DNA of 64,000 nucleotides from an uncultured Pseudomonadales bacterium (lineage in GTDB: Bacteria; Patescibacteriota; Microgenomatia; UBA1400; PJMF01). A program made the translations under genes and the position numbers. Below, piece by piece: positions 1 through 64,000 of this stretch (positions are counted from its first letter, which is position 1; the number at the start of each line of letters is the position of its first letter). The stretch covers positions 57,718 through 121,717 of the forward strand of contig CAYOQI010000004.1 of NCBI GenBank assembly GCA_964406075.1. The letters run 5' to 3'. The notes under the pieces are model-generated. The model ran no database searches and had not been told where the DNA came from. It worked only from the letters and a program-made list of their open reading frames with translations.

Positions 1-282
1 CAAAGGAATGAAAAGAAGCATACGACAGCAGAAACTACGGAATTCGATTATTAAAACGAAGAGATTTAACTCTCTGAAACTTTAATAAAAGAATGCTCGT
101 TAACAAGGTAGTTACAGAAAATTTTAGTCAAAGTTTTTGGCTAAGGATATTGTCATGTCAGCCAAAGAGGGTTCGTTCTCTAATCAACGTTCCTTCCTTG
201 GCTGGCATTACACCCGCGCAAGCGGTGCCTGGCCGAAAACCTAATCTAATCAATCGTTCACTTAAGGAGTTTGTAGAAACAA

Positions 283-1352
283 TGAAGCGTAATTTTGTCA
301 TTCTGTCTGTTATCGTCCTGGCCCTCGTGGCCAGCTTGTCGCCAGTTATGGCACAAGAAGCAACCGAGGAACCCGTTTTTACATGCATCATTTCGGTTAT
401 CGACAACGTTGTTACGCGTGGAGCATGTCCCGAAGCCGCTCTGGCCGCTACTGGTCAAGGTGGTGGATTGACACCTCTCGCAGTTCCGTTCGATTTCATG
501 TCGGAAGCCTACGCCGCCGAAGCATTTGATTTTGGTAACGGTTTCCATCGCGTGAACGCCGCCTTCAATGGCGAATACACCTCATGGTGGCATCAAGAAA
601 GCCTTACGACTAACCGAGCTGTGAAGCCCGGCGAAATCGTCGCAGAAGATGCATTACTTTGGGTGTTTGAACCTGACGACGACGATCTGACCGTTCAATT
701 TACCGTTCAACTGAGTGTCGAGGATATTTTGGATTGGCAGTCGAAAGACTTCCCCTTCCAGCCCTACGACGCGCAGCGTGGTATGTGGATTGATCGCCCG
801 GCTGATGGCGAAAATGTGGCGCTTTTCCTGCTCGGTGATGCCACTTCCTTGAGCATCAATGGATCAATTCCATTTGATGTCTCAATCGATGGTTGCACAG
901 ACTGCGACAAGCCAACATTTGTGGTTAATCCTAGCACGGTAAATATCCCGGCTGAGTGGTTCGCCACTGAAAGTACACGCAAGGTCGATCATGACGCTGC
1001 CATCACTATCCCGATGGTGAATAATGCTGCCGCAGTTCGCGCCGGTACAGAACAACTCGTTCCAGTGACGATCCAGTTTACTGTCTTGAAGGACACGCGC
1101 TTTACCGTACACGCTGGTGCATGGACAGAAGTCGAAAACGCCGAGGCACTGATCGTTGGTGACTGCACGCTGACAGCAGTACAAAACGTGAACGTGCGCA
1201 CCGAAGCGAATTTGACCGCTGCAATTGAAACCGTGCTGGTCGCCGGCGCGAGTTTGCCCGTTGAAAGCCAAGAGAACGACTTTTATGTTGTTCCCGGTGG
1301 CTACGTTTCGAAAAATGCCAACGTCACTCTCTCTGAGGGTTGCGCTGGCTGA
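283..1352 (+). CDS. Secreted protein of unknown function. The start is called at the internal Met that opens a signal peptide, not at the ORF-track start at 93.
   Basis: From 283 the sequence reads MKRNFVILSVIVLALVASLSPVMAQE, a classic signal peptide. AAGGAG lies upstream at 264-269. The region is visibly GC-richer than the rest of the window. No recognisable catalytic motif. Confidence 0.5.
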
Positions 1353-1466
1353 ATCAATTTTCCTGTAACACCTTGGAATCCCCCGGTCACAAAACTGGGG
1401 GGCTTCACAAAGTTTATGACCTTGAGTCGTGAATTTTGAAAAGCTAAAAAATTATTAAGGAACTCT

Positions 1467-1697
1467 ATGCAAAACACATTGTCTGCTATTGCACAAATGC
1501 TTATCGCCCTGGCTATCATTGCCGTGGCTGTGGTCATGTATTTATACATGCCAAAAGTCTCACAATACCTCGAGCAGACTGCTCGACATGATTGTGCGCA
1601 AGACTACCGTCTTGCCTTCACTGACAACAACACCACAGTTTCTCGACCTGTCGATGAACTGTACGCCAAGTGTTTAAGTGAAAAAGGTATTAAATAA
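1467..1697 (+). CDS. Small single-TM membrane protein (76 aa), unknown function.
   Basis: AAGGA precedes the ATG. There is a hydrophobic N-terminal helix (IAQMLIALAIIAVAVVMYLY). A strong terminator follows directly downstream. Confidence 0.4.
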   Translation: MQNTLSAIAQMLIALAIIAVAVVMYLYMPKVSQYLEQTARHDCAQDYRLAFTDNNTTVSRPVDELYAKCLSEKGIK

Positions 1698-1723
1698 TCA
1701 ATACTCTTCAAAAATTATTAAAA

Positions 1724-1753
1724 CAGGTGAGCCACAAACTCACCTGTTTTTTT
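1724..1753 (+). terminator. Rho-independent terminator.
   Basis: The sequence caggtgag-ccacaaa-ctcacctg forms an 8-bp GC-containing stem, followed by TTTTTTT. An A-run precedes the stem, so it may act in both directions. Confidence 0.6.
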
Positions 1754-1811
1754 ATGCTCCTGATGGATTTGTTCATACCACTCTTCCCTCAAGTTCGATA
1801 TAGTAGAAGTA

Positions 1812-2657
1812 ATGGGGAAAATTCTTCTCTTTGGAGCTAAAGATCTCATCATTTTGGCCGTCTTTTCAGTCGCCTGTCTTGCTGTATTTGCAGGGGTAGT
1901 TCTCCCTTTTCAGTTCCCTATTATTCCCTTCGGCCAGTATCAAGTCGGTATTTTCCCAATGGGGTTTGCTTTATACCAACACAATACCAATGGTCCGTAT
2001 TATGGCGTTTCTCCATTTAATGACTTTTATGTCACTTCTTCTGGTTTTCGAGCACCTTTACTCGAGTCGAAAGAATACCAAGACAATAGTTTTAAAACGA
2101 ATATAAATCAGCCTGCCTGGAGACAGATCGGGTTAGTCTGGTCCAATATCTTTCTGAACGCTCAACCGAGTTACATGATTGAAAATGCACGCCACAAGAC
2201 ACTCTATACTGCCAAAATCGCTGAAAATAACCTGCTCTTGCAGAGAAGTACCCAACTCAAAGATAATCAAGTTATTACAGCAGGCGGCATAACCCTTCAG
2301 TATTTTGAAAATGATCTGGTATTAGAACCTCAATCTCGTTATTACTACAATCAAATCTCACCAAAAGATCTTGAGGTGGTCGAAAAAGAAATGTATTTCA
2401 CTCCTCAATACAGAGAAATCCCTGAAGAACTTCCTGATCAGGATAACTTCTCGTGGATTGTGGAGTCGGGAAAGATCGTAGTCGTGAATCCTAATAAACC
2501 AGGAGGATTTATGATTGAAAGCCTTCCAGGTCAAAGTATCTTAGTGCATCCTGTGGCACGCCTTATTGAAGTCGTAGAACAGAACCCTGAGAAATCCTCA
2601 ACTCAGTCTATAGAAATCCGAGTAAAAAACTTTACTGATTTAGGAGATAGTATCTGA
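1812..2657 (+). CDS. Membrane-anchored hypothetical protein (281 aa).
   Basis: N-terminal hydrophobic helix (LIILAVFSVACLAVFAGVVL). The stop overlaps the next start (TGATG), which suggests translational coupling to the downstream membrane protein. Confidence 0.5.
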   Translation: MGKILLFGAKDLIILAVFSVACLAVFAGVVLPFQFPIIPFGQYQVGIFPMGFALYQHNTNGPYYGVSPFNDFYVTSSGFRAPLLESKEYQDNSFKTNINQPAWRQIGLVWSNIFLNAQPSYMIENARHKTLYTAKIAENNLLLQRSTQLKDNQVITAGGITLQYFENDLVLEPQSRYYYNQISPKDLEVVEKEMYFTPQYREIPEELPDQDNFSWIVESGKIVVVNPNKPGGFMIESLPGQSILVHPVARLIEVVEQNPEKSSTQSIEIRVKNFTDLGDSI

Positions 2658-4615
2658 TGATTCAAGCTTTATTTTCTAGCCTTTTTTTCTATCTCCTACC
2701 ACTAGGAACAGGGTTATTTTGTTTTTCGCTGGTTCAGCTCATTCGAGAAACTCGGAATAAAAACCAGCCACTGTATGCCAGATTTGAACATGTTGTGGAA
2801 GAGAAAATTGATCTAGTACTCCACCCACATACTTTTTCCCTAGCCTCACTGTTTTTTTACATAACTTCAGCCTTCACAACTGGAATTGTTGTACTATTTC
2901 TTCTTGCTGTCGGACTCCAATATGGAGTTGTTCAACTGTTGTCATTGCCAACATTTAGCTTTCCTCAACTCTTTTTCCCTCTAGTGTACCTATTAGCACT
3001 TAGTGGTGTTGTTCTTTCTCTGATTACTCAGAAACACTATTTTAAAAAGCTATCTAAAGCTCGATTAACGCAATTCTTACCTGTATTTCTCATCATTTTC
3101 TTGGCTATAGTCACATCTCTTCTCTGGAATTACCGCAGTCCATACTCTCTGAATTGGGATCTGTATCAACATCAATTGATGTCGAGAGTAATTATCGAGA
3201 AGCAATTTAGCCTGACTACCTCGAGCTTATCTGATACGTTTGGGTTTGATAGCTATCCTCCGACTTTCCATCTCCTGATGGCGAGTGCTCAGTGGCCTTT
3301 TGAACTGGCTCCTACTTTCATTACCAGTTTTTGGCAAATCACGGCCTTTTTTCATCTGGCATTAATAGGAATTGCATCGTATCTCCTTGCTCGATCCTTA
3401 TATCCCAATCGCTGGGTCGGGATACTTTCCATCCTGACCGGAATGTTGATATTCGATTCAGTCGTTTCTTTTACTAATATCTTTCTTCTTCCTCAAACCT
3501 TAGCTGCCTTAATTTTTACTCTAGCATTTGCCCACATCATTGCTTTTAAACCTCATTGGCTTCAGATTGCAATATATTTGGTAGCTATTTTCATGTTGCA
3601 CTATGTGGTGGGAACTCTGGCTGTCACCATCTTATTAGCCACTGCCGTAGCCTTTCGAGTAGATAGCTTTTGGTCACCGGTTACTTCTCACTTCCCTTTG
3701 CTTCCAGTTTTTTTCTTTCTTTGTCTGGTTGCCTTGATCGGAGCGCCACAATTGAATTTAAGCGGTCTTAATCAGGGTGAAGCGGCTTTATATACTTATT
3801 CCTTATCTCAAAAGTGGGAATTTGCTCTCAGAGTTTACGGCTGGTTACTGATCATTTTTCTGCCGTTATCAGCTGTCACTATCTATGAAGCCAAAAGCAA
3901 GAAATTAGCCTGGAGTTCACTTATTTTCCTCGGCTTATTAACGATAATCTCAACCCAACTTCCATACATGTTGAAGTTTTATGTTATTACCCGATTTTTC
4001 CTTCATTTCTTTTTAGCCTTGGGTATTTGGAGTATTGTGAAAACGCTTGATTTAAGAATTTCTAAAGCTATTGCCATTATTTTAGTGATTCTGACCTGTG
4101 TGGGATTGTTTGGATACAATATTTCCTTCTGGAAACATGGATTAAATTACCAGGATCAACTTACTCATCTGGATCAATCTGATCTGGATACCGCAGAATT
4201 TTTACAAAAAGTCTATGCTGATCAGGAAATACTTATGATTTCTGATCCGGCTACTCAATTTATTTTGGAAGGCTTTAGTGGGGTGAATTCGCCTGGAGGT
4301 TCATTTATGACTCCTGTAAATCGCAATCTGTTATTTCAAGCTTTATCTCAAGAAGACTCAACTCAAATAAAAAGTCGTCTCGACCAAATGACTGATAAAT
4401 TAAGTACTCAATATGACAAAAAACTCTTTGTGGTTAGCGGACGGACCTTCCTCTGGAAAACAAGTGACGAAAAGTTCAGAAACTCTTTTGATTACAACAT
4501 CTGGTCTCCTCGAGACTTATCATGGCGTGATAAAGAATTTATTGAAAAATTAGACCAGTCAGCTGACTTTTCCATTGTTTTCTCTTCTCCTGTTTATACA
4601 GTCCTAGAGTTTTAA
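2657..4615 (+). CDS. Polytopic membrane protein (~12+ TM helices plus a C-terminal soluble domain); possible GT-C-fold glycosyltransferase (ArnT/PMT/YfhO-like).
   Basis: 652 aa, with many hydrophobic segments over the first ~480 aa and then a hydrophilic ~170-aa tail. Sits immediately upstream of a DPM1-like GT2. The family assignment is inference only. Confidence 0.5.
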   Translation: MIQALFSSLFFYLLPLGTGLFCFSLVQLIRETRNKNQPLYARFEHVVEEKIDLVLHPHTFSLASLFFYITSAFTTGIVVLFLLAVGLQYGVVQLLSLPTFSFPQLFFPLVYLLALSGVVLSLITQKHYFKKLSKARLTQFLPVFLIIFLAIVTSLLWNYRSPYSLNWDLYQHQLMSRVIIEKQFSLTTSSLSDTFGFDSYPPTFHLLMASAQWPFELAPTFITSFWQITAFFHLALIGIASYLLARSLYPNRWVGILSILTGMLIFDSVVSFTNIFLLPQTLAALIFTLAFAHIIAFKPHWLQIAIYLVAIFMLHYVVGTLAVTILLATAVAFRVDSFWSPVTSHFPLLPVFFFLCLVALIGAPQLNLSGLNQGEAALYTYSLSQKWEFALRVYGWLLIIFLPLSAVTIYEAKSKKLAWSSLIFLGLLTIISTQLPYMLKFYVITRFFLHFFLALGIWSIVKTLDLRISKAIAIILVILTCVGLFGYNISFWKHGLNYQDQLTHLDQSDLDTAEFLQKVYADQEILMISDPATQFILEGFSGVNSPGGSFMTPVNRNLLFQALSQEDSTQIKSRLDQMTDKLSTQYDKKLFVVSGRTFLWKTSDEKFRNSFDYNIWSPRDLSWRDKEFIEKLDQSADFSIVFSSPVYTVLEF

Positions 4616-4736
4616 GACTCATCCGTTTAATTATTTCCATTGAACTAGCCCAGTTAACTCATTGCCAAAATCAGTTTTATTGGTTATATTCTCACCCTTG
4701 TCCTTACAATCTTTCTCTGGATCTCTTGCACTATAA

Positions 4737-4765
4737 TTGACATTTTCATTATTATAGGATATAAT
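4737..4765 (+). promoter_or_regulatory. Consensus sigma70-type promoter: TTGACA, 17-nt spacer, TATAAT.
   Basis: TTGACA is at 4737-4742 and TATAAT at 4760-4765, with an exact 17-nt spacer. The ATG of the GT2 gene at 4772 lies ~7 nt after the -10 box, which implies a leaderless or near-leaderless mRNA. Confidence 0.5.
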
Positions 4766-4771
4766 CTCCGC

Positions 4772-5560
4772 ATGATTTTAAACAAATCTATTACACTCAT
4801 CATTCCCTGTAAGAACGAGCAAGGCTCGATCCCTAAGCTTTTGCGACGTGTTCCTACATACGTTGACGAAGTGATCGTCGTCGATAACAACTCTTCAGAT
4901 AATACTTCTGAGGTTGCTCGAAAACTTGGTGCTATCGTCGTTTCTGAAAAAAGAAAAGATAAATTTGGCATTGGGTATGGATATGCTCACCAAAAAGGTA
5001 TGCGATTTGCTACCAGTGACTATATCGTTACGATGGATGGTGACCGCACTTACCCTCTCAATGAGATCAAGAACTTGGTGAAACACATGGAGAAAAACCA
5101 ACTCGACTTTGTGTCATGTACTCGATTTCCTTTAATGCGATCTCAAGCTATTACTAAAATGAGACAATTTGGTGTTTGGATTTTGAACACTGAAGTAAAA
5201 ATGTTGTATCAATATCCTATGCAAGACATATTGAGTGGTATGTGGGCTATGAATAGAAAAACCGCACGCAAACTCAAACTTATTGAAGGTGGATGGGACT
5301 TATCTCCAGAGATTAAGCTTGAAGCTTTACAAACGAAAGATTTGAAGTTTGCTGAGTATCATATTGACCATGCTCACCGAGATAATGGTGCCAGTAAGCA
5401 ACAACTCTGGACTACGGGTTTTAATCATTTAAAGTATATTGCTGTTCGTAGATTTACTCGAGATAATCCAGCTTTCCATTTTTATAAAAAGCAAGTCAAA
5501 AGCTTTCGAAAAGGCTGGGAAATGGTTCTCGAAACCTTTGCACCAAACTTAGCTGAGTAA
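4772..5560 (+). CDS. Family 2 glycosyltransferase, polyprenyl-phosphate sugar synthase type (DPM1/ArnC-like).
   Basis: N-terminal IIPCKNEQGSIPKLL...VIVVDNNSSDNT followed by a TMDGDRTYP DxD-type motif, the typical GT2 GT-A fold signature. Confidence 0.8.
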   Translation: MILNKSITLIIPCKNEQGSIPKLLRRVPTYVDEVIVVDNNSSDNTSEVARKLGAIVVSEKRKDKFGIGYGYAHQKGMRFATSDYIVTMDGDRTYPLNEIKNLVKHMEKNQLDFVSCTRFPLMRSQAITKMRQFGVWILNTEVKMLYQYPMQDILSGMWAMNRKTARKLKLIEGGWDLSPEIKLEALQTKDLKFAEYHIDHAHRDNGASKQQLWTTGFNHLKYIAVRRFTRDNPAFHFYKKQVKSFRKGWEMVLETFAPNLAE

Positions 5561-5587
5561 TTGAGATAAACACGCTAGAATAAACTC

Positions 5588-6715
5588 ATGCGTATTCTTG
5601 TCACAACTCCCTATTTTCACCCTCATCCTGGCGGAAGCCAACGATATATTGAGGAACTGTATCAGGAGTTGCTCAAAATTTCCCCTGAATCATCAGTCGA
5701 TGTGCTTACTTACAATACAGAACATGTCAAATTTCATGAAAGTTATCATGGAATTGATGTGTATCGTGTTCCCTGCTGGGAAGTTCTTCGAGGTCAATTT
5801 ACCATTCCTCATCCTCTCGCCTTGATTAAAACGCTTCGTTTCTTGAAAAAGAAACGTAATGGGTATGATGTTCTCAACGCCCATACTCGTTTTTTTGATA
5901 CGGCCTGGTGGGGTCCTTTAGCTTCTAAATATCTGAGTGCAAAATCAGTTTTAACTGATCATTGCGCTGCTCATCCAGTTCATCCTTCTTTTATCGTTTC
6001 TTCATTGACTGCTTTACTGGATAAAATTGTTATTCCAGTATTAACTCGAACCTTTGATGCCGTCACTGTCGTAAGTGATGCCACTGGAAAATTTCTCGAG
6101 TCTCAAGGTGGGAAATCGAATTACACGGTCATTTATGGTGGTATTTGGTTAAGAGATAAAAAGCTGACAAAAAAGACTAATAACCAGCTTGTGATTGGTT
6201 TTTTAGGTCGAATGATACCAAGCAAAGGCGCTCAAAGATTACTTACCCTTGCTCAAAAAATGAATACTCAGGAGAAAGATATAATTTTCAAATTTGCGGG
6301 TGATGGACCAATCTTGGAGGAATTAAAACACTCACAATCAAAGAATACACAATTTTTAGGTAAACTCAATCGGCCTCAAGTAAATGACTTTCTCGATCAA
6401 GTAGATATTCTTGTTCACCCATCCACTCATCATGAAGGTTTCCCAAGCGTCTTACTCGAAGCAGGAGCTCATGGTTGTGCTGTCGTAGCTACCCCACAAG
6501 GTGGTACGACTGAGTTGATTATCGATCACGAGACAGGGTTGATTTGTTCTGCAGACGAAAATGACATTCAATCTAAAGTCATTGAATTAATTGAGAACAA
6601 AGGATTAAGAGAAACACTCGGTAAAAAACTCCAACAAAAAGTAGATAAAGAATTTCAATGGCAGGATATTGCCAAAAAGTACAAAAACTTCCTTGAACTA
6701 GTCATTAATTCTTAA
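5588..6715 (+). CDS. Family 4 (GT-B, retaining) glycosyltransferase.
   Basis: C-terminal EGFPSVLLEAGAHGCAVVAT matches the GT4 E-x7-E donor-binding motif. 375 aa. Confidence 0.8.
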   Translation: MRILVTTPYFHPHPGGSQRYIEELYQELLKISPESSVDVLTYNTEHVKFHESYHGIDVYRVPCWEVLRGQFTIPHPLALIKTLRFLKKKRNGYDVLNAHTRFFDTAWWGPLASKYLSAKSVLTDHCAAHPVHPSFIVSSLTALLDKIVIPVLTRTFDAVTVVSDATGKFLESQGGKSNYTVIYGGIWLRDKKLTKKTNNQLVIGFLGRMIPSKGAQRLLTLAQKMNTQEKDIIFKFAGDGPILEELKHSQSKNTQFLGKLNRPQVNDFLDQVDILVHPSTHHEGFPSVLLEAGAHGCAVVATPQGGTTELIIDHETGLICSADENDIQSKVIELIENKGLRETLGKKLQQKVDKEFQWQDIAKKYKNFLELVINS

Positions 6716-7961
6716 CTACCAACCTTTTCCACTCTTTCCAAGTCAAAATCATCACCACCACTCGACTGATAATTCGAGCTACAGCGGCTCCCATCAGGCC
6801 AAAAACGGGTATTAGAAGCAAATCAAATAAGATCAGCGTACCACTGAGCAACCACCCAACTCTTGAGAAATACTGCGGATACTCAATGCTGTAAAACAGT
6901 GACGAAAATGGAACAGTCATGAAGAGTAAAAATGAAGAGATGGTTAAAATACGAAACTCAGTCAATGCCATCAAATACTCTGATCCAATTGTGTATTGAA
7001 GCAACCAGGGTGCAGTGATAATGACCGCTAAACAACTTCCCACACTTAACGCTACAATTCCCCAGCTTTTCTTCATAAACGCTTGTCGGTCAGCTTTTAA
7101 TATATATCGACTAGCTCGAATATTGAGCACATTCCCCAAACTAATTGCCAGCACACTAAATAAAAATGCTACTCGAGAAATTCCACCATAAATACCCGTC
7201 AAGTACACACCGAGGAACAGCTGAACAATGAGGACGTCAAGATTATCTGCAATCGCAATCGCAATGACTTGGACGCTATTATGTCGAAGAAACTGAGTCA
7301 AACGACCAGTCAATTCTTTCTCAAAGGTAAAGGTTGGACGTAAATATTTTTTTAACAAAAATAAAAATGGAAGTAATACTAACAACGGTAAAAGGTAGTA
7401 AATGACCGTAATACTAACGGCTGATTTCACTCCGAGAAAGATCAATCCTCCGACGATAAGTAACTTCAAAGCAGATTGCGAAATAAACATCACCATGGCT
7501 GGAATAAACCGATGAAGTGATTGATACAGACTCATACAATGTTCAAACCAGATCCCAATCAAGGCAAAAATCAACGCCGCGGGATAAATCCACCAGGCCG
7601 GAAGTTGGAATGCCCAAGTCACCACCGGAGAAAGCAATAATGCTGGAATCCACAGTAAGAGTAATTTCCACCGAAGACCAGTGATATGTTGCAAAACTTG
7701 TTGCACTTCGTGCTCTGATTTTTCTCTGGCTGTCGGCACAAATTTCTGCATGGCATACAGAAAGCCAGCATCACCAAACTTGATAAATAGCGAAAAAATA
7801 GCAAACACCAGAGAAAAGATTCCGAACTCGACCGGACCTAACATTCGAGAAATCAGGATAATTGTTAAAGCAGAAATACCTGTAGCCACCAGCGTTCCAC
7901 CAAATGTGATTACGCTCTGCTGAAAACCTTGAGAAGAAATGATTTTTTTGAAATCAACCAT
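6705..7961 (-). CDS. Wzx-like oligosaccharide flippase / polysaccharide biosynthesis protein (MOP superfamily).
   Basis: 418 aa with ~12 predicted TM helices and the hydrophobic profile typical of Wzx/RfbX. Convergent with the GT4 gene and overlapping it by 11 nt. Confidence 0.65.
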   Translation of the reverse strand: MVDFKKIISSQGFQQSVITFGGTLVATGISALTIILISRMLGPVEFGIFSLVFAIFSLFIKFGDAGFLYAMQKFVPTAREKSEHEVQQVLQHITGLRWKLLLLWIPALLLSPVVTWAFQLPAWWIYPAALIFALIGIWFEHCMSLYQSLHRFIPAMVMFISQSALKLLIVGGLIFLGVKSAVSITVIYYLLPLLVLLPFLFLLKKYLRPTFTFEKELTGRLTQFLRHNSVQVIAIAIADNLDVLIVQLFLGVYLTGIYGGISRVAFLFSVLAISLGNVLNIRASRYILKADRQAFMKKSWGIVALSVGSCLAVIITAPWLLQYTIGSEYLMALTEFRILTISSFLLFMTVPFSSLFYSIEYPQYFSRVGWLLSGTLILFDLLLIPVFGLMGAAVARIISRVVVMILTWKEWKRLVVKN

Positions 7962-8040
7962 GACTGGAAGTATAAGAGGTACAAGGCACCAGATTCAAGC
8001 AGTAAGGAAAATATGATCATCATCTGGACCTATCTGCACG

Positions 8041-8766
8041 TTAATACTCAACCCGTCGAGCATACCGGAAGTAACGAACCGGAGAGTTCAAGAATTTACA
8101 GGTGTACAAAATAATATCGGCATCATAATCAGTGATTTCTTCACCTTCTTCACCAGCATAAATCTCATACTCATATCGACGTTTATCCCAGATCACTTCA
8201 AACGTATCCCCAACTTCTAATTTATTGAGGTTAAAAAAGGAATTTTGTCGACGATAGGCGTCTGTCCACTTGAGATATCCAAAGCGGTGAGCCAATAAAA
8301 TCATCGGACCAAGACTCTCTGGAGTAGCAAACTCTGTTTCTCGCCATACACCATGGCGCAAAGAATCTTCTGGCTCCACCGATTCTCCAATTTCAGTACG
8401 AACTCCAATCTTAGGAATGACTAACCAATTTCCATCTGGCAAATTTTCATCTCGAGGAGGGAGAACGATTTCAGAGTACAAAGTTCCCTCAGAATACAGT
8501 CCTCCCAGAGGTGATTCAGGTGTCTTGGCTTCAATTTGGACTCGTTCAACGGGTACAAATTTATAAAATGTATCTGGAAATAAGAATGCTGAAGCTACAA
8601 CGATTGACCCAAACAGTCCAATGGAAGAAATCAAGGAAATCAGATGTTTCCCAATTTTTCTTGGCTGTTTCTTAGGAAGAATAGTAGTTTGCACAGCAGA
8701 CCACATGAGCCACTCTTGGACTCTCTGTTCGCGTTGTCTGGCAAAATTGATCGTTGTATATAGCAT
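8041..8766 (-). CDS. Sortase family transpeptidase with an N-terminal membrane anchor.
   Basis: TM helix HLISLISSIGLFGSIVVASAFLF. Then LVIPKIGV, ILLAHRFGY (His motif), LYTCKF (catalytic Cys in a TLxTC-like context) and a downstream Arg. The start is placed at the second in-frame ATG, because a TGGACA-17-TATAAT promoter lies between the two ATGs. Confidence 0.7.
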   Translation of the reverse strand: MLYTTINFARQREQRVQEWLMWSAVQTTILPKKQPRKIGKHLISLISSIGLFGSIVVASAFLFPDTFYKFVPVERVQIEAKTPESPLGGLYSEGTLYSEIVLPPRDENLPDGNWLVIPKIGVRTEIGESVEPEDSLRHGVWRETEFATPESLGPMILLAHRFGYLKWTDAYRRQNSFFNLNKLEVGDTFEVIWDKRRYEYEIYAGEEGEEITDYDADIILYTCKFLNSPVRYFRYARRVEY

Positions 8767-8778
8767 ATTAACTTGATT

Positions 8779-8807
8779 ATTATAGGATACTTTTCCCGTT
8801 TTGTCCA
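8779..8807 (-). promoter_or_regulatory. Candidate promoter for the sortase gene (minus strand): TGGACA, 17-nt spacer, TATAAT.
   Basis: On the minus strand, TGGACA is the complement of 8802-8807 and TATAAT the complement of 8779-8784, with a 17-nt spacer. The ATG at 8766 is 12 nt downstream of the -10 box. Confidence 0.4.
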
Positions 8808-8867
8808 GATACAACACATATAAATAGCCTTGACTTTTTTATAAAGAGCAATGAGAATGATGTCTAT

Positions 8868-9197
8868 ATGACGGAAAAACACCAGCGCTCTGCAGCAACT
8901 ATTGCAATTGAAATAGGTTCAGGCCATCCTGTAACAGAACAAGTAACAAATATTAAGGTTACTTCTGATGACATAACCAGACTTCTGTTGAGAACCTCAT
9001 CAGAAGCAGAACTGCCAAATTTTGACCTTGAAAAAACTGTAACTCAACTTACGGAACTTCAAACTGCACTTCAGCAAGAACAATTCCCAAATGGTCCAGG
9101 AGAAATTGACCCTGAACTCAATACAGCATTGCGTGAACTTTCTTCGTTTTTAAACGGCATCAAACTGATGCAAAAGTTAGCTTCTCGACCAGAATAA
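8868..9197 (+). CDS. Hypothetical protein (109 aa), acidic and helical-looking.
   Basis: Open frame with no recognisable motif. Transcribed divergently from the sortase gene. Confidence 0.35.
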   Translation: MTEKHQRSAATIAIEIGSGHPVTEQVTNIKVTSDDITRLLLRTSSEAELPNFDLEKTVTQLTELQTALQQEQFPNGPGEIDPELNTALRELSSFLNGIKLMQKLASRPE

Positions 9198-9303
9198 AAT
9201 TCTCTACTTCATTGATCATTTTTAAAAAAAACATAGATCTTTAGAATTTTTTTAGTTATTACCCACTAGTTTCGTACACGCTTTCCGCTGTTATACTACA
9301 AGT

Positions 9304-11454
9304 ATGCCCAATACCACTCTGGTCACTCTCGAGCTTCGAACAGCGCGCGATGCCACCCATACGCCAGAGGCTGCTGCGCAACTTTTTGCTTCACTTCCCA
9401 ATCCACCTCATGGTTTTTTCAATCAATTCAAATCAGCCCCCTTATGTACATTTGAAATTTTGAATCAAGGTCAGGTGACGTACTTTTTTCTAACAGTTCC
9501 CGAAGATCTGGTGACATACTTTAAAAGCCAGCTTACTTCTAATTACCCTGAAATTTTAATCAAAAACCTCGAGCATAACCCGTTTGAAGAATTATATTCA
9601 GAACTCCCCAAAGCTTTAGGTGAGCTTCGATTAAGTGCGACAAACTACTTCTCGTTAAAAACGTATCAAGAATTCAAAGATATTGATCCTTTGTCTTCGA
9701 TCCTTTCTACCTTAACCCGAGCCATGGAAGGTGATACAGCATTGATTCAATTTCAACTCCGCAAAGATCGAGAAAGATGGAAAAATCATCCTTGGTCGCT
9801 AGTGCACGATGGTATTAAAAAAGCTGATGGTACTTTCTCACCCCACCCCCAAAAATCAGAAATTGAGGCCAAGATTACTCAAACCACGCTACAAACTGGA
9901 ATTCGTATTTTGATTCAAAGTCAAAATCAAACTCAGGCTGATCAGCTCATGATGAGTCTCACTCAGTCATTCCAAAGTGTTGATTCCCAACACAATCGAC
10001 TAACATTGAAGAAACCCGCTTTTTTTAATCGAAAAAAGTTTATAAAACAAACATTAGAGAGAACTTGGGAGCCTCCCAAACAATTTTTATCGCTGTCTGA
10101 ACTGGCAACGCTATACCATCTCCCCAACGTTCAACTCTCAACTGTCAAAAATATTGCCTGGGGAAAAACATTACTCGGTGAACCGCCTGAAAATTTACCA
10201 TTTTTTGAAGTGATACCAGAAGAACAACGGACCGAAGTCAATCTTTTTGGAACTACAGAATTTAAAAATCAAAAACGTATCTTCGGTATTCGTGAACCTG
10301 ATCTACGTCGTCACATGTATGTGATTGGGAAAAGTGGAACTGGAAAATCAACGTTGCTTGCCAACATGATCATCAATGATTTAAAACATGATAAAGGTGT
10401 TGCAGTCGTCGACCCTCATGGAGATTTGATTGAGACCGTCTTGAATTACATCCCTAAGCGACGTATGAACGATGTCATCTTAATCGATCCCACTGACCCA
10501 CATGCCGTAGTGAAGTTAAATCTGTTTGAAGGTGGAACGATGATTCACCGAGAACTCATTGCTTCAGGTATCGTAGCTATTTTTCAAAAACTCTATGCAA
10601 ATTCTTGGGGACCGAGACTCGAGTATATTTTACGAAATACCCTTTTAACTCTGCTGTCTCAAAATGCCAAATTGGAAGACATCCTGAGGATGCTGACTGA
10701 CAAGCGGTATCGTCAAAGAGTGATTGAAAACATGGATGATATGGTTTTGAAAAATTTCTGGGTGGAAGAATTTGAAAAACTACAGGATAAACAACGCACC
10801 GAAGCCATCTCTCCTATTTTGAATAAAGTTGGCCAGTTTGTGACATCTCCTTTGATTCGAAATGTGGTCAATACTAATCAAAGTTCATTTAGTATCGAAG
10901 ATGCCATGAACAACGGTCAGATCATGTTGATCAACCTATCCCAAGGAAAGTTAGGTGAAGATAATACTGCCTTGCTTGGAGCGATGTTGATTACCAAAAT
11001 TCAATTGGCTGCCATGAATCGTGTCTATATTCCTGAAGAAGAGCGTCGAGATTTTCACCTCTATATCGATGAGTTCCAAAACTTTGCTACCTCTAGTTTT
11101 ATCAAAATTTTATCTGAAGCCCGCAAGTATCGATTGAGTTTAATTTTAGCCAACCAATACATCGATCAAATTCCGGATGAAATTAAGGCTGCTATTTTTG
11201 GAAACGTCGGAAGTATGGCCAGTTTCATTCTAGGAGCTCAAGATGCGGAGTGGATGATGAAAGAATTTGGGAATAAATACACCCAAGAAGATTTGGTTTC
11301 TCTTGGACGTTATCAGATCATCGTCAAGCTCATGATTGATAATCACATGAGCCACCCATTTCCAGCAGAAACACTCGGCCTGGCATCATCATTTAATCAG
11401 AACAAGGAAAAGGTTATTCGTGTATCACGAGAACGCTACGCAAGAAAACGGTAG
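9304..11454 (+). CDS. P-loop ATPase of the TraD/TraG/VirD4 (T4SS coupling protein) / DUF87-HerA-FtsK type; no N-terminal TM segment.
   Basis: Walker A VIGKSGTGKSTLLANMI followed by VAVVDPHGDL. Walker B FHLYIDEFQNF. C-terminal ANQYIDQIPDEIKAAIFGNVGS. A ~330-aa N-terminal region with no recognisable motif. Confidence 0.65.
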   Translation: MPNTTLVTLELRTARDATHTPEAAAQLFASLPNPPHGFFNQFKSAPLCTFEILNQGQVTYFFLTVPEDLVTYFKSQLTSNYPEILIKNLEHNPFEELYSELPKALGELRLSATNYFSLKTYQEFKDIDPLSSILSTLTRAMEGDTALIQFQLRKDRERWKNHPWSLVHDGIKKADGTFSPHPQKSEIEAKITQTTLQTGIRILIQSQNQTQADQLMMSLTQSFQSVDSQHNRLTLKKPAFFNRKKFIKQTLERTWEPPKQFLSLSELATLYHLPNVQLSTVKNIAWGKTLLGEPPENLPFFEVIPEEQRTEVNLFGTTEFKNQKRIFGIREPDLRRHMYVIGKSGTGKSTLLANMIINDLKHDKGVAVVDPHGDLIETVLNYIPKRRMNDVILIDPTDPHAVVKLNLFEGGTMIHRELIASGIVAIFQKLYANSWGPRLEYILRNTLLTLLSQNAKLEDILRMLTDKRYRQRVIENMDDMVLKNFWVEEFEKLQDKQRTEAISPILNKVGQFVTSPLIRNVVNTNQSSFSIEDAMNNGQIMLINLSQGKLGEDNTALLGAMLITKIQLAAMNRVYIPEEERRDFHLYIDEFQNFATSSFIKILSEARKYRLSLILANQYIDQIPDEIKAAIFGNVGSMASFILGAQDAEWMMKEFGNKYTQEDLVSLGRYQIIVKLMIDNHMSHPFPAETLGLASSFNQNKEKVIRVSRERYARKR

Positions 11455-12564
11455 TTAATTCGGTAGGGGTTCAACTTCTTGGAAACGATATGATTCTCGC
11501 TTGAGTGTATTTACTTGCTGACCAATACCTTCAAAAATCTCCTGCAGATCATTGGCATTCGTGGTTTCATACACTTTTGCAGGATCCGCAATCATTTCTC
11601 CCAATATTTTACTTCCCAACTCAAGCTGGGCTGAATTTAAAAATGATGTATTTCTATAAAATACTCCGAATAATTCATATCCGGCTTCACGCTGGTTTGT
11701 AGCAATCGTAATCGCATTATCTGAACACTCAGTGCCTGCACCCTCAGGGGCATAATTATCTAGTGACGCATAATCAAGTACTTCTCTGCTACACCCAAAA
11801 ATTGTTCCATTCGAACGAACTCCTCGATTCGCGACACCATCTGTAAAAAAGACAATGATATTTTTACGTGGAATAGGTGGTGGATCAGCTTTATCTAATT
11901 CTTCTGATGCTGATAGCATCCCAGCTCCAATATTGGTCAACTGTGTACCTCGTAAAATCTCAACTTCACCCACCCTATTAATAATCGATATTTTATCTGT
12001 ACTTAATTCATGATCAATTCTACCCTCGTTGGCATAACTAATGATGCTGATTCGATCATCTGGACCAAGTTCAATCTCATTTACCATATTTTGAATTGCA
12101 GTTTTTAAGGTATCAATGGTTGAATGCATACTACCTGAACGGTCAATCACAATTGCAATATCTAAAGGTAAATCTGCTGTGGAAGTTTCTTCGGTCACTT
12201 GGTACTGAGCTGTAAAACGCCGCTTGGCATCCCGAAAATTTGATCCGATATCAATATCGTATGTTTCAGATCCAGCATCATAGGTTAAATTTCTGGTAAC
12301 TCTAGTGTCACCAATCATGATTTCATCGGAATATGGATTTTCAGCCGGCCAACCAGGATACGTTCGTAATATTTGAAATGTGTCATACAAACCACCCTCA
12401 ACAGCATAGTACGCTTTTCTGGAATACTGCCCACTCAACGATCGTTCCGATCCAACTCTTGCTAGAAGCAACATACTAAAAAAAGCCAGTTCTAATAACA
12501 ACGCAATCACTAAAACGAGTAGTAGTGTTGACAAGCCTGATTGGTGTGAGAGTTTTTTTTTCAT
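11455..12564 (-). CDS. Prepilin-like membrane-anchored protein with a von Willebrand factor A domain (pseudopilin/tip-adhesin-like; compare TadG/PilY1-type vWA).
   Basis: N-terminal hydrophobic helix LSTLLLVLVIALLLELAFFSMLLLA, which contains a conserved Glu. MIDAS motif IAIVIDRSGSMHS plus a downstream T/D motif. This is the last gene of a four-gene pilin operon. Confidence 0.7.
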   Translation of the reverse strand: MKKKLSHQSGLSTLLLVLVIALLLELAFFSMLLLARVGSERSLSGQYSRKAYYAVEGGLYDTFQILRTYPGWPAENPYSDEIMIGDTRVTRNLTYDAGSETYDIDIGSNFRDAKRRFTAQYQVTEETSTADLPLDIAIVIDRSGSMHSTIDTLKTAIQNMVNEIELGPDDRISIISYANEGRIDHELSTDKISIINRVGEVEILRGTQLTNIGAGMLSASEELDKADPPPIPRKNIIVFFTDGVANRGVRSNGTIFGCSREVLDYASLDNYAPEGAGTECSDNAITIATNQREAGYELFGVFYRNTSFLNSAQLELGSKILGEMIADPAKVYETTNANDLQEIFEGIGQQVNTLKRESYRFQEVEPLPN

Positions 12565-12576
12565 TTGATTTTAAAT

Positions 12577-13104
12577 CTATAAAACGATCTGGTTCCTCAT
12601 CGAGACCACGATCACTTTTTCAATTCTTTCCGGATTTCCTATCGCCATTTCCAATCCAATCCGAATTCTTAAGAGCGACAAAGTTCCTTCATCTTGAAGA
12701 TTCTCAATATCAAAATCTGTCACTCGAATGTTCGATGACAGTAATGTCTTCTCATTTTTCAAAAGTACTCCGTCTTCTACTCTATAGATCGTCGTAATGA
12801 GGACACCTGGTGTCTCTTCTTTTACTACTTCTAAGCTGTCTTCAACTCCCATGTCTGTCACAATTGCCGACTCCCCCCATTGAATTTCTTGGGTTAAATC
12901 ATTGGCTAAAGAAATCATCGAGCTTTGAATAACTTCTTGCCGATCTCCGGTTCTCTGAGAACGAAAGATGTCTGTCACAATCGCTAAAATGGAAGTTATC
13001 AGCACCACAATAATTAGGAGGAAAATAATCAACTCAAACAAGGTAAACCCCGCCTCAAGATCATGGTTCTTTTTATTGTTAACTGTTAACTGGTCGACTG
13101 ACAT
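12577..13104 (-). CDS. Type IV pilin-like / pseudopilin with a prepilin N-terminal cleavage-methylation motif.
   Basis: The sequence AGFTLFELIIFLLIIVVLI fits the G-F-T-L-x-E consensus with a hydrophobic helix. Confidence 0.7.
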   Translation of the reverse strand: MSVDQLTVNNKKNHDLEAGFTLFELIIFLLIIVVLITSILAIVTDIFRSQRTGDRQEVIQSSMISLANDLTQEIQWGESAIVTDMGVEDSLEVVKEETPGVLITTIYRVEDGVLLKNEKTLLSSNIRVTDFDIENLQDEGTLSLLRIRIGLEMAIGNPERIEKVIVVSMRNQIVL

Positions 13105-13634
13105 TATTCTTCCCCTTTCTTAATCACATACATTTCATACTCAACCTCTTGGGGAATACCATTAATATTCCAGCTCACTCGTGTAATAAGTCTTAAAGTA
13201 TCGGGATCATCGATAGCATCACTGACACTTTCATCCACAACTTGAAACGTAACCGGATCTCGAACAATGTTTTGAACAAATATTTCGCGAGTGAATTTAT
13301 CTTCCAACACCTCTGTTCCATTCAGTAACTGTAAAAATGGTGAATACTCAGGGTGATATGGCTCATCAGCATCAAAACTGGTACTAAACAACTCCCAATC
13401 GGTGGTAGAACTTGCCAAGTTGTACGCAATTTCCATCCCCTCTTGAGCATGTAAACCTGCTTCTACTCTTTCCCAAGAAGTACGTTGGGAAGAAAATACA
13501 TGTTGAAAAGAGATTATGAAAAAAACAATTAAAGAGATAAAAATCCCCATAGAAATGACAGCTTCCAGCAAGAGATATCCTTGCTCAGAGTGACGCTTAG
13601 AGTGGTTGTGGTACGGTTGTGTCAAGAACGCCAT
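13104..13634 (-). CDS. Type IV pilin-like / pseudopilin.
   Basis: The sequence QGYLLLEAVISMGIFISLIVFFI fits a G-Y-x-L-x-E prepilin-type motif. Its start overlaps the stop of the upstream pilin gene. Confidence 0.6.
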   Translation of the reverse strand: MAFLTQPYHNHSKRHSEQGYLLLEAVISMGIFISLIVFFIISFQHVFSSQRTSWERVEAGLHAQEGMEIAYNLASSTTDWELFSTSFDADEPYHPEYSPFLQLLNGTEVLEDKFTREIFVQNIVRDPVTFQVVDESVSDAIDDPDTLRLITRVSWNINGIPQEVEYEMYVIKKGEE

Positions 13635-14076
13635 AAGAATTTATACGAATCTGAGTGGTAAAACGGTTTGATTGTAGTTCAAGAGTTAAATCACTTCCCG
13701 GTGGATTTGTTTCTTGCGGGGACAATTCTAGTTGCCCCGTCAATTTCCGAAAAAAAACAAGGTCTGCGGTTGAATTTAATTGAATACCATATTGATAAGA
13801 AATTTGTTTATTTTCAGGCAAAAGCAAGTAGAATCCTGGAGAAACGAATGAGATACCATAACTCTCCCCGTTTTGAGCCACACGTGATTTTTGTTGTGCT
13901 TGCTTGAGCTCAGCCACGATTTTGTCGCGTTCCTTGGTCAATCGTTGGCGCTCTAAAGTTCCAAGTAAATATGGGGTGCTCGCACCAACCACCAACGCAA
14001 TAATTGTCATCACCACAATCAACTCCACTAAAGTGAAACCAGATGAATTCTGATGTTGGGCAGAACGAAAAAACAT
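13597..14076 (-). CDS. Type IV pilin-like protein (GspH/FimT-like minor pilin).
   Basis: The sequence SGFTLVELIVVMTIIALVV is a textbook prepilin peptidase-dependent N-terminus. It is the first gene of the operon. Confidence 0.75.
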   Translation of the reverse strand: MFFRSAQHQNSSGFTLVELIVVMTIIALVVGASTPYLLGTLERQRLTKERDKIVAELKQAQQKSRVAQNGESYGISFVSPGFYLLLPENKQISYQYGIQLNSTADLVFFRKLTGQLELSPQETNPPGSDLTLELQSNRFTTQIRINSYGVLDTTVPQPL

Positions 14077-14136
14077 GTACGTATTTAGTGTACATGAGGA
14101 CTGTGAGGAAGAAAAGAAAGTGTGCCCCCACCGGGA

Positions 14137-14158
14137 ACCTGCCTGCCGGCAGGCAGGT
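14137..14158. repeat. Perfect 22-nt palindrome ACCTGCCTGCCGGCAGGCAGGT (9-10 bp hairpin), copy A of a conserved 30-nt element that sits beside tRNA genes.
   Basis: The 30-mer GGGAACCTGCCTGCCGGCAGGCAGGTCGAA at 14133-14162 recurs at 62367-62396 with one substitution. Both copies lie just 3' of a minus-strand tRNA. Confidence 0.6.
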
Positions 14159-14189
14159 CGAAATTTGGATTTAGGGTTTAGGAAATTAG

Positions 14190-14261
14190 TGCCGATACCG
14201 GGAGTCGAACCTGGATTTAAGGTTTAGGAAACCTCCGTTCTATCCATTGAACTATATCGGC
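14190..14261 (-). tRNA. tRNA-Arg(CCT).
   Basis: The reverse complement folds as a cloverleaf: acceptor GCCGATA/TATCGGC, D-stem GTTC/GAAC, anticodon stem GAGGT/ACCTT, loop TTCCTAA (U33-CCT-A37), T-loop TTCGACT. There is one A-C mismatch in the T-stem. Confidence 0.7.
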
Positions 14262-14343
14262 TATGAGTATAAAAAATTGTCATCCATAGGCTGCCTGCCC
14301 GCCTTTGGAGGGATCGCCTTTGGCGGAAACTATGGGAGCAGTG

Positions 14344-14415
14344 TCGGGGTGGAGGGAATTGAACCCTCTGCCTCTCGGTCCCGAACCGAGCGCTCTACCG
14401 ATGAGCCACACCCCG
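14344..14415 (-). tRNA. tRNA-Pro(CGG).
   Basis: The reverse complement gives CGGGGTG...CACCCCG-A with a C1:G72 pair (typical of bacterial Pro). D-stem GCTC/GAGC, anticodon stem CTCGG/CCGAG, loop TTCGGGA (anticodon CGG), T-arm GAGGG-TTCAATT-CCCTC. Confidence 0.85.
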
Positions 14416-14482
14416 TATAAAAACTCTTACCAATTTCTCCACACAGGTGAAGATAATCCTTAGAATTTTACCACCCTGATCC

Positions 14483-14518
14483 AAAAACGGACGGATGAGT
14501 TCCGCCCGTTTCTTTTTT
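14483..14518 (-). terminator. Rho-independent terminator downstream of ndk; a flanking A-run and T-run could make it bidirectional.
   Basis: On the minus strand the hairpin AAACGGGCGG-AACTCAT-CCGTCCGTTT is followed by TTTTT. Confidence 0.5.
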
Positions 14519-14531
14519 ATTTAAAAAAAAG

Positions 14532-14999
14532 TTACTTCTTCATTTCGTAATCAGCGTAAATAACGCACTCCATAGCAGATGAGTAATCAAATAATTCATC
14601 TTTTCCGAAAACGATTTTAATTTCTCGCTCTGCATCTTCAGCAATGGCTGAAGCATGAATAAGATTGAATTGTTGACTCATTCCAAAATCACCTCGAATA
14701 GAACCAGCCTCTGCTTCACGTCCTAACGTCGTTCCAACCAATTTGCGAACAACTGGAACCGCATCAATACCTTGCCATGCCATTGCGACAATTGGCATCT
14801 GCCCCATGAATGATTTTAAATCGCCAAAGAAACTCTTATCTTTGTGCTCGGCATACCAATCAGACAACATCTCATCAGTCATGAGCACCATCTTAATTCC
14901 GACTAACTTGAGGCCTTTTCGTTCAAATCGAGAAATGATCTCTCCGATCAAACCTCGTTGCAAACCATCTGGTTTGACTAATACTGCTGTGCGTTGCAT
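14532..14999 (-). CDS. ndk: Nucleoside diphosphate kinase.
   Basis: ERTAVLVKPDG, GLIGEIISRFERKGLKLVG, NLIHAS with the active-site His, at a length of 155 aa. Confidence 0.9.
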   Translation of the reverse strand: MQRTAVLVKPDGLQRGLIGEIISRFERKGLKLVGIKMVLMTDEMLSDWYAEHKDKSFFGDLKSFMGQMPIVAMAWQGIDAVPVVRKLVGTTLGREAEAGSIRGDFGMSQQFNLIHASAIAEDAEREIKIVFGKDELFDYSSAMECVIYADYEMKK

Positions 15000-15197
15000 A
15001 AAATATCCCTTTCTTTAAAACTTTGTAGATCTGGAAGAATTGTATGATAAAAAGAAAAAAATGCTAGCTTAAAGTCGAATGCTCATTTTTGAGCTCTTAT
15101 AAAATCCTTACTATTAGTATAGTATCCAAAAAAAATCATCTGTACTCATTTGGCTATTACACTAAAACAAATCGTGTTCAACTTATCATAAATTAGT

Positions 15198-15824
15198 ATG
15201 CTGAAAAAAACTCAGATAATTAATCATTTTAAAACTTCTGATCCGATCATTTTCCAGTATTTGAGCACCTTTAATTTTGAAGAAAAAATAAATTCTAGAC
15301 CCGAAGAAACATACTACACTCATCTAGTGGAAAATATCATCGGCCAGCAACTTTCAACCAAAGTGGCTGATATCATCATTAAACGCTTTCAAAACTTGTT
15401 TGAACATGGATCTTTTACCCCACAACAAATAATTACCATAGAAACTGAGACTTTACGAGGCATTGGTATGTCCTACGCCAAGATAAAATATGTCAAAGAC
15501 TTATCCGAGCGTACCAAAGATAATTTGATTCAGTACTCAGATTTTAAAAATATGGTGGATGAAGACGTCATTCTTCAGCTTACCCAAGTCAAAGGAATCG
15601 GTCGGTGGACAGCAGAAATGTTTCTGATGTTTTCGTTGGGACGAGAAAATGTCTTTTCTTACGGCGATGGTGGACTTCGAAGAGCCATGACCAATTTGTA
15701 CGGTTTGGAAAAAAAAGCCGATTTTGAAGAAATTGGTGCTATCGTTGAAACTTGGAGCCCCTACAAAAGTTATGCGTCATTAGCGTTGTGGCATAGTTTA
15801 GATAATGTCTCACGACTAGATTAA
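15198..15824 (+). CDS. HhH-GPD superfamily DNA glycosylase (AlkA / 3-methyladenine DNA glycosylase II-like).
   Basis: The sequence LTQVKGIGRWTAEMFLMFSLGRENVFSYGDGGLRRA shows the helix-hairpin-helix Gly/Pro...Asp signature of AlkA-type enzymes. Confidence 0.7.
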   Translation: MLKKTQIINHFKTSDPIIFQYLSTFNFEEKINSRPEETYYTHLVENIIGQQLSTKVADIIIKRFQNLFEHGSFTPQQIITIETETLRGIGMSYAKIKYVKDLSERTKDNLIQYSDFKNMVDEDVILQLTQVKGIGRWTAEMFLMFSLGRENVFSYGDGGLRRAMTNLYGLEKKADFEEIGAIVETWSPYKSYASLALWHSLDNVSRLD

Positions 15825-15834
15825 AATCAACTCA

Positions 15835-17127
15835 TTACTTTAATAACTTTTTAAATCTCTCTTCATCTTCAAATGGGCCGATCATGGCAAACCGGACTTC
15901 TCCAGGCTGAACCAGACGTGAGACTATTCTCTCAATATCTTCTGCATTCACTGCTTGTATCTTTGCAATGATCTCATCAAGAGTTCGGATTTTCCCTTCA
16001 AGAAGTAATTTAATCCCGTACGATAAAGCCACATTTTGACTATCTTCCATTCCAAGGATTAAATTCCCCACTGTAAAGTCCTTAGCCCGCTGAATTTCAG
16101 CTTCTTTAATTCGATTTGAACTCTCTAGCAGTTGAGTAAATTGGGATAGTGTTACTTGCACAGCTTCATCTATTCGCTTGGGATCCACGCCTGCAGCAGC
16201 CCCAAAGAAACCTGCTTCAGCATATGAATCAGCTTCACTATGAACGTAGTAACACAGTCCTCGTTTTTCTCGAACTTCCGTAAAGAGACGAGAGCTCATG
16301 TTTCCGCCAAGTGCAGTACTCAAGACTGACAAAGCGTATCTGTCTGGATCCATACGTTTTATGCCTGGAAATCCAATCACAAAATGAGCTTGTTCCGTTT
16401 TCTTATACTCCACCTTTACTCGAGATTCTTGACCAATTGGATTCTTAGTCACATCGAGAGATGCCGGCTTACTTCTTTTCAGTACTTCACCTTTACTAAA
16501 CATCTGGCTCACTTGATCAAGTAAGTCTGCTTTTTCAACTACTTCAGCATCCCCTACCACCATGACTACGATATTGTGCAGACCGTACCATTTATGTAAG
16601 TGATCTTGGAAATTTTGAATGGTCATGGATTTAACAGTTTCTCGAGTTCCAATCACCTCTCTACCAAGTGGAGATCCCGCATAAAACATTTGCTCAAACA
16701 CATCCCCAATATGTCTCATCGGTGTGTCTTCATACATGCTGATTTCTTCCAGAATAACTCCCTTTTCTCTCTCAAGATCATCTACTCGAAGCTTTGGCGT
16801 CAGCAACATATCAGAAACCACATCGAGTGCGACTGAGATATCTTTGCTTGCGGATTTGACGTAGTAGCCGGTATATTCCTTACTGGTAAAAGCGTTGTAC
16901 TCAGCTCCAATCGCATCAACTGTCATCGAGACATCTTGAGCTGTTGGATACTTCTCTGTTCCTTTAAATACCATGTGCTCAAGAAAGTGCGAGATCCCAC
17001 CGAGTTCAGCAGATTCATATCGAGATCCAACTTTGACTAAAGCCAAGACTGTCACACTCTTCACACTCTGGATCGGCACTCGCACGACTTGTAAACCAGA
17101 ATCCAAAACTGTTTTGTTGTATTGCAT
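15835..17127 (-). CDS. M16 family (pitrilysin/insulinase-like) zinc peptidase.
   Basis: Inverted zinc-binding motif HFLEHMVFKGT (HxxEH) near the N-terminus. 430 aa. Confidence 0.85.
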   Translation of the reverse strand: MQYNKTVLDSGLQVVRVPIQSVKSVTVLALVKVGSRYESAELGGISHFLEHMVFKGTEKYPTAQDVSMTVDAIGAEYNAFTSKEYTGYYVKSASKDISVALDVVSDMLLTPKLRVDDLEREKGVILEEISMYEDTPMRHIGDVFEQMFYAGSPLGREVIGTRETVKSMTIQNFQDHLHKWYGLHNIVVMVVGDAEVVEKADLLDQVSQMFSKGEVLKRSKPASLDVTKNPIGQESRVKVEYKKTEQAHFVIGFPGIKRMDPDRYALSVLSTALGGNMSSRLFTEVREKRGLCYYVHSEADSYAEAGFFGAAAGVDPKRIDEAVQVTLSQFTQLLESSNRIKEAEIQRAKDFTVGNLILGMEDSQNVALSYGIKLLLEGKIRTLDEIIAKIQAVNAEDIERIVSRLVQPGEVRFAMIGPFEDEERFKKLLK

Positions 17128-17337
17128 ACTGTTCCTCTTTGTCTCACTCGAAGTGAGACAACCTAGTTAGGTAAAAACGGTTATTTATAACTTCACTCTC
17201 CACTTGTTCGCTGAGAAGCGTTTACATCCTAATTCGAATGCATCTCCTAAACAAGCTGGAAACCAATAACACCACCTACTAGCTGTATTAGTCTTATAAC
17301 TTAATTCGAAATACTATATCAAAACATATCATAATAC

Positions 17338-17414
17338 ATCTTAATATAAAGAATGTGATCAAACTACCTGTTTATATATCAAAAGATATCTTAATATAAA
17401 GAATGTGATCAAAC
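17338..17414. repeat. Two copies of a 27-nt direct repeat ATCTTAATATAAAGAATGTGATCAAAC (17338-17364 and 17388-17414) inside a longer ~50-bp imperfect tandem duplication, in a divergent promoter region.
   Basis: Read directly from the sequence. The repeat lies between the M16 peptidase start (17127, minus strand) and the O-antigen-ligase-like gene start (17436, plus strand). Confidence 0.6.
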
Positions 17415-17435
17415 CGCATCAGCTACAATAGCTGG

Positions 17436-18788
17436 GTGCTAAAGTACCAAAATCTTGCTTTTTTTTCTTACATTGGAAAATATTCTAAAAAATGGGACTA
17501 TGTCTCATTCATTCTGCTTGCAACTTGCCTGTTTCTAGCTCCTAGTAACCTTTTTCTCAAGTTGCTTCCAAACACCGGCTACGTAAACAATCTGCAAATC
17601 GATTATTTGATCCCAAAACTGCATCTCTCTTTCCTTTTCCTCTTACTTTTTGTAATCACAAGACTACCAGTTATACTATTTAAATTTAACAAATCTTCTC
17701 AAGTATTTAAAAAAAATAAGTATTGGCTATTAGGACTGACGACACTTTTCATTCACCAATGCTTTGCCGTCTTCCCTATGGTTGCATTGTGGACCTTTAT
17801 TAGCCTGGTCATTTTTCTGTTATTTTATCGAACTGCTACTCTTTTTTTGGATACACTTTCTGACGCAAAAAAACAGCTCTTTATCTGGGTGCTGTACATT
17901 ACTCTGTTCTTTCAAGCAGGACTCGGAACATTTCAGTTTGTAACCCAACGATCACTTGGAGGATTTTTATTCTTAGGAGAAACAACATTACGCAACCAAC
18001 CGTATTTAGCCCGAGGAGATTTTTACTTCATTGATTCAATTGTAGGAACTAGTTTTGGGCAACGAGTACTCCCTTACGGCACATTACCTCATCCCAATGT
18101 CTTGGCAGGATTTTTGGCTGTAGGAATGGTTGTGCTTTTTTATCGATTAACAATAAATAACTGGCTCAAAAGTTTGTTGATGCTCCCACTACTGGTGACG
18201 TTATTCTTAACACTCTCTATCTCAGCTTGGATGACACTCTTACTCGGTTTGCTATCTCTATATTTCAAAAAAACGGCTCTTTTTCAGAGCAAATCTATCT
18301 GGTTCGCTATTTTAGGAGTCTTTTTTCTGATTCCAGTACTTCTTGGAATTTCTCAGCCAAAGGCTGATCAGCCTTTGGCTGAGAATTTATTTCTGAGGTC
18401 TTGGTCATCTAATACTTCAATCACTCGTCGAGTTATTTTAAATGAAGTTGCTCTTAAAGAACTCGCTTTCCAACCAGTATTTGGAGTGGGATTTAATCAC
18501 TTCACAGTCTTTGTAGAAAGATTCCAACCATCTTCAGAAGTCGTCGCTTTTGTCCAACCAGCGCATCACGTGGGACTCTTGATGTTGGCAGAACTTGGAA
18601 TTCTTGGTACAGGATTAATCTTGAGGTTAATGAAAAAGATAATGAAGCTGGATCGCCAATCAGTCTTGTTTCTGGCTATTTTGTTCTTACCCATTGCTTC
18701 GCTTGATCACTATCTCTTCACCTTAATTCAAGGGTGGTGGCTGGTAGTAATTGCTTGTTTATTTCTCAGTTCTGAGAAGAAAACTTAA
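17436..18788 (+). CDS. O-antigen ligase / Wzy_C-like polytopic membrane protein. The start is uncertain: the ORF track uses GTG at 17436, and there is no nearby in-frame ATG.
   Basis: ~10-12 TM helices with a periplasmic loop region, typical of the O-antigen ligase family. Resembles the N-terminal half of the protein at 60143-62296. Confidence 0.5.
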   Translation: MLKYQNLAFFSYIGKYSKKWDYVSFILLATCLFLAPSNLFLKLLPNTGYVNNLQIDYLIPKLHLSFLFLLLFVITRLPVILFKFNKSSQVFKKNKYWLLGLTTLFIHQCFAVFPMVALWTFISLVIFLLFYRTATLFLDTLSDAKKQLFIWVLYITLFFQAGLGTFQFVTQRSLGGFLFLGETTLRNQPYLARGDFYFIDSIVGTSFGQRVLPYGTLPHPNVLAGFLAVGMVVLFYRLTINNWLKSLLMLPLLVTLFLTLSISAWMTLLLGLLSLYFKKTALFQSKSIWFAILGVFFLIPVLLGISQPKADQPLAENLFLRSWSSNTSITRRVILNEVALKELAFQPVFGVGFNHFTVFVERFQPSSEVVAFVQPAHHVGLLMLAELGILGTGLILRLMKKIMKLDRQSVLFLAILFLPIASLDHYLFTLIQGWWLVVIACLFLSSEKKT

Positions 18789-18791
18789 ACT

Positions 18792-20627
18792 CTACATCTC
18801 CTCAACAGTTTGAATTCCGAGTAAGCGTAACCCTTCACCAATCACTTCTTTCGTGGCTCGAACGATATTTAGACGCAACCAGGTTTGAGGAGTGAGTTCT
18901 TTTTTATCTAACGCTTCTCCCAAAATCGTGTGCTTGTTGTAGAAGGTATTGAAAAGCTGAGCTGTTTGATAAAGATACGTGCAGAGATGATGTGGTTCGT
19001 ACAGATCAGCTGATTGTTCGACTACCTCTCCAAACTGACTTAGTTTTTGAAGTAACTCGATTTCTTCCGGTTGAAGTAACTTTGCTACTTCACGCTCACT
19101 AGAAAAATCATTCAAATCATCAAACCAAGCTTGATTAAGAGATTTTTCTAACTCGATGAATTTCTTGAGCACGCTAATCGTTCGGACATAGACATACTGC
19201 AGATATGGACCGGAGTTGCCTTCCATACTTAAGATTTCATCCCAATCAAATACCACATCGAGATGTGAAGCTCGCTTCAAGTCATTCCATTTTAATGCTC
19301 CAATTGCCACTGCCTGGACTGAGGCATGATTAACTTTTGAACTCTTCTCACTTGAACCTTGAACCTTAAACCTTTCCCCTGCCCTCTTCTTCGCTTCTTC
19401 AATCACATCATTTAGCCAAATTACATTGCCTTTTCGAGTCGACATCTTTACATCTTTAAAACGAAACATGCCATGTTTGACGTGCACTCTCTGCCCTGGC
19501 TTATACCAACCGAGCAACTCTTCAATTTTATACAGTTGTCGAAAATAAAACTCTTGCTCAGCTCCTACTTCATTGATGACCAATACATCCTCACCATACT
19601 GTTTCAATCGGAACTTATCAGTCGCCAAATCACGAGTGGCATAGAGGGTTGAGCCATCTTTTTTGAGAATCATGAGCGGAGCCAACTCTTCGTTAGGGAA
19701 AAAGAATAATTGAGCACCTTCTTTTCCATCCTTGAGGAATTTTGAAGATTTTAACTCAGATACTACCTCTGACATTTTGTCCTCAAAGTATGATTCACCG
19801 TACCCTTTTCCATTATTCTCGGTAAAATGTACATTCAATTGGGCATAGATCCGATCGAACTCTTTCCAAGACCAATCGATGCATTTTTGCCACAATTCTC
19901 GTGCTTCTATATCACCATCTTCCAGCTTTTTAAACCATGCTCGCCCTTCGTCTTCGAATTCAGGATTTTTTTCAGCTTCATCATGAAATTTGATATATAA
20001 ATCAACCAAGTCTTTGACCGGGTTTTCTGATTTTTCTATGGCCTCTAAGTCTCCCCATTTTTTGATTGCCACGATTAACTTCCCAAACTGTGTTCCCCAG
20101 TCACCCAGATGATTGTCTCGAAACACTTGATAACCTGTAGCATCTAATACATTTGCAACCGCATCACCGATGATAGTTGAACGTAGGTGACCAATAGTAA
20201 ATGGCTTAGCAATGTTGGGTGAGGAAAACTCTACGATGACTTTTTTGCCAGCATTTTTCTTTCTCGTCACCTTTCCTTCTTTTTGAATCAACTCGCCCAT
20301 TTCTGCCACATAAAAATCTTTAGACACAAAAAAATTAATGAACCCGGGTCCGGCTACTTGAATATCTGAGATTAGTGATTGGAGGTGGGAACTTTGAATC
20401 TCTTTTTTTAGTTCAACAACTAAAGCTTCAGCAAGTTGTCGTGGATTTTGAAACCTGTTCTCTGATCTCTGATCTTTGATTCCTTGTAGTGCTAAATTTG
20501 TGGTCCAATCTCCAAACCCACTTCGAGTAGGTCGATCAAGTTGAATTTCTAGTTTTTCTGAAAAGCCGAGCGCCGACAAACTGTTTTTAAGTGAGTGAAT
20601 GATGTGGTCTTGAGTTGCAGTAGACAT
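18792..20627 (-). CDS. argS: Arginine--tRNA ligase.
   Basis: Class I HIGH-region PFTIGHLRSTIIGDAV, a C-terminal DALR-type anticodon-binding region, and a length of 611 aa. Confidence 0.9.
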   Translation of the reverse strand: MSTATQDHIIHSLKNSLSALGFSEKLEIQLDRPTRSGFGDWTTNLALQGIKDQRSENRFQNPRQLAEALVVELKKEIQSSHLQSLISDIQVAGPGFINFFVSKDFYVAEMGELIQKEGKVTRKKNAGKKVIVEFSSPNIAKPFTIGHLRSTIIGDAVANVLDATGYQVFRDNHLGDWGTQFGKLIVAIKKWGDLEAIEKSENPVKDLVDLYIKFHDEAEKNPEFEDEGRAWFKKLEDGDIEARELWQKCIDWSWKEFDRIYAQLNVHFTENNGKGYGESYFEDKMSEVVSELKSSKFLKDGKEGAQLFFFPNEELAPLMILKKDGSTLYATRDLATDKFRLKQYGEDVLVINEVGAEQEFYFRQLYKIEELLGWYKPGQRVHVKHGMFRFKDVKMSTRKGNVIWLNDVIEEAKKRAGERFKVQGSSEKSSKVNHASVQAVAIGALKWNDLKRASHLDVVFDWDEILSMEGNSGPYLQYVYVRTISVLKKFIELEKSLNQAWFDDLNDFSSEREVAKLLQPEEIELLQKLSQFGEVVEQSADLYEPHHLCTYLYQTAQLFNTFYNKHTILGEALDKKELTPQTWLRLNIVRATKEVIGEGLRLLGIQTVEEM

Positions 20628-21834
20628 ATGCTTGAGTAAATTAAATTAGTTGTATTGTATACCACCATAGGTTTCTCTTCATCTCAGTAACTTTCTATAT
20701 AAAAACTTGGAAGTTATCACTACTGTAGTTTGTTAACAAATGAGATGAACAAACACTGTTCGCTTTTTATTCGTTCTTTTCACTTATTTACTCTACCCCT
20801 ACTTTTTACTTGAACAGAGCGATTTCTTTTTGTTTCCATTTGATTTTTAATTTCTTTTTAACTAATTATTATTTTAATTAAATAGTAATTTTAAATTGAT
20901 ATTTCCACTCTTTTTAATACAATAAAATGTATTCAATAATTTAAATTAGAAAATATATTCGTGTTTAGTTTGGAGAATGAAAAAAATGACAATTTTGGAG
21001 TTTTTTTTATTATTGAATCTTCACGAAAGTATTTCTCACCGAAAAAACTTCGATGTCCGATTATTTTCAACAAACACAACCAGTGTTTTCTTCACTCGCC
21101 AGGCAATTATCATTTCTCATTGAATATTCTCTCCAGGCGTAAAGTTCTCCACGAGCTACACGCTGAATTCGTTTTAGATTGATTGATCAATGCAATATTG
21201 TTTCTGTATTCTTCGGTTTATTTAACCATCAATTTACAGCAACTTGATCAAGAGAGGACTGATCCAGCAATCTTTTTTACCACACATTTAGTTAGCACTC
21301 GGTAAGAATACTGCTAGTTTTAGCCATTGTGATTTCTCCTCAAGAGGATTGATGTCTACACGTTTCAATATCTTTAAATATTTCAGTGTTTATCATCATA
21401 GAACTCGAGATAATTAGAACTCGAACGATATAACCTTCAAAAATATTCTGAATTAGATGTACATAGTGACATGATCTGTTTATTCAGAGACAAAATCAGG
21501 AAATTAATCTCACAATACTCTCCTGTTTACTCAAGTTCACCTATGTTTGATGTGATCTCTGTTTTCACTACAGATTTCTTAAGTTGTAACTACCATTGCA
21601 GTTGAGAATAAGCTTCATGTTTCCCTCAAGAAAAACCTCTAAGTTCCATTTCATATTACGTCTACTCGAGGGGAAATCTAAAATGAGGAGTGCTACATGT
21701 GCTGACCAACTCATAAAGATGCCGAAATTGGGCAAATGACAGGGTTGGTATCTCTGCACATTTCATAAAAAATTATTGAGGAAGAATGCATTCCAGTGAG
21801 GATTTAAAATCAGTGATGAATGATCTACTTTTTC

Positions 21835-22746
21835 TTACTTTTCTCGAGAAGGTTTGACTTCATACCCTCTTCCATCACTGATAATTTCAATGTGTCCATG
21901 TTGGCTTGTTGTGTATATTTTGATATTTCTATATCGAAGTATATCAATTACTCGAGTGTGAGGATGCCCAAAACTATTGTTTTTGCCCACTCCCATCAAT
22001 GCAGTTTCGGGTCTGGATGCCATGATGAATTCCTCATGTGTTGAGTTTTTAGAGCCGTGGTGGGATACTTTTATTACATCGATGTCCTTTATCACATGCT
22101 CTCTTGTTAGTGATAACTCAATCTCACTACTGATGTCACCAGCAGACAGCATCCTGAACTCCCCATATCCCACATAGCCAGATACAGAAAGGTCATTATC
22201 ATTTTTTTTACCTTTGTTTTTTACCATTCGATTTGGGTCTTGTTCTTGTTCGGTCTTTTTAAAAACAGAAATATCTTCTACCTCTGGCCAGATACTTAGA
22301 AAAGTCACGTCCGTTTCTCCATTTTCAATGGTTATTTTCTTTCCTTGAGTAAGTGTATGAGTCTCTATCTGGTATTTTTTTATTATTTCTTCAATTGCTT
22401 TACTGAGTTCTGTGGGCTCCCATGGTGGATTGCGAAAAATAACACCAACTTTATATGAAGTAACTATCGATTTAATCCCCGCAGCATGATCTGCATCATC
22501 ATGCGTTAATACTATTACTTCAATATTCCTGTCCCAAAATGGCATGAATTCCCCAAGACAGTCCAATACAGCGTCACTTGGTCCGGTATCAATCAATAGT
22601 TGATGAAAATGCAGATTGATAAGTATCGCATCTCCTTGGCCGACATCACACATGACCACATGAAGTTTATCATCAGGCCACTTCCACCAAATTAAAAAAA
22701 ACAGAAGTATTAATCCAATCAATAGTACATACAGAGCCTTTTTCAT
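21835..22746 (-). CDS. ComEC-type metallo-beta-lactamase fold domain protein, encoded separately with its own N-terminal TM anchor.
   Basis: HVVMCDVGQGDAILIN, LLIDTGPSD, VIVLTHDDADHAAG and VSHHGSKNS match the MBL domain that normally forms the C-terminus of ComEC. The N-terminus carries the TM helix LYVLLIGLILLFFLIWW. The start overlaps the ComEC stop (ATGA). Confidence 0.8.
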   Translation of the reverse strand: MKKALYVLLIGLILLFFLIWWKWPDDKLHVVMCDVGQGDAILINLHFHQLLIDTGPSDAVLDCLGEFMPFWDRNIEVIVLTHDDADHAAGIKSIVTSYKVGVIFRNPPWEPTELSKAIEEIIKKYQIETHTLTQGKKITIENGETDVTFLSIWPEVEDISVFKKTEQEQDPNRMVKNKGKKNDNDLSVSGYVGYGEFRMLSAGDISSEIELSLTREHVIKDIDVIKVSHHGSKNSTHEEFIMASRPETALMGVGKNNSFGHPHTRVIDILRYRNIKIYTTSQHGHIEIISDGRGYEVKPSREK

Positions 22747-24254
22747 TTTGGTCTTTTATTAAATTGACGATGAAAGTAGAAAATTGAGAAAATTATTAAT
22801 CCATACACAATCACCATTTGCCTCCCAGTTACTGTAAACACCACACTTGCCCATTTTGGACTGCTAAAAATTTCCACCAACTCAAAAAATACAAATAATA
22901 TTGAATCACAGACCAAACCTAGTGCTTTAGCTAAAAAAGGATGGATAAGCCAAGATCCAACGATGATCACGCCAAAAGCCATCAAAATCGGTATAAATAG
23001 TAGTAAGACTGAGTTAGCTACAACTGAAATGAGGCTTAACCGCTCAAAGTGATACACAATTAAAGGAGTGGTGAGTAGTAATGCTGAAATGGTTGCAAAA
23101 AGATTTTCTTTGATGGAGTCAAAAAGGAACTTGCCATTCAATGACGTTGTTTTAAAGTTGAACTTCGCAAAAAATGTTTCAATGAGTGGTGAGATCCAAA
23201 TTAAACCGGCTGTTGCTAAAACTGAAAGTTGAAACGAGATTTCAAAAAGGAACCATGGATTCCATAATAAGAGTATCAAAATGGTTAACCAGAATGCCCA
23301 ACTCGTTTTTTGTTGACGTCCATATAGTTGTGATATGAGAACCACACTAATCATTAATGTCGCTCTGACAATCGGAGCTGTGAGTCCTCCAATAAATGCA
23401 TAGATCCAAATGAAAATGAGTGCAACAATTCTCCGCATTCTAAAACTGAGAAATAACTGAGTAAGCGAAAGAAGACTTGTGCTTACCACCATGACGTTGT
23501 ATCCTGATGCAACCAAAATATGAGTCATACCTACTATTTGGAATTGATCAGCACGATTTTGAGGCAAATTATCGTCGCCTCCAAAAACGACACCATAAAT
23601 AAAAGCTGCATGGGTCGGTAAAAGACTTTCGTTAAAAATTTTTCGTAACCACGTCTTGTTTTTCTCTCTCCAGGCTAAAAAGTGCCCTTCAACATATAAA
23701 CCCGAATCAGCGGAGTGATTTTTAACTTCAATTTCCTTTGAAATCAATCTAATTTGACACACAAATTTTTCTATCATTTGAGGACTATTACTGCCATCCT
23801 CCAACTCAGTATTTGTACTATTCTTACTACCCATTTTTAGCCTGGTACTATCACTACTGGTTGACGTTATTTCACTTGAGCTAATTGAGTGAAATACATT
23901 CTTTTTTTCTTCTACTTGAACTGTAATCAAGAGATCACTCAAAACTGTTGGATTTTCTAAGTCTTCAGAACTTTGTATCTGATACTGAGGAATTGTAAGG
24001 AACATCGCTCCTTTTCTTACGTAATACCCACCATGCTTACTCTGTTTTAGTTCCGAAGTATTTGCAGTAATCACAAAAGTGCTTCCGATTTCCTTTTCAC
24101 GACAGTATTCAGTTAACTGAATTAGGTGCAATAATATAAAAGATGTAATAAGCATCAATATGGATCTAAATGCATACTTTCGTAACGTGCTTCGTCGTCG
24201 TAATTCGTCCGTGAAATGAGTAACTTCTGGAGTTAATTGCCTTGAATGGCTCAT
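22743..24254 (-). CDS. comEC: ComEC/Rec2 family DNA internalisation channel (competence domain; no fused MBL domain).
   Basis: The polytopic core LPTHAAFIYGVVFGGDDNLPQNRADQFQIVGMTHILVASGYNVMVV resembles the ComEC competence domain. The start overlaps the comEA stop. Confidence 0.75.
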   Translation of the reverse strand: MSHSRQLTPEVTHFTDELRRRSTLRKYAFRSILMLITSFILLHLIQLTEYCREKEIGSTFVITANTSELKQSKHGGYYVRKGAMFLTIPQYQIQSSEDLENPTVLSDLLITVQVEEKKNVFHSISSSEITSTSSDSTRLKMGSKNSTNTELEDGSNSPQMIEKFVCQIRLISKEIEVKNHSADSGLYVEGHFLAWREKNKTWLRKIFNESLLPTHAAFIYGVVFGGDDNLPQNRADQFQIVGMTHILVASGYNVMVVSTSLLSLTQLFLSFRMRRIVALIFIWIYAFIGGLTAPIVRATLMISVVLISQLYGRQQKTSWAFWLTILILLLWNPWFLFEISFQLSVLATAGLIWISPLIETFFAKFNFKTTSLNGKFLFDSIKENLFATISALLLTTPLIVYHFERLSLISVVANSVLLLFIPILMAFGVIIVGSWLIHPFLAKALGLVCDSILFVFFELVEIFSSPKWASVVFTVTGRQMVIVYGLIIFSIFYFHRQFNKRPK

Positions 24255-24865
24255 AAAGAAATCTGGTCTTTAATTTTTTGAAAAATACTTTCAGACAGAA
24301 CTTTCTTAGAAACTAACTCTTCAATCGAAGAATATGGGCGGTTTTCGATAATATTATTCGCTCTCGACTCACCAACACCTTCCAATGTATCAAGTTCCCC
24401 TAGTGTTGCAGAGTTAATACTAATTTTGGAAGAGTTTTTTTGAATAGAGCTCTGACGAGCTGACTCGGAGGAAGATGGAATATAAATTTTCTGTTGATCT
24501 TGAATGACTTCAGCCAAATTGATTTGCTGGGCAATATAAACAGCATCTGCATGAGAATTCCACCCACCAGCAAGTGCAATTGCATCTTTTACTCGACTAC
24601 CTTCAGACAAAGTATATACTCCTGGTTTTTGGACTGCGCCACTTATATCCACTGTTATTTTACTTGTGACTTGAGTGCTTATTTCCTCTTTCACATCTGT
24701 ATCAGTAACAGTAATACTGTCATTCGTTGATCCAACAGCCCTGAGTTGTACAAAACCGAATCCAAATCCGCCTAAGCCAAGCAGGATGAGCAAAAGAGAC
24801 CAGATCGGAGGGAGGGTTGAAAAGAATGAAGAGGACGGATGAACAGAATCACCAGAATCTTCCAT
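24251..24865 (-). CDS. comEA: ComEA competence DNA receptor (membrane-anchored, SLBB plus tandem helix-hairpin-helix).
   Basis: The C-terminus INSATLGELDTLEGVGESRANNIIENRPYSSIEEL is an HhH motif, and there is an N-terminal TM helix. Confidence 0.8.
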   Translation of the reverse strand: MEDSGDSVHPSSSFFSTLPPIWSLLLILLGLGGFGFGFVQLRAVGSTNDSITVTDTDVKEEISTQVTSKITVDISGAVQKPGVYTLSEGSRVKDAIALAGGWNSHADAVYIAQQINLAEVIQDQQKIYIPSSSESARQSSIQKNSSKISINSATLGELDTLEGVGESRANNIIENRPYSSIEELVSKKVLSESIFQKIKDQISL

Positions 24866-24903
24866 TCATTCATGAAACAGAATTTACTTACAAAAGTCAA
24901 ACA

Positions 24904-27366
24904 TTAATTCACAACAATGCTTAAGATCTTATTGGGAATATAGATAATTTTTTGAATATCACCTTCCAGCCACTTTACTAACTTGTCATCACCTTTTGCT
25001 TTCTCCAAGATCAATTCTTGAGTCAAAGACTCACTGGTATTGATCTCTAAAGCGCCACGAATTTTCCCGTTTATTTGAACTGCTACTCTAGCCGTATCTA
25101 ATGAAAGTAAACCCTGGTCAGCTTGTGGCCAAACACCTAAGTGAATTGAGCTCGATGCTGGATTGACAGTACGCCAAAGTTCTTCAGCCATAAATGGCGC
25201 GAAGGGTGCCAGCAGTTTTAAAAACATGTTTATCTCGTTTTTAGAGAGTGAGTTTGGGGCTTTTTCCCACTCATTGACGCACTCCATCATCATCGCAATT
25301 GCAGTATTAAATTTGAGCTCTGTAATGTCTTTGGAGACTTTTGCCACTGTTTGATGAAGCTTCCGTACAACCAATTTCTCAGAAGTTTTATCGCTATCTT
25401 CTTGAGAAAGTGTCCAATTTTTAACCAATGAATAGATACGATGGAGAAAACGATATATACCAACCACTGAGCTCGTACTCCATGGTTTATCGGCCTCGAT
25501 TGGCCCCATAAACATCTCATACACCCGTAAAGTATCTGCTCCATACTTCTCGATAATCTCGTCTGGATTGATAACATTTCCTTTACTCTTACTCATCTTC
25601 TTTCCATCTGGACCTAAGATCATTCCTTGATGTCGCATCTTCATAAATGGTTCATCAAACTCTAGGTATCCTTCATCTCTGAGGAACTTGGTAAAAAATC
25701 TCGAGTAGAGTAAGTGAAGCACGATATGCTCTGGGCCAATCATGTAGAGATCAACTGGCAACCACTTTTTAATTTGATCAGAAGAAGAAAATTCTTGAGT
25801 ATTTCGTGAATCGACATACCTCAAGAAGTACCAAGATGAATCCACAAAAGTGTCCATCGTGTCGTACTCTGGTCTCCACCCTTTTCCATAGAGTTTTTCA
25901 GTTCTTTCAATAAATTCCTTCGAGTACGTTAATGGCGACTCCCCGGTTGGTTTAAACTCAACATCTGTGGGTAATAACCACGGTAAATGTTCTTCTTTGA
26001 CTGGATGTGGATTCCCCTCAGGGTCATAAACGACTGGGATTGGAGCACCCCAGTATCGCTGTCGAGAGATCAGCCAATCACGAAGTTTGTAAGTTGTTTG
26101 CCAAGAAGCATAACCGCTTGAAATCATCCACTCGGCCATTTCCTGCTTCCCTTCTTTCCATGCACTCTTCCCATCAAATTGAGCTGAGTTGATTAGTGTT
26201 CCTTCTCCCTCTGCAGACTTCTCTCCACTCGAGATCGCCTGATTGAGTTCTTTATCGTCATATGCAACAACTTGGAGAATATCGAGTTCATATTTTTTTG
26301 CAAATTCAAAATCTCGGCCATCATGGGCAGGTACACCCATAACGATAGCTGTTCCAACTCCCATTAAGACATAATCCGCAATAAACAAAGGGACGACTTT
26401 CCCATTCACTGGATTCACGACAGTTAAGCCAGTATCTACTCCAGATTTATCTTTATTTATTTTTCGTTCTTCCTCAGTTTTTTTCTTACTTTGACTTAAA
26501 TACTTCAGCACTGATGCTTTCCGTTGAGGCTTAACTTGATCCAACAGGCTCATCTGCTCAAACTGCTCTGGAGCAATAACAAGAAAGGTCACACCAAATA
26601 TAGTTTCCCAAAATTTAGTCCAAACCGTTAACTTCTCTTTTTCAGGCGTGTTTAATTGAAAATCGATGGCTAACCCCTTTGATTTACCAATCCAATTTAA
26701 TTGTTGCATTTTTGTTGCATTCGGCCAATCTACTTGATCAAGTCCGGAAATCAATTCATCTTGATACTTAGTAATCTTAAAAAACCATTGCTTCATGTCC
26801 TTCTGAATCACTTGACTTCCACATCGCTCACAATTGCCATTGACTACCTGCTCATTAGCCAAGACGGTTTGGCAAGAGGGACACCAATTTACCATCCCAG
26901 TTCCTTGATAGGCTAAGTCTTTTTTATACATTTGTAAAAATAACCATTGAGTCCACTTATAATACTCGGGGTGATTCGTGGCGAGTTCATTCGCCCAGTC
27001 GTAAGAAATTCCAATTCTTTTAATCTGTCGACGAAAAGTATTTATCGCATCCTTTGTGGTTTTTACCGGAGGGATTCCAGTTTTTATCGCATAGTTTTCC
27101 GCTGGCAAACCAAAGGCATCCCAGCCCACAGGGAAAAATACATCCTTCCCATTCATCCGATAATACCTCGCAAGAATGTCTAAAGCTGTTTTTGACTCAA
27201 CGTGACCGACATGTAAACCGGCTCCTGATGGATACGCAAATGCAAAAAGCAAATAGATCTTGTCTTTTATGGATGGCTTGGCTGAGTCTTGAAAGAAACC
27301 TTCTTTTTCCCAAGATTTCTGCCATTTTTCTTCTATCCTGATGTGATCATACATTGGTCGTGTCAT
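24904..27366 (-). CDS. leuS: Leucine--tRNA ligase.
   Basis: HIGH motif (AYPSGAGLHVGHV), KMSKSKGN, and a CP1 editing domain. 820 aa. Confidence 0.95.
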   Translation of the reverse strand: MTRPMYDHIRIEEKWQKSWEKEGFFQDSAKPSIKDKIYLLFAFAYPSGAGLHVGHVESKTALDILARYYRMNGKDVFFPVGWDAFGLPAENYAIKTGIPPVKTTKDAINTFRRQIKRIGISYDWANELATNHPEYYKWTQWLFLQMYKKDLAYQGTGMVNWCPSCQTVLANEQVVNGNCERCGSQVIQKDMKQWFFKITKYQDELISGLDQVDWPNATKMQQLNWIGKSKGLAIDFQLNTPEKEKLTVWTKFWETIFGVTFLVIAPEQFEQMSLLDQVKPQRKASVLKYLSQSKKKTEEERKINKDKSGVDTGLTVVNPVNGKVVPLFIADYVLMGVGTAIVMGVPAHDGRDFEFAKKYELDILQVVAYDDKELNQAISSGEKSAEGEGTLINSAQFDGKSAWKEGKQEMAEWMISSGYASWQTTYKLRDWLISRQRYWGAPIPVVYDPEGNPHPVKEEHLPWLLPTDVEFKPTGESPLTYSKEFIERTEKLYGKGWRPEYDTMDTFVDSSWYFLRYVDSRNTQEFSSSDQIKKWLPVDLYMIGPEHIVLHLLYSRFFTKFLRDEGYLEFDEPFMKMRHQGMILGPDGKKMSKSKGNVINPDEIIEKYGADTLRVYEMFMGPIEADKPWSTSSVVGIYRFLHRIYSLVKNWTLSQEDSDKTSEKLVVRKLHQTVAKVSKDITELKFNTAIAMMMECVNEWEKAPNSLSKNEINMFLKLLAPFAPFMAEELWRTVNPASSSIHLGVWPQADQGLLSLDTARVAVQINGKIRGALEINTSESLTQELILEKAKGDDKLVKWLEGDIQKIIYIPNKILSIVVN

Positions 27367-27947
27367 ATGTTGCCTTTATAAACAAAAAATCCCTCTAAGG
27401 GGATCTTTAAACATCTACTTATCCCCTGTTCTTAATTGTTAGGAAGAAGAAGCTGTTGATAAGAATGAATCATATTCATAACTTTGAGAAGTATATCACA
27501 TGCACAATAGGACATAGTAACCTTAATCTGAGATAAAAACCTTTTCACCAGAGTATTTTCCGAACCATATATAAATTACAGAGATATTAACTCACATTCA
27601 CCGCATAATTACCTCATAGCCTGTATAACTATCAACGCAGTACTCTTATTTTTACTATAAAGATCTCTTAGTACTACTATATATAGCTATATGCTCGTGT
27701 TCACATACTTTCACCAAGTGCCTGAGAAGATTCTTGCTAATTTTTTCACGAATAGATCGCGTCAATCGAAAATGATGCTGTTTTATACATATTGATATAC
27801 TTAGATGCATTTAGTTTTGATACGAAAATGACGCGACATTATCGCTCTGCAGTCAAGTTACCAGACAAGAAATTGTTTTCACTTCGAGATCGAAGTCATT
27901 GAATACCGCAAAATACAAAAGAATGTTAGGCAATTGAGGAGGATTTG

Positions 27948-27973
27948 GAAAAAATAAAGGTTTTATAAAAACC
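27948..27973 (-). terminator. Weak candidate terminator after atpC (minus strand).
   Basis: On the minus strand GGTTTT-TATA-AAACC is followed by TTTATTTTTT. The stem is mostly AT, hence the low confidence. Confidence 0.3.
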
Positions 27974-28080
27974 CGTAACTGTAGAAGCCTAAATAGTTAA
28001 AAAGGATTGATCAATAAATATAATTTTGATATGTAAAAAATATAGCAGAACGAGTAAAGTACCGATCGAACTTGAGGGAA

Positions 28081-29789
<1,709 letters not shown>

Positions 29790-30668
29790 TTATCCGACAT
29801 TCATTAAGATACCAGATAATGAGTCTAACTGTTTGCGGTCCGACTGACGATGAGATGCCGCATGACGAGCTAAAATATAGCCAGTCCGTTGGTCTTTGAT
29901 CCGATCCATGGCTTGATCCATTGCCAGGATACGCGAGGCAAATTTTGCCAACTGTGACTCACGAACACTTTGCTCAAAAAGAGACGCAAATATTTCTTTT
30001 TCAAAGAATTGTAAAATTTTCTCTAAATTCGGTTCAAACAGGTACTGTCGTTTTGATTTAATTTCTTGAGGTTTTGAAAAGTCTAACTCAGCAGCTAAGG
30101 TAAAGACCACCGGCTTTTGCACTAAGACATTTTCAAACTGGCCAAAGAAAAGTTGGATCTGACTATATTGGACGATATGTTGCATGATCTTGAGAATAGC
30201 GTCTTGATTCAAACCATAGTCCGGCAATTCAAAAAAAGTGTATGGCTGATCAGGAGCATAAAATTCAAATAAAGCGGTTCCCTGTCTGCCAATAATTGTA
30301 ATCTCACTGTTTTTCTTTTTTGCTTCTTCTAGAAATACACGGAAGGTACGATGTACAATATCTCCATACAATCCTGAATTCGATGACAGTAAAACTGCAA
30401 CTGACTTTCCATTATGTGAAAGCAAGGTCAGCCCTTTATTGGTTCGCCGAGAACTCTGTTTCAGCAACTTGGTTATTTCTTTGGCATAGTTGGCTCGGAC
30501 CTCTTCAAAAACGTCTTGAATTGCACTTAAAAATTCTCGAGCTGATAAGACTGACGTGCGAGTCGACTTCATTCGAATCGATGCAATTTCTCCATAGGTC
30601 TGAACAACGCTCTGAAGCACATCTAGCTCGGTTAAAATTCCAGTAATTTTTTTCTTGTCCATTATCAT
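29790..30668 (-). CDS. atpG: F-type ATP synthase gamma subunit.
   Basis: 292 aa, positioned between atpA and atpD. The N- and C-terminal helices show loose similarity to gamma. Confidence 0.7.
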   Translation of the reverse strand: MIMDKKKITGILTELDVLQSVVQTYGEIASIRMKSTRTSVLSAREFLSAIQDVFEEVRANYAKEITKLLKQSSRRTNKGLTLLSHNGKSVAVLLSSNSGLYGDIVHRTFRVFLEEAKKKNSEITIIGRQGTALFEFYAPDQPYTFFELPDYGLNQDAILKIMQHIVQYSQIQLFFGQFENVLVQKPVVFTLAAELDFSKPQEIKSKRQYLFEPNLEKILQFFEKEIFASLFEQSVRESQLAKFASRILAMDQAMDRIKDQRTGYILARHAASHRQSDRKQLDSLSGILMNVG

Positions 30669-32113
30669 GCTTGTACGGAGCCTTTCATTTTTTCAACTAG
30701 CTCAGCAAAACTCTGAGCTGTACTCAAGAGTTGATCAACTTGGGATCGGAAATTGGCATCCTGATCATATTGTTTTCGATAGTTCATGATCTCACTCTTC
30801 ACAGTTTGTGGATCTTGATCTTTCCATTGCCCATTCCAGAGTAAGCCTAATACATACACACTAATCGAGACAGATACGATTTCGTCAGGGCTTTGATCGA
30901 GTAAAACAAAAATTCTTTCTCCTAGGTTCAATTGATCTCGAACACTTTGGCTGACTTCAGAACCAAAGTGACTGTACTGCTTAATTTTTTCATAATTCAC
31001 CAGATAACTCGTGAGTTGCCTGGAGACATCTTTAATCAAAGGAAGCTGCACTCCTCTTCCCACACGAGTAACTGATAAAAAGGGATTCACCGCAGGGCGT
31101 CGCCCTTGATCAAAAAGTTCTGTGTCAAAAAATATATGCCCGTCAGTCATCGACATGATATTGGTCGTAATATACGCCGAGAGGTCACCGAGGATGGACT
31201 GAACCACCGGAAAACAAGTGATCGGGACATTTCCTTTCTTTGTGACAAAATTACCGCCGCGTTCCATCAAGCGTGAATGCGTATAAAAAATATCACTTGG
31301 ATACGCGCTTCTTCCTGGGAAACGTCGAGCCAACAAAGTAATTTGTCGATAAAACTGCGCATGAGTTGTCAGATCATCAAAAACAACAATCGTTTCTTTT
31401 CCTTGATCTCGAAAGTACTCAGCAATGGTCATGGCAACATATGGATTGAGAAAGATAAGTCCAGCAGGATCTGATGCTCCAGTAGCGACAATCACCGTAT
31501 TCTGAGTCACACCTTGTTTCTCAAAAAATTCTTGAAGCTGCTGAATTTCTAACTGTTTCTTTCCGATCAGTGCGAAGATACAGATGACTCCTTGACGGGC
31601 TTGACGCAGTACAGTCTGGAGAAGAAAAAGGGTTTTCCCTGTTTTACGATCACCAATAATGAGCTGACGTTGGCCTTTTGCCAGAGGAACAATCAAGTCC
31701 ACTGAAGTCACACCACTCTCGAGTGGGTCTACTATGGGAGCTCGAGCAAAAATACCTGGAGGTTTCGTATCAATCTGTCTGTATTCAACCTCCCCTAAAA
31801 TGGGTTCTGACAATGGATGTCTTCCTAATGGATCGATTCTTTTTCCTAAGATCCCAGGTCCAACTCCAATCGTGAGTCGCTCTCCGGTTCGGGCTACTCG
31901 AGTACCAATTTCCAAAACGTTTCTATCAAACAGAAGAATTTCTACACCAGATTCAAGTAAACCGATGACTTGACCTTTTTCGCCAGATTCAAAAAATACT
32001 AATTCGAACAAACGTACACCTGGAAGTCCGTTCACAACAACGAGACTCTGTTTGAGCTCTTGAACAGTTCCGACTTCTTGAGTGGAGGTAAGGTATTCTT
32101 GAAAAGATTTCAT
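30665..32113 (-). CDS. atpA: F-type ATP synthase alpha subunit.
   Basis: GDRKTGKT P-loop in a 482-aa protein, at the canonical operon position. Confidence 0.95.
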   Translation of the reverse strand: MKSFQEYLTSTQEVGTVQELKQSLVVVNGLPGVRLFELVFFESGEKGQVIGLLESGVEILLFDRNVLEIGTRVARTGERLTIGVGPGILGKRIDPLGRHPLSEPILGEVEYRQIDTKPPGIFARAPIVDPLESGVTSVDLIVPLAKGQRQLIIGDRKTGKTLFLLQTVLRQARQGVICIFALIGKKQLEIQQLQEFFEKQGVTQNTVIVATGASDPAGLIFLNPYVAMTIAEYFRDQGKETIVVFDDLTTHAQFYRQITLLARRFPGRSAYPSDIFYTHSRLMERGGNFVTKKGNVPITCFPVVQSILGDLSAYITTNIMSMTDGHIFFDTELFDQGRRPAVNPFLSVTRVGRGVQLPLIKDVSRQLTSYLVNYEKIKQYSHFGSEVSQSVRDQLNLGERIFVLLDQSPDEIVSVSISVYVLGLLWNGQWKDQDPQTVKSEIMNYRKQYDQDANFRSQVDQLLSTAQSFAELVEKMKGSVQA

Positions 32114-32128
32114 GGGCAGTCTGTTTTC

Positions 32129-32605
32129 CTATGGTGCAAATAACACTTGACGAATTTTGTCTGAATTATGTAAAAAATACTCTTGGACTTTTCGATGTAA
32201 TGAGTAATCAAAAAACTTTCCGTTGAGAGTAAAGTGAACTCCTCCCATGAGCTGAGGCACCGATTTCAAACTCAGTATCGCATTACCGGACTCGGGGCTT
32301 TGTCTGATAAGCCGAATGATCTCCGCAATAAAATTCGGCTTTACTGGGAACGCCAGTGAGAGTTCTATGACTGGTAAGTTCTGAACTTCTTTTTTCCAGA
32401 CCTGCCAGTCCTGAGGTGTCAGAGTATTTTTTTCTAAAAATTCAGTCCAAATCTGTAGACTCTGTGGACGAACCGTATTATTCAAAGTTTCTTTTTTCTT
32501 GTCAGGATCAGTAAAAAAAGCAATCTGGGATAATAACGACATCTCTTCCAACAAAGCGTTTCTATCTTCAAGGGTGAGTAGTATTGGTTGAAACTCAGAG
32601 TACAT
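32129..32605 (-). CDS. atpH: F-type ATP synthase delta (OSCP) subunit.
   Basis: 158 aa between atpF and atpA. The C-terminal LMGGVHFTLNGKFFDYSLHRKV resembles the delta GG-x-I-D-GS-R motif. Confidence 0.65.
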   Translation of the reverse strand: MYSEFQPILLTLEDRNALLEEMSLLSQIAFFTDPDKKKETLNNTVRPQSLQIWTEFLEKNTLTPQDWQVWKKEVQNLPVIELSLAFPVKPNFIAEIIRLIRQSPESGNAILSLKSVPQLMGGVHFTLNGKFFDYSLHRKVQEYFLHNSDKIRQVLFAP

Positions 32606-33203
32606 GATCTTGTTTGGCTTTTTGTAATGCTTCTAAAATAAGTTGCTCGTGTTGTTCTTGACTAAGTAATTTTCCGGAAACGTCTTCAAGCACTGATTGG
32701 ACTATTTTGAAAATATGTTCTTCTAGTTTGGAATTTAACTCAGTTTTTCTCTCCTGAATATATTTTTCCAACTCGGCCTGCACTGATTCAGTTTTCTTCT
32801 CTAAAACTTGTTCATTCTTTTTTGTTTCTTCAAGCAGCTTCGTACTAAAACTATGTAATTGCTTGACGGATTCGGACGTAATCTTTTTTTGAATCTGATC
32901 CATGGTTTTTTGATACTCTTCAGCTTCTTTTTGTTCTGCTTCTACTAATGCTTCTCGAACATGTTGCTTCATATCAGAAGAAATGAATTCGGAATCTTCA
33001 ATGATCTTTAACGCATGACGATGCGCTTTCTTGATCATGGCTTCTGAATGAAGAAGCACTCTCTCCCACAGCTTGTCATACTCAGTTTCTAACTCAGTGA
33101 AAGATCGCCGTTGGCGAAGATACACCATGATCATTGCGACAGTGGTGACAATGCCAATGCTGGCACTTGAGGCTAGTAGGAAGAAAAGAAAAAAGTCATT
33201 CAT
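32595..33203 (-). CDS. atpF: F-type ATP synthase b subunit.
   Basis: A single N-terminal TM helix followed by a long charged coiled coil rich in E and K. It directly precedes atpH. Confidence 0.7.
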   Translation of the reverse strand: MNDFFLFFLLASSASIGIVTTVAMIMVYLRQRRSFTELETEYDKLWERVLLHSEAMIKKAHRHALKIIEDSEFISSDMKQHVREALVEAEQKEAEEYQKTMDQIQKKITSESVKQLHSFSTKLLEETKKNEQVLEKKTESVQAELEKYIQERKTELNSKLEEHIFKIVQSVLEDVSGKLLSQEQHEQLILEALQKAKQDHVL

Positions 33204-33204
33204 A

Positions 33205-34890
33205 TTATTTTTGTTCCAATAAATTATTTCCGGTCATCTCTTTGGGTACAGGTAAATTCATCATGCCTAACATCGTTGGAGCGACATCACTTAATGCCCC
33301 TGGTCGTAGCTGAATTGCTGGATTATTTTTAAATGCTGGATTCATGATAACAAATGGAACGGGGTTATTTGAATGCTCTGTATTTACCGTCCCTGGACTA
33401 CTGGTAAAAAAGAAGCTCGATTGATCATAAGTCAGCAATTCTTCTACATTTCCATGATCTGCTGTGATACACAAAGTACCTTGTCTTTCGATTAATACAT
33501 CGACAATTTCTCCCACCGCTCGATCTACAATTTCACACGCTTTGATCGAGGCTGATAAATTTCCACTGTGCGCAACCATGTCCGGATTCGCAAAATTCAT
33601 GACGATAAAATGATACACATCTTTCTCTAAAGCCAGATGAAATTCTCGCATGATCTCAGACAGAGACATTTCAGGTTTACGATCATATGTCCCTACTTTG
33701 GAAGAAGGCACAATCATAATGTCTTCACCTGAAAATGGCTCAAGTCGCATGCCATCAAAATAATACGTCACCATTTTCTCCTTCTCACTTTCCGCTAGGT
33801 GAAATTGACGAAGGTTTTGTTGAGCCAATACCTCTGAAAGTGTATGCTCAACATCAATTTTGGGATATGCGACTGCGGACACAGGTAAATTATGCTGATA
33901 CTCAGTCATGGTCACAAAACATAAGTTTTTTAAAATAACTGGTCTCTCAAAGGTGCTCACTCTTTTTTGTTCTGTTGAATTCTTAGAGCTCTCGACCAAG
34001 ATTCCCTGTTCAAAATCTGGAAGCACAAATACTTGACTCAACTGCCTGGCACGATCTACACGAAAGTTAAAATAAATCATCGCATCGCCATCTTTGATAA
34101 AGACTGGAGGTTTTCCTGGTTGATTGATAAGAGTTGGGATGACAAATTCATCAGTTAAATTTTGCTCATATGAACTTTTTATAGCCTCAGAAGCACTCGT
34201 TGCCGTTGCTCCTTCTCCAAGCGTCATGACTCGATATACTTTTTCAGTCCTTTCCCATCTGGCATCTCTGTCCATAGCGTAGTAACGACCAGCTACTGAA
34301 ACAATTTGACCAAGTTGAAGCTCAACGAGTCGTTTCTCAATGGTTTCCATCACCCCTGCCCCATCCTGAGGAGGAGCATCTCTTCCATCGGTGAATAAGT
34401 GTAAATACACTCGAGTGAAGGATTGGCGTTTACACAATTCCAACAACGCAAATAAATGTTCGGTCGAAGAATGAACATTCCCTGAGCCAATTAATCCACA
34501 CACATGCAGATTGGTATTATTCTCTCTAGCATAACTAATTGCTTTGAGTAGTGCTCGGTTTGAATAAAAATCTCCAGTTTCAATTGCTTTATTTATTCGT
34601 GGCAAACTTTCCAACACAGTCCTTCCAACCCCCATCGTGAGGTGACCTACCTCAGAATTCCCTACTTCATTGGCTGGCAAACCGACAGATTCACCGGAAG
34701 CAATCAGCTTGGTATTTGGATACTCTGAAATGAGCTGATCCCATCTTGGTAACCGAGCCTGAGACATTGCATTTCCCGCTGAAGGCGGAGCGATTCCCCA
34801 CCCATCCAGCACCAATAAAACCATTGGCCGTATGTTGTACGTCTTGGGAGTAGAAGAAGCGTTGAATAAAGTATCAAGCCAGGAAGACAT
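33205..34890 (-). CDS. gpmI: 2,3-bisphosphoglycerate-independent phosphoglycerate mutase.
   Basis: N-terminal VLLVLDGWGIAP, an alkaline-phosphatase-like metalloenzyme core, and a length of 561 aa. Confidence 0.9.
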   Translation of the reverse strand: MSSWLDTLFNASSTPKTYNIRPMVLLVLDGWGIAPPSAGNAMSQARLPRWDQLISEYPNTKLIASGESVGLPANEVGNSEVGHLTMGVGRTVLESLPRINKAIETGDFYSNRALLKAISYARENNTNLHVCGLIGSGNVHSSTEHLFALLELCKRQSFTRVYLHLFTDGRDAPPQDGAGVMETIEKRLVELQLGQIVSVAGRYYAMDRDARWERTEKVYRVMTLGEGATATSASEAIKSSYEQNLTDEFVIPTLINQPGKPPVFIKDGDAMIYFNFRVDRARQLSQVFVLPDFEQGILVESSKNSTEQKRVSTFERPVILKNLCFVTMTEYQHNLPVSAVAYPKIDVEHTLSEVLAQQNLRQFHLAESEKEKMVTYYFDGMRLEPFSGEDIMIVPSSKVGTYDRKPEMSLSEIMREFHLALEKDVYHFIVMNFANPDMVAHSGNLSASIKACEIVDRAVGEIVDVLIERQGTLCITADHGNVEELLTYDQSSFFFTSSPGTVNTEHSNNPVPFVIMNPAFKNNPAIQLRPGALSDVAPTMLGMMNLPVPKEMTGNNLLEQK

Positions 34891-34902
34891 AGAAATAAAA
34901 AT

Positions 34903-35838
<936 letters not shown>

Positions 35839-36771
35839 TTATTAAGAATTTTCTCAATAAATGTCCAACCTTTGAACGATGTGTCTAAGTTTAAAATTTA
35901 AGAAATCATTAATTATTTCATTCACATTTTAAACTTTCTCAATGCAAATATTTTTAATATCACAAGGATTTTAAAATCAGCCTTTCTGTTATCATCCGTC
36001 ATTTTTTTGAATCACTTTTACGATGATCCTATATCATTCAGTGCTCAATGAGACGATAACAATTCTTATTGATTCCAATTTAGGCTTCAAATAACTACGA
36101 CTGAGTCCAACACTCTTCTTTTTTAATTTTCTCAAACAGAAAAGGAAATGAGTTTAAAATTACTTCATTTATATTTTTATATAAAAACAAAATTCTTTTT
36201 GAAAACAAGTTGATTGATTTTCATATATTCAAAAAATAATGATTGAGTTTGGTTTAGCAACTTCATCATTTGCTTCCACTCTTAGGTGATTTCTTTATCA
36301 CATAACACAAACGCATGCGTTAATAAACTATATTTGCATTGATAAATATTTTTTCTATCTTAGATTATATTTTTAACGATTACTGTTCTTGCGATATTAA
36401 TTGTTGCGTCTTCGGCTGAAATAATCTTGTGCTATTTTCAAAGAGTCTTCATTCCGCATTCATCACATAAACACCCACTGAAAGATTTTAACGATTTTAA
36501 AAAGACTTTGTATCAATTGATCAAGCAACTTGAGCGAAAATAATTTACAGAATCAAATGAGAGAAAATATTACCAGCAGGCTAAATATGTGAATAAAAAT
36601 GTGTTCGTTGTGAACTTTTATTTGTATTTTATTCGGTAATAATTAAACATGATTATTACGAAACACAGTACACCTCTTGACACCATCAGGTAAAAAATGC
36701 CTTAATGAAGTTGGACAAAAAATGTGACAATTGCTCTTAAAATGTCCCACATTTCGTAAGAACGTAAAAAA

Positions 36772-39700
36772 ATGATTCCCAGTGATCTGCCCCCACTAGT
36801 CTCCATTCATGAAGCTGCAAAGTTTCTTAAAGTTTCGACAAAAACTTTACGTCGTTGGGAAGATCGACACATTTTGTTACCAGCTCGAACTTCTGGCGGA
36901 CACCGAAGATATGATCTCAACGAGATCAAGGCCTTCAAAAAACAAAAGTATTCCAGTGGCTCAGTCGTTCATCAAACAGTACTCCCACTTGCAACAGTTA
37001 AACCACTTGAATCAAAAGTGGTTGACCAAACAGATATTCTTCAAGTTTCCAAACCACTCATCATCAAACCCATTGATCATTTTCCGTTAAAAACACCGAA
37101 AGTAACTGCATACAAGCCATTCCCAGAGACAATTACGAAAGTAAAAAAAACATTTGAGTTTCCTTCATTCCAAGTTAGAAACAACATTCCTCCTCAGGTC
37201 GAAATTCCCACAGAGAAAATAACGGATTTCCCTATTCCAACCACTCCACCTTCTTGGGTGTCTGTCTCAATCGTGTTGGCTTTTTTCTTTATTTCAGCTG
37301 CAGCATTCAGTATTCAAGGTTTCTTCAAGCCTCTAGTTGCAAAACATCCAGTCCTAAGTGAAATTGCGTATTCCCTCGAAAAGAGATTGGCAATAAATGT
37401 TTTTCCTAAAAAAGAAGTGATGATTGTTCAGGCTAACGATAGCAAAGTCTTGGGAGAACACTCCAGCTTAGATTTTTTAAAATTTAATATTAATGTCGAG
37501 TCTTCTTTTCGCGAGTTTGCGAACTTCCTCTCAGATGTCAATGTCGAAGGAAATGCCACGGTCAGTGGAATTTTAAGTGTGAACTCCGGCTCACTTCAAA
37601 CAACTTCTGAAACAGCTCAAGTTTTTGAAAACGCTTCTACTCTCTCAATTGCTGCGAACACTGGCACCACAACAGTGAACAACTCACTAAACGTGGGTGG
37701 AAATTTAACAGTAATTGGTTTGATAAATGATATTGCCGGTACTCTCAATCTTTCCGGTAATACTTTGACTTCAACTGGTGATCTAGTTATTGATCCTGGC
37801 GGAGGTGGTGTTTCGATTGGAGATGCCACTCCAGGAATTATAGATATGACAGATGGAGATTTTTTTGTTTCAGGCGATGTAGAAATTGACGGCATTTTAT
37901 ACGCACCAACTGCAAATATATCAGGCACTGCGAGTATCGGCACTGTCTTGGTGAATTCCGACAGTATCAATGACTTTACTGGAACAGGCTTGACTGTCTC
38001 TGATGGAGCTCTTCAAACCACAATTGGCACATCGGTTTCTTCCTCTGAAATTGAGAATGACACAATTTTGGAAGAAGATCTTAAAGTCTCAAATGATGCG
38101 GTAAATGGTTATGCTCTTACCTATGATAATTCGACCGGCGGATTCACTTGGACAGATATTGCATCCAGTCAAGTTTGGATCGATGGTGGCTCAGTCTACT
38201 ATCAAGCCACGACCACCGATGATGTGGTGATTGGAGGTACTTCCAGCTTGGGTAAACTCTCGGTCGATGGGGATAGTGATGAAATCCAACTCGTAGTTCA
38301 AGGCAATGGGACGCAAACATCAAACATCTTCGTAGTTGAAGACTCCAGTGGGACAGATCTTTTTGTGGTGAACAATACTGGAAGCATCACCATTGCGTCT
38401 GGCCAAGATCTCACCATTGGGTCGATTGGATTGAATGATGTCGGAACAGATAATGTCACTTCTGGAGCATCACTTATCGGAGTGTTTGATGAATTCACTA
38501 ACTCCTCAGCTACGACACTACAAGATGTCCTCGATGATTTTGACGCTGCTATTGGTGGTGGAGCTTCAAAGTGGGCTCAAGATACTGGCTTTGTTTACCT
38601 AGCAAGTACGACTGACGACATCGTTGTCGGTGGTGACACAATAGCTAATGGTTCTTTGTATTTTGATGAATCTGCGGGAAGTCTGTATCTCGGAACTAAT
38701 GAGGCTTTGAACGGCTCACTTACTCTCTACTCTTCAGGAGCAGGGATAACTGACCCTACGATTACCGCAGATGCTACAGGAAATGCGAATATCACTACCT
38801 CTGCCACAGCCTTAGTAAATATATTAGCGGGTAATTTGAAAGTGGGTAATGGCGCGCCCACTCAGACCTTAAATGGTGAAGATGCCTATGTCGAAGGCAC
38901 GCTTGAAGTTGATGGGATACTCTACGCTGGTTCTGCCACTACAGCCTTAACCGTAGCAAGCGGACTGATCGATGCTGATGCAATTGCTTTAACTCCAACC
39001 ACTGAGGGATTAAGTGGTATCTCATCAGGCTCAGGTTTAGCGGTATACAGCGACACACTTTCTCTTCTCCAAGGTTGTGGTGATGGTCAAGTTTTGAAGT
39101 GGAACGAAACAAATGATTCATGGGAATGTGCAAATGATACCGGCGCTTCTTTTGCCGTGGTAAACATTGAGAACAATGATGTTGCAGTCGGGAGCAATGT
39201 CGATTCCATTGATTTCTCTACTGATTTCTTAGTCACTGCTTCCCCATCAAACGAAGCCAATGTTGCAATCGCCGATGACATTTTAAACTTCACAGAATTC
39301 TCTGATGCCCTTACCTTAGATGCCGCTACCACCATCACCAATTCTTTAGCCGGCAACTTGACAATCGACCTCACTTCAACCGGTGATTTCGTCATTGCAG
39401 ATGGTGGAGTTGCCTTCTTTACCTTTACTGATGGTGGTGCTTTAACTCAGGCTGGAAGCGGTCAAATAACCTTGACTGGAAACGTTGATGCTACAAATGG
39501 TCTTGATATAACAGGCGCTTCCCTAACGGTTGGTGGTGCAAATGCCACGATCACCACAGGTGGAGCGTTAACATTGGCATCAACAATTACAGCAGCGACC
39601 GACGAGACCATTAACGGCGTTGATATCAATGCCGGTACCGTTTCAGATGTTGTGAATTTAACTATTAATTCAGGTGGTGACTTAACCATTGGTTCAATCG

Positions 39701-42700
39701 GTTTGAATGATGTGGGTTCAGACAACATCACTTCCGGTGCTTCCTTAGTGGGAGTGTTTGATGAATTCACCAATTCAAGTGCAACAACTGTTCAAGACGT
39801 CTTAGATGATCTCGATGCAGCAATTGGTGCTGGTGCAAGTAAATGGACTGACTCTGGTACTGTTACCTACCTTACTGACACGACTGACAGTATTACGATT
39901 GGGAGTTCAACCGAACTTGGTAAACTTGCAGTCGATGGAGATGCTGATGAAGTTCAGTTATTAGTTCAAGGTAATGGAACCCAGACCAATGCCCTTGCAA
40001 TTTTTGAAGATTCAACAGGTGCTGACCAATTTAGCATTAGTAATACTGGAAACGTGACGTTAGCTGGAGATTTAACAATCAGTGGTGGAAATATTACCTC
40101 TGCAACTACCTTTGATTCCACCGCAACCGTAACAGGAACATTAACAGCAAATGGCACTTTAGATGCCAATGGGATCTTCACACTTGGTGACAATGGCGAA
40201 ACCGGTGCAATTGATACTTCTGATTGGGATATTTCTGCCACCGGTGTACTCACTGGAGTGAGTGGTATTACCACTGATGGTGGATACACTCAATCAGGCG
40301 CGACCGGAAATACATTTTCAGGCAATGTCGATGCAACTTCTGGCCTTGATGTCACAGGTGCTTCTCTGACTGTCGGTGGTGCAAATGCCACGATCACTAC
40401 AGGTGGAGCGTTAACTTTAGCCTCCACAATTACAGCCAACACAGATGAAACAGTGAACGGAGTTGATATTAATGCAGGGACTGTTTCTGATGTGGTGAAT
40501 TTAACAATCAATTCTGGTGGTGACTTAACTATCGGGTCAATCGGACTCAACGATATTGGTTCAGACAACATCACTTCCGGTGCTTCTTTAGTTGGAGTCT
40601 TCGATGAGTTTACTAATTCAGATGGTCTTAATGTACAAGATGTCCTTGATGACTTTGATGCTGCTATTGGTGCAGGTTCTAGTAAATGGACAGACTCTGG
40701 TACTGTTACCTACTTAACTTCTACTACTGATGACTTAGCCGTGGGAGGATCCACTGTCCTGGCTTCCATGTTTGGCATTGATGAATCGGCAGGAAATTTC
40801 TACTTTGGCTATGACAACTCAGTTTCCCCTACCTTCAACTTTGAAGCCTCTGATGGTGATGCTGGTGAATTTGGATTTAATACCAATGACACATTCTTCT
40901 TCTCCAATGCACGAGTGGGTGTCGGAACGACCAATCCTTCAAGGTTATTACATGTAAGTGATTCTTCAGGGTCGCCCGCCATTAGAGTTACTGGTTCAGC
41001 CAGTGGTTCACCGTTTATTGAGTTCGAACAGTCAGGAAATGTTAGAGGTGTTTTTGGTTATGATAATACAACTTCGACCTTGCAACTTGCATATGGAGCG
41101 AATTTTAGTACTACCTTCCTATCACTAAATAGTTCTGGTTCTATGGGTCTTGGAACCTCTGCACCTGACGCCGCATTAGAAATCAATCATGCTACGGGTG
41201 ATAGTTTACGACTTACATACAATGACTCAAATGGTTCCGCTACCAGCTACACAGACTTCTCTCTCGCCTCTGATGGAGATTTAACAATTGATAGTGCTGG
41301 TGGTGCCATAAACCTTGGTGCAAATGATGACCTCAATATCACTGCTTCTACTGACTTAATCTTTGGAGGATCAACCTCTCTTGGTGAATCTACAGGAGCG
41401 GCTGATTCAGGAGCTTTCTTAACTGGTATTTTTGATGAATTTGATAACTCTGCTTCCTCTACAGTACAAGATGTGATTGATGATATTGATGCAGCTATTG
41501 GAAATAGAACATACACTGCTGATAACTACGTGACTGATGGTCAAACTCTGACAGCTTCCATCAATGCCCTTGATATTGCACTTGCCTCTGTTTCAGGCGG
41601 TGCGTACACAGGATGGAGTATTGACGTGGATGATGACGGAGCTGATCCAATTGCAAGTGGAGCTACGCTGAATGTTGATGCTGGAAGTAATGTGTCATTG
41701 ACCTACACAGCTGGTACCAATACGCTTTTAATTGCTGCTACTGATACAAATACTACCTACACAGCTGGGAATGATCTTGATCTTACCGGAACGGTCTTCA
41801 GCCTAGAAACCACCCTCGATTTTGTCGACACAATTAATTTAGCTGGGACAGGAACTCTCAACGGTCTTGATGCCGTTGATGCTACTGGAGAAAATACTAT
41901 TGAGGCCCTGATCTTTGATACAGATGCTGAAAGTATTACCGGAGTCTGGACGGTAGCTGACTCGACCAACTTCAGAATTGGTACCGGTGGTGACTTAACC
42001 TTCGCTCATGATGGTTCAAACTCTACTATTACTAGTACGACGGGTGACTTACTTATCGACAATACAAATGCCACCGGTTCAACCATTTTTGACCTGGGCA
42101 CAGATACTTCAGCCACTGATTTCCTTATTAGGAATGATTCTGGCACTCAACTCTTAAGCTTGAACGGTGCCGGGGCACTTCAGCTTGGAAGCAATGGTCA
42201 AGATGGTCAGTTCATCCTCTACAACGAACTAGGTGTAACAGATTACACAAACACAATTAACCCAAGTGGTTCTCAGTCCCAAAACATCACCTATACCCTA
42301 CCTCCTGATGATGGTGGCGCTGATAATTACGTTCTCACCACGGATGGAAATGGCGTATTGCAATGGGAATCCGTCACTGGTGCCGGTGGAGGAAGTGGAG
42401 ATCTGACAGATATCATTGCTGGGAACTACATTGATGTTCAAAACGCTGGTGGTCCGAGTCCTACTGTAGACTTTGATCCAACCGAACTTGAAGGAGTGAC
42501 TTGGGGTGCCTCATCTGGCGCCAGTGAACCTTTTACCTGGACGTATGATGTGACGAACTCCGGAACTGATCCTTCCATCACTTTCGCGGACAATGCCATC
42601 ACTCTCACAGCAGCAACTCTTACAGCTAGTGGTGATTTAACAATTCAAGGTGGAGACGCAACGCTTGGAATGGCTGGAACCGATGGTTCGCTCACTTTTT

Positions 42701-45700
42701 ACAATGAACTCGGAGCCACAGATAGAAGTGTTATCTTTAACGTCTCGGGATCGCAGTCAGAAGATATTGTCTACACTCTTCCTCCTGATAATGGAGCTGC
42801 TGACAACTATGTTCTTACCACTGATGGGTCAGGTGTGTTGCAGTGGGAATCAGTTTCCGGAGCTGGTGGCGGAACAGGTGATGTTACCGATATCGTTGCT
42901 GGCAACTACATTGATGTTCAAAATGCTGGTGGCCCAAGCCCAACCGTGGACTTTGATCCAACTGAACTTGAAAGTGTGACCTGGGGAGCACAAACTGGTG
43001 CTTCATTTACCTGGACGTTTAATGCTTCATCTGGCACTGATACCAGTATCGCCTTTGCGGATGGCAGTATCTCCCCCACACTCGCTGCAACTGGACTATT
43101 CAATGTCTTAACTGGAAATTTGAAGGTCGGAAATGGAACACCTGGACTTTCGCTCGATGGTGAAGATGCATATATTGAAGGCACTTTTGAAGTGGACGGC
43201 GCATCTCAATTTGATGGTGCTTTGACAACTAATGGAACGTTAACCGCAAACGGCCAGTTCACACTCGGAGATAATGGTGATACTGGGGCTATTAATACCT
43301 CAGATTGGGATATTTCTACTACTGGTAGTCTCACAGGAATTTCTGGAATTGCGAATGACGGAAGCTATACCCAAACCGGATCAAGTGCAAATGCATTTAC
43401 AGGTGTAACAACATTTAACACTGATGTTGATTTCACCTTCGCTGATACTGAAAATATTGCCATTACTAATACCGTAACAGGCACAAACGGTCTCGATCTT
43501 ATTTCTGCTATTATCACAAATCAAACTTCCTCTGGAACTCAAAGAGGTATTGTTATTTCTAATGCGAACGATGCTGCCAACGCCTCAACTGAGTCATTAA
43601 TCTTCTTAGACAATGCCGAAACTACCGCTTCTACCCTTACAGACGCAATACTCATTACTTCATCTGGTGCTGATGGTGGCATTGTCGATGCCATTGATGT
43701 TTCAGCTGGCAACATCACCAATGCGCTCAATGTCGGTGGGAATAATATCATCGGAACAACAGCAGTCATAAACTTTGATAACTTTGACATTGATGGTTCA
43801 GGAAACCTCGTAACTGCTGGAACATTAACAGCTGCCACGAATGAAACAATTAATGGGGTTGATATCAATGCTGGAACTGTTTCAGATGTGGTGAATTTAA
43901 CAATCAATTCTGGTGGTGACTTAACTATTGGTTCAATCGGTCTCAATGATGTCGGATCAGACAACATCACCTCTGGGGCTTCCCTAGTTGGCATGTTTGA
44001 TGAGTTTGATAACTCTGCGTCCACCACAGTTCAAGATGTTATTGATGACATTGATGCAGCTATCGGGAATCGAACCTACACTGCTGATAACTATGTGACT
44101 GACGGTCAGAGTTTAACCGCTTCGATTGATGCCCTTGATGTTGCTCTTGCTGCTGTCTCCGGTGGTGCGTACACGGGCTGGGATTTAGATGGTGATTCCG
44201 GAACCGCCGAAACCATTGCTAATGGCAATACGGTCAATATCCTCGGTGGCACCAATGGAATTGATACCGTCGTAAGTGCGACTGATACTTTAACTATTAA
44301 TTTAGATACTACGGAAATTGGTACAAGCACTTTTGGATCTGGATCAGGTTTTACTTGGACTTTTGACGCCGGTGCTACTGATCCCACACTTGCCTTTGCA
44401 AGTAACGCCATTACTATCGGGGGTGCTGCTACACTCAACTTTGGCGGTACTCTTGACCTCGGAACAAACACTCTCAGTGATGGCAACTTTAATGGTAACT
44501 GGGCATTTAATAGTGGAAATCTCTCCGGGATTGGAACCATCGGTGCTTCTGGTGCGATTACTGCTGCAACCGATGAGACCATTAACGGCGTTGATATTAA
44601 TGCAGGGACTGTTTCTGATGTGGTGAATTTAACAATCAATTCTGGTGGTGACTTAACTATCGGGTCAATCGGACTCAACGATATTGGTTCAGACAACATC
44701 ACTTCCGGTGCTTCTTTAGTTGGAGTCTTCGATGAGTTTACTAATTCAGATGGTCTTAATGTACAAGATGTCCTTGATGACTTTGATGCTGCTATTGGTG
44801 CAGGTTCTAGTAAATGGACAGACTCTGGTACTGTTACCTACTTAACTTCTACTACTGATGACTTAGCCGTGGGAGGATCCACTGTCCTGGCTTCCATGTT
44901 TGGCATTGATGAATCGGCAGGAAATTTCTACTTTGGCTATGACAACTCAGTTTCCCCTACCTTCAACTTTGAAGCCTCTGATGGTGATGCCGGAGAGTTT
45001 GGTTTTAATACCAGTGATTCCTTCTTCTTTAGTAACGCCTTAGTTGGTATTGGAACTGCAAGTCCAAGCGAACAGCTAGAAGTTGGAGGAAATATCGAGC
45101 TAACTGCTGCAGTTCCTCGTCTTGCGTTTGACAATACGAACGGTGATAACGATTGGTATATACAAGCTTCAGCCACTGGCTTTCAGTTTAGAAACTCATC
45201 TGATAACGTCAACTACCTTTTGATCAATCAAACAGGTCTTGTAAGCATTGGTGGAGATGATTCCCCTGATTATCTGCTAGAACTTTATGATGCCACAGCC
45301 ACTCCTACATTTGCCTTATCTGATGATGATGTTACACACGGACTCACAACACTTGCTCAGACAGATGTGTTTTCTCATCTAACATCACTCTCAACCACAG
45401 CCGGAGGTGCAGAACTTACCACAATCAGTGACACAGATGCTCAAGCACTATCGATCCGAGGCGTGATTGGTTCTACTGACCCGACCGATACGACTCCAGC
45501 AGTTAAGCTTGTAGGTGCAAAGAGTAATGGAACAACCGGTATGGCAGATCTTGGTGCAGCAGAAACAGTATTCCAAGTTGCAAACAATGATGACGCTTCA
45601 GCATTAACAATACTTGGGAATGGAAATGTTGGGATCGGTGATACAACGCCAGCTGCACTTCTGACCGTTGGAACATCAGATGCATTACAAATTGATGCTT

Positions 45701-48700
45701 CTGGAAATGTTGTGACGACTGGAACAGTAACTGCAGCTACGAATGAAACAATTAATGGAGTTGATATTTCAGCAGGAACGGTTTCCGATGTGGTGAATTT
45801 AACAATTAACTCAGGTGGTGACTTAACTATTGGTTCAATTGGTTTGAATGATGTTGGAAGTGACAACATCACTTCTGGAGCATCGCTCGTTGGTGTGTTT
45901 GATGAGTTCACCAACTCAAGCGCAACAACAGTTCAAGATGTCTTAGATGATCTCGATGCAGCAATTGGTGCTGGGGCAAGTAAATGGACTGATGGTGGAG
46001 CTATTACCTACTTAACAGCAACAACAGATGACCTCGCTGTCGGTGCTTCCAACACTCTCACTGCTCCTTTCTCTGTCGATGTCTCTGCCAACTTAGTCAG
46101 AATCGGTACTGGTTCAACAGCCAATGCTCAACTTGACATGTATGCTTCAGATGGCGACACAGGAAGTCTTATTTACAATACTTCAGATCAATTTAACTTC
46201 ACCGGTGGTGATGTCTTGATTGGTCAGGCATTAACAGTAACTGGAACAACTACCGCCAATGGTGCCTTTGATGCCAATGGTCAGTTCGATCTTGGAGATG
46301 GTGGCGATGCTGGAACAATTTCTGCAACTACGCTAGACATTGATGCCACAGGTGCTCTTCAAATTAACTCCTCAGGTGGAGCTATTGGGATTGGTAATGA
46401 TGCTGTTGCTCAAGCAATTAACATTGGCACTGGTGCTGCAGCTCGAACCATCACTATGGGAAACAATACCGGTGCTTCAGCGCTCCAACTTACCTCAGGA
46501 ACTGGCGACATTACTTTGACATCAACTGACGATATCTTATTCACTCCTACTGACGATATGCTCGCAACCTTTGCCGCAGGCTCAGCATTTACTATAGATG
46601 CTGCAACCACTGATACGACAGTAACCGGCGGAGTTCTTGCCCTTGATGTCGATGCTGGAAATGCGGCTGTGATTGGAATTGATTTAGATTTTTCTCAATC
46701 AAGTGGAGCAACGACAGGGACAGATGCTATTGGTCAAAACATCGCTGTTTCAGCCAATGATGCAGATGGTGATGTATTTGGACTTTCAATCCGATCAAAT
46801 GCCACAGCCAATGCTGGAGTGGGTTCTTATGAGGCATTAATTCGACTAATTAATGCTGAAGATACCGCCTCGGCTGTAACAGACGCTATTTTAATTGACT
46901 CAACTTCAGGCGTAGACGGTGACATCATTGATGCGATCGATGTTTCTGATGCAAATATCACCAACGCTTTGAATGTTGGCGCCAACAATATTATTGGTAC
47001 TTCAGCTGTTATCAATTTCTCAAGCTTTGATGTAGATGCTTCAGGAAATACGATAATTGGTGGAACACTCGACGTCACTGGAATTTCAACTCTAGTTGGC
47101 AACTTGAACGCAAACGGTGGTCTTGATGTCGATAACGCATTCGTTGTAGCGGATGGTGGAGTGTTAACCACCTCTCAAACTGCTAACTTTGATGGCACAG
47201 CTGACTTTGATGGTGCTGCCGACTTCTCCGCTGGAGTTACAAACTCTGCAGGTGAATTCTTAGTTTCAGGTGGAAACCTCCAGCTCAATGACAATATTAA
47301 TTTGACGGTTGGAACTGGTGATGACTTAACTATCGTTCACAATGGAACCAACACACTTCTCACTTCCGTAACGGGTGACTTAATCTTTGATAATACTTTA
47401 GTAACTGGTTCTACTATCTTTGATCTTGGAACCGATACCTCTGCAACTGACTTCTTAATTCGAAACAATTCTGGAACTCAACTTCTCAGCATGAACGGTG
47501 CTGGTGCATTCCAACTTGGATCAAATGGTCAAGATGGCCAGTTCATTCTCTATAACGAACTGGGTGGAACTGACTACACAAATACAATTAACCCAAGTGG
47601 TTCTCAATCTCAAAATATTACCTATACCCTCCCTCCAGACGACGGCGGACTAAACTACGTTCTTACCTCAGATGGTAGTGGTGTACTCACCTGGCAGTCT
47701 GTCGGTGGAATCGGAGCTGGTGGAGATTTAACTGACATTGTTGCCGGAAACTACATTGATGTCCAAAATGCTACCGGGCCAAGTCCTACAATAGATTTCG
47801 ATCCAACCGAACTCGAAACCGTGACCTGGGGTGCCCAAGCTGGATCTTCCTTTGCTTGGACATTTAACGCGTCAAGTGGCACTGATCCTGTCATGACATT
47901 TGCCGATAATGCCATCACTCTTACAGCTGCTACCACTACTCTCTCTGGAGATCTTGCGATCAATGGTGGAAATGTCACAACCGCGACCACCTTTGACTCA
48001 ACACTGACAGCAACAGGGACACTTACAGCAAATGGAGCCCTTGATGCTAATGGTCAGTTCGATCTTGGAGATGGTGGCGATGCTGGAACAATTTCTGCAA
48101 CTACGCTAGACATTGATGCCACAGGTGCTCTTCAAATTAACTCCTCAGGTGGAGCTATTGGGATTGGTAATGATGCTGTTGCTCAAGCAATTAACATTGG
48201 CACTGGTGCTGCAGCCAGAACAATCACAGTGGGAAACAATACCGGTGCCTCCGCACTCCAACTCACCTCAGGAACCGGAGACATCAACTTGAATTCTGCC
48301 GATGATATTTTCCTGAGTCCAAGTGATGACCTTACGGCCTTCATCACCGCCGTTGGTCAATTTACTATTGATGCGGCAACAATTGATAGTCAGAATACCC
48401 TCGGCGCATTTAGACTTGATATTGATAGCTCTACATCAGGGACTATTGGATTCTTGACCAACTTTAGAGCTATTGATGATGACGCAGCCGACATTCTCTA
48501 CGCCAATCGTACTGATGTCACAATTCAAGATGATACCACTGCTTCTGACACCGTCTATGGAAATTATATTAGTCTCATTCAGAATGACACCACACCAGCA
48601 ACAACATATGGCTTAGCGGTAGTAGCAGAAGATGCTGGTACTTCCCCTGTCTCTACTGGAATCTTAATTGAAAACTTACAAGCAACTGATATTGATCTCA

Positions 48701-51700
48701 CCGATGGTCTGTTGATCAGAGCAACAACAGATGGTTCATTAGTAGATGCTATTGATGCGTCAGATGCAGAAATTACCAATGCCTTAAATATTGGGGCAAA
48801 CACAATCTTAGGAACAACTGGGGTTATCGATTTCACTAACTTTGATGTTGCAGCTACAGGTGCGCTCTCACTCTCTACCGCCGGAAATACCTCAGCCTCC
48901 TTCACCAGAACATCTGCTGGTCAATGGATGGCATTCAACGATGGCACCGATACTTGGGGTATTTACAACACCGCTGGTAGTCCTGAAGCATCGTTGACCG
49001 CAAATACTGGAGCCCTCGCAATGGATACAACCAATGGAACTCTCTATGTCAAAACTGATGATGGCGATAACACAGGGTGGGTAAACCTCGCTTCCGGTGC
49101 TTCTTCACCTTGGACTGATTCAGGGACGACTTCCTACTTAACCGATACTACAGATGAAGTAGTGATTGGTGGAGCTTCCCCACTTTCCAGTGCCAAATTT
49201 TCAATCGATGGAGATGCGGATCAAACTCAACTACTTGTCCAAGGCAATGCAACTCAAACCACAGACCTCGCAATCTTTGAGAACTCAGCGGGAGCAGATC
49301 AATTCAACTTCAGTAATACTGGAAACTTGATTGCAGCTGGAGACATTACTGCCACTGGTGGAACATTCAACGGTGCATCTGGAGAAAGTATTGACCTCGG
49401 AGTCGCAAGCTCAGATGTCCTCACCTTCACGACTGGAGCCTCAACTGAACTACTCCTTTCCACAACTAACTTAACAGCTGGAACAGCTGAAGGAAACTCA
49501 CTTGGATCTGCAACAGTAGAATGGGAACAACTCTTCCTTGGTGATAACAATGGAATTTCCTTTGGTCTCGATCAAGATTGGTCATTTGGTTATGATGAAG
49601 CTACAGATGATCGACTTGAATTAATCACAGCAGGAACGTCTGGAATGTTAATCCAATCCGCAACGGCTACTGGCAACGGATTAGCACTTACTTTTGATTC
49701 ACTCTCAACCGGTGAAGGACTCTACTTGTCTTCTACTTCAACAGCATTAACATCAGGTGGACATCTTGGTCTCTTCGAGTGGAATCCTGGAAGTGCCAGT
49801 TCGACCACCGCAGATCTGTTTAGTATCAATATTGGAAGTAACGCCACTGTGCTGGGAGATATCTTTAATGTTCAAGATAACGGCTCTGATCTTTTCTCCG
49901 TTGGAGAAGCTCAAATTACCTCTGCTCTTCCCCACTCATTTACCGCAGCCGGCGATGTATCAGTGGCCTACGATCTCCAATTTACCAATCAAACTGCTAG
50001 TTATTTGAAAACATACGGCCCACTTCAGATCGAAGCTGGTGAATCGTTTGAATCAAATAACTTAACGATAAAAACATATAACTCAGGTGACGTCGTCATT
50101 GATCTACCAGCCACCGGCCAAATGATCGTACAAGGTGCGTTCTCAATTGGAGATCAGCAAACACTTCCTGCCGGAACCACACCTTCCGTAGCCGGTGGTT
50201 CACACTACATTGGAAACGCGAATGGATTGATCACCAACTTCACCAGTGGAACTGCAGGTCAGATCCTAGTACTTGAGTTCGATGGAACTTCGACTGACCT
50301 CGACTGTAGCACTGCCGGACCGATTCGTTGTGGAAGTACAGATATCACTACCCAACAAGCAGCCGGTGACATCATTACCTTCATTTATGACGGAACAAAC
50401 TGGAACATGATCGAGTATGTAGCACTGGACGCAGACTCTACAGCTGGAGCTGACCTTGCCGAGTACTACCCCGCTTCTGAACACTTAGAGCCAGGTGACA
50501 TCGTCAGTATTGATTCAACTCAGCCAGTGATGGTGGAAAAATCTCACGAGTCTCATCGTCAACGAATAATGGGTATCGTATCAAGTGATCCAGGATTATT
50601 ACTTGGTGAAGAAGCGGATAATTCTTACCCCATCGCCTTGGCAGGGCGTGTGCATGTAAAAATGTCAGAATCATCTGAAGCTATTCAACCCGGCGACTTA
50701 GTTGGAGTTTCTCAGGAAACCGGAAAAGCCAAAAAAGTAAACTCTGGATATACAGTTGGCCGTGCTCTTGAATCATGGGATCCAAACTCTGGCGATCGAG
50801 ATGTGGTGGTATTTGTGAACTTATCATATATTCCCGTAGATTTAGCTTTAAATAATGATGGTCAAGTCAGCTCAAGCTACTCACTTATTACGACGGATTC
50901 TCTTGAGTACGCGATTCGCGATCTGAACAATGGACAGGATATTCAACAAACCTTAGTCTTGGCCGAATCATTGATTGGACGACTGGAAACCGGAAGTATA
51001 GTTACTCGAGAATTACAAGCTCAAAGTATCGAAACTGAAGACTTCCTCACGAATAACGCCACAGTATCTGGACAACTCAATGCCAACTCTGCAGAAATTA
51101 ACTCATTGAGATTTGAAACCGCCACAGTGGCGGGTCAACTTTTCTTATCAGATGGACGAAGTGTCGGCTCATTACTGGATGAAAATGATGCCTACTTAGC
51201 TTCCCTCTCAGCTCAGACCCAACAACTCGCACAATCATTTAGTGAGCAAACTGTCCCAGGCACATCCACAGCCTTTGATGAATTCCTCGCTCAACTGACA
51301 GGTACAGAAGACGCTTCTCTCTCAGCTGCCTTAGCAGCAATTCAGAATCAAGAAGATATTGAACTCGATGCAGAAAGCATGGTCCTGGCACCAGACGCAG
51401 TCTTTGTCAAAGAATACTTGAATGTCACCGGCTTCACTCAATTAACTACGGCCAGCATTTCTCAATCACTTACTGTGGGAGATGGTTTACTCTTAACTCA
51501 AGATACGATCGCCACAGCAGAGGAAACACTCTATATCCAACCAACTGCCGGATCACTGAACTTACTCGCCGGTTTGATGACACTCACTCCAGATGGAAAC
51601 GTCACGATTAACGGTGATCTGACTGTTACTGGAATCGCTTCCATTACTGATGGAGTGAAAACTAGTCAGCTCTCTCCAAATGACTTTACGCAAGATTTGA

Positions 51701-52173
51701 CAGTCAAACTTGCATCAGAATCAGCCTCAGTCTTGGGCACAACTGATAGCTCAGAGTTCCAGATTTTGAACGCCAGTAACTCAGCAGTGGCCAGTATCGA
51801 TGCATCTGGATCCGCCAAGTTCTCTAGCATTTCAACTGAAGGCTTAGTCTTGAAACAACCTCAGTCAGAGGCATCATCCTCTGCTCAACGACAAGCTGAA
51901 ATTGCTCGCAAACAAACAGCGGGACAATTAACTCTTGAGGCTGGTGAAGTCACAATGGAAATTGAGAATGATAATGTTGAAGACGACAGCTTGATTTATC
52001 TCACTGCAACTTCAGATACTCAAAACCAAGTCATGTATGTTGGAGAGAAAGAAACCTGTGCATTTGCTGGCCCAACCTGTCAAACCAGCTTCACCGTAAA
52101 AATTAATCAACCGATTGCTACAGACATTAAGTTCAACTTCTGGATTGTAAATGTCTCAAAACAACAGCCGTAA
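36772..52173 (+). CDS. Giant (5133 aa) membrane-tethered surface protein: an N-terminal MerR/excisionase-type HTH, a single TM helix, a very long Thr/Gly/Asp/Ser/Asn-rich repetitive extracellular region, and a distinct C-terminal domain.
   Basis: The 15.4-kb frame runs uninterrupted. HTH: IHEAAKFLKVSTKTLRRWEDRHILLPARTSGGHRRYDLNEIKAF. TM: WVSVSIVLAFFFISAAAFSIQGFF. The module ...TINGVDINAGTVSDVVNLTINSGGDLTIGSIGLNDVGSDNITSGASLVGVFDEFTNS..VQDVLDD.DAAIG recurs at least 6 times. The module LQLGSNGQDGQFILYNELG.TDYTNTINPSGSQSQNITYTLPPDDGG..NYVLT.DG.GVLQWESV recurs 3 times. Confidence 0.85.
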   Translation: MIPSDLPPLVSIHEAAKFLKVSTKTLRRWEDRHILLPARTSGGHRRYDLNEIKAFKKQKYSSGSVVHQTVLPLATVKPLESKVVDQTDILQVSKPLIIKPIDHFPLKTPKVTAYKPFPETITKVKKTFEFPSFQVRNNIPPQVEIPTEKITDFPIPTTPPSWVSVSIVLAFFFISAAAFSIQGFFKPLVAKHPVLSEIAYSLEKRLAINVFPKKEVMIVQANDSKVLGEHSSLDFLKFNINVESSFREFANFLSDVNVEGNATVSGILSVNSGSLQTTSETAQVFENASTLSIAANTGTTTVNNSLNVGGNLTVIGLINDIAGTLNLSGNTLTSTGDLVIDPGGGGVSIGDATPGIIDMTDGDFFVSGDVEIDGILYAPTANISGTASIGTVLVNSDSINDFTGTGLTVSDGALQTTIGTSVSSSEIENDTILEEDLKVSNDAVNGYALTYDNSTGGFTWTDIASSQVWIDGGSVYYQATTTDDVVIGGTSSLGKLSVDGDSDEIQLVVQGNGTQTSNIFVVEDSSGTDLFVVNNTGSITIASGQDLTIGSIGLNDVGTDNVTSGASLIGVFDEFTNSSATTLQDVLDDFDAAIGGGASKWAQDTGFVYLASTTDDIVVGGDTIANGSLYFDESAGSLYLGTNEALNGSLTLYSSGAGITDPTITADATGNANITTSATALVNILAGNLKVGNGAPTQTLNGEDAYVEGTLEVDGILYAGSATTALTVASGLIDADAIALTPTTEGLSGISSGSGLAVYSDTLSLLQGCGDGQVLKWNETNDSWECANDTGASFAVVNIENNDVAVGSNVDSIDFSTDFLVTASPSNEANVAIADDILNFTEFSDALTLDAATTITNSLAGNLTIDLTSTGDFVIADGGVAFFTFTDGGALTQAGSGQITLTGNVDATNGLDITGASLTVGGANATITTGGALTLASTITAATDETINGVDINAGTVSDVVNLTINSGGDLTIGSIGLNDVGSDNITSGASLVGVFDEFTNSSATTVQDVLDDLDAAIGAGASKWTDSGTVTYLTDTTDSITIGSSTELGKLAVDGDADEVQLLVQGNGTQTNALAIFEDSTGADQFSISNTGNVTLAGDLTISGGNITSATTFDSTATVTGTLTANGTLDANGIFTLGDNGETGAIDTSDWDISATGVLTGVSGITTDGGYTQSGATGNTFSGNVDATSGLDVTGASLTVGGANATITTGGALTLASTITANTDETVNGVDINAGTVSDVVNLTINSGGDLTIGSIGLNDIGSDNITSGASLVGVFDEFTNSDGLNVQDVLDDFDAAIGAGSSKWTDSGTVTYLTSTTDDLAVGGSTVLASMFGIDESAGNFYFGYDNSVSPTFNFEASDGDAGEFGFNTNDTFFFSNARVGVGTTNPSRLLHVSDSSGSPAIRVTGSASGSPFIEFEQSGNVRGVFGYDNTTSTLQLAYGANFSTTFLSLNSSGSMGLGTSAPDAALEINHATGDSLRLTYNDSNGSATSYTDFSLASDGDLTIDSAGGAINLGANDDLNITASTDLIFGGSTSLGESTGAADSGAFLTGIFDEFDNSASSTVQDVIDDIDAAIGNRTYTADNYVTDGQTLTASINALDIALASVSGGAYTGWSIDVDDDGADPIASGATLNVDAGSNVSLTYTAGTNTLLIAATDTNTTYTAGNDLDLTGTVFSLETTLDFVDTINLAGTGTLNGLDAVDATGENTIEALIFDTDAESITGVWTVADSTNFRIGTGGDLTFAHDGSNSTITSTTGDLLIDNTNATGSTIFDLGTDTSATDFLIRNDSGTQLLSLNGAGALQLGSNGQDGQFILYNELGVTDYTNTINPSGSQSQNITYTLPPDDGGADNYVLTTDGNGVLQWESVTGAGGGSGDLTDIIAGNYIDVQNAGGPSPTVDFDPTELEGVTWGASSGASEPFTWTYDVTNSGTDPSITFADNAITLTAATLTASGDLTIQGGDATLGMAGTDGSLTFYNELGATDRSVIFNVSGSQSEDIVYTLPPDNGAADNYVLTTDGSGVLQWESVSGAGGGTGDVTDIVAGNYIDVQNAGGPSPTVDFDPTELESVTWGAQTGASFTWTFNASSGTDTSIAFADGSISPTLAATGLFNVLTGNLKVGNGTPGLSLDGEDAYIEGTFEVDGASQFDGALTTNGTLTANGQFTLGDNGDTGAINTSDWDISTTGSLTGISGIANDGSYTQTGSSANAFTGVTTFNTDVDFTFADTENIAITNTVTGTNGLDLISAIITNQTSSGTQRGIVISNANDAANASTESLIFLDNAETTASTLTDAILITSSGADGGIVDAIDVSAGNITNALNVGGNNIIGTTAVINFDNFDIDGSGNLVTAGTLTAATNETINGVDINAGTVSDVVNLTINSGGDLTIGSIGLNDVGSDNITSGASLVGMFDEFDNSASTTVQDVIDDIDAAIGNRTYTADNYVTDGQSLTASIDALDVALAAVSGGAYTGWDLDGDSGTAETIANGNTVNILGGTNGIDTVVSATDTLTINLDTTEIGTSTFGSGSGFTWTFDAGATDPTLAFASNAITIGGAATLNFGGTLDLGTNTLSDGNFNGNWAFNSGNLSGIGTIGASGAITAATDETINGVDINAGTVSDVVNLTINSGGDLTIGSIGLNDIGSDNITSGASLVGVFDEFTNSDGLNVQDVLDDFDAAIGAGSSKWTDSGTVTYLTSTTDDLAVGGSTVLASMFGIDESAGNFYFGYDNSVSPTFNFEASDGDAGEFGFNTSDSFFFSNALVGIGTASPSEQLEVGGNIELTAAVPRLAFDNTNGDNDWYIQASATGFQFRNSSDNVNYLLINQTGLVSIGGDDSPDYLLELYDATATPTFALSDDDVTHGLTTLAQTDVFSHLTSLSTTAGGAELTTISDTDAQALSIRGVIGSTDPTDTTPAVKLVGAKSNGTTGMADLGAAETVFQVANNDDASALTILGNGNVGIGDTTPAALLTVGTSDALQIDASGNVVTTGTVTAATNETINGVDISAGTVSDVVNLTINSGGDLTIGSIGLNDVGSDNITSGASLVGVFDEFTNSSATTVQDVLDDLDAAIGAGASKWTDGGAITYLTATTDDLAVGASNTLTAPFSVDVSANLVRIGTGSTANAQLDMYASDGDTGSLIYNTSDQFNFTGGDVLIGQALTVTGTTTANGAFDANGQFDLGDGGDAGTISATTLDIDATGALQINSSGGAIGIGNDAVAQAINIGTGAAARTITMGNNTGASALQLTSGTGDITLTSTDDILFTPTDDMLATFAAGSAFTIDAATTDTTVTGGVLALDVDAGNAAVIGIDLDFSQSSGATTGTDAIGQNIAVSANDADGDVFGLSIRSNATANAGVGSYEALIRLINAEDTASAVTDAILIDSTSGVDGDIIDAIDVSDANITNALNVGANNIIGTSAVINFSSFDVDASGNTIIGGTLDVTGISTLVGNLNANGGLDVDNAFVVADGGVLTTSQTANFDGTADFDGAADFSAGVTNSAGEFLVSGGNLQLNDNINLTVGTGDDLTIVHNGTNTLLTSVTGDLIFDNTLVTGSTIFDLGTDTSATDFLIRNNSGTQLLSMNGAGAFQLGSNGQDGQFILYNELGGTDYTNTINPSGSQSQNITYTLPPDDGGLNYVLTSDGSGVLTWQSVGGIGAGGDLTDIVAGNYIDVQNATGPSPTIDFDPTELETVTWGAQAGSSFAWTFNASSGTDPVMTFADNAITLTAATTTLSGDLAINGGNVTTATTFDSTLTATGTLTANGALDANGQFDLGDGGDAGTISATTLDIDATGALQINSSGGAIGIGNDAVAQAINIGTGAAARTITVGNNTGASALQLTSGTGDINLNSADDIFLSPSDDLTAFITAVGQFTIDAATIDSQNTLGAFRLDIDSSTSGTIGFLTNFRAIDDDAADILYANRTDVTIQDDTTASDTVYGNYISLIQNDTTPATTYGLAVVAEDAGTSPVSTGILIENLQATDIDLTDGLLIRATTDGSLVDAIDASDAEITNALNIGANTILGTTGVIDFTNFDVAATGALSLSTAGNTSASFTRTSAGQWMAFNDGTDTWGIYNTAGSPEASLTANTGALAMDTTNGTLYVKTDDGDNTGWVNLASGASSPWTDSGTTSYLTDTTDEVVIGGASPLSSAKFSIDGDADQTQLLVQGNATQTTDLAIFENSAGADQFNFSNTGNLIAAGDITATGGTFNGASGESIDLGVASSDVLTFTTGASTELLLSTTNLTAGTAEGNSLGSATVEWEQLFLGDNNGISFGLDQDWSFGYDEATDDRLELITAGTSGMLIQSATATGNGLALTFDSLSTGEGLYLSSTSTALTSGGHLGLFEWNPGSASSTTADLFSINIGSNATVLGDIFNVQDNGSDLFSVGEAQITSALPHSFTAAGDVSVAYDLQFTNQTASYLKTYGPLQIEAGESFESNNLTIKTYNSGDVVIDLPATGQMIVQGAFSIGDQQTLPAGTTPSVAGGSHYIGNANGLITNFTSGTAGQILVLEFDGTSTDLDCSTAGPIRCGSTDITTQQAAGDIITFIYDGTNWNMIEYVALDADSTAGADLAEYYPASEHLEPGDIVSIDSTQPVMVEKSHESHRQRIMGIVSSDPGLLLGEEADNSYPIALAGRVHVKMSESSEAIQPGDLVGVSQETGKAKKVNSGYTVGRALESWDPNSGDRDVVVFVNLSYIPVDLALNNDGQVSSSYSLITTDSLEYAIRDLNNGQDIQQTLVLAESLIGRLETGSIVTRELQAQSIETEDFLTNNATVSGQLNANSAEINSLRFETATVAGQLFLSDGRSVGSLLDENDAYLASLSAQTQQLAQSFSEQTVPGTSTAFDEFLAQLTGTEDASLSAALAAIQNQEDIELDAESMVLAPDAVFVKEYLNVTGFTQLTTASISQSLTVGDGLLLTQDTIATAEETLYIQPTAGSLNLLAGLMTLTPDGNVTINGDLTVTGIASITDGVKTSQLSPNDFTQDLTVKLASESASVLGTTDSSEFQILNASNSAVASIDASGSAKFSSISTEGLVLKQPQSEASSSAQRQAEIARKQTAGQLTLEAGEVTMEIENDNVEDDSLIYLTATSDTQNQVMYVGEKETCAFAGPTCQTSFTVKINQPIATDIKFNFWIVNVSKQQP
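40462..40862 (+). repeat. 401-bp exact intragenic direct repeat, copy 1 (identical to 44590-44990).
   Basis: Nucleotide identity over the whole span, read directly. Both copies lie inside the giant CDS. Confidence 0.8.
44590..44990 (+). repeat. 401-bp exact intragenic direct repeat, copy 2.
   Basis: Identical to 40462-40862, at an offset of 4128 nt. Confidence 0.8.
46276..46442 (+). repeat. 167-bp exact intragenic direct repeat, copy 1 (identical to 48049-48215).
   Basis: Read directly. It encodes ...NGQFDLGDGGDAGTISATTLDIDATGALQINSSGGAIGIGNDAVAQAINIGTGAA in both copies. Confidence 0.8.
48049..48215 (+). repeat. 167-bp exact intragenic direct repeat, copy 2.
   Basis: Identical to 46276-46442, at an offset of 1773 nt. 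Confidence 0.8.
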
Positions 52174-52447
52174 AACACTTGCCGAACTGAATTCATTTTT
52201 GCAATTTCTTCATGAATACTCTTACTTTTCAGATTGAATTGGTATTTTTTGAACTCTGAGATCGAATATGAATATTTTTTATACTCAAAAAAGGGTTGAT
52301 CAATAAACATTTACTACTTTTTAGAAAAATAAGAATACAAACTCTCTTCAGTTTTTTCTCCACAAATTTCTTAATTCTCCTCTGGTATTTCTCAATAATA
52401 AAAGCAGATTAAGTCGGAGATTTTTGGTATTATGTAGATAGAAATTC

Positions 52448-55400
52448 ATGTTCTCATTTCGTCGTCGCCCACTATCTTCCGTATCTAGAAAACGCTCACC
52501 GAAGGTAGTTGTTCTCTTATTGTTGTTAACACTGCTTTTACTCCCAATCGTCTACAGCCTCATTACACGTCCCAATCAAGGAACAGCTGCACCACTCAAC
52601 GCGACTGAAGATTCTACTTCCATCACAATTACATCCCCAGGAAAATATCGAGCAGTGATCCAAAAAGGCGATACCACAGATTACATTCTTTTTTATGATC
52701 TAGCTGAAGATGCCGGTAACCCTGATCCGACACATGAGTTTAAGGGCCCGTGTGTTTTGGAAACAAACACGTATTGCCTGCGAGATGATAGTAACCGAAT
52801 GACAACACTGATTGAGGTGACAGACACCGTTGTGAAAGTTCGGGTCATGGGCAGATTCAATAACGAAGCCAGTACTGATTATCTTGATGATGATACGCCA
52901 CTCTATTTCCCTGAAGTGATCGAAAACTATGCGTTCACTCGTGATGGAGTAAGTGTCATGAACCGTACGGACTTCGCTACGGGAACTGGTGTCACTTTTG
53001 ATGCAGATTCTGGGCACAACGGATATGACTGGCTCGGTGTGTACTCAGATGTCACCGATGGTGCATACGATGACACCGCCAATAATAACTATGGTGATGG
53101 TGCGACTGAGGCTCAAATATCCGCCGATGGAGAGTTTTCTAATACCAATAGTTACTTTCACATGCCTGGAACTGGGAGCTCTACCTACCAAGACGCCTTT
53201 GTCGGTATACATCGAGATGGTTGGTATAGCGATTTAAACTCCAGTGGTGTCCATGAGTGGAATTGGGATGAGGCTGAATCAGGTACGCAGGATTTAATCA
53301 CAGCACAAGAGCAAAACTACAACTCCAGCAGACGTCATGAGGCCAAATGGTATTTCCTCCTGAAAAGTGAATCAGATCTTGATACTGAAGCCGAACGAGA
53401 AGCTTTGAACAATGAAATGATCAATGCCGATATACTCTCCTACACCGTAGGTGAAACGTCCTACGAGATGCCGGTGACTGCAACTGCAATCAATTTTGAT
53501 GCGGATACTGATTACGTCAACGTGCCTGACAACTCAGCCTATGATTTTGGTGATACAGCAGACTACTCTGTTGAAGCGTGGATGATGAGAAATGGAAACC
53601 CTATTTCAGGTGATAACCCCATTGTCTCAAAACGGCTCTGTTGTGGTGCTTCCGGCTGGGAATTCCAGATTCGACTTTCAAGCGCACGAATGCGTTTGCA
53701 AATGACTGATGGAACAGATACGTATGATCTTGAAGGCAGTACGGTTCTTAGTGACCAAACTTGGTACCACGTTGCAGCCGTGTTTGATCAAGACAACGCC
53801 AGCAATAGCATTATCTATATAAACGGTGTTGCAGAAACGATGACTCGGACAGGGACTATTGGAAATTTGGGCAGTATGGCAAGTACCGCTGGACTCGGTT
53901 TTGGTGTTGGTGAGCCTGGTATTGGGAACTATAACAGTTTTTCCGGCCGAATAGCTGAAGTACGAATCTGGGATGATGTGCGAACAGCAGCTGAAATTCG
54001 CGAAAACATGTTTCGACAAATTGACCCCGCATCAGCAAACCTAGTGGGATACTGGAAACTGGATGAAGGGACCGGAACTGCAGTACATGATTCCAGTGCA
54101 ACCGGTGCGAATGGAACAATTGTTGGAGGTGCCACTTGGGACTCAGTCAATGAACGTAAGGCCGATCACTTCAATGAATTTGAATTTGCCCACACACTTC
54201 AGTCAACAGCCCAAAATGCGCAGTACGATATTGATGCTGGAGCATCAAATGTCTCAACAACAGCCAATGGTGCTATTTCCGATAACGCGACCACAGTCAC
54301 AGTTACCTCCACGACAGGCTTTGCCTCTTCGGGAATTGCCTACATTGATGGAGATAAGTTTAGCTACACTGGAACCACTGCCACGACATTTACCGGTGTT
54401 CCCTCTTCTGGTGAACACAGCGTAATTGCTCATGTCACAGGAAGTGTGGTCGCTCAGTTCACGCGAAGTAACACCAACTTTAAGGTTGGTGGCTACCAAT
54501 CCACTGAGAAACCTGCGCAAATTACCAAAGAAGGTATCTCGCAAAAAGAAGGGGTCGATTTCTCAGCTTCTGTAAAGCCAGTAACGGATGGCTACTTTGC
54601 CCAAGACTTAAGTTTTTATGCAGACTTTGCAAGTACGACAGTTGACGTTGGTTCAAACTTGACCAATAGCGGATGTACCCTGACACAAGGTGGCAATGAC
54701 TACACTTTAGGATTTATCACCGTATGTGATGGTGGCTCCGATGACATGACATTTACCTCAACAGGCAATATCGACTATGCCAAAGGAGCCCTTGAGTTTT
54801 CGATCGCGGCATTCAGTACCAGTGCTGACAGTACCGAACGTACATACTTTCGCATAACCGATGGCACCGATGAGTTTCGATTTCGCAAAACATCAGGCAA
54901 TACTTTAGAGTTTTTAATTGATGAAGGCGCTTCCACCTATACAGAATCTATCTCAAGTGCAAACTACAGTTGGGGGTTTTTGGACACTGTTCACATTCGA
55001 CTGGAATGGGATGACAGTGCCTCTACCACAGAAGATGAAATGAAAATTTACATCAATGGAAGATTACCGACCTCCACAGATGCGAGTGGTTTTACCGGTG
55101 CAAATGTGTCTCCTGGTACCACCTTCCGTTTAGGAAATAGTGCAGACTCTGGAGGTACGCACTGTAACTGCTTGATCGATGAATTCAAAATCTATGACTT
55201 CAACGGCAGTGGTGATCAAGTTGGACTGGCCAAGGTTGGAGCCGGTGGTGGAGGTGGTGATTATTTCTATAACCCAAATAATAATCTGACGCTTTCTTTT
55301 GCTCCGGTGGACGCTGGTAATCGAGGTGAGTATCTCTACTTAGGCGCTGATGCCAAAGTCAATGGATATAACTTTGATCTTGCTACCAATGGTGTTGGAA

Positions 55401-58400
55401 GTTCCTTAAATCTTGATTGGGAATACTGGAATGGTGTCGCTTGGACAAGCTTAGAATCCATTGTTGGCTTTACAGATACGACAAGTAACTTAACCCAAAG
55501 TGGCACCGTGTATTGGACTGCTCCACCGACCAACTGGAGACCATATGCGATGAACAGCAAAAATGAGTTCTACTATATTCGAGCTTCCTTAAATGCAGCA
55601 TCTGGTACGTACACCACAAGTCCTGTCGAAAATAGAATCACCACAACAACTCTCTACATTCGAAGCGACACGACACTTAATCTTGAAGATCAAACGTTTG
55701 TCATTCCCACCCAATTCCAACCATCTGTTTTCTGGAAAATGGATGAAGGTCAAGGAACAGCAATCAATGATAGTACTGGGAATAAAAACGACGGAACACG
55801 CCTCAATGCGGTGTGGCAAACGGAAGATATGTGTGTTTCAGGAAAGTGTCTCTATTTTGATGGGAGTGGCAGTCCAAGAGACTATCTGTATAGATTAAAT
55901 GATGACAGTTTCAACTTTACAGCCAGCGAAAGTTTCTCAATAAGTATTTGGATAAAACGTGAACCAATATCTACAGACCCGAATGTGATTCTTGCAAAAC
56001 ATAACTCAAGCGGTGGTGGATATAAAATTCGAATGGAAAATGATGGTGATATCAGTTGTGGAATTGATGATGACAGTACGTACACCCCTGATGCTGAGGC
56101 AATTAGTACGCTCGCCACCTATGATGATAATCAATGGCACCACATCGAGTGTGTCAAAGATGGTACTTCAAGTTTGTCGCTCTATATCGATGGAATACTT
56201 ATTAATACCAACTCCTCTATCTCTGGAGTAGGAAGTCTTGTAAACACGCAACCGTTTTACCTTGGAAATGGCGGTGACGGTTTATCAGATGCATTTAAAG
56301 GCTTCATGGATGAATTCAAAATGTATCCCTATGCTCGAACTGCAGATGAAGTAAAAGCCGACGCTATTGCAGGCGCTGGAAATCGTGGCTCCTCCGCTGT
56401 ACTCGGAGCACAGGACACCGCATTTCTAAATGACGGCTTAGCCGGTTATTGGTCACTCGATGAAGGAACCGCTAACTCTTGTAGTGGAGGAACAAACGAT
56501 AGCTGTGATAAATCTGGCAACAATAATGATGGTGCTTGGCAGGATAATGCCACAAGTACGCGTGGTAAGTTTAGTCGTGGCACAATTTATGATGGAACCA
56601 ATGACAATGTCACCATAACTGATCCAACGTCTGGGACATTAGATTTTGGGACAGGTGATTTTACCGTGTCAACCTGGGTGAACTTCAGTGCTATCGCGAA
56701 TGGAAGTACCCTGCTTGGGAAAAACTTCACTGGTTCGGGAGCCGGGTATGGTATGCGTATACAAACCACTTCCCCGACGATATGGGTGGGAGATGGTGCT
56801 ACTACGGCTGAGCTTGCCCACACGGCAGTACTTTCAAACTCTGCCTGGTATCATGTTGTTGGTGTCAGGAAAAACGGCACATTATATATATACGTGAATG
56901 GTGTACAAGGCTCATCCACTGCATCTTTTACTGGGAATGTGAGTACCACAGGAAATCTGTATTTGGGGGCCAGAGGAACGGGAGCAACAGCAAATATGGC
57001 TGGAAGTTTAGATGAGGTGAGAATATATAATCGGGCCCTTGCTCCTGCAGAAATAACTACTTTATATAACTGGGCACCCGGACCGGTAGGATATTGGAAG
57101 CTGGATGAAAATACGGGTATCAGTGCATATGATTCATCAGGTAATGCTAGCACTGGCACTCTCACAAATAGTCCAACCTGGACACCAGGAAAATTTGGTT
57201 CTGGAGTCAATTTAGGAGGAAATAGTTCCAATCATTATGTGAGCATTGCCGATAATGATCTCTACTCTCCTTCACTCTTTGCAGGAGCTACTATCCAGGC
57301 CTGGTTCAATCAAGACACCGCAACTGCAGCCCGAGACTGGATTGTGGCGAAGGGAAACACAAGTAACTTCGAGTGGGGTCTCGCCGTAAGCAATGGTGTT
57401 CTCTATTGTGAGATCTGGGATTCATCTGGTAGTAGTCAAGCCCAAGTCGTTGCAGGCGTGGTATCCACTGGAGCATGGCACTTCGCCTCTTGCACCATGG
57501 ATAATACCAATGGTGTTTATCTCTATCTTGATGGAGTGTTGCAGGGATCTTCCCCAGGACTTACTGGTGGAATGAGTAATACTACCTCTGCTGTACAAAT
57601 TGGTAATCGTGCCGATGGTGGAGACAATAATTTTGACGGAACTATCGATGAAGTAAAAATCTACAACTATGTTCGTACTCCCGGCCAGATGCTTGAAGAC
57701 ATGAATGGTACTCACCCGGTTGGAGGCTCCCCGGTGGGTTCTCAAATACTTAATTGGAAATTTGATGAGGGCAATGGAACCACAGCAAATAACGAAATAA
57801 CTGGTGGAACAAACGGCACCCTTACCAGTATGGCCACTGCCCCATCGACTTCTTCTTCAGGGTGGACTGCCTCAGGAAAATTTAATAAAGCCTTAGTTTT
57901 TGATGGGACAGACGACAAAGTCGTCATTGACACTGCAAGCGACGCAAATGTGGACTTCAATGCAAGTGAACAGTTTTCTTTGTCGGCCTGGGTGTACTCC
58001 ACCACTGTTCCCACTACTGCAACCGACGAGGATTTAATTATAGGAAAATGGGACGAAACAAGTTCTCAACGTGCATACAGAGTGTTCCTCGAAAATGATG
58101 ATACTGATTCAACAGGTCACATCCGAGTTGAAGTCATGGATGAATCCACCGGAGGAAATGAAATTCTCTCAGCAGTTACGAGTAATGACACTATCTCACA
58201 AAACACTTGGTATCACGTCACCATGACATTTAATGGAACGATCACTGGAGCTGCAAATAGTCTGAAGGTATATCTAGATGGCAAGCAACTTGGTACCAAC
58301 GCAGCGAATGCAAGTTTCGTAGGTATTGATGACGTCACCTCTGATTTCACGGTAGGTGATTATGATGCCACAGACAGTGACGGAGATCTTGATGGCTTTA

Positions 58401-59968
58401 CTGGTCGAATAGATACTGTGCAAGTGTATGGTGCAGAGCTTACAGCAGATCAAGTAAAAATTGTCATGAATGCGAACTCCGGTGTCAACTTCTCTACGGG
58501 TAGAGTTGAAACTGATCAGTCTATTGATGGAACACCATCAAACATAGCTGGATATTGGAATCTGAACGAGAACACAGGGACAACAGTGAATGATACATCT
58601 GGTAATGCAAACGCATTAACGATGAGTGGTGTGTCTGCTAGCTCTTGGGTACCTGCCAAATACGGATCAGGCTTGTACTTCGATGGAGCTGATGATTATC
58701 TCTCTATTGCTGATGATGCTGATTTTGATTTTGCTGCAGTTGATAGTTTTACTATTTCTGCCTGGGCAAAAAACTCTGGCTCACTTGCTTCAAGTCAACA
58801 TATTTTCGTCAAAGGTGACACCACTGATGGGGGCTGGAAACTCTACTTAAATACTGCCGGAAATTACTGTGTCCATTTTGCAGACAACATTAATAATGCC
58901 CCGACTGACTCAGCGTGTTCTTCATCAGGAGGATATGACTACAATGACAATCAATGGCATCACATTACTGCAGTGAAAGTAGCTAACTCTGAACTGCATC
59001 TCTATATTGATGGTGTGCTGGTAGCCTCTGATACAGCATTTTCATACTCCGGAACACTTGCAAACACTGGATCCTTATTGGTGGGCATAGGACAAAGTAC
59101 TACTACAGAAGAATTCACAGGTATCTTGGATGAATTAAAAATTTCGAGAACACCACTTACTGCCTCCCAAGTAGCTTTTGAATACAATCGTGGCCGTTCA
59201 CTAGCCTGGTGGAAATTTGATGACTGTACTGGAACTACTGCATACAATGCTGCCCAAAACGGTAACGGCGATGCGATTGGAAGTAATGGCACCATTACCA
59301 TAGGTGCAACCGGTTCCAACACATCCGCAGGTTCTTGTAATGTCGTGAACACCGCCACAGCTTGGTACAACGGGTTGGTCGGTAAATTTAATAACTCCAT
59401 TGATTTCGATGGCACTGATGATTATGTTTCTGTCGCAGATACAGAGATACTTCGACCAGAGGCAGGTAGCTGGTCCGTATCCTTGTGGGCAAACCCTGCA
59501 AATATCAATCAAAATTCTCCACTTATTACCAAGCGCCTAAACAGTGGGAATTTTGAACAATGGTCACTCTATATCTGTGGAAACATTGGATGTAGTACCG
59601 ATGGACAGCAAGTGCGCTTTGCTTTTGTTGAGGCCGATGGAACTACTGATCGCAAAGCACTCAGCACTCTAGACGTTGTTGATGGCAACTGGCATCATTA
59701 CGTGGGCATAGCCAGTAAAGACGATGACTCCATTATTTTATACAGGGACACAATAGAGCTAACTTCAACTTCTACAACAAATGGTTCCTGGCCTACTGTC
59801 AATAATACTGATCCTGTCCGCATCGCAAACGACAATGGAAGTGTTTACTATAATGGTCAAATTGATGATGTGCAGGTTTTTAACTATACTTTGTCTCAGG
59901 AACAAGTTAAAAAATTGTATAATGAAGGCTCTAGTGCTCGGTTTGGACCAGAAAGTGGAACTCCTTAA
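52448..59968 (+). CDS. Giant (2506 aa) secreted or membrane-anchored protein built from at least 7 LamG / concanavalin A-like lectin (Laminin_G_3-type) domains.
   Basis: N-terminal signal anchor VVVLLLLLTLLLLPIVYSL. Repeated hallmarks appear about every 250 aa: YWKLDEGTGTAVHDSSATGANGT, FWKMDEGQGTAINDSTGNKNDGT, YWKLDENTGISAYDSSGNASTGT, NWKFDEGNGTTANN, YWNLNENTGTTVNDTSGNANA, WWKFDDCTGTTAYN, each followed by ...LDEVRIYNRALAPAEI / IDEVKIYNYVRTPGQM / LDELKISRTPLTASQV. Confidence 0.85.
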   Translation: MFSFRRRPLSSVSRKRSPKVVVLLLLLTLLLLPIVYSLITRPNQGTAAPLNATEDSTSITITSPGKYRAVIQKGDTTDYILFYDLAEDAGNPDPTHEFKGPCVLETNTYCLRDDSNRMTTLIEVTDTVVKVRVMGRFNNEASTDYLDDDTPLYFPEVIENYAFTRDGVSVMNRTDFATGTGVTFDADSGHNGYDWLGVYSDVTDGAYDDTANNNYGDGATEAQISADGEFSNTNSYFHMPGTGSSTYQDAFVGIHRDGWYSDLNSSGVHEWNWDEAESGTQDLITAQEQNYNSSRRHEAKWYFLLKSESDLDTEAEREALNNEMINADILSYTVGETSYEMPVTATAINFDADTDYVNVPDNSAYDFGDTADYSVEAWMMRNGNPISGDNPIVSKRLCCGASGWEFQIRLSSARMRLQMTDGTDTYDLEGSTVLSDQTWYHVAAVFDQDNASNSIIYINGVAETMTRTGTIGNLGSMASTAGLGFGVGEPGIGNYNSFSGRIAEVRIWDDVRTAAEIRENMFRQIDPASANLVGYWKLDEGTGTAVHDSSATGANGTIVGGATWDSVNERKADHFNEFEFAHTLQSTAQNAQYDIDAGASNVSTTANGAISDNATTVTVTSTTGFASSGIAYIDGDKFSYTGTTATTFTGVPSSGEHSVIAHVTGSVVAQFTRSNTNFKVGGYQSTEKPAQITKEGISQKEGVDFSASVKPVTDGYFAQDLSFYADFASTTVDVGSNLTNSGCTLTQGGNDYTLGFITVCDGGSDDMTFTSTGNIDYAKGALEFSIAAFSTSADSTERTYFRITDGTDEFRFRKTSGNTLEFLIDEGASTYTESISSANYSWGFLDTVHIRLEWDDSASTTEDEMKIYINGRLPTSTDASGFTGANVSPGTTFRLGNSADSGGTHCNCLIDEFKIYDFNGSGDQVGLAKVGAGGGGGDYFYNPNNNLTLSFAPVDAGNRGEYLYLGADAKVNGYNFDLATNGVGSSLNLDWEYWNGVAWTSLESIVGFTDTTSNLTQSGTVYWTAPPTNWRPYAMNSKNEFYYIRASLNAASGTYTTSPVENRITTTTLYIRSDTTLNLEDQTFVIPTQFQPSVFWKMDEGQGTAINDSTGNKNDGTRLNAVWQTEDMCVSGKCLYFDGSGSPRDYLYRLNDDSFNFTASESFSISIWIKREPISTDPNVILAKHNSSGGGYKIRMENDGDISCGIDDDSTYTPDAEAISTLATYDDNQWHHIECVKDGTSSLSLYIDGILINTNSSISGVGSLVNTQPFYLGNGGDGLSDAFKGFMDEFKMYPYARTADEVKADAIAGAGNRGSSAVLGAQDTAFLNDGLAGYWSLDEGTANSCSGGTNDSCDKSGNNNDGAWQDNATSTRGKFSRGTIYDGTNDNVTITDPTSGTLDFGTGDFTVSTWVNFSAIANGSTLLGKNFTGSGAGYGMRIQTTSPTIWVGDGATTAELAHTAVLSNSAWYHVVGVRKNGTLYIYVNGVQGSSTASFTGNVSTTGNLYLGARGTGATANMAGSLDEVRIYNRALAPAEITTLYNWAPGPVGYWKLDENTGISAYDSSGNASTGTLTNSPTWTPGKFGSGVNLGGNSSNHYVSIADNDLYSPSLFAGATIQAWFNQDTATAARDWIVAKGNTSNFEWGLAVSNGVLYCEIWDSSGSSQAQVVAGVVSTGAWHFASCTMDNTNGVYLYLDGVLQGSSPGLTGGMSNTTSAVQIGNRADGGDNNFDGTIDEVKIYNYVRTPGQMLEDMNGTHPVGGSPVGSQILNWKFDEGNGTTANNEITGGTNGTLTSMATAPSTSSSGWTASGKFNKALVFDGTDDKVVIDTASDANVDFNASEQFSLSAWVYSTTVPTTATDEDLIIGKWDETSSQRAYRVFLENDDTDSTGHIRVEVMDESTGGNEILSAVTSNDTISQNTWYHVTMTFNGTITGAANSLKVYLDGKQLGTNAANASFVGIDDVTSDFTVGDYDATDSDGDLDGFTGRIDTVQVYGAELTADQVKIVMNANSGVNFSTGRVETDQSIDGTPSNIAGYWNLNENTGTTVNDTSGNANALTMSGVSASSWVPAKYGSGLYFDGADDYLSIADDADFDFAAVDSFTISAWAKNSGSLASSQHIFVKGDTTDGGWKLYLNTAGNYCVHFADNINNAPTDSACSSSGGYDYNDNQWHHITAVKVANSELHLYIDGVLVASDTAFSYSGTLANTGSLLVGIGQSTTTEEFTGILDELKISRTPLTASQVAFEYNRGRSLAWWKFDDCTGTTAYNAAQNGNGDAIGSNGTITIGATGSNTSAGSCNVVNTATAWYNGLVGKFNNSIDFDGTDDYVSVADTEILRPEAGSWSVSLWANPANINQNSPLITKRLNSGNFEQWSLYICGNIGCSTDGQQVRFAFVEADGTTDRKALSTLDVVDGNWHHYVGIASKDDDSIILYRDTIELTSTSTTNGSWPTVNNTDPVRIANDNGSVYYNGQIDDVQVFNYTLSQEQVKKLYNEGSSARFGPESGTP

Positions 59969-60142
59969 GCTTCTCTTCTTACGATCATTCAAGAAAGAAA
60001 CTCATTCAGTAAAACTTCAGTTTCCCTCTTACATTTTTCTCTCTATAAACAAGCTTTTTTTTATGAATTTTCTACTTGTATCTCATTGCAAAATACCGGT
60101 ACAATGACTACTTAATATAGTGAAGGTAACTTAATACGCACC

Positions 60143-62296
60143 ATGGCACAACCGTCCACTCGCCCACAATCACTTGATCTCATCATTCCCAAGCTCGTTG
60201 AATATATGCTGTATGGAGCAGTGATTTTAACTCCATTATTCTTTTTACCGTTTCTGCAAAATATTTTTGATACATCAAAGTATGCCCTGCTCTTGATAGT
60301 CACATTGATTTCACTTGGACTTTGGACGGTAAATACGTTGAGACATAAAGTATTACGATTTACTTTTCATCCTTTTACCTTTCCATTAATTCTTTTATCG
60401 TTCAGTATTTTAGTTTCTTCAGTATTGTCACCGGTGTATTTTCTTGAAGATTTTGCGGGAATTTTTGGACTCATCTTTTTCTTAAACTTACTTATTCTGT
60501 TTGGTTCAAGTTTAGTAAAAGTCAAACAAAGTAAAACATTTATTGATATGGCAAGTATTGGGGCCATTTTATTGAGCATCGTTTCTCTTCTCCAGCTCGC
60601 TGGAGTTGGACCAACAGTTGCATTAAATTCTTTACTGACCTTACAGTTTCCAAATACTTTTGCATTCTCTCCCGCTGGATCTCCATTGATTGGTTTATCT
60701 GCATTAGTAACCATCTTGGTACCAATGGTTGTGATGTTGGTTACTAATAAAGCATGGAAAGAAAAAATTCCGACAATGGTAGCTACTGCTATCGTCGCGA
60801 TCGGAGTACTTCTTCATGTCGGAGTAATGGTTGCAAAGCCTGAATTTCGACCTAACCTGCTTCCTTTATCAGCAAACTGGTTAATCTCCGTAGAAATTTT
60901 GAAGAACCTCCCCAGAGCCCTTTTTGGAGTTGGTCCTCAAAATTTTATGGATGCGTATGCTCAATTTCGACCAGTGAGCTTAAACAGTAATGACACATGG
61001 CAACTACTCTATCAATCAGGATCAAACACTCCATTCTTTATTTGGGTCAGTGTCGGGACTGTGGGATTGATTGCTTGGATCTTACTTTTTATTCAAAGTT
61101 TACTATTGCTCAAATCATCTCCAATATCCGCTCGCCCAGTTGGAATCATGGTCGTCACTGCTTTTATTATCGAGTTATTTATTCCGTTTAATATTGTCCT
61201 TGTCGCTCTACAAGCACTGGGTATGTTGTTCTGGATCGCGACACTCAGAGCTGAGCATCATCCCAAAAGTTCAGATATTGTCGTTAGCTTAAATGCCTTA
61301 AAAGTTACTCGCCCTGAAGACTACCCAACAGAAAAGAGAATGGGATCTTTGACATACATCACCACATTTTTTGTTCTGGTTGTAATCGCAGTCAGTACGT
61401 ACGGTCTCTTTAGAGTTATGGCCGGAGAGTTTTTCTTCTTCCAATCACTCCAAGCTGCTCAAGCTAGCGATGTCAAAAAACTGTATGAGATTCAACAAAA
61501 AGCCATTCAATACAATCCATATCGAGATATTTATCGCAGAACCTATGCCCAAACCAACTTTGCAGTGGCATTAAATTTGGCTCAAAAAGAAGGTATTACC
61601 GAAGAAGAAAAAGCCACACTTTCTAAATTACTTCAGCAAGCAATTCGAGAGGCTCGTATTGCCGCAAGTTTGAACCCTGCTCGCTCAGTCAATTGGAGAG
61701 TTTTAGGTGATATTTATCGAGGATTAATTGGTTCAACCAAGAATGCCGAACAGTGGTCAGTCGCATCATATGTCCAAGCCGTTCAAACTCATCCCAATGA
61801 CCCAACGTTGCGTGTTGATCTAGGTGGAATTTTCTTGAGAACCAAAAACCCTGATCAAGCAGCTCAATTGTTCCAACAAGCAGCACAGCTCAAACCAGAT
61901 TACGCCAATGCCTACTACAACTGGGCCCAAGCATTAATTTTACTCAATCGACCAGATACAGCTGTCTTAGCGTATGAGAAAGTTCTCACCTTACTTAAAC
62001 CTGATTCAGCCGATTACGTCAAAACTCAAAAGGAGTTAGTGGATTTGAGAGAAAAAGCCAAGGCCGCTGCAGCTGCTCAACCAAAACCACCTGCTACTCA
62101 AACCGCAACTGGATCAGCTACGACACCCACACCTCAACCAACACCAAGTAATACTCAACCTGAGGAAGCTGCCTTACCTGAGTCAGTCAAGCCATCACCA
62201 GGTTTGTTAGATCAAGAACCTGAAAATGTCCAGCTCGATCCTAATCAAGCCAGTCAATCAGCCACTCCCCAACCCAATCCAACTGCTGCTCCGTAA
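60143..62296 (+). CDS. Wzy_C / O-antigen ligase family polytopic membrane protein with a C-terminal TPR repeat domain and a Pro/Thr/Gln-rich tail; candidate O-oligosaccharyltransferase or polymerase.
   Basis: ~12 TM helices over the first ~410 aa. TPR-like helical repeats follow (YNPYRDIYRRTYAQTNFAVALNLAQ..., PDYANAYYNWAQALILLNRPDTAVLAYEKVL). The C-terminal low-complexity tail is PKPPATQTATGSATTPTPQPTPSNTQPEE. Confidence 0.7.
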   Translation: MAQPSTRPQSLDLIIPKLVEYMLYGAVILTPLFFLPFLQNIFDTSKYALLLIVTLISLGLWTVNTLRHKVLRFTFHPFTFPLILLSFSILVSSVLSPVYFLEDFAGIFGLIFFLNLLILFGSSLVKVKQSKTFIDMASIGAILLSIVSLLQLAGVGPTVALNSLLTLQFPNTFAFSPAGSPLIGLSALVTILVPMVVMLVTNKAWKEKIPTMVATAIVAIGVLLHVGVMVAKPEFRPNLLPLSANWLISVEILKNLPRALFGVGPQNFMDAYAQFRPVSLNSNDTWQLLYQSGSNTPFFIWVSVGTVGLIAWILLFIQSLLLLKSSPISARPVGIMVVTAFIIELFIPFNIVLVALQALGMLFWIATLRAEHHPKSSDIVVSLNALKVTRPEDYPTEKRMGSLTYITTFFVLVVIAVSTYGLFRVMAGEFFFFQSLQAAQASDVKKLYEIQQKAIQYNPYRDIYRRTYAQTNFAVALNLAQKEGITEEEKATLSKLLQQAIREARIAASLNPARSVNWRVLGDIYRGLIGSTKNAEQWSVASYVQAVQTHPNDPTLRVDLGGIFLRTKNPDQAAQLFQQAAQLKPDYANAYYNWAQALILLNRPDTAVLAYEKVLTLLKPDSADYVKTQKELVDLREKAKAAAAAQPKPPATQTATGSATTPTPQPTPSNTQPEEAALPESVKPSPGLLDQEPENVQLDPNQASQSATPQPNPTAAP

Positions 62297-62327
62297 AGAA
62301 AGAATAAATTAAAAATTGAAACAAAAA

Positions 62328-62352
62328 AGCTGACTAAAAGTCAGCTTTTTTT
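62328..62352 (+). terminator. Rho-independent terminator, bidirectional by symmetry (A-run / hairpin / T-run).
   Basis: AAAAA-AGCTGAC-TAAAA-GTCAGCT-TTTTTTT, a 7-bp stem. Confidence 0.65.
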
Positions 62353-62370
62353 ATGGTGGACCGTGGGGGA

Positions 62371-62392
62371 ACCTGCCTGCCGTCAGGCAGGT
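62371..62392. repeat. Copy B of the conserved palindromic element near tRNA genes, ACCTGCCTGCCGTCAGGCAGGT, ending 14 nt before the tRNA-Ala(CGC) 3' end.
   Basis: 30 of 30 positions match the 14133-14162 copy apart from one G-to-T substitution. Confidence 0.6.
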
Positions 62393-62405
62393 CGAACTCT
62401 CACTG

Positions 62406-62476
62406 TGGACTCACGGGGAATTGAACCCCGAACTATGCAATGCGAATGCATCGGTATACCGTTTACCTATGAGCCC
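62406..62476 (-). tRNA. tRNA-Ala(CGC).
   Basis: The reverse complement reads GGGCTCA-TA-GGTA-AACGGTA-TACC-G-ATGCA-TTCGCAT-TGCAT-AGTT-CGGGG-TTCAATT-CCCCG-TGAGTCC-A. It has the G3:U70 Ala identity pair and the anticodon CGC. Confidence 0.85.
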
Positions 62477-62518
62477 GAATGCTATGTACTACCACTATAC
62501 GAACGGCCCTCATTTCAA

Positions 62519-62755
62519 TTAAATCAGTCGCTTATTTCTAAAAGCAAATCCTGCTCCCGTTTTTAAATACTTTTCAAATTCTATTGCGAGTTTTTCTGAA
62601 GCAAAAGCGGAGTAGAAAATTAGTTTACATGGGAGAAAGTTTTTTGTTGCCTTAACTCTTCCCGAGCTATGCTCTTTCAAACGAGTTTTCAAATCAGAAG
62701 AATAACCAGTATATATTGTGTTATTTATTAGCTGAAGAAGATATGTGTAATACAC
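62519..62755 (-). CDS. Small GIY-YIG domain nuclease-superfamily protein (YhbQ/UPF0213-like), 78 aa.
   Basis: YYTYLLQLINNTIYTGYSSDLKTRLKEHSSG ... CKLIFYSAFASEKLAIEFEKYLK matches the GIY...YIG, Arg and Glu core of stand-alone GIY-YIG proteins. Confidence 0.7.
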   Translation of the reverse strand: MYYTYLLQLINNTIYTGYSSDLKTRLKEHSSGRVKATKNFLPCKLIFYSAFASEKLAIEFEKYLKTGAGFAFRNKRLI

Positions 62756-62825
62756 TTGAACCTTAAAGTCCTACTTCGCTAAAGCTACGCGGGACACACT
62801 TCGCATGACTTAAAATATCTCTTAC

Positions 62826-62848
62826 TATAAAAAGTGGCCTGCCACACG
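62826..62848 (-). terminator. Weak terminator immediately 3' of tRNA-Ala(GGC) (minus strand).
   Basis: On the minus strand GTGGC-AGG-CCAC is followed by TTTTTAT. Confidence 0.35.
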
Positions 62849-62878
62849 AAGCTCTGAGTGATAACGAAGAGCGAAGTG

Positions 62879-62949
62879 TGGACCCGAGGGGAATCGAACC
62901 CCTTTCTATTCCATGCCATGGAAGTATACTACCGGTGTACTACGGGCCC
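62879..62949 (-). tRNA. tRNA-Ala(GGC).
   Basis: Acceptor GGGCCCG/CGGGTCC with G3:U70. D-stem GTAC/GTAT. Anticodon loop ATGGCAT (U33-GGC-A37). T-arm AGGGG-TTCGATT-CCCCT. Length 71 nt. Confidence 0.8.
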
Positions 62950-63070
62950 CTAAAATAACTTTTCAACTTCTCCTCCCTGATGTATCGGGGAGAAAGCTGA
63001 GTTCTGTCATAACAGAACCAGCAGGTGGGGGTTTCAATTAAATCAATCTCAGAATTTTAACATACGCTTC

Positions 63071-64000
63071 TCAAGTTGAAAGGATTTGTTCCAAGCCTTG
63101 TTTGACTTGTTCAATTCCCTGTTGAGTGGCACCACTCCAAAATACAAGATTTTTCTTTTCTTTTTTAAATTTTGCCTCGACTTTTTTCTGAAGATCAGGT
63201 GAGTACAAATCAATTTTATTGATACTGATCAAAGACGGTAGGTTAACTAGATCTGGATTGTAATTCTTCAGTTCATCGAGCAACTTGTGATAATCATCAA
63301 AAATCTGTTGAGCCTGATCAGCTACTGATGCATCGAGATCTTGAACGAACAGGACATATAACAACACTCTACAACGCTCAACGTGACGAAGGAATTGAAT
63401 TCCTAATCCCTTGCCTTCACTTGCTCCTTCAATCAAGCCTGGAATATCTGCGATCACTACTTCTTTCCCATATAAAGAAAGCACACCTAAATTAGGAGAT
63501 AGGGTTGTAAAAGGATAATTCGCTATTTTTGGATTAGCTCGAGTGACAAGAGAAAGAAAAGTTGATTTCCCGGCATTGGGAAATCCAACTAAACCAACAT
63601 CAGCTAGAAGTTTTAACTCGAAATATACTTCGAGACTTTTACCTGGAGTACCTTTTTGAGCATACATTGGTGTAGTGTTGGTAGAGCTTTTGAAACGATC
63701 ATTCCCTTTTCCGCCATGCCCACCTTTAGCAACTAACTCTTCTTGACCATCAGCTAAAATTTCGACCACTTTTGTCTTTTGAATATCTTTGAGTCGAATA
63801 TCTTTCAGTTCTTTCTGGCGGGAAATAAACACTTCTTCAATATCATCCACTTCATCCTGCTTTAAATTTGCTTGAACTTTCTTTTTTGAATCCGAAACTT
63901 CGGATTGCATCTCCCAGACTACAGTACCAATTGGTACATCAATATACAGATCTTCACCTTTTTTTCCAAAGCTTTTATCTTTCCCACCCACTTGGCCATT
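63071..64000 (-). CDS. obg: GTPase Obg (partial; the N-terminus lies beyond the window edge).
   Basis: G1 GFPNAGKSTFLSLVT, then NYPFTTLSPNLGV, DIPGLIEGA and NKIDL. The N-terminal Gly-rich Obg fold (GGKGG...) runs off the window at 64000. Confidence 0.85.
   Translation of the reverse strand, partial: NGQVGGKDKSFGKKGEDLYIDVPIGTVVWEMQSEVSDSKKKVQANLKQDEVDDIEEVFISRQKELKDIRLKDIQKTKVVEILADGQEELVAKGGHGGKGNDRFKSSTNTTPMYAQKGTPGKSLEVYFELKLLADVGLVGFPNAGKSTFLSLVTRANPKIANYPFTTLSPNLGVLSLYGKEVVIADIPGLIEGASEGKGLGIQFLRHVERCRVLLYVLFVQDLDASVADQAQQIFDDYHKLLDELKNYNPDLVNLPSLISINKIDLYSPDLQKKVEAKFKKEKKNLVFWSGATQQGIEQVKQGLEQILST

Follow-up and report, generated by a model that had tools for sequence, protein, structure and literature searches.

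A probable minor-pilin operon, a conjugation-type ATPase and a sortase side by side in a Patescibacteria genome

Layout of the locus

The region lies in a 64-kb window (the whole stretch of DNA analysed) from a genome of the Patescibacteria (Microgenomates-type). It holds genes for a sortase and a P-loop ATPase, together with an operon of four pilin-like genes, and all of these features were found at the coordinates given in Table 1. The annotated domains named there are matches above curated thresholds and not chance motifs. The sortase gene is divergent from the ATPase gene, the two not forming one operon, while the ATPase gene and the gene for the vWA protein are convergent, with abutting stop codons (11454/11455). 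Within the pilin operon, the first prepilin gene shares 38 nt with the second, and the second shares 1 nt with the third; a gap of 12 nt separates the end of the third from the start of the vWA gene. The three consecutive prepilins of the earlier note, with the motifs GFTLVELIVVM, GYLLLEAVIS and GFTLFELIIF, are exactly as described there, in overlapping or adjacent ORFs.

Table 1. Features of the locus and the evidence on which each is recognised.
Feature	Coordinates	Strand	Basis or remark
Membrane-anchored sortase	8041..8817	-	Pfam Sortase
109-aa ORF in the sortase/ATPase spacer	8868..9197	+	Coding status doubtful
Soluble ATPase, 716 aa	9304..11454	+	TrwB_AAD_bind, DUF87, TraG-D_C
Bimodular minor pilin (pilin-like module + vWA), 369 aa	11455..12564	-	VWA E = 1.5e-14
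Prepilin 3, 175 aa, G|FTLFE, GspJ/ComGF-like	12577..13104	-	Motif and hydrophobic helix; gene position; weak profiles
Prepilin 2, 176 aa, G|YLLLE, GspI/ComGE-like	13104..13634	-	Motif and hydrophobic helix; gene position; weak profile
Prepilin 1, 159 aa, G|FTLVE, GspH/FimU/ComGD-like minor pilin	13597..14076	-	Pfam N_methyl
tRNA-Arg(CCT) and tRNA-Pro(CGG)	14189..14415	-	ARAGORN and Rfam

The 109-aa ORF has neither a Pfam or NCBIfam family nor a homologue in related loci. The two tRNA genes are conserved landmarks, with NDK on one side and the ATPase gene on the other. The earlier note had also placed comEA, comEC and a separate MBL gene nearby, and these (comEC through its Competence domain) lie at 21835-24865, 8-11 kb away. 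It was likewise right that PilB and PilT are absent from the window, as no match to these GspE-type families was found among the Pfam-scanned ORFs. Relaxase and T4SS genes are also lacking from the window.

The pilin operon and its vWA protein

The first prepilin matches Pfam N_methyl (1.9e-8), exceeding the gathering score, as well as NCBIfam GspH (1.7e-11) and IV_pilin_GFxxxE (9e-6). The second gives a match to NCBIfam ComGE (2.1e-4) and the third to HpsC (1e-5) and ComGF (8.5e-4), all three under cut-off. PDB sequence searches with the small pilins were uninformative, and their H, I and J identities are suggested by the sub-threshold NCBIfam matches and by gene order. As a whole, the operon resembles a set of type IV pilus minor pilins, for the tip or for priming. 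The core minor-pilin sets GspH-I-J-K of the T2SS, FimU-PilV-PilW-PilX of T4aP and ComGD-GE-GF-GG of the Com pilus are likewise four consecutive genes, against which the window genes would be GspH/ComGD-like, ComGE-like and ComGF/HpsC-like in order, albeit with every assignment under its curated cut-off. The fourth subunit, like GspK, PilX and ComGG, is larger and lacks Glu5. In contrast to these sets, the operon includes no major pilin or assembly gene and its fourth subunit carries a vWA domain.

This vWA protein, encoded at the PilX/GspK/ComGG position of the operon, has no Glu at +5 after the Gly. The structural model comprises a helix (residues 5-68), a four-strand sheet (78-123) and a vWA domain (134-356), the pilin module being of moderate confidence only (pLDDT about 60-76). 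Both the MIDAS residues (D141-x-S143-x-S145, T210, D242) and the N-terminal motifs QxGxSTLLL and A51/A54/E56/G57 are invariant among three orthologues, proteins of only 32-51% identity to one another, whilst their ATPases are 74-86% identical. Foldseek aligned the model with the vWA tip adhesins SpaC, Mfa5 and PitA and, over nearly its full length (350-368 columns, E about 3e-12 to 9e-12), with PilB of Streptococcus sanguinis (7B7P/7BA2), a modular pilin with a vWA domain (PMC8179133). The description of this protein in the earlier note as a tip-adhesin-like pseudopilin with a vWA/MIDAS domain is thereby upheld, and by analogy it is a putative pilus-tip adhesin.

Two known systems offer close parallels. 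In S. sanguinis PilB, as in the window protein, a hydrophobic pilin helix and a small beta-sheet precede a vWA domain with a complete MIDAS, and both proteins are co-encoded with other minor pilins and have a predicted role as tip adhesins. However, sequence identity is only about 14-15%, and the window protein, from a Patescibacteria genome, has 369 aa where PilB has about 460 aa. It also lacks a canonical class III signal with Glu5, and in this it resembles PilX/GspK/ComGG-type subunits. The second parallel is with the large PilX-type tip pilins of Saccharibacteria, which lack a PilD signal (PMC11623550). PilX1 and PilX2 of Nanosynbacter lyticus TM7x, also from the Patescibacteria, are each the largest pilin of a minor-pilin locus and, like the window protein, have an accessory C-terminal domain, no predicted PilD signal and a proposed tip-adhesin role; PilX2 is required for host binding (PMC11623550). 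The accessory domain in the window is a vWA/MIDAS domain and not a beta-jelly roll or seven-bladed beta-propeller, and no sequence homology to PilX1/PilX2 was detected.

The domains and motifs of the operon are thus directly observed, while assembly order and a role in adhesion are inferred from S. sanguinis PilB and the Saccharibacteria pilins. On these models, the operon would supply the minor pilins of a type IV pilus, with the genes for the major pilin, the prepilin peptidase and the PilB/PilC machinery at other sites in the genome. The prepilin peptidase would process the three subunits that have canonical G|(F/Y)xLxE signals, and these would join the vWA protein in a priming complex that comes to lie at the pilus tip. 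There, the vWA domain may engage a ligand of a host or partner cell through its MIDAS metal site.

The ATPase and its neighbours

The ATPase matches Pfam TrwB_AAD_bind (1.1e-12), DUF87 (1.9e-7) and TraG-D_C (3.2e-4), with a Walker A motif, GKSGTGKS, at residue 342 and a Walker B motif, LYIDE, at 586. No membrane helix was found, no 19-residue window being hydrophobic enough (maximum Kyte-Doolittle 1.37). The earlier account of a 716-aa P-loop ATPase without a membrane anchor, convergent on the operon, therefore stands. An N-terminal DUF8128 domain (about residues 1-280; PF26449, precomputed on the window ATPase, P0001, and on homologues) is followed by a TrwB-type nucleotide-binding domain with an all-alpha insertion. 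The latter is common to the VirD4/TrwB/TraD coupling proteins, and TrwB was the sole match in a PDB sequence search. Unlike these proteins, the window ATPase has the roughly 280-residue soluble DUF8128 in place of an N-terminal transmembrane anchor. Scores against NCBIfam equivalog cut-offs are far too low (34.8 versus 250).

The AF2 model (pLDDT 78) gave TrwK/VirB4 as its best Foldseek match in the PDB (5.7e-11), ahead of DotL (3.8e-8), HerA (3e-6) and TrwB (8e-6). The alignment with VirB4/TrwK of the R388 T4SS (PDB 8RTD, 7O42, 7O43) covers the N-terminal and ATPase domains, and both proteins are soluble with two domains, although the TM-score is only about 0.37 and the rmsd 13 Angstrom. The window ATPase has no substantial match to a VirB4 family in Pfam or NCBIfam, and true VirB4 genes of Patescibacteria are identified separately (PMC12102498). 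In sequence the ATPase is closest to coupling proteins; in predicted overall shape it is closest to VirB4. On either measure it is on the VirD4/VirB4/HerA side of the superfamily and not in the GspE/PilB family; no Pfam or NCBIfam GspE/T2SSE match was found, and it is not a PilB/PilT-type motor.

The family is large, with more than 6,400 homologues. The best 120 hits are 55-100% identical, and where a source name is given it is Patescibacteria, Woesebacteria or Cerribacteria. Patescibacteria proteins of this family have already been described as orphan coupling-protein ('T4CP') homologues: of 5,713 VirD4-type homologues in 2,918 Patescibacteria genomes only 148 lie near virB4, and exaptation was not ruled out (PMC12102498). 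About 97% of these homologues are away from any virB4, as is the window ATPase.

The earlier note had proposed a single system for DNA uptake or adhesive fibres, made up of the sortase and the ATPase with the pilin operon and the com genes, in which the TraD/VirD4-like ATPase would act instead of, or along with, PilB/PilT. The physical proximity of the genes in the window and in two relatives (L006 and L090), comEA and comEC within 8-11 kb and the want of a PilB or PilT gene in 64 kb all speak for such a system. Comparison with related loci speaks otherwise. A variable slot separates tRNA-Arg from the 3' end of the ATPase gene, and three of eight close relatives, the window included, have the pilin operon there (the window, L006 and L090). 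The same backbone, with the ATPase gene, tRNAs, NDK and comEC in place, is found without the operon in L091 (ATPase 78% identical), L007 (71%), L092 and L089; comEA/comEC are kept in relatives that lack it. In L007, L090, L091 and L092 this tRNA pair is again found between the ATPase gene and NDK, with different cargo or none. Outside the clade, 64 more distant loci have at least 1.5 kb of downstream sequence, and in none of them does the operon adjoin the ATPase gene. The pilin operon is a fast-evolving accessory cassette in a tRNA-adjacent variable slot. Its convergent orientation and the closest sequence and fold matches of the ATPase (TrwB, VirB4, DotL, HerA) further count against a substitute pilus motor. 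Type IV pili and competence genes are widespread in CPR, with PilB and PilT generally elsewhere in Patescibacteria genomes (PMC6744442). A single system is thus very improbable.

A different reading makes the ATPase a housekeeping DNA or nucleoprotein translocase, FtsK/HerA-like, with no secretion role and with a Sigma70-region-4/HARE-HTH protein as partner. In related loci the neighbours of the ATPase gene vary and are mostly housekeeping genes, with SecDF, MnmA, TopA and Rho recurring. In 20 of them the ATPase gene is immediately preceded by a Sigma70_r4 + HARE-HTH gene of the same orientation, and UvrD, RadA, TopA and Rho are among the other neighbours. The size and strong conservation of the family are consistent with such a role, as is the central DUF87/HerA match, which exceeds the gathering score; in S. 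epibionticum the homologue is not essential for epibiotic growth while T4SS genes are (PMC12102498). However, the ATPases at the loci with the sigma-like gene are the most divergent (33-54% identity) and could be paralogues, and by sequence the window ATPase is best matched by coupling proteins (TrwB_AAD_bind, TraG-D_C, CD1115 VirD4-like). Furthermore, at three loci (L018, L023, L027) the ATPase gene adjoins a T4SS cluster of prgI, a trsD-like gene, a ~650-aa ORF (probable virB4) and several ~100-140-aa ORFs that are T4SS-pilin-like by eye. A housekeeping translocase is, on balance, rather unlikely. The earlier question of a housekeeping family thus has an answer on both sides: the ATPase is of secretion type by homology, yet an orphan across Patescibacteria, mostly among housekeeping genes.

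As a member of the conserved orphan 'T4CP homologue' family, the ATPase is probably a hexameric FtsK/HerA-superfamily NTPase in which the soluble DUF8128 replaces the membrane anchor. It would most likely serve a monoderm-type T4SS-like apparatus, or exapted DNA or protein handling, and not pilus assembly.

The sortase and its pairing with the ATPase gene

The Pfam Sortase match (E = 8.6e-9; 35.6 bits against a cut-off of 26.6) and a single N-terminal hydrophobic segment at residues 62-80 confirm a membrane-anchored sortase. Translation probably begins at the ATG at 8766, for a protein of 241 aa; this fits both database entry P0152 and a promoter-like site at 8807-8779. Among 306 homologues, H160, C223 and R231 are invariant in 31 of 40-74% identity. 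The sortase domain, the N-terminal anchor and the conserved His-Cys-Arg triad are shared with the monoderm sortases of classes A-F and with fam000526, a CPR-enriched sortase family nearly ubiquitous in Microgenomates (PMC6744442). Unlike classes A-F, the protein falls under the cut-off of every curated class (far under for NCBIfam classes D and E), has YTCKF and not TLxTC as its catalytic motif, and lacks a nearby LPXTG-type substrate; no window ORF carries a C-terminal sorting signal, as the earlier note had observed of nearby proteins. By sequence, this is a sortase of the type common in Patescibacteria/Microgenomates with an intact triad, and its substrates would be encoded elsewhere in the genome.

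Synteny in relatives, which separates the pilin operon from the locus, preserves another part of it. The divergent sortase-ATPase pair is present in all seven clade members with visible upstream sequence, the window counted (the window, L006, L090, L091, L007, L089 and the P0097 contig), at ATPase identities from 56% to 100%. It is conceivable, though improbable, that the sortase and the soluble T4CP/VirB4-like ATPase form a clade-specific functional pair, with the pilin operon an unrelated neighbour; an example could be a monoderm-type T4SS-like or surface-display pathway combining a sortase-anchored protein with ATPase-driven export. The arrangement is kept while the outer flanks differ: beyond the sortase lies a flippase, an epimerase, a 360-aa unknown, a 1358-aa membrane protein or Rho, and beyond the ATPase the pilin operon, the tRNAs with NDK, or RadA. 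Gram-positive conjugation systems also use sortase-anchored adhesins. There is one independent recurrence (L040; Pfam Sortase 7.2e-17), and contigs of matching length suggest that further sortase and ATPase homologues lie together on short contigs. Outside the clade, however, a sortase lies near the ATPase gene in one of 54 informative loci, which is about chance, and in one relative (ATPase identity 65%) UvrD takes the place of the sortase upstream. The spacer also accepts insertions: L006 has a 320-aa membrane protein there, L007 has an MNT/HepT toxin-antitoxin pair, and orphan ORFs occur as well (63 aa in L090). No substrate with a sorting signal is encoded nearby, and slow rearrangement within the clade can by itself preserve divergent pairs.

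Together, the evidence makes it likely that the region consists of three functionally independent modules, the pilin operon, the ATPase and the sortase. Nevertheless, two of these 'independent' modules could be functionally linked, since the sortase-ATPase pair has been retained next to at least five different outer neighbours. From general knowledge of Patescibacteria, PilB, PilC, PilD, the major pilin, a T4SS and the sortase substrates are assumed to be encoded elsewhere in the genome. The pilus-tip operon, the orphan conjugation-type ATPase and the sortase are already-known features of ultra-small Patescibacteria, lying here side by side.

Three modules at one locus

The interval from 8041 to 14076, in which all of the features listed in the earlier note were located, is a juxtaposition of three modules, a sortase, a soluble ATPase and a pilin operon, each of which has already been described for Patescibacteria. 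Nothing at the locus suggests a machine of a new kind. There is no support for the proposal that these genes act with the neighbouring com genes as one DNA-uptake or fibre system that employs a sortase and a non-canonical ATPase.

The gene complement of the window is typical of the Patescibacteria (CPR), with a split comEC, an F-type ATP synthase, aminoacyl-tRNA synthetases, glycosyltransferases and giant ORFs, and those homologues which carry a name come from Woesebacteria, Cerribacteria, Pacebacteria and 'Patescibacteria group' MAGs. PilB and PilT were not found in the window, in agreement with the earlier note; no ORF scanned across the 64 kb matches either of them, nor a prepilin peptidase, a platform protein or a major pilin. 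The two parts of comEC meet in a stop/start overlap, and the close relative L091 also has this gene in split form. The ATP synthase operon adjoins genes without any Pfam family, one of which encodes a C-terminus that is c-subunit-like by eye. In Microgenomatia the CPR-specific Pam pilus operon is reported to lie typically beside ATP synthase genes (2026 preprint, 10.64898/2026.03.03.709456). Both giant ORFs fall within a stretch of about 43-46% G+C, higher than the 39% or so of the window. A further ORF (60143-62296), tried as a paralogue of the ATPase, is unrelated to it and encodes a TPR protein.

Features of the window, with the principal profile matches
Feature	Position	Strand	Description
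Sortase	8041-8817	-	Pfam 8.6e-9, 35.6 bits against a cut-off of 26.6
orf109	8868-9197	+	109-aa orphan ORF
ATPase	9304-11454	+	716 aa; DUF87 1.9e-7, TraG-D_C 3.2e-4
vWA protein	11455-12564	-	369 aa; VWA 1.5e-14
Three prepilins		-	motifs GFTLVE, GYLLLE, GFTLFE
20-nt direct repeat	14166-14185 and 14212-14231		95% identical, 46 nt apart
comEA, comEC and separate MBL gene	21835-24865
Split comEC	21835-24254		503-aa Competence-domain gene, then 303-aa metallo-beta-lactamase gene
F-type ATP synthase operon and adjoining genes	28344-35829
Gene without Pfam family	34903-35829		C-terminus c-subunit-like by eye
Giant ORF	36772-52173	+	5133 aa; sole recognisable domain an N-terminal MerR-type HTH
Giant ORF	52448-59968	+	2506 aa; eight LamG/concanavalin-like lectin domains
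TPR protein	60143-62296		717 aa

The pilin operon and its vWA protein

The genes of the operon overlap or lie no more than 12 nt apart. Each of the three small proteins carries a class III signal, a G(F/Y)xxxE motif followed by a hydrophobic helix (Kyte-Doolittle maxima 2.6-3.5), and the Pfam N_methyl family scores above its cut-off in the 159-aa product of the first gene only. Among the NCBIfam models, the first gene product is GspH/FimU/ComGD-like (GspH, 1.7e-11, 44 bits against a cut-off of 80), whilst the second shows a weak match to ComGE (2.1e-4) and the third weak matches to HpsC (1e-5) and ComGF (8.5e-4), all three below cut-off. Sequence searches of the PDB with the small pilins returned weak matches to the N-terminal helix or noise only. 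The order of the four genes agrees with H, I, J and K, all family scores being sub-threshold, and from this order and these matches we infer that the genes may correspond to those four minor-pilin types.

In the vWA protein a long hydrophobic helix comes after a Gly, with Leu rather than Glu at +5, and the N-terminal region holds a conserved motif formed by A51, A54, E56 and G57 (AxxAxEG). These are features which we take to resemble those of the PilX, GspK and ComGG subunits. When the first 128 residues were compared with Pfam (E up to 1), no family matched, PilX_N and GspK included, and the PilX_N/GspK-type assignment therefore rests on the motifs and the gene order. The vWA domain possesses a complete MIDAS, with D141, S143, S145, T210 and D242 invariant across three orthologues. 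An AF2 model (mean pLDDT 78), built on one orthologue and distant vWA proteins and reaching a pLDDT of only 60-76 in the pilin module, predicts that residues 5-68 form a helix, residues 78-123 a sheet of four strands and residues 134-356 the vWA domain. Its best Foldseek matches in the PDB are vWA tip adhesins from three unrelated pilus types: SpaC and PitA from sortase-assembled pili, Mfa5 from type V pili, and PilB of Streptococcus sanguinis from type IV pili, the last aligning over 350-368 of 369 columns (7ba2/7b7p, E of about 3e-12 to 9e-12). S. sanguinis PilB combines a pilin with a vWA tip adhesin, and modular pilins have been reported to be widespread (PMC8179133). The protein described here, like PilB, joins a pilin module to a vWA domain whose MIDAS is complete, and by its domains, as predicted from sequence and model, it is a modular PilB-like vWA type IV pilin. 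The VWA match, the MIDAS and the resemblance to PilB, SpaC, Mfa5 and PitA show that it had been read correctly as a tip-adhesin-like pseudopilin.

The operon would, on this reading, specify the minor-pilin complex which primes the pilus and forms its tip, with the vWA adhesin as its cap, and would serve a type IV pilus machine encoded outside the window. Besides PilB, a direct precedent exists in TM7x, a Saccharibacterium, where PilX1 and PilX2 are the largest minor pilins, with accessory domains and without PilD signals, and host binding is mediated by PilX2 (PMC11623550).

Family and fold of the ATPase

The ATPase is a member of a very large family, highly conserved in Patescibacteria. More than 6,400 of the 8,000 candidates scored are homologues at E <= 1e-5, the best 120 being 55-100% identical over their full length. 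Precomputed Pfam assignments place PF26449 (DUF8128) at the N-terminus, followed by TrwB_AAD_bind and DUF87. Residues 1-280 form the soluble alpha/beta DUF8128 domain (pLDDT about 90), and TrwB_AAD_bind covers residues 335-658 (1.1e-12, 48.1 bits against a cut-off of 20.5). The protein has the nucleotide-binding and all-alpha domains of the TrwB type: the Walker A and B motifs lie at 342 and 586, and in the model a helical segment is inserted at about 413-536. No N-terminal transmembrane anchor was found, the maximum 19-residue Kyte-Doolittle score being 1.37; Pfam and hydrophobicity together confirm the earlier description of an anchorless protein with TraD/VirD4-type motifs.

TrwB was the sole match in a PDB search by sequence. 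The NCBIfam VirD4-like CD1115 model gave 8e-9, far below its cut-off, and the one VirB4 profile to match, NF045975 (4.2e-4), does so over 35 residues at the P-loop. The ATPase model (pLDDT 78) finds its best whole-chain Foldseek match in VirB4/TrwK of R388 (E = 5.7e-11), both domains being aligned over about 870 columns at a TM-score of only about 0.37, and the next matches are DotL, HerA and TrwB. T2SSE/GspE is absent from the 18 Pfam and 22 NCBIfam matches at E up to 0.1, and no GspE-type protein is found among the best 50 Foldseek matches listed. The profile comparison that the earlier note had proposed, with its TrwB_AAD_bind and DUF87 matches, thus falls on the VirD4/VirB4 side, and the idea of a substitute for PilB or PilT is not borne out: the TrwB-like sequence and VirB4-like predicted fold together argue for a place in the VirD4/VirB4 clade rather than beside GspE and PilB. 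On sequence and model, the ATPase is a T4CP-like catalytic domain without the membrane anchor that defines a coupling protein. It differs from VirD4, TrwB and TraD also in not being encoded with a relaxase or a T4SS; the window contains no relaxase, VirB4, VirB6 or VirB3 gene.

Constant and variable neighbours of the ATPase gene

Five related genome loci were gathered with a single ATPase protein as query, 80 metagenome loci with an alignment of 27 ATPase homologues, and 8 further contigs by exact-protein look-up. Close relatives share a backbone of sortase, ATPase, tRNA-Arg(CCT), tRNA-Pro(CGG), NDK, M16 peptidase, Wzy, ArgRS and comEC. Between tRNA-Arg and the 3' end of the ATPase gene lies a slot which only some of them fill with the pilin operon, and outside this clade none of the 64 loci that extend 1.5 kb or more past the ATPase gene has the operon there.

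Occupancy of the slot downstream of the ATPase gene in the window and its close relatives
Locus	ATPase identity to the window	Slot
Window	100%	pilin operon
L006	86%	pilin operon
L091	78%	empty
L090	74%	pilin operon
L007	71%	one small ORF
L092	69%	methyltransferase and RHH-domain gene
L089	about 56%	RadA after the ATPase gene instead

Two orthologues of the vWA protein are 51% and 32% identical to it, against 86% and 74% for the ATPase, and on these identities the vWA protein evolves much faster than its neighbour. Only one homologue extending beyond the vWA domain emerged from a search of 5.8 billion proteins. In the patchy occupancy of the slot and the fast divergence of the vWA protein, the operon behaves as would an accessory cassette which is exposed at the surface and housed in a variable hotspot, and not as would a partner of the ATPase, to which it is not tied. 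A hotspot for accessory genes is also indicated by the build-up of toxin-antitoxin genes (MNT/HepT, PIN, Phd/ParE, BrnT/CopG, AbiEii), which flank the ATPase gene on both sides in L007, L090 and L092. The position of the variable slot beside a tRNA gene suggests that tip adhesins are exchanged in the manner of accessory cassettes. No att-like direct repeats were found to bracket the operon.

At the edge of the slot, just past the 3' end of tRNA-Arg(CCT), a 20-nt direct repeat copies an internal part of that tRNA, a partial duplicate which may be an old integration scar. At the other end the ATPase and vWA genes meet stop codon to stop codon, without a spacer (11452-11457). No terminator-like site was found at this junction, the nearest ones lying within coding sequences, and the convergent transcripts would overlap antisense. 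In L006 the junction has acquired a 127-aa 23S-rRNA-IVP/bAvd-like gene, and in L090 a 72-aa ORF is present.

The sortase probably starts at the ATG at 8766, giving 241 aa, in agreement with the protein entry P0152 and a promoter-like site at 8807-8779. It has a single N-terminal hydrophobic anchor (residues 62-80), and 31 homologues of 40-74% identity all retain H160, C223 and R231; given this His-Cys-Arg triad, the enzyme is probably active. A total of 306 homologues was found, no curated NCBIfam sortase class was reached at cut-off, and the sortase family is reported to be nearly ubiquitous in Microgenomates (PMC6744442). The claim that nearby proteins lack LPXTG-type signals extends to every ORF of the window, neither giant ORF having a C-terminal sorting signal and only polytopic membrane proteins having matched. 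Five related sortase loci likewise contain no credible substrate candidate.

All seven members of the clade in which the upstream sequence can be seen (the window, L006, L090, L091, L007, L089 and the contig encoding P0097) have the divergent sortase-ATPase pair, across ATPase identities of 56-100%. The pair is kept though the gene beyond the sortase may be a flippase, an epimerase, a 360-aa unknown, a 1358-aa membrane protein or Rho, and though the gene beyond the ATPase may be the pilin operon, tRNAs with NDK, or RadA; comparison of the homologue tables suggests further pairings on contigs of 3-7 kb. Such retention might reflect a co-evolving functional pair in one Microgenomates clade, in which the ATPase served sortase-linked display or export rather than conjugation or a pilus motor. 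This is quite improbable, however. A relative at 65% ATPase identity has UvrD upstream instead, and in the sister group of L002, L003 and L005 the ATPase gene is preceded by an unrelated small gene and, before that, by Rho. Outside the clade a sortase lies nearby in just one of 54 informative loci (L040), an HMM from 120 sortase homologues giving the same result there as one from three close sequences, and within the pair the spacer admits a toxin-antitoxin pair, a membrane protein or orphan ORFs. If the pairing were functional, it would give a first function to a family found in thousands of Patescibacteria genomes.

In other lineages the most often conserved neighbour of the ATPase gene is one encoding Sigma70_r4 and HARE-HTH domains. 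It immediately precedes the ATPase gene, in the same orientation, in 20 loci, and these have the most divergent ATPases. In one of these (L060, 8610-9716) it encodes about 350 aa, with Sigma70 region 4 at 3e-15 and HARE-HTH at 1.5e-11, and the 19 others are alike. Elsewhere the neighbours are SecDF, MnmA, TopA, Rho or UvrD. Two candidates for a remnant of the sigma-like gene were rejected: orf109 is without homologues, and a 320-aa gene of L006 encodes an unrelated, polytopic-membrane-protein-like product. The complete genome carrying L003 (CP011212.1), labelled 'candidate division TM6 bacterium GW2011_GWF2_28_16', has an ATPase 52% identical to that of the window and a gene layout almost the same as in L002, a 'Candidatus Microgenomatus' MAG; either the ATPase family extends past Patescibacteria or the label of the record is a misfit.

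Only three of some 54 informative relatives (L018, L023 and L027) have the ATPase gene beside a cluster of prgI, a trsD-like gene and a probable virB4. Their ATPases are 46-48% identical to that of the window, and the ATPase gene is divergent from the cluster; in L018 the stretches concerned are at about 4165-9867 and 19651-21536, the other two loci being similar. The cluster comprises prgI (Pfam PrgI 5e-9, with a C-terminal CarboxypepD_reg domain), the trsD-like gene and two genes of about 650-750 aa, that of about 650 aa being the probable virB4. Several ORFs of about 100-140 aa beside it are T4SS-pilin-like by eye, and dnaA and dnaN are close. The cluster looks like a monoderm-type T4SS locus of Patescibacteria. 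This pattern of neighbours matches a published survey of orphan T4CPs, in which 148 of 5,713 Patescibacteria homologues lie near virB4, the S. epibionticum copy is non-essential and exaptation is considered possible (PMC12102498). The T4SS cluster of S. epibionticum is itself without a recognisable coupling protein (PMC10633639).

Two results may guide experiments on this family: a predicted architecture which resembles VirB4 without a membrane anchor, and neighbours which differ by clade, the sortase of the present clade being replaced by a sigma-r4/HARE-HTH protein in other lineages and by a T4SS cluster in a few. Patescibacteria rely on surface appendages for attaching to and exploiting host cells, and the predicted vWA-capped minor pilin would represent a further type of adhesin among the modular tip pilins already known in these bacteria.

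What the first reader, a model, noticed from the sequence alone, without database searches (positions are those of the whole stretch)
36772..37330. MerR/excisionase-type HTH fused, through a single TM helix, to a 5-kaa repeat surface protein
The first ~55 codons of the 15.4-kb ORF encode a clean MerR/Xis-type helix-turn-helix (IHEAAKFLKVSTKTLRRWEDRHILLPARTSGGHRRYDLNEI). About 110 residues later comes one TM helix, and everything after that looks extracytoplasmic and adhesin-like. This topology puts a cytoplasmic DNA-binding domain on a membrane-spanning giant surface protein. It recalls ToxR/CadC-style membrane-tethered one-component regulators, but with an enormous ectodomain. It could couple surface contact or shedding of the ectodomain to transcription, or the HTH could recruit the protein to DNA during uptake (comEA/comEC and pseudopilins are nearby). 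I do not recognise this architecture as a described family.
Basis: partly seen in the sequence, partly recalled or inferred. Interest (0 to 1): 0.8.

Follow-up and report, generated by a model that had tools for sequence, protein, structure and literature searches.

The report
Membrane-tethered DNA-binding giant surface fibre
A 5,133-residue surface fibre protein of a tiny uncultured (CPR/Microgenomates) bacterium carries a small DNA-binding domain on its cytoplasmic end, the fusion is conserved in dozens of species, and its own promoter carries conserved sites that this domain probably binds.

Summary
ORF 36772-52173 is uninterrupted. It encodes a MerR-type winged helix-turn-helix (HTH; residues 9-61, closest solved relative BldC), a disordered basic linker, the protein's only hydrophobic helix (residues 161-185), and a 4,950-residue acidic ectodomain.

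The fusion is not an assembly artefact. The same HTH-linker-TM-long ORF layout occurs in about 75 of 80 related loci from different Microgenomates-type species, usually divergent from the ATP synthase cluster. Database relatives reach 7,954 aa.

The ectodomain ends in a phage tail-fibre-like module with a phi29 gp12-type autochaperone, which suggests a trimeric fibre.

New here: a conserved promoter is followed by AAAnTT(G/A)GACA sites in 56 of 67 upstream regions (about 1.9 expected). They occur as convergent pairs or as 10-bp tandem repeats. Site flanks and arrangement co-vary with the HTH wing residue (H or Q).

My best reading is a membrane-tethered, BldC-like DNA binder that acts on its own promoter. 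DNA binding, topology and trimerisation are inferred, not shown. The proposed link to DNA uptake has no synteny support. I found no paper describing this family. I rate it a new variant of the known transmembrane-regulator class.

The parts
36677..36682 (+). -35 hexamer TTGACA of the gene's promoter
   Evidence: Read from the sequence. CTTGACA is enriched in 37 of 67 family upstream regions against about 1.9 expected. The consensus scan did not list it, because the -10 element departs from TATAAT.
36701..36708 (+). -10-like element CTTAATGA, 18 nt after the -35 hexamer
   Evidence: Read from the sequence. The same TTGACA-N17-19-(C/G)TTAAT(G) layout appears in the related loci printed. Inferred, not mapped.
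36708..36719 (+). Operator-like site 1, AAGTTGGACAAA (perfect core TTGGACA at 36711-36717), starting right after the -10 element
   Evidence: This is the only match to AANTTRGACAWW in the 64-kb window. The core is present in 56 of 67 family upstream regions against about 1.9 expected. 105 of 325 exact hits in about 1 Mb fall in the 300 nt upstream of the gene.
36743..36749 (-). Operator-like site 2, TGTCCCA (inverted orientation, one mismatch to TGTCCAA). A weaker same-orientation site TGTGACA lies at 36723-36729, 20 nt before it
   Evidence: (window entry) and direct reading. A convergent pair spaced 18-21 nt is the dominant layout in the family (45 cases).
36772..52173 (+). Gene for the 5133-aa HTH-TM-fibre protein
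   Evidence: The identical 5133-aa protein is in the public collection as P0067.
36796..36954 (+). Cytoplasmic BldC-like MerR-type winged HTH (residues 9-61)
   Evidence: Pfam MerR, MerR_1 and HTH_17 above cut-off. The best PDB sequence hit is BldC (6amk, E 2.6e-6). pLDDT is 92-95. Foldseek top hits are BldC chains with TM 0.74-0.79, rmsd 1.4-1.6 A and 40-43% identity. The BldC DNA-contact residues are conserved.
36955..37251 (+). Disordered basic linker (residues 62-160)
   Evidence: pLDDT below 50. Across the family the length varies from 11 to 144 residues (median about 64), always in frame.
37252..37326 (+). Single transmembrane helix (residues 161-185), probably an uncleaved signal-anchor
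   Evidence: It is the only hydrophobic segment in the protein. It is modelled as a helix at residues 162-184. One such segment follows the HTH in 74 related ORFs.
37327..49638 (+). Extracellular fibre region: a conserved membrane-proximal part (to about residue 555), then a variable array of repeated modules
   Evidence: Residues 1-555 align with complete homologues at 34-41% identity, while the middle is poorly conserved. Repeat families appear in DNA and protein. There is no Pfam or PDB sequence match.
49639..51081 (+). Conserved C-terminal module (residues 4290-4770), tail-fibre/tailspike-like
   Evidence: 36-49% identity to complete homologues. Homologues carry Phage_depo_C, K1-lyase_C, Peptidase_G2 and Collagen domains. 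PHROG tail fiber protein, E 4.2e-4.
50452..50871 (+). phi29 gp12-type autochaperone-like domain (residues 4561-4700), starting at D-L-A-E-Y-Y
   Evidence: The family profile hits 3gqh (E 1.8e-6), aligned from residue 1 of that chain (DFAEYF), and the Dpo31 tailspike chaperone. pLDDT is about 80-94. The Foldseek top hit is 3gqh_A, E 4.5e-5.
51082..52170 (+). C-terminal tail. It has a short modelled helix just before it (protein residues about 4708-4718) and a conserved terminal segment ending ..FNFWIV
   Evidence: The A2 alignment consensus ends ..FNWWIV. The helix is from the model.
34903..35682 (-). Conserved divergent neighbour (259 aa): signal peptide, an ectodomain homologous to the giant protein's autochaperone-like domain, and a C-terminal two-helix hairpin weakly like ATP synthase subunit c
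   Evidence: Present in 68 of 80 loci, and divergent in all 60 loci scored. BLASTP to the giant's residues about 4593-4690 gives E 2e-7. ATP-synt_C E 0.009, below cut-off.
35862..35868 (-). Additional TGTCCAA core near the divergent neighbour's upstream region
   Evidence: window list. Its function is unknown.
52448..59968 (+). Downstream 2506-aa secreted protein with eight Laminin_G_3 domains. Co-oriented and possibly functionally linked
   Evidence: Pfam Laminin_G_3, E 6.4e-159. It has an N-terminal signal-anchor. A homologue lies in 7 of 80 loci; it is directly downstream in the separately fetched locus L201, and position was not checked in the seven.

Best explanation
This is the local member of a conserved Microgenomates (CPR/Patescibacteria) family of single-pass, N-in/C-out giant fibre proteins. 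The chain has five parts. First comes a cytoplasmic BldC-like winged HTH without the MerR coiled coil. Next is a disordered basic linker of about 100 residues, then one TM helix. Outside the cell lies a long acidic repeat fibre whose length varies between species. It ends in a tail-fibre-like module with a phi29 gp12-type autochaperone, which by analogy nucleates a homotrimer once the C-terminus has been exported. A trimer would place three HTHs together under the membrane. I propose that these HTHs bind the AAAnTT(G/A)GACA sites that start right after the gene's own -10 element. This would repress the giant gene's transcription, or tether the locus, in proportion to the protein already inserted in the membrane. 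Shown: the domain architecture, its conservation and synteny, the structural similarity to BldC and gp12, and the conserved sites with their co-variation with the HTH wing residue. Inferred: topology, trimerisation, DNA binding by this HTH, the direction of regulation, and any coupling to host contact.
For: Architecture. Conservation: about 75 of 80 loci from different species carry an HTH ORF with one hydrophobic segment at residues 75-225 that continues as a long ORF. Complete examples are 720-3556 aa, and many run off the locus at more than 3300 aa. An exhaustive profile search gives 93 cluster representatives at E<=1e-30, including proteins of 4670, 5023, 5623, 6172 and 7954 aa matched over the whole N-terminal profile. 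Synteny: ATP synthase alpha, gamma and beta lie upstream in 57-59 of 80 loci and the divergent 259-aa neighbour in 68 of 80. The same order holds on a 1.0-Mb contig. DNA-binding competence: BldC is the best sequence and fold match. BldC residues that contact DNA (K26, T27, R30, W31, H46, R47, R48) or sit in the DNA-bound dimer interface (G44) correspond to K24, T25, R28, W29, H44, R45, R46 and G42 here. Most of these are invariant in the family. Relatives carry 2 to 8 tandem HTHs before the TM helix. Topology. Operator: TTGGACA/TGTCCAA occurs in 56 of 67 upstream regions against about 1.9 expected, a roughly 15-fold local enrichment. 45 convergent pairs are spaced 18-21 nt and 18 same-orientation (++) pairs are spaced 10 bp. 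The window has a single extended-motif hit, at the promoter. The sites remain with the HTH gene in 5 of 6 loci that lack the neighbour. The sites are unlikely to form an RNA hairpin: the -1 position between the arms is mismatched in 27 of 38 pairs, and the window's leader RNA folds no better than shuffles (z -0.49). Co-variation with the HTH wing residue (H or Q): 10-bp tandems occur in 15 of 31 Q loci and 0 of 37 H loci (p 6.8e-7). Position -1 differs between the two groups (chi-square p 6.6e-11) and so does position +9 (p 3.9e-7). Trimeric fibre analogy.
Against: No experiment shows binding, topology or trimerisation. The H and Q wing types track clades (roughly Woesebacteria versus Levy-, Ames- and Shapirobacteria), so the co-variation statistics are inflated by shared ancestry. 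Another regulator, or a soluble paralogue, could read the sites; a 65-aa stand-alone HTH gene lies near the orthologue in L201. In this window the second half-site is imperfect and the spacing is atypical (32 nt from site 1). Only 64 kb of this genome was searched, so a wider regulon cannot be excluded. The NCBIfam BldC model scores 34.8 bits against a cut-off of 77. Pfam Peptidase_G2 does not match the window protein itself. The C-terminal model is only moderately confident overall (mean pLDDT 58). The local charge flanks of this protein's TM helix (-1 before, +2 after) do not by themselves favour N-in.
Confidence: 0.55

Rival explanations
1. Architectural tether rather than regulator. The membrane-anchored HTHs bind DNA mainly to hold the nucleoid, or the gene's own locus, at the base of the fibre. 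This would resemble RacA anchoring the chromosome to the pole. It could help co-transcriptional, co-translational export of a 15-kb message, or couple the envelope structure to the chromosome in a very small cell.
For: The RacA DNA-binding domain is among the best fold matches, and NCBIfam RacA gives E 0.0024. Sites sit at the gene's own 5' end. Tandem arrays of 2-8 HTHs in relatives and multi-site clusters suit avid tethering. The linker is long and disordered.
Against: The sites begin immediately after the -10 element, which is a classic repressor position. Only one to a few sites are seen per locus in the DNA held, whereas RacA uses many sites. Tethering and repression are not mutually exclusive.
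Confidence: 0.2
2. Contact- or shedding-coupled signalling by regulated proteolysis, in the manner of Notch or anti-sigma factors. Strain on, or loss of, the ectodomain triggers cleavage in or near the TM helix. This releases the HTH and linker to regulate this and other promoters.
For: The architecture is a DNA-binding domain, linker, single TM helix and huge ectodomain. A predicted autoprocessing motif lies in the ectodomain at D4561. Such a sensor would suit a symbiotic lifestyle, which is my own background knowledge about CPR bacteria.
Against: No protease gene, cleavage motif or released fragment is in evidence. By analogy with gp12, the autochaperone cleavage is an assembly step far from the membrane. 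In cells this small a tethered HTH can plausibly reach DNA without release, as described for transmembrane regulators (PMC10269533).
Confidence: 0.13
3. The HTH is a protein-interaction or targeting module and does not bind DNA. This would resemble the cytoplasmic HTH of RodZ, which binds MreB. The promoter sites would then belong to a different regulator.
For: RodZ shows that an HTH-TM-ectodomain layout need not mean DNA binding (my own background knowledge). No binding data exist for this family.
Against: Residues that contact bases and phosphates in BldC are conserved and nearly invariant. The N-terminal part is strongly basic. Site flanks co-vary with the wing residue.
Confidence: 0.07
4. 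The N-terminal 185 residues are an unusually long cleavable signal peptide. Signal peptidase would free the fibre and leave an HTH-TM stub, so that one stub, and perhaps one released HTH, is produced per exported fibre.
For: Small residues (SAAAFS) lie near the outer end of the TM helix in this protein. A one-to-one by-product would make a simple feedback counter.
Against: The hydrophobic segments are 19-27 residues long, which suits membrane anchors rather than signal-peptide cores. In many family members a K or R follows directly. No conserved A-x-A motif appears across the family. After cleavage the fibre would have no other recognisable anchor. The LPATG at residue 4445 lacks the hydrophobic tail of a sortase signal.
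Confidence: 0.04
5. Artefact: an assembly or sequencing error fused a small MerR gene to a separate surface-protein gene.
For: Giant repeat-rich genes are prone to misassembly, and internal repeats reach 96% identity.
Against: The same fusion, with linkers of variable length that are always in frame, occurs in about 75 independent assemblies of different species and in dozens of database clusters. The promoter and conserved sites sit upstream of the HTH, not upstream of the TM region.
Confidence: 0.01

Closest known systems
BldC (Streptomyces; PDB 6AMK/6AMA; Schumacher et al. 2018, PMC5859096)
   Same: Both are minimal MerR-like winged HTHs without a coiled coil or effector domain. Identity is 40-43% over about 50 residues, rmsd 1.4-1.6 A. 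The DNA-contact residues are conserved. BldC binds direct repeats head-to-tail as multimers, and here the sites occur as 10-bp tandem repeats as well as inverted pairs.
   Different: BldC is a 68-residue soluble protein. Here the domain is the cytoplasmic tip of a 5133-residue membrane protein. The NCBIfam BldC score is below its cut-off. The candidate site AAAnTTRGACA is not the BldC consensus AATTnnnnC. Binding has not been tested.
Transmembrane transcription regulators (ToxR, TcpP, CadC; census in PMC10269533)
   Same: Both have a cytoplasmic N-terminal DNA-binding domain, a linker, a single TM helix and an extracytoplasmic C-terminal part. The census definition (DNA-binding domain plus at least one TM region) is met. 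MerR, MerR_1 and HTH_17 types make up 0.77%, 0.70% and 0.30% of the 50,302 regulators counted.
   Different: ToxR-like proteins use an OmpR-type domain and a small periplasmic sensor of 100-300 residues. Here the outside part is a structural fibre of about 4,950 residues with tail-fibre features. I found no mention of Patescibacteria in the paper or in the supplement text held (files truncated).
phi29 gp12 pre-neck appendage and other tailspikes with a C-terminal autochaperone (PDB 3GQH; Pfam Peptidase_G2)
   Same: The domain at residues 4561-4700 matches the gp12 C-terminal fragment by profile (E 1.8e-6, aligned from the first residue, D-F/L-A-E-Y) and by fold (E 4.5e-5). Homologues carry Peptidase_G2, Phage_depo_C, K1-lyase_C and collagen repeats.
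   Different: It is a chromosomal, syntenic cellular gene. It is anchored in the cell membrane by an N-terminal TM helix rather than to a virion. About 430 further residues follow the domain. Cleavage and trimerisation are untested. Pfam Peptidase_G2 does not match the window protein itself.
RacA (Bacillus subtilis chromosome-anchoring protein; PDB 5I44)
   Same: It has a MerR-like winged HTH used to attach DNA to a membrane-associated site, and it is a good fold match.
   Different: RacA is soluble and reaches the membrane through a coiled coil that binds DivIVA. It has no TM helix and no ectodomain.
RodZ
   Same: It has the same topology: a cytoplasmic HTH, one TM helix and an extracytoplasmic domain (my own background knowledge).
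   Different: RodZ has an Xre-type HTH that binds MreB, not DNA, and a small periplasmic domain. No sequence relationship was found here.
IS607-type serine recombinases
   Same: Their N-terminal MerR-like HTH is among the nearest sequence relatives of this HTH.
   Different: They carry a resolvase catalytic domain (PF00239) and no TM helix. No resolvase domain is present here.

Membership tests
MerR-type HTH domain (Pfam PF00376/PF13411/PF12728) | Match to the domain model above the curated gathering score | tested here: met
   MerR 40.9 bits vs 28.2, MerR_1 38.8 vs 21.6, HTH_17 35.1 vs 27.
MerR-type HTH domain (Pfam PF00376/PF13411/PF12728) | Winged helix-turn-helix fold | tested here: met
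   AF2 gives pLDDT 92-95 for residues 9-61. All top Foldseek hits are MerR-like winged HTHs.
Canonical MerR-family transcription regulators | Long coiled-coil dimerisation helix and C-terminal effector-binding domain after the HTH | tested here: not met
   Only positions 2-47 of the 69-position MerR_1 model match. Residues 63-160 are predicted to be disordered.
BldC family (NCBIfam NF033787) | Score above the curated NCBIfam cut-off | tested here: not met
   34.8 bits against a cut-off of 77.
BldC family (NCBIfam NF033787) | BldC-like fold and conservation of DNA-contact residues (K26, T27, R30, W31, H46, R47, R48) and the dimer-interface residue G44 | tested here: met
   TM 0.74-0.79, rmsd 1.4-1.6 A. 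The alignment, read against the residue roles in PMC5859096, gives K24, T25, R28, W29, G42, H44, R45 and R46.
BldC family (NCBIfam NF033787) | Small stand-alone soluble protein | tested here: not met
   The domain is fused to a 5133-aa membrane protein.
BldC family (NCBIfam NF033787) | Cooperative head-to-tail binding to direct repeats | not testable with these tools
   Only suggestive: 18 same-orientation site pairs at 10-bp spacing in family promoters.
Transmembrane transcription regulators (as defined in PMC10269533) | A predicted DNA-binding domain plus at least one predicted TM region in one protein | tested here: met
   The definition was read.
Transmembrane transcription regulators (as defined in PMC10269533) | Regulates transcription while membrane-localised | not testable with these tools
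   Indirect evidence only: conserved sites right after the -10 element of its own promoter and co-variation with the wing residue.
ToxR/CadC-like receptors | OmpR-type (Trans_reg_C) DNA-binding domain and a compact periplasmic sensor domain | tested here: not met
   No Trans_reg_C hit. The HTH is MerR-type and the ectodomain is a repeat fibre of about 4,950 residues.
Tailspike/fibre proteins with gp12-type autochaperone (Pfam Peptidase_G2 PF11962) | Match to PF11962 above the gathering score | tested here: not met
   The window's C-terminal 844 aa give no PF11962 hit at E<=1. Homologues P0042 (39.9 bits) and P0045 (33.7 bits) exceed the cut-off of 25.
Tailspike/fibre proteins with gp12-type autochaperone (Pfam Peptidase_G2 PF11962) | Sequence-profile and fold similarity to the solved gp12 autochaperone, including the D-x-A-E-Y start | tested here: met
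   The profile hits 3gqh at E 1.8e-6, aligned from chain residue 1. Foldseek gives 3gqh_A at E 4.5e-5, TM 0.55 normalised to the target.
Tailspike/fibre proteins with gp12-type autochaperone (Pfam Peptidase_G2 PF11962) | Homotrimer formation and autocleavage before the Asp | not testable with these tools
   No multimer prediction or experiment was available.
RacA-type chromosome anchor | C-terminal coiled coil that binds DivIVA, and many chromosomal binding sites | tested here: not met
   No coiled coil follows the HTH. RacA similarity is confined to the HTH.
IS607-type serine recombinase | Resolvase catalytic domain (PF00239) after the MerR-like HTH | tested here: not met
   Absent from the window protein. 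Present in the hits P0007-P0012, P0014 and P0016.

The most novel reading that the evidence does not exclude
The giant fibre is a host-contact organelle wired directly to the chromosome. In these ultra-small, probably symbiotic bacteria, a trimeric tail-fibre-like protein tens to hundreds of nanometres long would report engagement or loss of its tip. It would do so through its own cytoplasmic BldC-like HTHs, either by mechanical or proteolytic release or by clustering on the repeat sites. Surface attachment would then set transcription without any kinase, second messenger or separate regulator. Bacteria would thus have a Notch-like one-protein pathway, built from a phage-fibre scaffold.
Probability: 0.15. 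Interest if true: 0.9.

Novelty: new variant of a known kind. Interest (0 to 1): 0.68.

Why it matters
CPR/Patescibacteria are abundant and mostly uncultured, and how they sense and hold on to other cells is largely unknown. This family is a syntenic, near-universal gene of one large CPR class. In one polypeptide it joins a surface fibre with phage tail-fibre features to a DNA-binding domain whose candidate target sites can be read directly from genomes.

That makes several hypotheses testable with recombinant fragments and synthetic DNA, without culturing the organism:
- whether a structural surface protein regulates itself from the membrane;
- whether BldC-type head-to-tail DNA binding is used by membrane-tethered proteins;
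- whether fibre assembly or engagement feeds back on transcription.

There is also a practical point. Current annotation calls proteins of 4,000-8,000 residues 'MerR family transcriptional regulator', which hides what they are.

Tried and rejected
- Reverse test of motif-to-gene association. I scanned metagenome contigs for TTGGACAN{11,14}TGTCCAANTTT. The hits have GC from 0.23 to 0.64 and look like chance matches in a very large collection. The test is uninformative, not negative.
- RNA hairpin reading of the inverted pair. I rejected it as the main explanation. The -1 position inside the would-be stem is mismatched in 27 of 38 pairs, and three pairs have A.C clashes at core position 3. Sites also occur as same-orientation tandems and upstream of the -35 element. 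The window's leader RNA folds no better than shuffles. No Rfam family matches the region.
- DNA-uptake link. ComEC and pseudopilin genes are not syntenic with the family.
- Origin-proximal location. In four long records the gene lies within 40 kb of a record end, but on a 1.0-Mb contig it lies at 718-745 kb. I dropped the idea.
- Sortase anchoring through LPATG at residue 4445. No hydrophobic or charged tail follows, so it is probably a chance match.
- Direct sequence searches of the ectodomain against the PDB and Pfam gave nothing. Only a family profile revealed the gp12-like domain.
- The word-indexed homologue search returned only short or truncated proteins. The exhaustive search was needed to see the giant members.
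- Recognition-helix variants. P0159 (KTLYRW) keeps the motif. P0078 (RTLQRY) has diverged TGTACAA/TGTATAA-like sites. P0066 (K changed to D or S) has a different 28-bp palindrome. These are suggestive single cases, not a test.
- Six literature searches found no description of this fusion. The library is incomplete.


Full report
**What is in the window**

ORF 36772..52173 on the + strand is one open frame of 5133 codons. ATG 36772 is the first start codon after an in-frame stop. Residues 11-59 match Pfam MerR (40.9 bits, cut-off 28.2), MerR_1 and HTH_17, all above the curated thresholds. The NCBIfam matches are all partial and below their cut-offs. The best is the BldC subfamily (E 1.1e-8, 34.8 bits against 77), followed by HspR, CarH, excisionase, IS607 transposase and RacA.

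An AlphaFold2 model built on a nine-sequence alignment gives three zones:
- residues 9-61: beta-alpha-alpha-beta-beta-alpha at pLDDT 92-95;
- residues 63-160: below 50, meaning disordered;
- residues 162-184: a helix at pLDDT about 75.

A hydropathy scan of the whole protein finds one hydrophobic segment only, at residues 159-187. The remaining 4,950 residues are rich in G, S, T, N, D and A. D+E make up 12.5% and K+R 1.6%, and there are three close cysteine pairs. No Pfam family matches above threshold.

**The fusion is not an artefact, and this is a family**

A search with residues 1-260 found short or truncated Patescibacteria proteins with the same order of parts: HTH, variable linker, hydrophobic helix, then a motif of the form VLG...F.VNV. 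Using the most conserved peptide of that alignment (VSTKTLRRW), a scan of one genome per species returned 141 relatives. I kept 80 loci. Nearly all carry names such as Woesebacteria, Levybacteria, Amesbacteria or Shapirobacteria. Many others are generic MAG records titled 'uncultured Gammaproteobacteria' whose gene content is the same.

In about 75 of these 80 loci the HTH ORF has one hydrophobic segment 75-225 residues from the start and then continues as a long ORF. Complete examples have 720, 741, 1083, 1876, 2056, 2228, 3014, 3152, 3365, 3420 and 3556 residues. Many others run off the fetched DNA at more than 3300 residues. The linker varies from 11 to 144 residues but is always in frame.

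An exhaustive profile search of 1.84 billion cluster representatives found 93 at E<=1e-30. These include proteins of 4670, 5023, 5587, 5623, 5762, 6172, 6179 and 7954 residues whose N-termini match the whole profile. The window protein itself is among them as P0067. The only names the sources give are 'MerR family DNA-binding transcriptional regulator', 'excisionase family DNA binding protein' or 'hypothetical protein'.

**Synteny**

The gene sits at a fixed chromosomal position. ATP synthase alpha, gamma and beta lie upstream on the other strand in 57-59 of 80 loci. The immediately adjacent 259-residue gene is present in 68 of 80 and is divergent in all 60 loci I scored. The same order appears on a 1.0-Mb contig. 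This is a vertically inherited core gene of the lineage, not a mobile insertion.

**What kind of HTH it is**

The best solved relatives by sequence are the two BldC entries 6AMK and 6AMA (E 2.6e-6 and 1.8e-5). They are also the best by fold: TM 0.74-0.79 normalised to the target, rmsd 1.4-1.6 A, 40-43% identity over about 50 residues. RacA, CarH, SoxR, GlnR/TnrA and a mycobacteriophage Xis follow.

BldC is a 68-residue MerR-like protein without a coiled coil. It binds direct repeats as head-to-tail multimers (PMC5859096). I read the alignment against the residue roles given in that paper. The base-contacting K26 and R30 correspond to K24 and R28 here. The phosphate and kink contacts T27 and W31 correspond to T25 and W29. 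The wing residues H46, R47 and R48 correspond to H44, R45 and R46. The interface glycine G44 corresponds to G42. Most of these positions are invariant in the family alignment, and KTLRRW is nearly invariant across more than 100 cluster representatives.

Relatives carry two HTHs, and one carries eight in tandem before its TM helix. Multiplying the domain makes sense for a DNA-binding module. I conclude that the domain is very likely able to bind DNA. This is an inference.

**Topology**

Across 74 family members the 15 residues before the helix carry more K+R (mean 3.0) than the 15 after (2.1). The whole N-terminal part has a mean net charge of +9. In this window protein the local flanks are uninformative (-1 before, +2 after). 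However, the N-terminal 160 residues carry +10, the ectodomain is strongly acidic and has paired cysteines, and there is no N-terminal signal peptide. N-in/C-out is the only plausible arrangement, but it has not been tested with a dedicated predictor or by experiment.

**The ectodomain**

Complete homologues align well with residues 1-555 (34-41% identity) and residues 4290-4770 (36-49%). They align poorly in between, where the window protein has families of repeated modules. The family therefore has fixed ends and an expandable middle.

Homologues of the C-terminal module carry several telling domains: Phage_depo_C, K1-lyase_C, Peptidase_G2 (the autoproteolytic intramolecular chaperone of phi29 gp12) and collagen repeats. 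A profile of the module hits the gp12 C-terminal fragment 3GQH at E 1.8e-6. The alignment begins at the first residue of that chain (DFAEYF), which corresponds to D4561-LAEYY here. The profile also hits the chaperone domain of tailspike Dpo31. The AlphaFold2 model is confident only for this domain (pLDDT about 80-94), and its best fold match is again 3GQH (E 4.5e-5). PHROGs gives 'tail fiber protein' (E 4.2e-4).

By analogy the outside part is a trimeric fibre whose C-terminal chaperone nucleates folding and may then be cut off. Trimerisation and cleavage are inferred, and Pfam Peptidase_G2 does not match the window protein itself.

**A conserved promoter with conserved sites**

I compared the 300 nt upstream of 67 family genes. 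The 7-mer TTGGACA, or its complement, is present in 56 of them against about 1.9 expected from shuffles. CTTGACA is present in 37. Of 325 exact occurrences in about 1 Mb of fetched DNA, 105 lie in those 300-nt stretches, which are 2.1% of the sequence.

The extended site is AAAnTT(G/A)GACAwTT. The commonest layout is:
- a -35 TTGACA;
- 17-19 nt of spacer;
- a TAAT-type -10 element;
- a site within a few bases of it;
- an inverted site 18-21 nt further on (45 cases).

That leaves about 20-45 nt before the start codon. Eighteen adjacent pairs have the same orientation at 10-bp spacing, and further sites lie upstream of the -35 element.

In the window the -35 hexamer is at 36677-36682 and the -10-like element at 36701-36708. 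A perfect site lies at 36708-36719, a one-mismatch inverted site at 36743-36749, and a weaker same-orientation site at 36723-36729. The extended pattern occurs nowhere else in the 64 kb. The sites stay with the HTH gene in five of six loci that lack the divergent neighbour.

**DNA sites rather than an RNA stem**

If the inverted pair formed an RNA stem, the variable base between the A-tract and the core would have to pair. It is mismatched in 27 of 38 non-redundant pairs, which is what independence predicts. Same-orientation tandems and sites upstream of the -35 element cannot be explained by a hairpin. The window's leader folds no better than shuffles (z -0.49), and Rfam finds nothing there.

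**Do the sites belong to this HTH?**

The evidence is associative.

- First, the near-invariant recognition helix and the near-invariant core occur together across the same set of species.
- Second, an 11-bp half-site used in both orientations and at one-turn spacing suits a monomeric BldC- or Xis-type domain.
- Third, there is co-variation. The residue equivalent to BldC His46, which in BldC enters an AT-rich minor groove, is H in 37 loci and Q in 31.
  - Ten-bp tandems occur in 15 of 31 Q loci and in none of 37 H loci (Fisher p 6.8e-7).
  - The base just 5' of the core is mostly A in H loci (A35 C21 G10 T12) and C or G in Q loci (A4 C41 G30 T1; chi-square p 6.6e-11).
  - Positions +8 and +9 are T-rich only in H loci (p 1.7e-4 and 3.9e-7).
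- The two wing types follow clades, so these p-values overstate the evidence.
- Three single cases point the same way. P0159, with a changed phosphate-contact residue, keeps the motif. P0078 (RTLQRY) has diverged sites. P0066, an eight-HTH relative with the base-contacting Lys replaced, has a different 28-bp palindrome after its promoter.
- A soluble 65-residue paralogue lies next to the orthologous locus in one genome. A separate small protein could therefore share or own the sites. In this window the giant protein is the only ORF with this HTH.

**Mechanism I commit to**

The protein is inserted with its N-terminus inside the cell. The fibre is exported and trimerises from its C-terminal chaperone. 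The three tethered HTHs, on linkers of about 100 residues, bind the sites that overlap the start of transcription of their own gene. Synthesis of this very costly protein is thereby limited by the amount already in the membrane, and the locus is held at the membrane while it is transcribed.

My estimates for the separate steps are:
- architecture and conservation: about 0.95;
- cytoplasmic, DNA-binding HTH: about 0.8;
- binding to these sites: about 0.55;
- coupling to host contact or proteolytic release: about 0.15.

**Comparison with known systems and novelty**

By the census definition this is a transmembrane transcription regulator. MerR-type examples were counted in that census: 386 MerR, 350 MerR_1 and 151 HTH_17 among 50,302 (PMC10269533). 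It is not a ToxR/CadC-type protein. It is not a canonical MerR regulator, because it lacks the coiled coil and effector domain. It is not BldC, which is a small soluble protein.

What has no described counterpart that I could find is the combination of four features: a BldC-like domain on the cytoplasmic end of a giant fibre with tail-fibre features, conservation as a syntenic core gene of a CPR class, a readable candidate operator, and lengths up to 7,954 residues. The preprint on giant bacterial genes covers different proteins and does not mention HTH or DNA-binding domains. Six full-text searches found nothing, though the library is incomplete.

I rate it a new variant of a known kind and interesting (0.68). 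It is well supported as an architecture and open as to function.

Noticed in passing
window 34903-35682 (-): The conserved divergent neighbour has three parts: a signal peptide, an ectodomain homologous to the giant protein's gp12-like domain (BLASTP E 2e-7), and a C-terminal two-helix hairpin. The hairpin resembles ATP synthase subunit c, with the loop [10 protein letters not shown] (Pfam E 0.009, below cut-off). Helix 2 reads [11 protein letters not shown], with no obvious carboxylate. The gene sits at the head of the atp cluster in 68 of 80 loci.
   Followed up: partly
window 28344-35829 (-): The atp cluster has clear alpha, gamma and beta genes. The 158-aa and 202-aa ORFs (32129-33203) have no Pfam match, and no recognisable subunit a was seen. 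A phosphoglycerate mutase gene (33205-34890) lies inside the cluster here and has a homologue upstream in 23 of the 80 loci.
   Followed up: no
window 52448-59968 (+): A second giant gene follows directly: 2506 aa with an N-terminal signal-anchor and eight Laminin_G_3 domains. A homologue lies in 7 of 80 loci; in the separately fetched locus L201 it directly follows the HTH gene.
   Followed up: partly
L201 25761-25958 (+): A stand-alone 65-aa HTH_17/MerR_1 protein is encoded just after the orthologous giant gene and its LamG neighbour on a 1.0-Mb contig. It could be a soluble paralogue that shares the same DNA sites. No equivalent exists in the window.
   Followed up: partly
P0066 / L204 2001-3872, with the palindrome within about 1960-1997: A 623-aa relative has eight tandem MerR-type HTHs and then a TM helix. 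Its promoter region carries a perfect 28-bp palindrome, CCTATGCATTGCTTAAGCAATGCATAGG, instead of TTGGACA sites.
   Followed up: partly
window 38400-48300: The giant gene contains dispersed direct repeats. The copies at 40429-40728 and 44557-44856 are 96% identical over 300 nt. The repeat number could be collapsed by assembly or could vary by recombination.
   Followed up: no
window residue 4445 (about nt 50104-50118) and 8041-8817 (-): An LPATG motif lies in the ectodomain, and a sortase gene lies elsewhere in the window. The motif lacks the usual hydrophobic tail, so it is probably a chance match.
   Followed up: partly
window 38001-60000: The two giant genes have a higher GC content (0.43-0.46) than the rest of the window (about 0.39). 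This may reflect their Gly/Ala/Asp/Thr-rich composition rather than foreign origin.
   Followed up: no
L001, L003, L006-L008 and about 30 further loci: Many genome records that carry this family are titled 'uncultured Gammaproteobacteria'. Their synteny and proteins match the Microgenomates-type loci, so the titles look like placeholder or wrong taxonomy.
   Followed up: no
window 9304-14076: This stretch holds a TrwB/TraG-like coupling ATPase (9304-11454), a VWA-domain protein (11455-12564), and three small ORFs (12577-14076). One of the small ORFs has a prepilin N-methylation motif.
   Followed up: no
P0047 and P0078 (L202): Some family members or C-terminal-module homologues carry a Pfam Intein_splicing hit.
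   Followed up: no
window 35830-36771: The intergenic region between the divergent genes is unusually long at 940 bp and is AT-rich. The family median gap is about 625 bp. No Rfam match was found. A further TGTCCAA core lies at 35862.
   Followed up: partly

Follow-up and report, generated by a model that had tools for sequence, protein, structure and literature searches.

Exact recombination tracts in the gene of a giant, probably fibre-forming surface protein of Patescibacteria

The giant ORF, its predicted membrane anchor and its neighbours

The window analysed in this study is a stretch of 64,000 nucleotides from an uncultured member of the Patescibacteria. On its forward strand it carries a giant ORF of 5,133 aa (36772..52173), identical in sequence to the database protein P0176, a singleton from one NCBI contig. 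The protein starts with a helix-turn-helix (HTH) of the MerR/excisionase type (aa 10-59; 36799..36948, + strand), predicted to be cytoplasmic and detected by three Pfam models: MerR (PF00376; 37.4 bits for a cut-off of 28.2), PF13411 (34.9 bits; cut-off 21.6) and HTH_17 (31.0 bits; cut-off 27.0). An N-terminus of this kind is present in 11 of the 15 homologous ORFs examined. The architecture of a soluble, dimeric MerR regulator with a coiled-coil and a C-terminal effector-binding domain was considered and rejected, as the PF13411 match spans only positions 2-47 of the 69 of the profile. The N-terminus also has a weak NCBIfam similarity to RacA (E 0.052). Past the HTH, a linker of ~100 aa leads to the sole predicted transmembrane helix (aa ~159-185, SWVSVSIVLAFFFISAAAFSIQGFF; 37246..37326, + strand), which holds the top hydropathy window of the protein (2.37 at aa 163) and is followed by an ectodomain of 4,950 aa. 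The N-terminal 158 aa contain 25 K+R and 15 D+E. A sortase-dependent wall anchor was also discarded: the sole LPATG sequence (aa 4445) is located 690 aa before the end, without a hydrophobic/basic tail, and is absent as a conserved motif from the family consensus.

The first-pass annotation of this DNA had delimited the feature as 37330-52173. As position 37330 is codon 187, the first residue past the predicted transmembrane segment, this range corresponds to the ectodomain, which it covers, but not to the whole gene. The ectodomain is dominated by six residues (T 14.4, G 13.1, A 10.6, D 10.2, S 9.5 and N 7.5%, 65% summed). It had been described as poor in charged residues, which is true of the basic ones (K+R 1.0%) but not of the acidic ones (D+E 12.5%), the shaft being strongly acidic. 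Searches of the ectodomain against Pfam, NCBIfam and PHROGs gave zero matches, and in the whole protein PHROGs and NCBIfam recognised the HTH alone.

Three further genes accompany the giant ORF. Downstream and on the same strand, the gene at 52448..59968 encodes a protein of 2,506 aa whose N-terminus carries a hydrophobic anchor and in which at least 8 Laminin_G_3 domains were recognised; in the 94 related loci that were fetched, a homologue of this Laminin-G giant directly follows on the same strand 69 times. It is followed by a TPR protein gene (60143..62296, + strand), matched at E<1e-30 in 10 related loci, where it is usually found downstream of the Laminin-G gene. Upstream and divergent (34903..35829, - strand), a 308-aa membrane protein shares the autochaperone-like beta domain of the giant protein described below (BLASTP E 1e-7) and is conserved in this position in 11 related loci.

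Shaft modules, C-terminal domains and family

The modular build proposed in the first pass is real: several repeat families coexist in the one ORF, and the reported counts of its modules (at least six copies of A, three of B and two of C) were reproduced. Module A has six good copies (aa 546, 970, 1251, 2383, 2627 and 3017), all on the + strand, at 38314..38574, 39598..39846, 40441..40689, 43837..44085, 44569..44817 and 45739..45987, and a degenerate seventh copy, A' (41275..41520, + strand), which ends in VQDVIDDIDAAIG at aa 1565-1577. The three copies of module B (aa 1803, 1963 and 3580) lie at 42154..42516, 42637..42996 and 47485..47841 (+ strand), the first two being in tandem with a spacing of 480 nt. 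Module C is present after A' (aa 1577; 41500..41691, + strand) and after the fourth A copy (aa 2432; 44065..44256, + strand). Two additional types were delineated. HMMs built in this analysis identify seven copies of module k (SKW..TYLT..VGG type), the first at 38161..38421 (+ strand) and the six others at 38557-38823, 39829-40095, 40672-40947, 44800-45078, 45970-46245 and 49096-49359. Module g, of the knob type VGIGT..P..L.V, is represented by g1 (40894..41613, + strand), of which a piece (aa 1437-1518) is 50-80% (mostly 58-71%) identical to many proteins of unrelated length, and by g2 (45022..45741, + strand), the ortholog of aa 1930-2179 of the homologue P0177 (92%). The order of the modules is H k A k A k A k g A' C B B A C A k g A k B k T I, where H is the HTH, T an invariant core and I the autochaperone. 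The shaft is thus a mosaic of ~4,000 aa in which at least five module types are dispersed over 12 kb, and not a uniform tandem array; short tandem arrays were checked and rejected. The module sequences have no match in the PDB. An AlphaFold monomer of aa 1195-2110 (A, k, g, A', C, B, B) was poor (pLDDT 49), and a fold search with it returned tail-fibre names that were not counted as evidence because the TM scores were at most 0.2 with high rmsd.

The T core (49759..50121, + strand; LPHSFTAAGDVS..YDLQFTNQTAS..GESFESNNL) is near-invariant family-wide, and directly past it (~aa 4440) the similarity to the closest homologue collapses. A beta-sandwich follows (aa ~4459-4555; 50146..50436, + strand; AF2 pLDDT 85-92), which is weakly Phage_depo_C-like: its Pfam PF25692 match (E 0.0096) is below the cut-off, and its fold matches are C-terminal domains of tailspikes and of K1 lyase. 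Next comes a beta-barrel of the gp12-type (Peptidase_G2-like) autochaperone kind (50452..50871, + strand; pLDDT 91-97), which starts at D4561 of the sequence GA|DLAEYYP, the predicted autocleavage site by analogy with phage proteins. D4561, A4563 and E4564 are invariant across 20 homologues. The family profile matches PDB 3gqh (3gqh_A) at E 1.2e-5, in an alignment that begins with residue 1 of the phi29 domain in its cleaved form, and the fold matches BFVD models named 'Preneck appendage protein' with TM scores of 0.61-0.62 at 24-26% identity. Peptidase_G2 (PF11962) gives no match to the window protein at E <= 0.1, below every Pfam threshold, and matches 8 of the 20 aligned homologues (best E 4.1e-10); the gp12-like link is carried by the family profile, these eight homologues and the fold match. 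Peptidase_S74 (PF13884) was rejected: the protein has no Pfam match to it and nowhere an SD...K motif, and S74 is found in only 2 of the 20 homologues. Past the autochaperone-like domain, the chain continues for ~430 aa, comprising helices and, at its end, a conserved beta domain (..FNFWIV..; aa ~5049-5129; 51916..52158, + strand; pLDDT ~94); the family consensus ends in a conserved FNWW.

We define here a Patescibacteria family of HTH-anchored mosaic fibres by (i) an N-terminal HTH and transmembrane helix, (ii) modules A/k/g/B/C, (iii) the invariant T core, (iv) a C-terminal autochaperone-like unit and (v) a downstream Laminin-G giant, and the window protein, which has all five, belongs to it. 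In a set of 1.84 billion representatives, the module A profile detects 332 proteins, with a maximum of 38 copies in one protein; homologues reuse the modules in differing numbers and order, and species-representative genomes of Patescibacteria contain 145 related stretches. Searches with three sub-regions returned proteins of at most ~1.7 times the query length, and the giant homologues were reached via the exhaustive profile search and contig scans only.

Exact tracts within old paralogues

The module copies are 80-98% identical at the protein level versus 74-84% at the DNA level, with pN of 0.03-0.14 at pS of 0.5-0.8. Comparison with the closest homologue (in locus L003) gives dN of 0.03-0.10 at dS of 0.9-2.8 for the shaft, whereas both ends of the protein reach dN of 0.6-0.8; the C-terminal 690 aa are 32% identical and the shaft 85-100%. 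Judged from these substitution patterns, the modules are old paralogues whose protein sequence has been held near constant by very strong purifying selection, and not hypervariable units.

Within this diverged landscape, two pairs of segments are identical. Tract 1, of 401 bp, occupies 40462..40862 (aa 1231-1364) and, 4,128 nt (1,376 codons) downstream, 44590..44990 (aa 2607-2740), and contains most of the third and fifth A copies, respectively. Tract 2, of 167 bp, occupies 46276..46442 (aa 3169-3224) and, 1,773 nt (591 codons) downstream, 48049..48215 (aa 3760-3815); all four copies are on the + strand. The two identities noticed in the first pass were confirmed, with 0 mismatches in each pair, and both are maximal, not one base being extendable on either side. 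The third-longest exact repeat of the gene is 44 bp, and the remainder of the 64-kb window has one 27-bp repeat only. At the mismatch density of the homologous span, the chance of such runs is P <= 1e-32 for the 401-bp tract and <= 3e-17 for the 167-bp tract. The pS is 0.01-0.02 in the tracts (one boundary codon) versus 0.62-0.94 in the adjacent homologous flanks, where the differences are of all substitution types and mostly at third codon positions. Upstream of tract 1, the third A copy groups with the second (0.73-0.93 nt identity) and not with the fifth (~0.3); from 40462 on, it is the same as the fifth (identity 1.00).

Because the flanks are homologous yet saturated at synonymous sites, the tracts point to recent intragenic conversion or crossover. 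From the sequence, we read them as the product of recent homologous recombination within the gene, with mosaic boundaries of the gene-conversion type. The recombination or gene conversion suggested in the first pass therefore holds, both tracts having mosaic boundaries with saturated synonymous divergence on either side; the word 'duplications' is not the best one, since the tracts overwrite or recombine old paralogues. For tract 2, outgroup P0177 (in L003) matches the tract and both flanks of the downstream unit, D2, at 80-96%, and the flank of the upstream unit, D1, at 41%. Because both D2 flanks are orthologous in the outgroup, D2 is likely to have been the donor and to have overwritten part of D1: tract 2 has the signature of a clean gene conversion over part of a 52%-identical paralogue. 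Tract 1 reads as a conversion or a crossover by which two A-k-g units were joined. In P0177 there is only one L-A-k-g unit, which corresponds to the left flank of the first tract-1 copy, the tract, and the right flank of the second copy. This outgroup does not separate a conversion from a crossover or insertion history for tract 1. The block history of the gene relative to P0177 is reticulate.

The two repeat spacings are both multiples of 3, and a crossover between copies would therefore yield in-frame length variants; the closest homologue has the arrangement expected of a crossover at pair 1. The identical in-frame direct repeats would thus be substrates for in-frame deletion or duplication of 1,376 and 591 codons. 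Homologues from independent assemblies have in-frame exact repeats of 449, 381, 272, 203 and 181 bp, most with neighbouring flanks that are similar but diverged. Taken together, these data demonstrate that recombination between old paralogous modules is recurrent and that the two events in the window are too recent for any substitution; recent events homogenise the gene and do not diversify it.

Could the tracts have been created during assembly or polishing, a tract copy having overwritten a diverged paralogue, or flanks having been mis-joined in the metagenome-assembled contig? The sequence comes from one NCBI contig (135,179 bp), its protein cluster is a singleton, no independent assembly was found, and exact repeats of 401 bp are difficult for short reads. 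An exact 50-mer of tract 1 had no match in metagenome contigs, and a protein-based metagenome scan returned distant relatives alone. However, all four junctions of the tracts with unique flanks exist and are in frame, and the segment between the copies is bounded by the tract at both ends, so that the two-copy linear order should be the sole path using each segment once; paralogues of 400 bp that are 75% identical would not be expected to be merged by assemblers. Homologues of other species, assembled independently, show like in-frame exact tracts (449-181 bp). We judge an artefact quite unlikely. A second alternative is a true recent segmental event, in which a ~0.4-kb piece was copied or a ~3.7-kb block was inserted with a 401-bp target duplication; for tract 1, the single unit of P0177 is also what would remain if an ancestral single unit had received an insertion. 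Yet the sequence on either side of each tract is homologous in the same register and saturated at synonymous sites, which argues that paralogous units pre-existed at both sites. Furthermore, what lies between the two copies of tract 1 does not stem from recent copying of another part of the gene (next exact repeat 44 bp), and for tract 2 one of the two sites corresponds to an intact orthologous unit in the outgroup, the other to an old paralogue. Such an event is rather unlikely.

Diversity-generating retroelements (DGRs) aimed at surface proteins are common in CPR genomes, and a large surface protein with repeats is the kind of gene in which programmed hypervariation, through a DGR or a switch of silent cassettes like that of pilE/pilS, vlsE or MgPa, might be sought. 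Against a DGR, mismatches next to the tracts are not biased towards adenines and fall largely on third codon positions, and a Pfam scan of 29 window ORFs, all but a few smaller ones, turned up no reverse transcriptase. Silent cassettes are disfavoured, as no DNA or protein similarity links the gene to the remainder of the window. Hypervariation of either type is at odds with the strong purifying selection on the modules and is extremely unlikely; the rapid antigenic variation that had been deduced from the repeats is not supported, this selection acting on the module copies and on the orthologous blocks of the shaft alike. The first-pass annotation had further likened the protein to beta-helical or fibre-forming adhesins and S-layer-like proteins. 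The fibre part of this comparison agrees with the gp12-type autochaperone, but no sign of a beta-helix or an S-layer protein was found, the ectodomain being devoid of Pfam matches. An S-layer protein or a beta-helical adhesin (FHA/pectate-lyase type) would be in keeping with the acidic Thr/Ser/Gly/Asn/Asp-rich composition, and one distant homologue (P0065) has Beta_helix Pfam domains. However, no SLH, S-layer, Beta_helix, haemagglutinin or other match to Pfam, NCBIfam or PHROGs was found in the ectodomain, matches to PDB sequences were zero, the C-terminus is of the tailspike and autochaperone type, and the anchor is an N-terminal transmembrane helix without a wall-binding module, which makes this identity very unlikely.

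A candidate fibre and its relation to known systems

We consider it likely that the gene encodes a giant surface fibre of Patescibacteria (CPR), N-terminally membrane-anchored and phage-tail-fibre-like, which evolves by module shuffling and recombination. By analogy with phage tailspikes and with the MAT (mosaic adhesive trimer) fibres of Bdellovibrio, the chain would trimerise from its C-terminal autochaperone, which might then be cut off at D4561, and the fibre would project from the cell and bind a host cell or another surface.

The MAT fibres of Bdellovibrio bacteriovorus, a bacterium living on bacteria, are cell-encoded, surface-displayed, phage-tail-fibre-like and mosaic or chimeric, many having a C-terminal autoproteolytic chaperone and variable distal ends ('tip swapping') (PMC10769870). 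Like them, the window protein is a mosaic, with a C-terminal region of 690 aa that diverges fast (32%) compared to the shaft (85-100%). However, MAT proteins have a signal peptide and a conserved beta-rich N-terminal domain of ~130 aa, measure about 1,000 aa and, where a chaperone is present, carry S74 with its SDxxxK motif (PMC10769870), whereas the window protein has 5,133 aa, no signal peptide and, as far as a comparison by description goes, a gp12/G2-like chaperone domain without SDxxxK. Because the place of a signal peptide is taken by an HTH with one transmembrane helix, strict membership of the MAT group is argued against. Of the trimeric, intertwined beta-prism fibre with a variable C-terminal tip that also marks this group, the sequence of the window protein shows the divergence of the C-terminus relative to the shaft. 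The C-terminal domain of phi29 gp12, the pre-neck appendage, is cleaved after folding (PMC3357383), and the family profile aligns from the first residue of this cleaved domain (DFAEYF in gp12 and DLAEYY in the window protein); as in tailspikes, a beta-sandwich precedes the autochaperone-like domain. Unlike in gp12, this domain is not terminal, ~430 aa coming after it. The window protein also lacks a beta-helix enzyme domain, is encoded on the chromosome and anchored in the membrane rather than being part of a virion, and its cleavage is predicted only.

Long in-frame repeats homogenised by gene conversion or unequal crossover, with copy number and order varying between relatives, are shared with staphylococcal and streptococcal repeat adhesins and with RTX adhesins; unlike these, the window gene is a dispersed mosaic in which most copies are synonymously saturated, the two short tracts being the only recent ones. 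Among the CPR epibionts and predators, Vampirococcus lugosii and Strigamonas have giant membrane proteins that have been proposed to form a fibrous surface and to serve in host attachment; PKD, FN3, integrin and DUF11 domains are listed for them, and Concanavalin-A/Laminin-G domains are also reported (PMC8080830, PMC13059738). The Laminin-G domains of the neighbour gene (52448..59968) recall these proteins, but the reports describe no HTH-anchored, tail-fibre-like family, and the modules of the window protein are without a Pfam model. In the literature on CPR, we found no description of an HTH-anchored or autochaperone-bearing giant fibre. Finally, the layout of a DNA-binding domain at the N-terminus, in the cytoplasm, followed by one membrane-spanning helix and a part outside the cytoplasm is shared with the membrane-tethered ToxR/CadC one-component regulators and with the MerR-like chromosome anchor RacA. 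In contrast to ToxR/CadC, the HTH is of the MerR/excisionase type and not an OmpR winged helix, the external part is a fibre of 4,950 aa and not a sensor domain, and DNA binding is predicted only.

A bolder reading, to which we accord a low probability, regards the cluster of divergent membrane protein, HTH-anchored fibre, Laminin-G giant and TPR protein as an undescribed, Patescibacteria-wide host-contact apparatus. Here, a domesticated trimer of the phage-tail-fibre type would be tethered directly to a cytoplasmic DNA-binding domain, so that engagement of or tension at the tip would be coupled to transcription or to nucleoid anchoring, and the T core would act as a tip-swap hinge. If this were true, the HTH-anchored fibre would be a bacterial single-pass receptor of the Notch/ToxR kind, and the invariant T core a recombination hinge behind which the specificity-determining tips are swapped.

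Under the preferred reading of a membrane-anchored, recombining fibre, exact intragenic repeats in such genes would be recombination tracts in old, constrained repeats and not evidence of antigenic hypervariation, and they mark the spots where in-frame length variants and assembly errors can be expected. In the window protein, a MerR-type HTH is fused to a 4,950-aa ectodomain, a layout recurring among the homologous ORFs. How the ultra-small Patescibacteria recognise and hold their hosts is little known beyond type IV pili; the locus offers a widespread and concrete candidate, a giant phage-fibre-like protein with a defined module grammar, whose shaft is strongly conserved while its ends evolve fast, and which is accompanied by a conserved gene for a giant partner with lectin domains.

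Intragenic recombination in the fibre gene

The fibre region is a single ORF (36772-52173, + strand) encoding a giant modular surface protein of 5,133 aa; position 37330, at which the first-pass annotation began, is codon 187, directly past the sole predicted transmembrane helix. Motif searches recovered the six, three and two copies of modules A, B and C counted there, together with a degenerate seventh copy of A, and HMMs trained on the modules of the window protein itself resolved it into the string H k A k A k A k g A' C B B A C A k g A k B k T I, where H is an HTH domain, T an invariant core and I an autochaperone. The repeats are dispersed long modules, and no short-period arrays were found in the gene by Tandem Repeats Finder. 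T/G/A/D/S/N make up 65% of the ectodomain, in agreement with the Thr/Ser/Gly/Asn/Asp-rich composition first described; the accompanying statement that charged residues are few applies to basic residues only, as K+R account for 1.0% but D+E for 12.5%, and the ectodomain is therefore acidic rather than uncharged.

Both exact repeat pairs were confirmed and are maximal: 40462-40862 equals 44590-44990 over 401 bp (tract 1, which takes in most of A3 and of A5), and 46276-46442 equals 48049-48215 over 167 bp (tract 2, copies D1 and D2). Both stand out in length, since no other exact intragenic repeat exceeds 44 bp, and at the mismatch density of the homologous spans the chance of such runs is P <= 1e-32 for tract 1 and <= 3e-17 for tract 2. 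The sole exact repeat of >=20 nt outside the giant gene measures 27 bp (17338 and 17388, 50 nt apart) and lies in the gap before a Wzy_C-like gene. Codon-level alignments showed that each tract has homologous sequence on both sides, where many identical residues use different codons: synonymous differences (pS) are 0.01-0.02 inside the tracts, from a single boundary codon, versus 0.62-0.94 in the adjacent flanks, and the first differences beyond the tracts are spaced 3-6 nt apart, most of them at third positions, with all substitution types represented. A sliding comparison across the units of module A places A3 nearest to A2 upstream of tract 1 (identity 0.73-0.93) and shows it to be unrelated to A5 there (~0.3); from 40462 onward A3 and A5 are identical, resulting in phylogenetic incongruence along the units. 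Because of these diverged homologous flanks, the contrast in pS and the incongruence of A3, the tracts are ascribed to homologous recombination between old paralogues, not to new insertions at naive sites, and the intragenic recombination or gene conversion originally proposed is thereby supported. Shorter near-identical patches between other copies (A2/A6, 0.98; A2/A3, 0.93) indicate earlier events. The tract spacings, 4,128 and 1,773 nt, are both multiples of three, so that recombination between copies yields in-frame variants.

P0177, the closest homologue (4,167 aa, encoded in the related locus L003), was used as outgroup. Tract 2 and both D2 flanks match P0177 at 80-96% aa, the D1 flank at only 41%; D2 therefore appears native, its 167-bp patch having overwritten D1 by clean gene conversion. 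At the equivalent of tract 1, P0177 carries one L-A-k-g unit, made up of copy 1's left flank (92-97%), the tract (87-93%) and copy 2's right flank (88-98%). This is the arrangement that a crossover between the two tract-1 repeats would produce; the comparison is compatible with either direction of transfer. Along their length, the two proteins have a reticulate block history: the alignment switches diagonal at least 10 times, in many cases at an A module.

That the exact tracts were created during assembly is a reading we consider very improbable, even though the window protein is a singleton known from a single NCBI contig of 135 kb and two proteins encoded near it gave no exact database entry. 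At all four tract ends the junction to unique flanking sequence is present and keeps the reading frame, and the inter-repeat segment has the tract at both ends, from which we infer that two copies in linear order are the only path using every segment once. No close relative was found in either of two metagenome scans. In-frame exact tracts of the same kind occur in homologous giant genes of other species, in independent assemblies. These genes, in other Patescibacteria MAGs, have their own exact in-frame repeats of 449, 381, 272, 203 and 181 bp, mostly bordered by sequence that is similar yet diverged, and one has a tandem duplication of >2 kb (spacing 2,067 nt) (L048:1-4261; L004:1745/2984; L062:677/3860; L006:2156/5690; L009:9974/11390; L052:6608/7505). 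The fibre gene is reshuffled and locally homogenised by recurrent homologous recombination among its repeats, the two tracts being recent enough to have stayed identical.

A constrained shaft with variable ends

When the converted A3/A5 pair (99% protein, 98% DNA) is set aside, module A copies 2-6 share 80-98% protein and 74-84% DNA identity; for copies 2-6, pS is 0.53-0.71 and pN 0.03-0.14. Compared with L003, the shaft blocks have a dS of 0.9-2.8 and a dN of 0.03-0.10, whereas dN reaches 0.59 in the N-terminal 410 aa (44% aa identity) and 0.83 in the C-terminal 690 aa (32%). The repeats therefore constitute a constrained structural shaft, with variation concentrated at both ends, and the antigenic variation suggested for the modules is contradicted. 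These repeats are old, and the constraint on them is strong.

Similarity to the closest homologue drops from ~90% to ~35% at ~aa 4440, right past the T core (49759-50121, + strand; aa 4330-4450). No other part of the family is conserved as well as this core, LPHSFTAAGDVS.AYDLQFTNQTAS...GESFESNNL, in which P, F, G, D, Y, D, N, T, P, G, E and E hardly vary. It matched no known family and was modelled with moderate confidence; it may act as a hinge for recombination, or form an active or assembly site. A constant shaft with divergent ends recalls the exchange of tips in phage tail fibres and in the mosaic adhesive trimer (MAT) fibres of Bdellovibrio (PMC10769870). An LPATG motif is located at 50104-50118 (aa 4445-4449), 690 aa before the C-terminus, and a sortase gene at 8041-8817 (- strand). 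The motif is probably fortuitous, as no hydrophobic and basic tail of the usual kind follows it and other family members do not conserve it; assignment as an LPXTG protein was rejected for want of this tail.

N-terminal HTH and C-terminal autochaperone-like unit

A MerR/excisionase-type HTH (36799-36948, + strand; VSTKTLRRWE..G.L.P.RT.GGHRRY) scored above Pfam cut-offs; it is followed by a basic linker of ~100 aa and one transmembrane helix, which predicts a cytoplasmic HTH and an ectodomain of 4,950 aa. The protein does not qualify as a MerR regulator, having no effector domain. HTH, linker and helix open 11 of the 15 homologous ORFs examined, two of them having the HTH tandemly doubled (loci concerned: L008, L009, L012, L016, L017, L019-L021, L041, L052, L056 and L064), and some relatives bear an integrase SAM-like DNA-binding domain in its place. 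Three pairs of closely spaced cysteines (769/786, 4512/4520 and 5096/5103) agree with an extracytoplasmic location.

The shaft gave no match in Pfam, NCBIfam, PHROG or PDB sequences, and strict membership among S-layer proteins or beta-helix adhesins was rejected. At the C-terminus, the homologue profile matched the autochaperone that is cleaved from gp12, the pre-neck appendage of phi29 (E 1.2e-5), the alignment starting at the first residue of the cleaved domain, and D4561, A4563 and E4564 are invariant across the family. Pfam Peptidase_G2 is matched by 8 of 20 homologues, and others bear S74, Phage_depo_C, K1-lyase_C, collagen or H-lectin domains; strict membership failed for S74, and for Peptidase_G2 on the window protein's own Pfam score. 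The AlphaFold model is confident at aa 4459-4689 and 5049-5129 (pLDDT 85-97). The C-terminal model resembles those of viral 'Preneck appendage protein' entries (TM 0.61-0.62), with 71 viral matches at E <= 1e-3, including tail fibre, collagen-repeat phage and many uncharacterised proteins, and weak matches to solved tailspike and decoration domains. In gp12, the C-terminal domain is a trimerisation chaperone that is removed once folded (PMC3357383). The fibre C-terminus is mechanistically of this type; by analogy, the chain may trimerise into a fibre templated from the C-terminus, with a possible cut at a predicted site between Ala4560 and Asp4561. As the shaft was modelled with a pLDDT of 49, the fibre geometry is only inferred.

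Conserved locus and family

The fibre gene is followed, after 274 bp with no terminator-like site, by a gene (52448-59968, + strand) encoding a 2,506-aa protein with at least eight Laminin_G_3 domains. Of 94 fetched loci, 69 (including L003, L005, L010, L016 and L052) have a homologue directly downstream in the same orientation, often followed by a TPR protein, and the two giant genes probably work together. Their higher GC content (0.43-0.46 over 38001-60000, versus 0.35-0.41 in flanking housekeeping genes) may reflect Gly/Ala/Thr/Asp-rich coding or a different origin. Upstream, a divergent gene (34903-35829, - strand) encodes a 308-aa membrane protein that has no Pfam match, is conserved at this position in 11 related loci and contains the fibre's autochaperone-like beta domain (26% over 99 aa, E 1e-7). 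Its hydrophobic C-terminus resembles, by eye, an ATP-synthase c-subunit hairpin, and it adjoins ATP synthase genes. The intervening ~940 bp (35830-36771) are non-coding and AT-rich (GC 0.36 in composition window 36001-38000, versus 0.39-0.45 elsewhere), with no Rfam match and with promoter-like sites no commoner than in shuffles. The rest of the window is an ordinary CPR (Patescibacteria)-like chromosome (sortase, glycosyltransferases, VirD4-like ATPase, pseudopilin, ComEC, aminoacyl-tRNA synthetases, ATP synthase). Surface and DNA-uptake genes lie at 9304-14076 and 21835-24254: a VirD4/TrwB-like coupling ATPase, a VWA protein, a pseudopilin with an N-methylation motif, and ComEC with a separate metallo-beta-lactamase ORF. 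Neither prophage nor reverse transcriptase was detected among the 29 window ORFs scanned. The fibre gene was rejected as a target of a diversity-generating retroelement.

The module A profile identified 332 proteins among 1.84 billion representatives, many of 3,000-8,000 aa and with up to 38 copies in one protein. The same parts recur in relatives in differing number and order: HkAkAkBBAkgABkT in P0177, HkAkBAkBkBTI in P0187, 19 A and 9 C in P0175, 35 A and 26 C in P0174; in the window protein and those closest to it, the module next after A is usually k or C. Among the 145 related stretches that a scan of species-representative genomes detected, many ORFs exceed 4,000 aa, and informative titles name Patescibacteria (Woese-, Ames-, Gottesman-, Roizman-, Chisholm-, Levyibacteria, WWE3), a few being labelled otherwise. 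Loci L001-L005, L009, L012, L017 and others are TPA assemblies labelled 'uncultured Gammaproteobacteria' or 'uncultured Pseudomonadales'; their gene cluster is of Patescibacteria type, as in Woesebacteria- or Microgenomates-titled loci, and these look like mislabels.

Among described systems, the window protein comes closest in function to the MAT fibres of Bdellovibrio (PMC10769870) and to the giant membrane proteins by which CPR epibionts have been proposed to attach to their hosts (PMC8080830, PMC13059738). A limited search of the searchable literature, which is not proof of absence, returned no account of a CPR family of giant fibres that carry both an HTH anchor and an autochaperone. The initial observation thus stands, and its interpretation in part. 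The window protein belongs to a family that is widespread in Patescibacteria but uncharacterised, and whose members are giant mosaic proteins, HTH-anchored and phage-fibre-like. Repeat proteins are already known to undergo intragenic conversion, and the novelty lies not in conversion itself but in the family architecture and the conserved locus.
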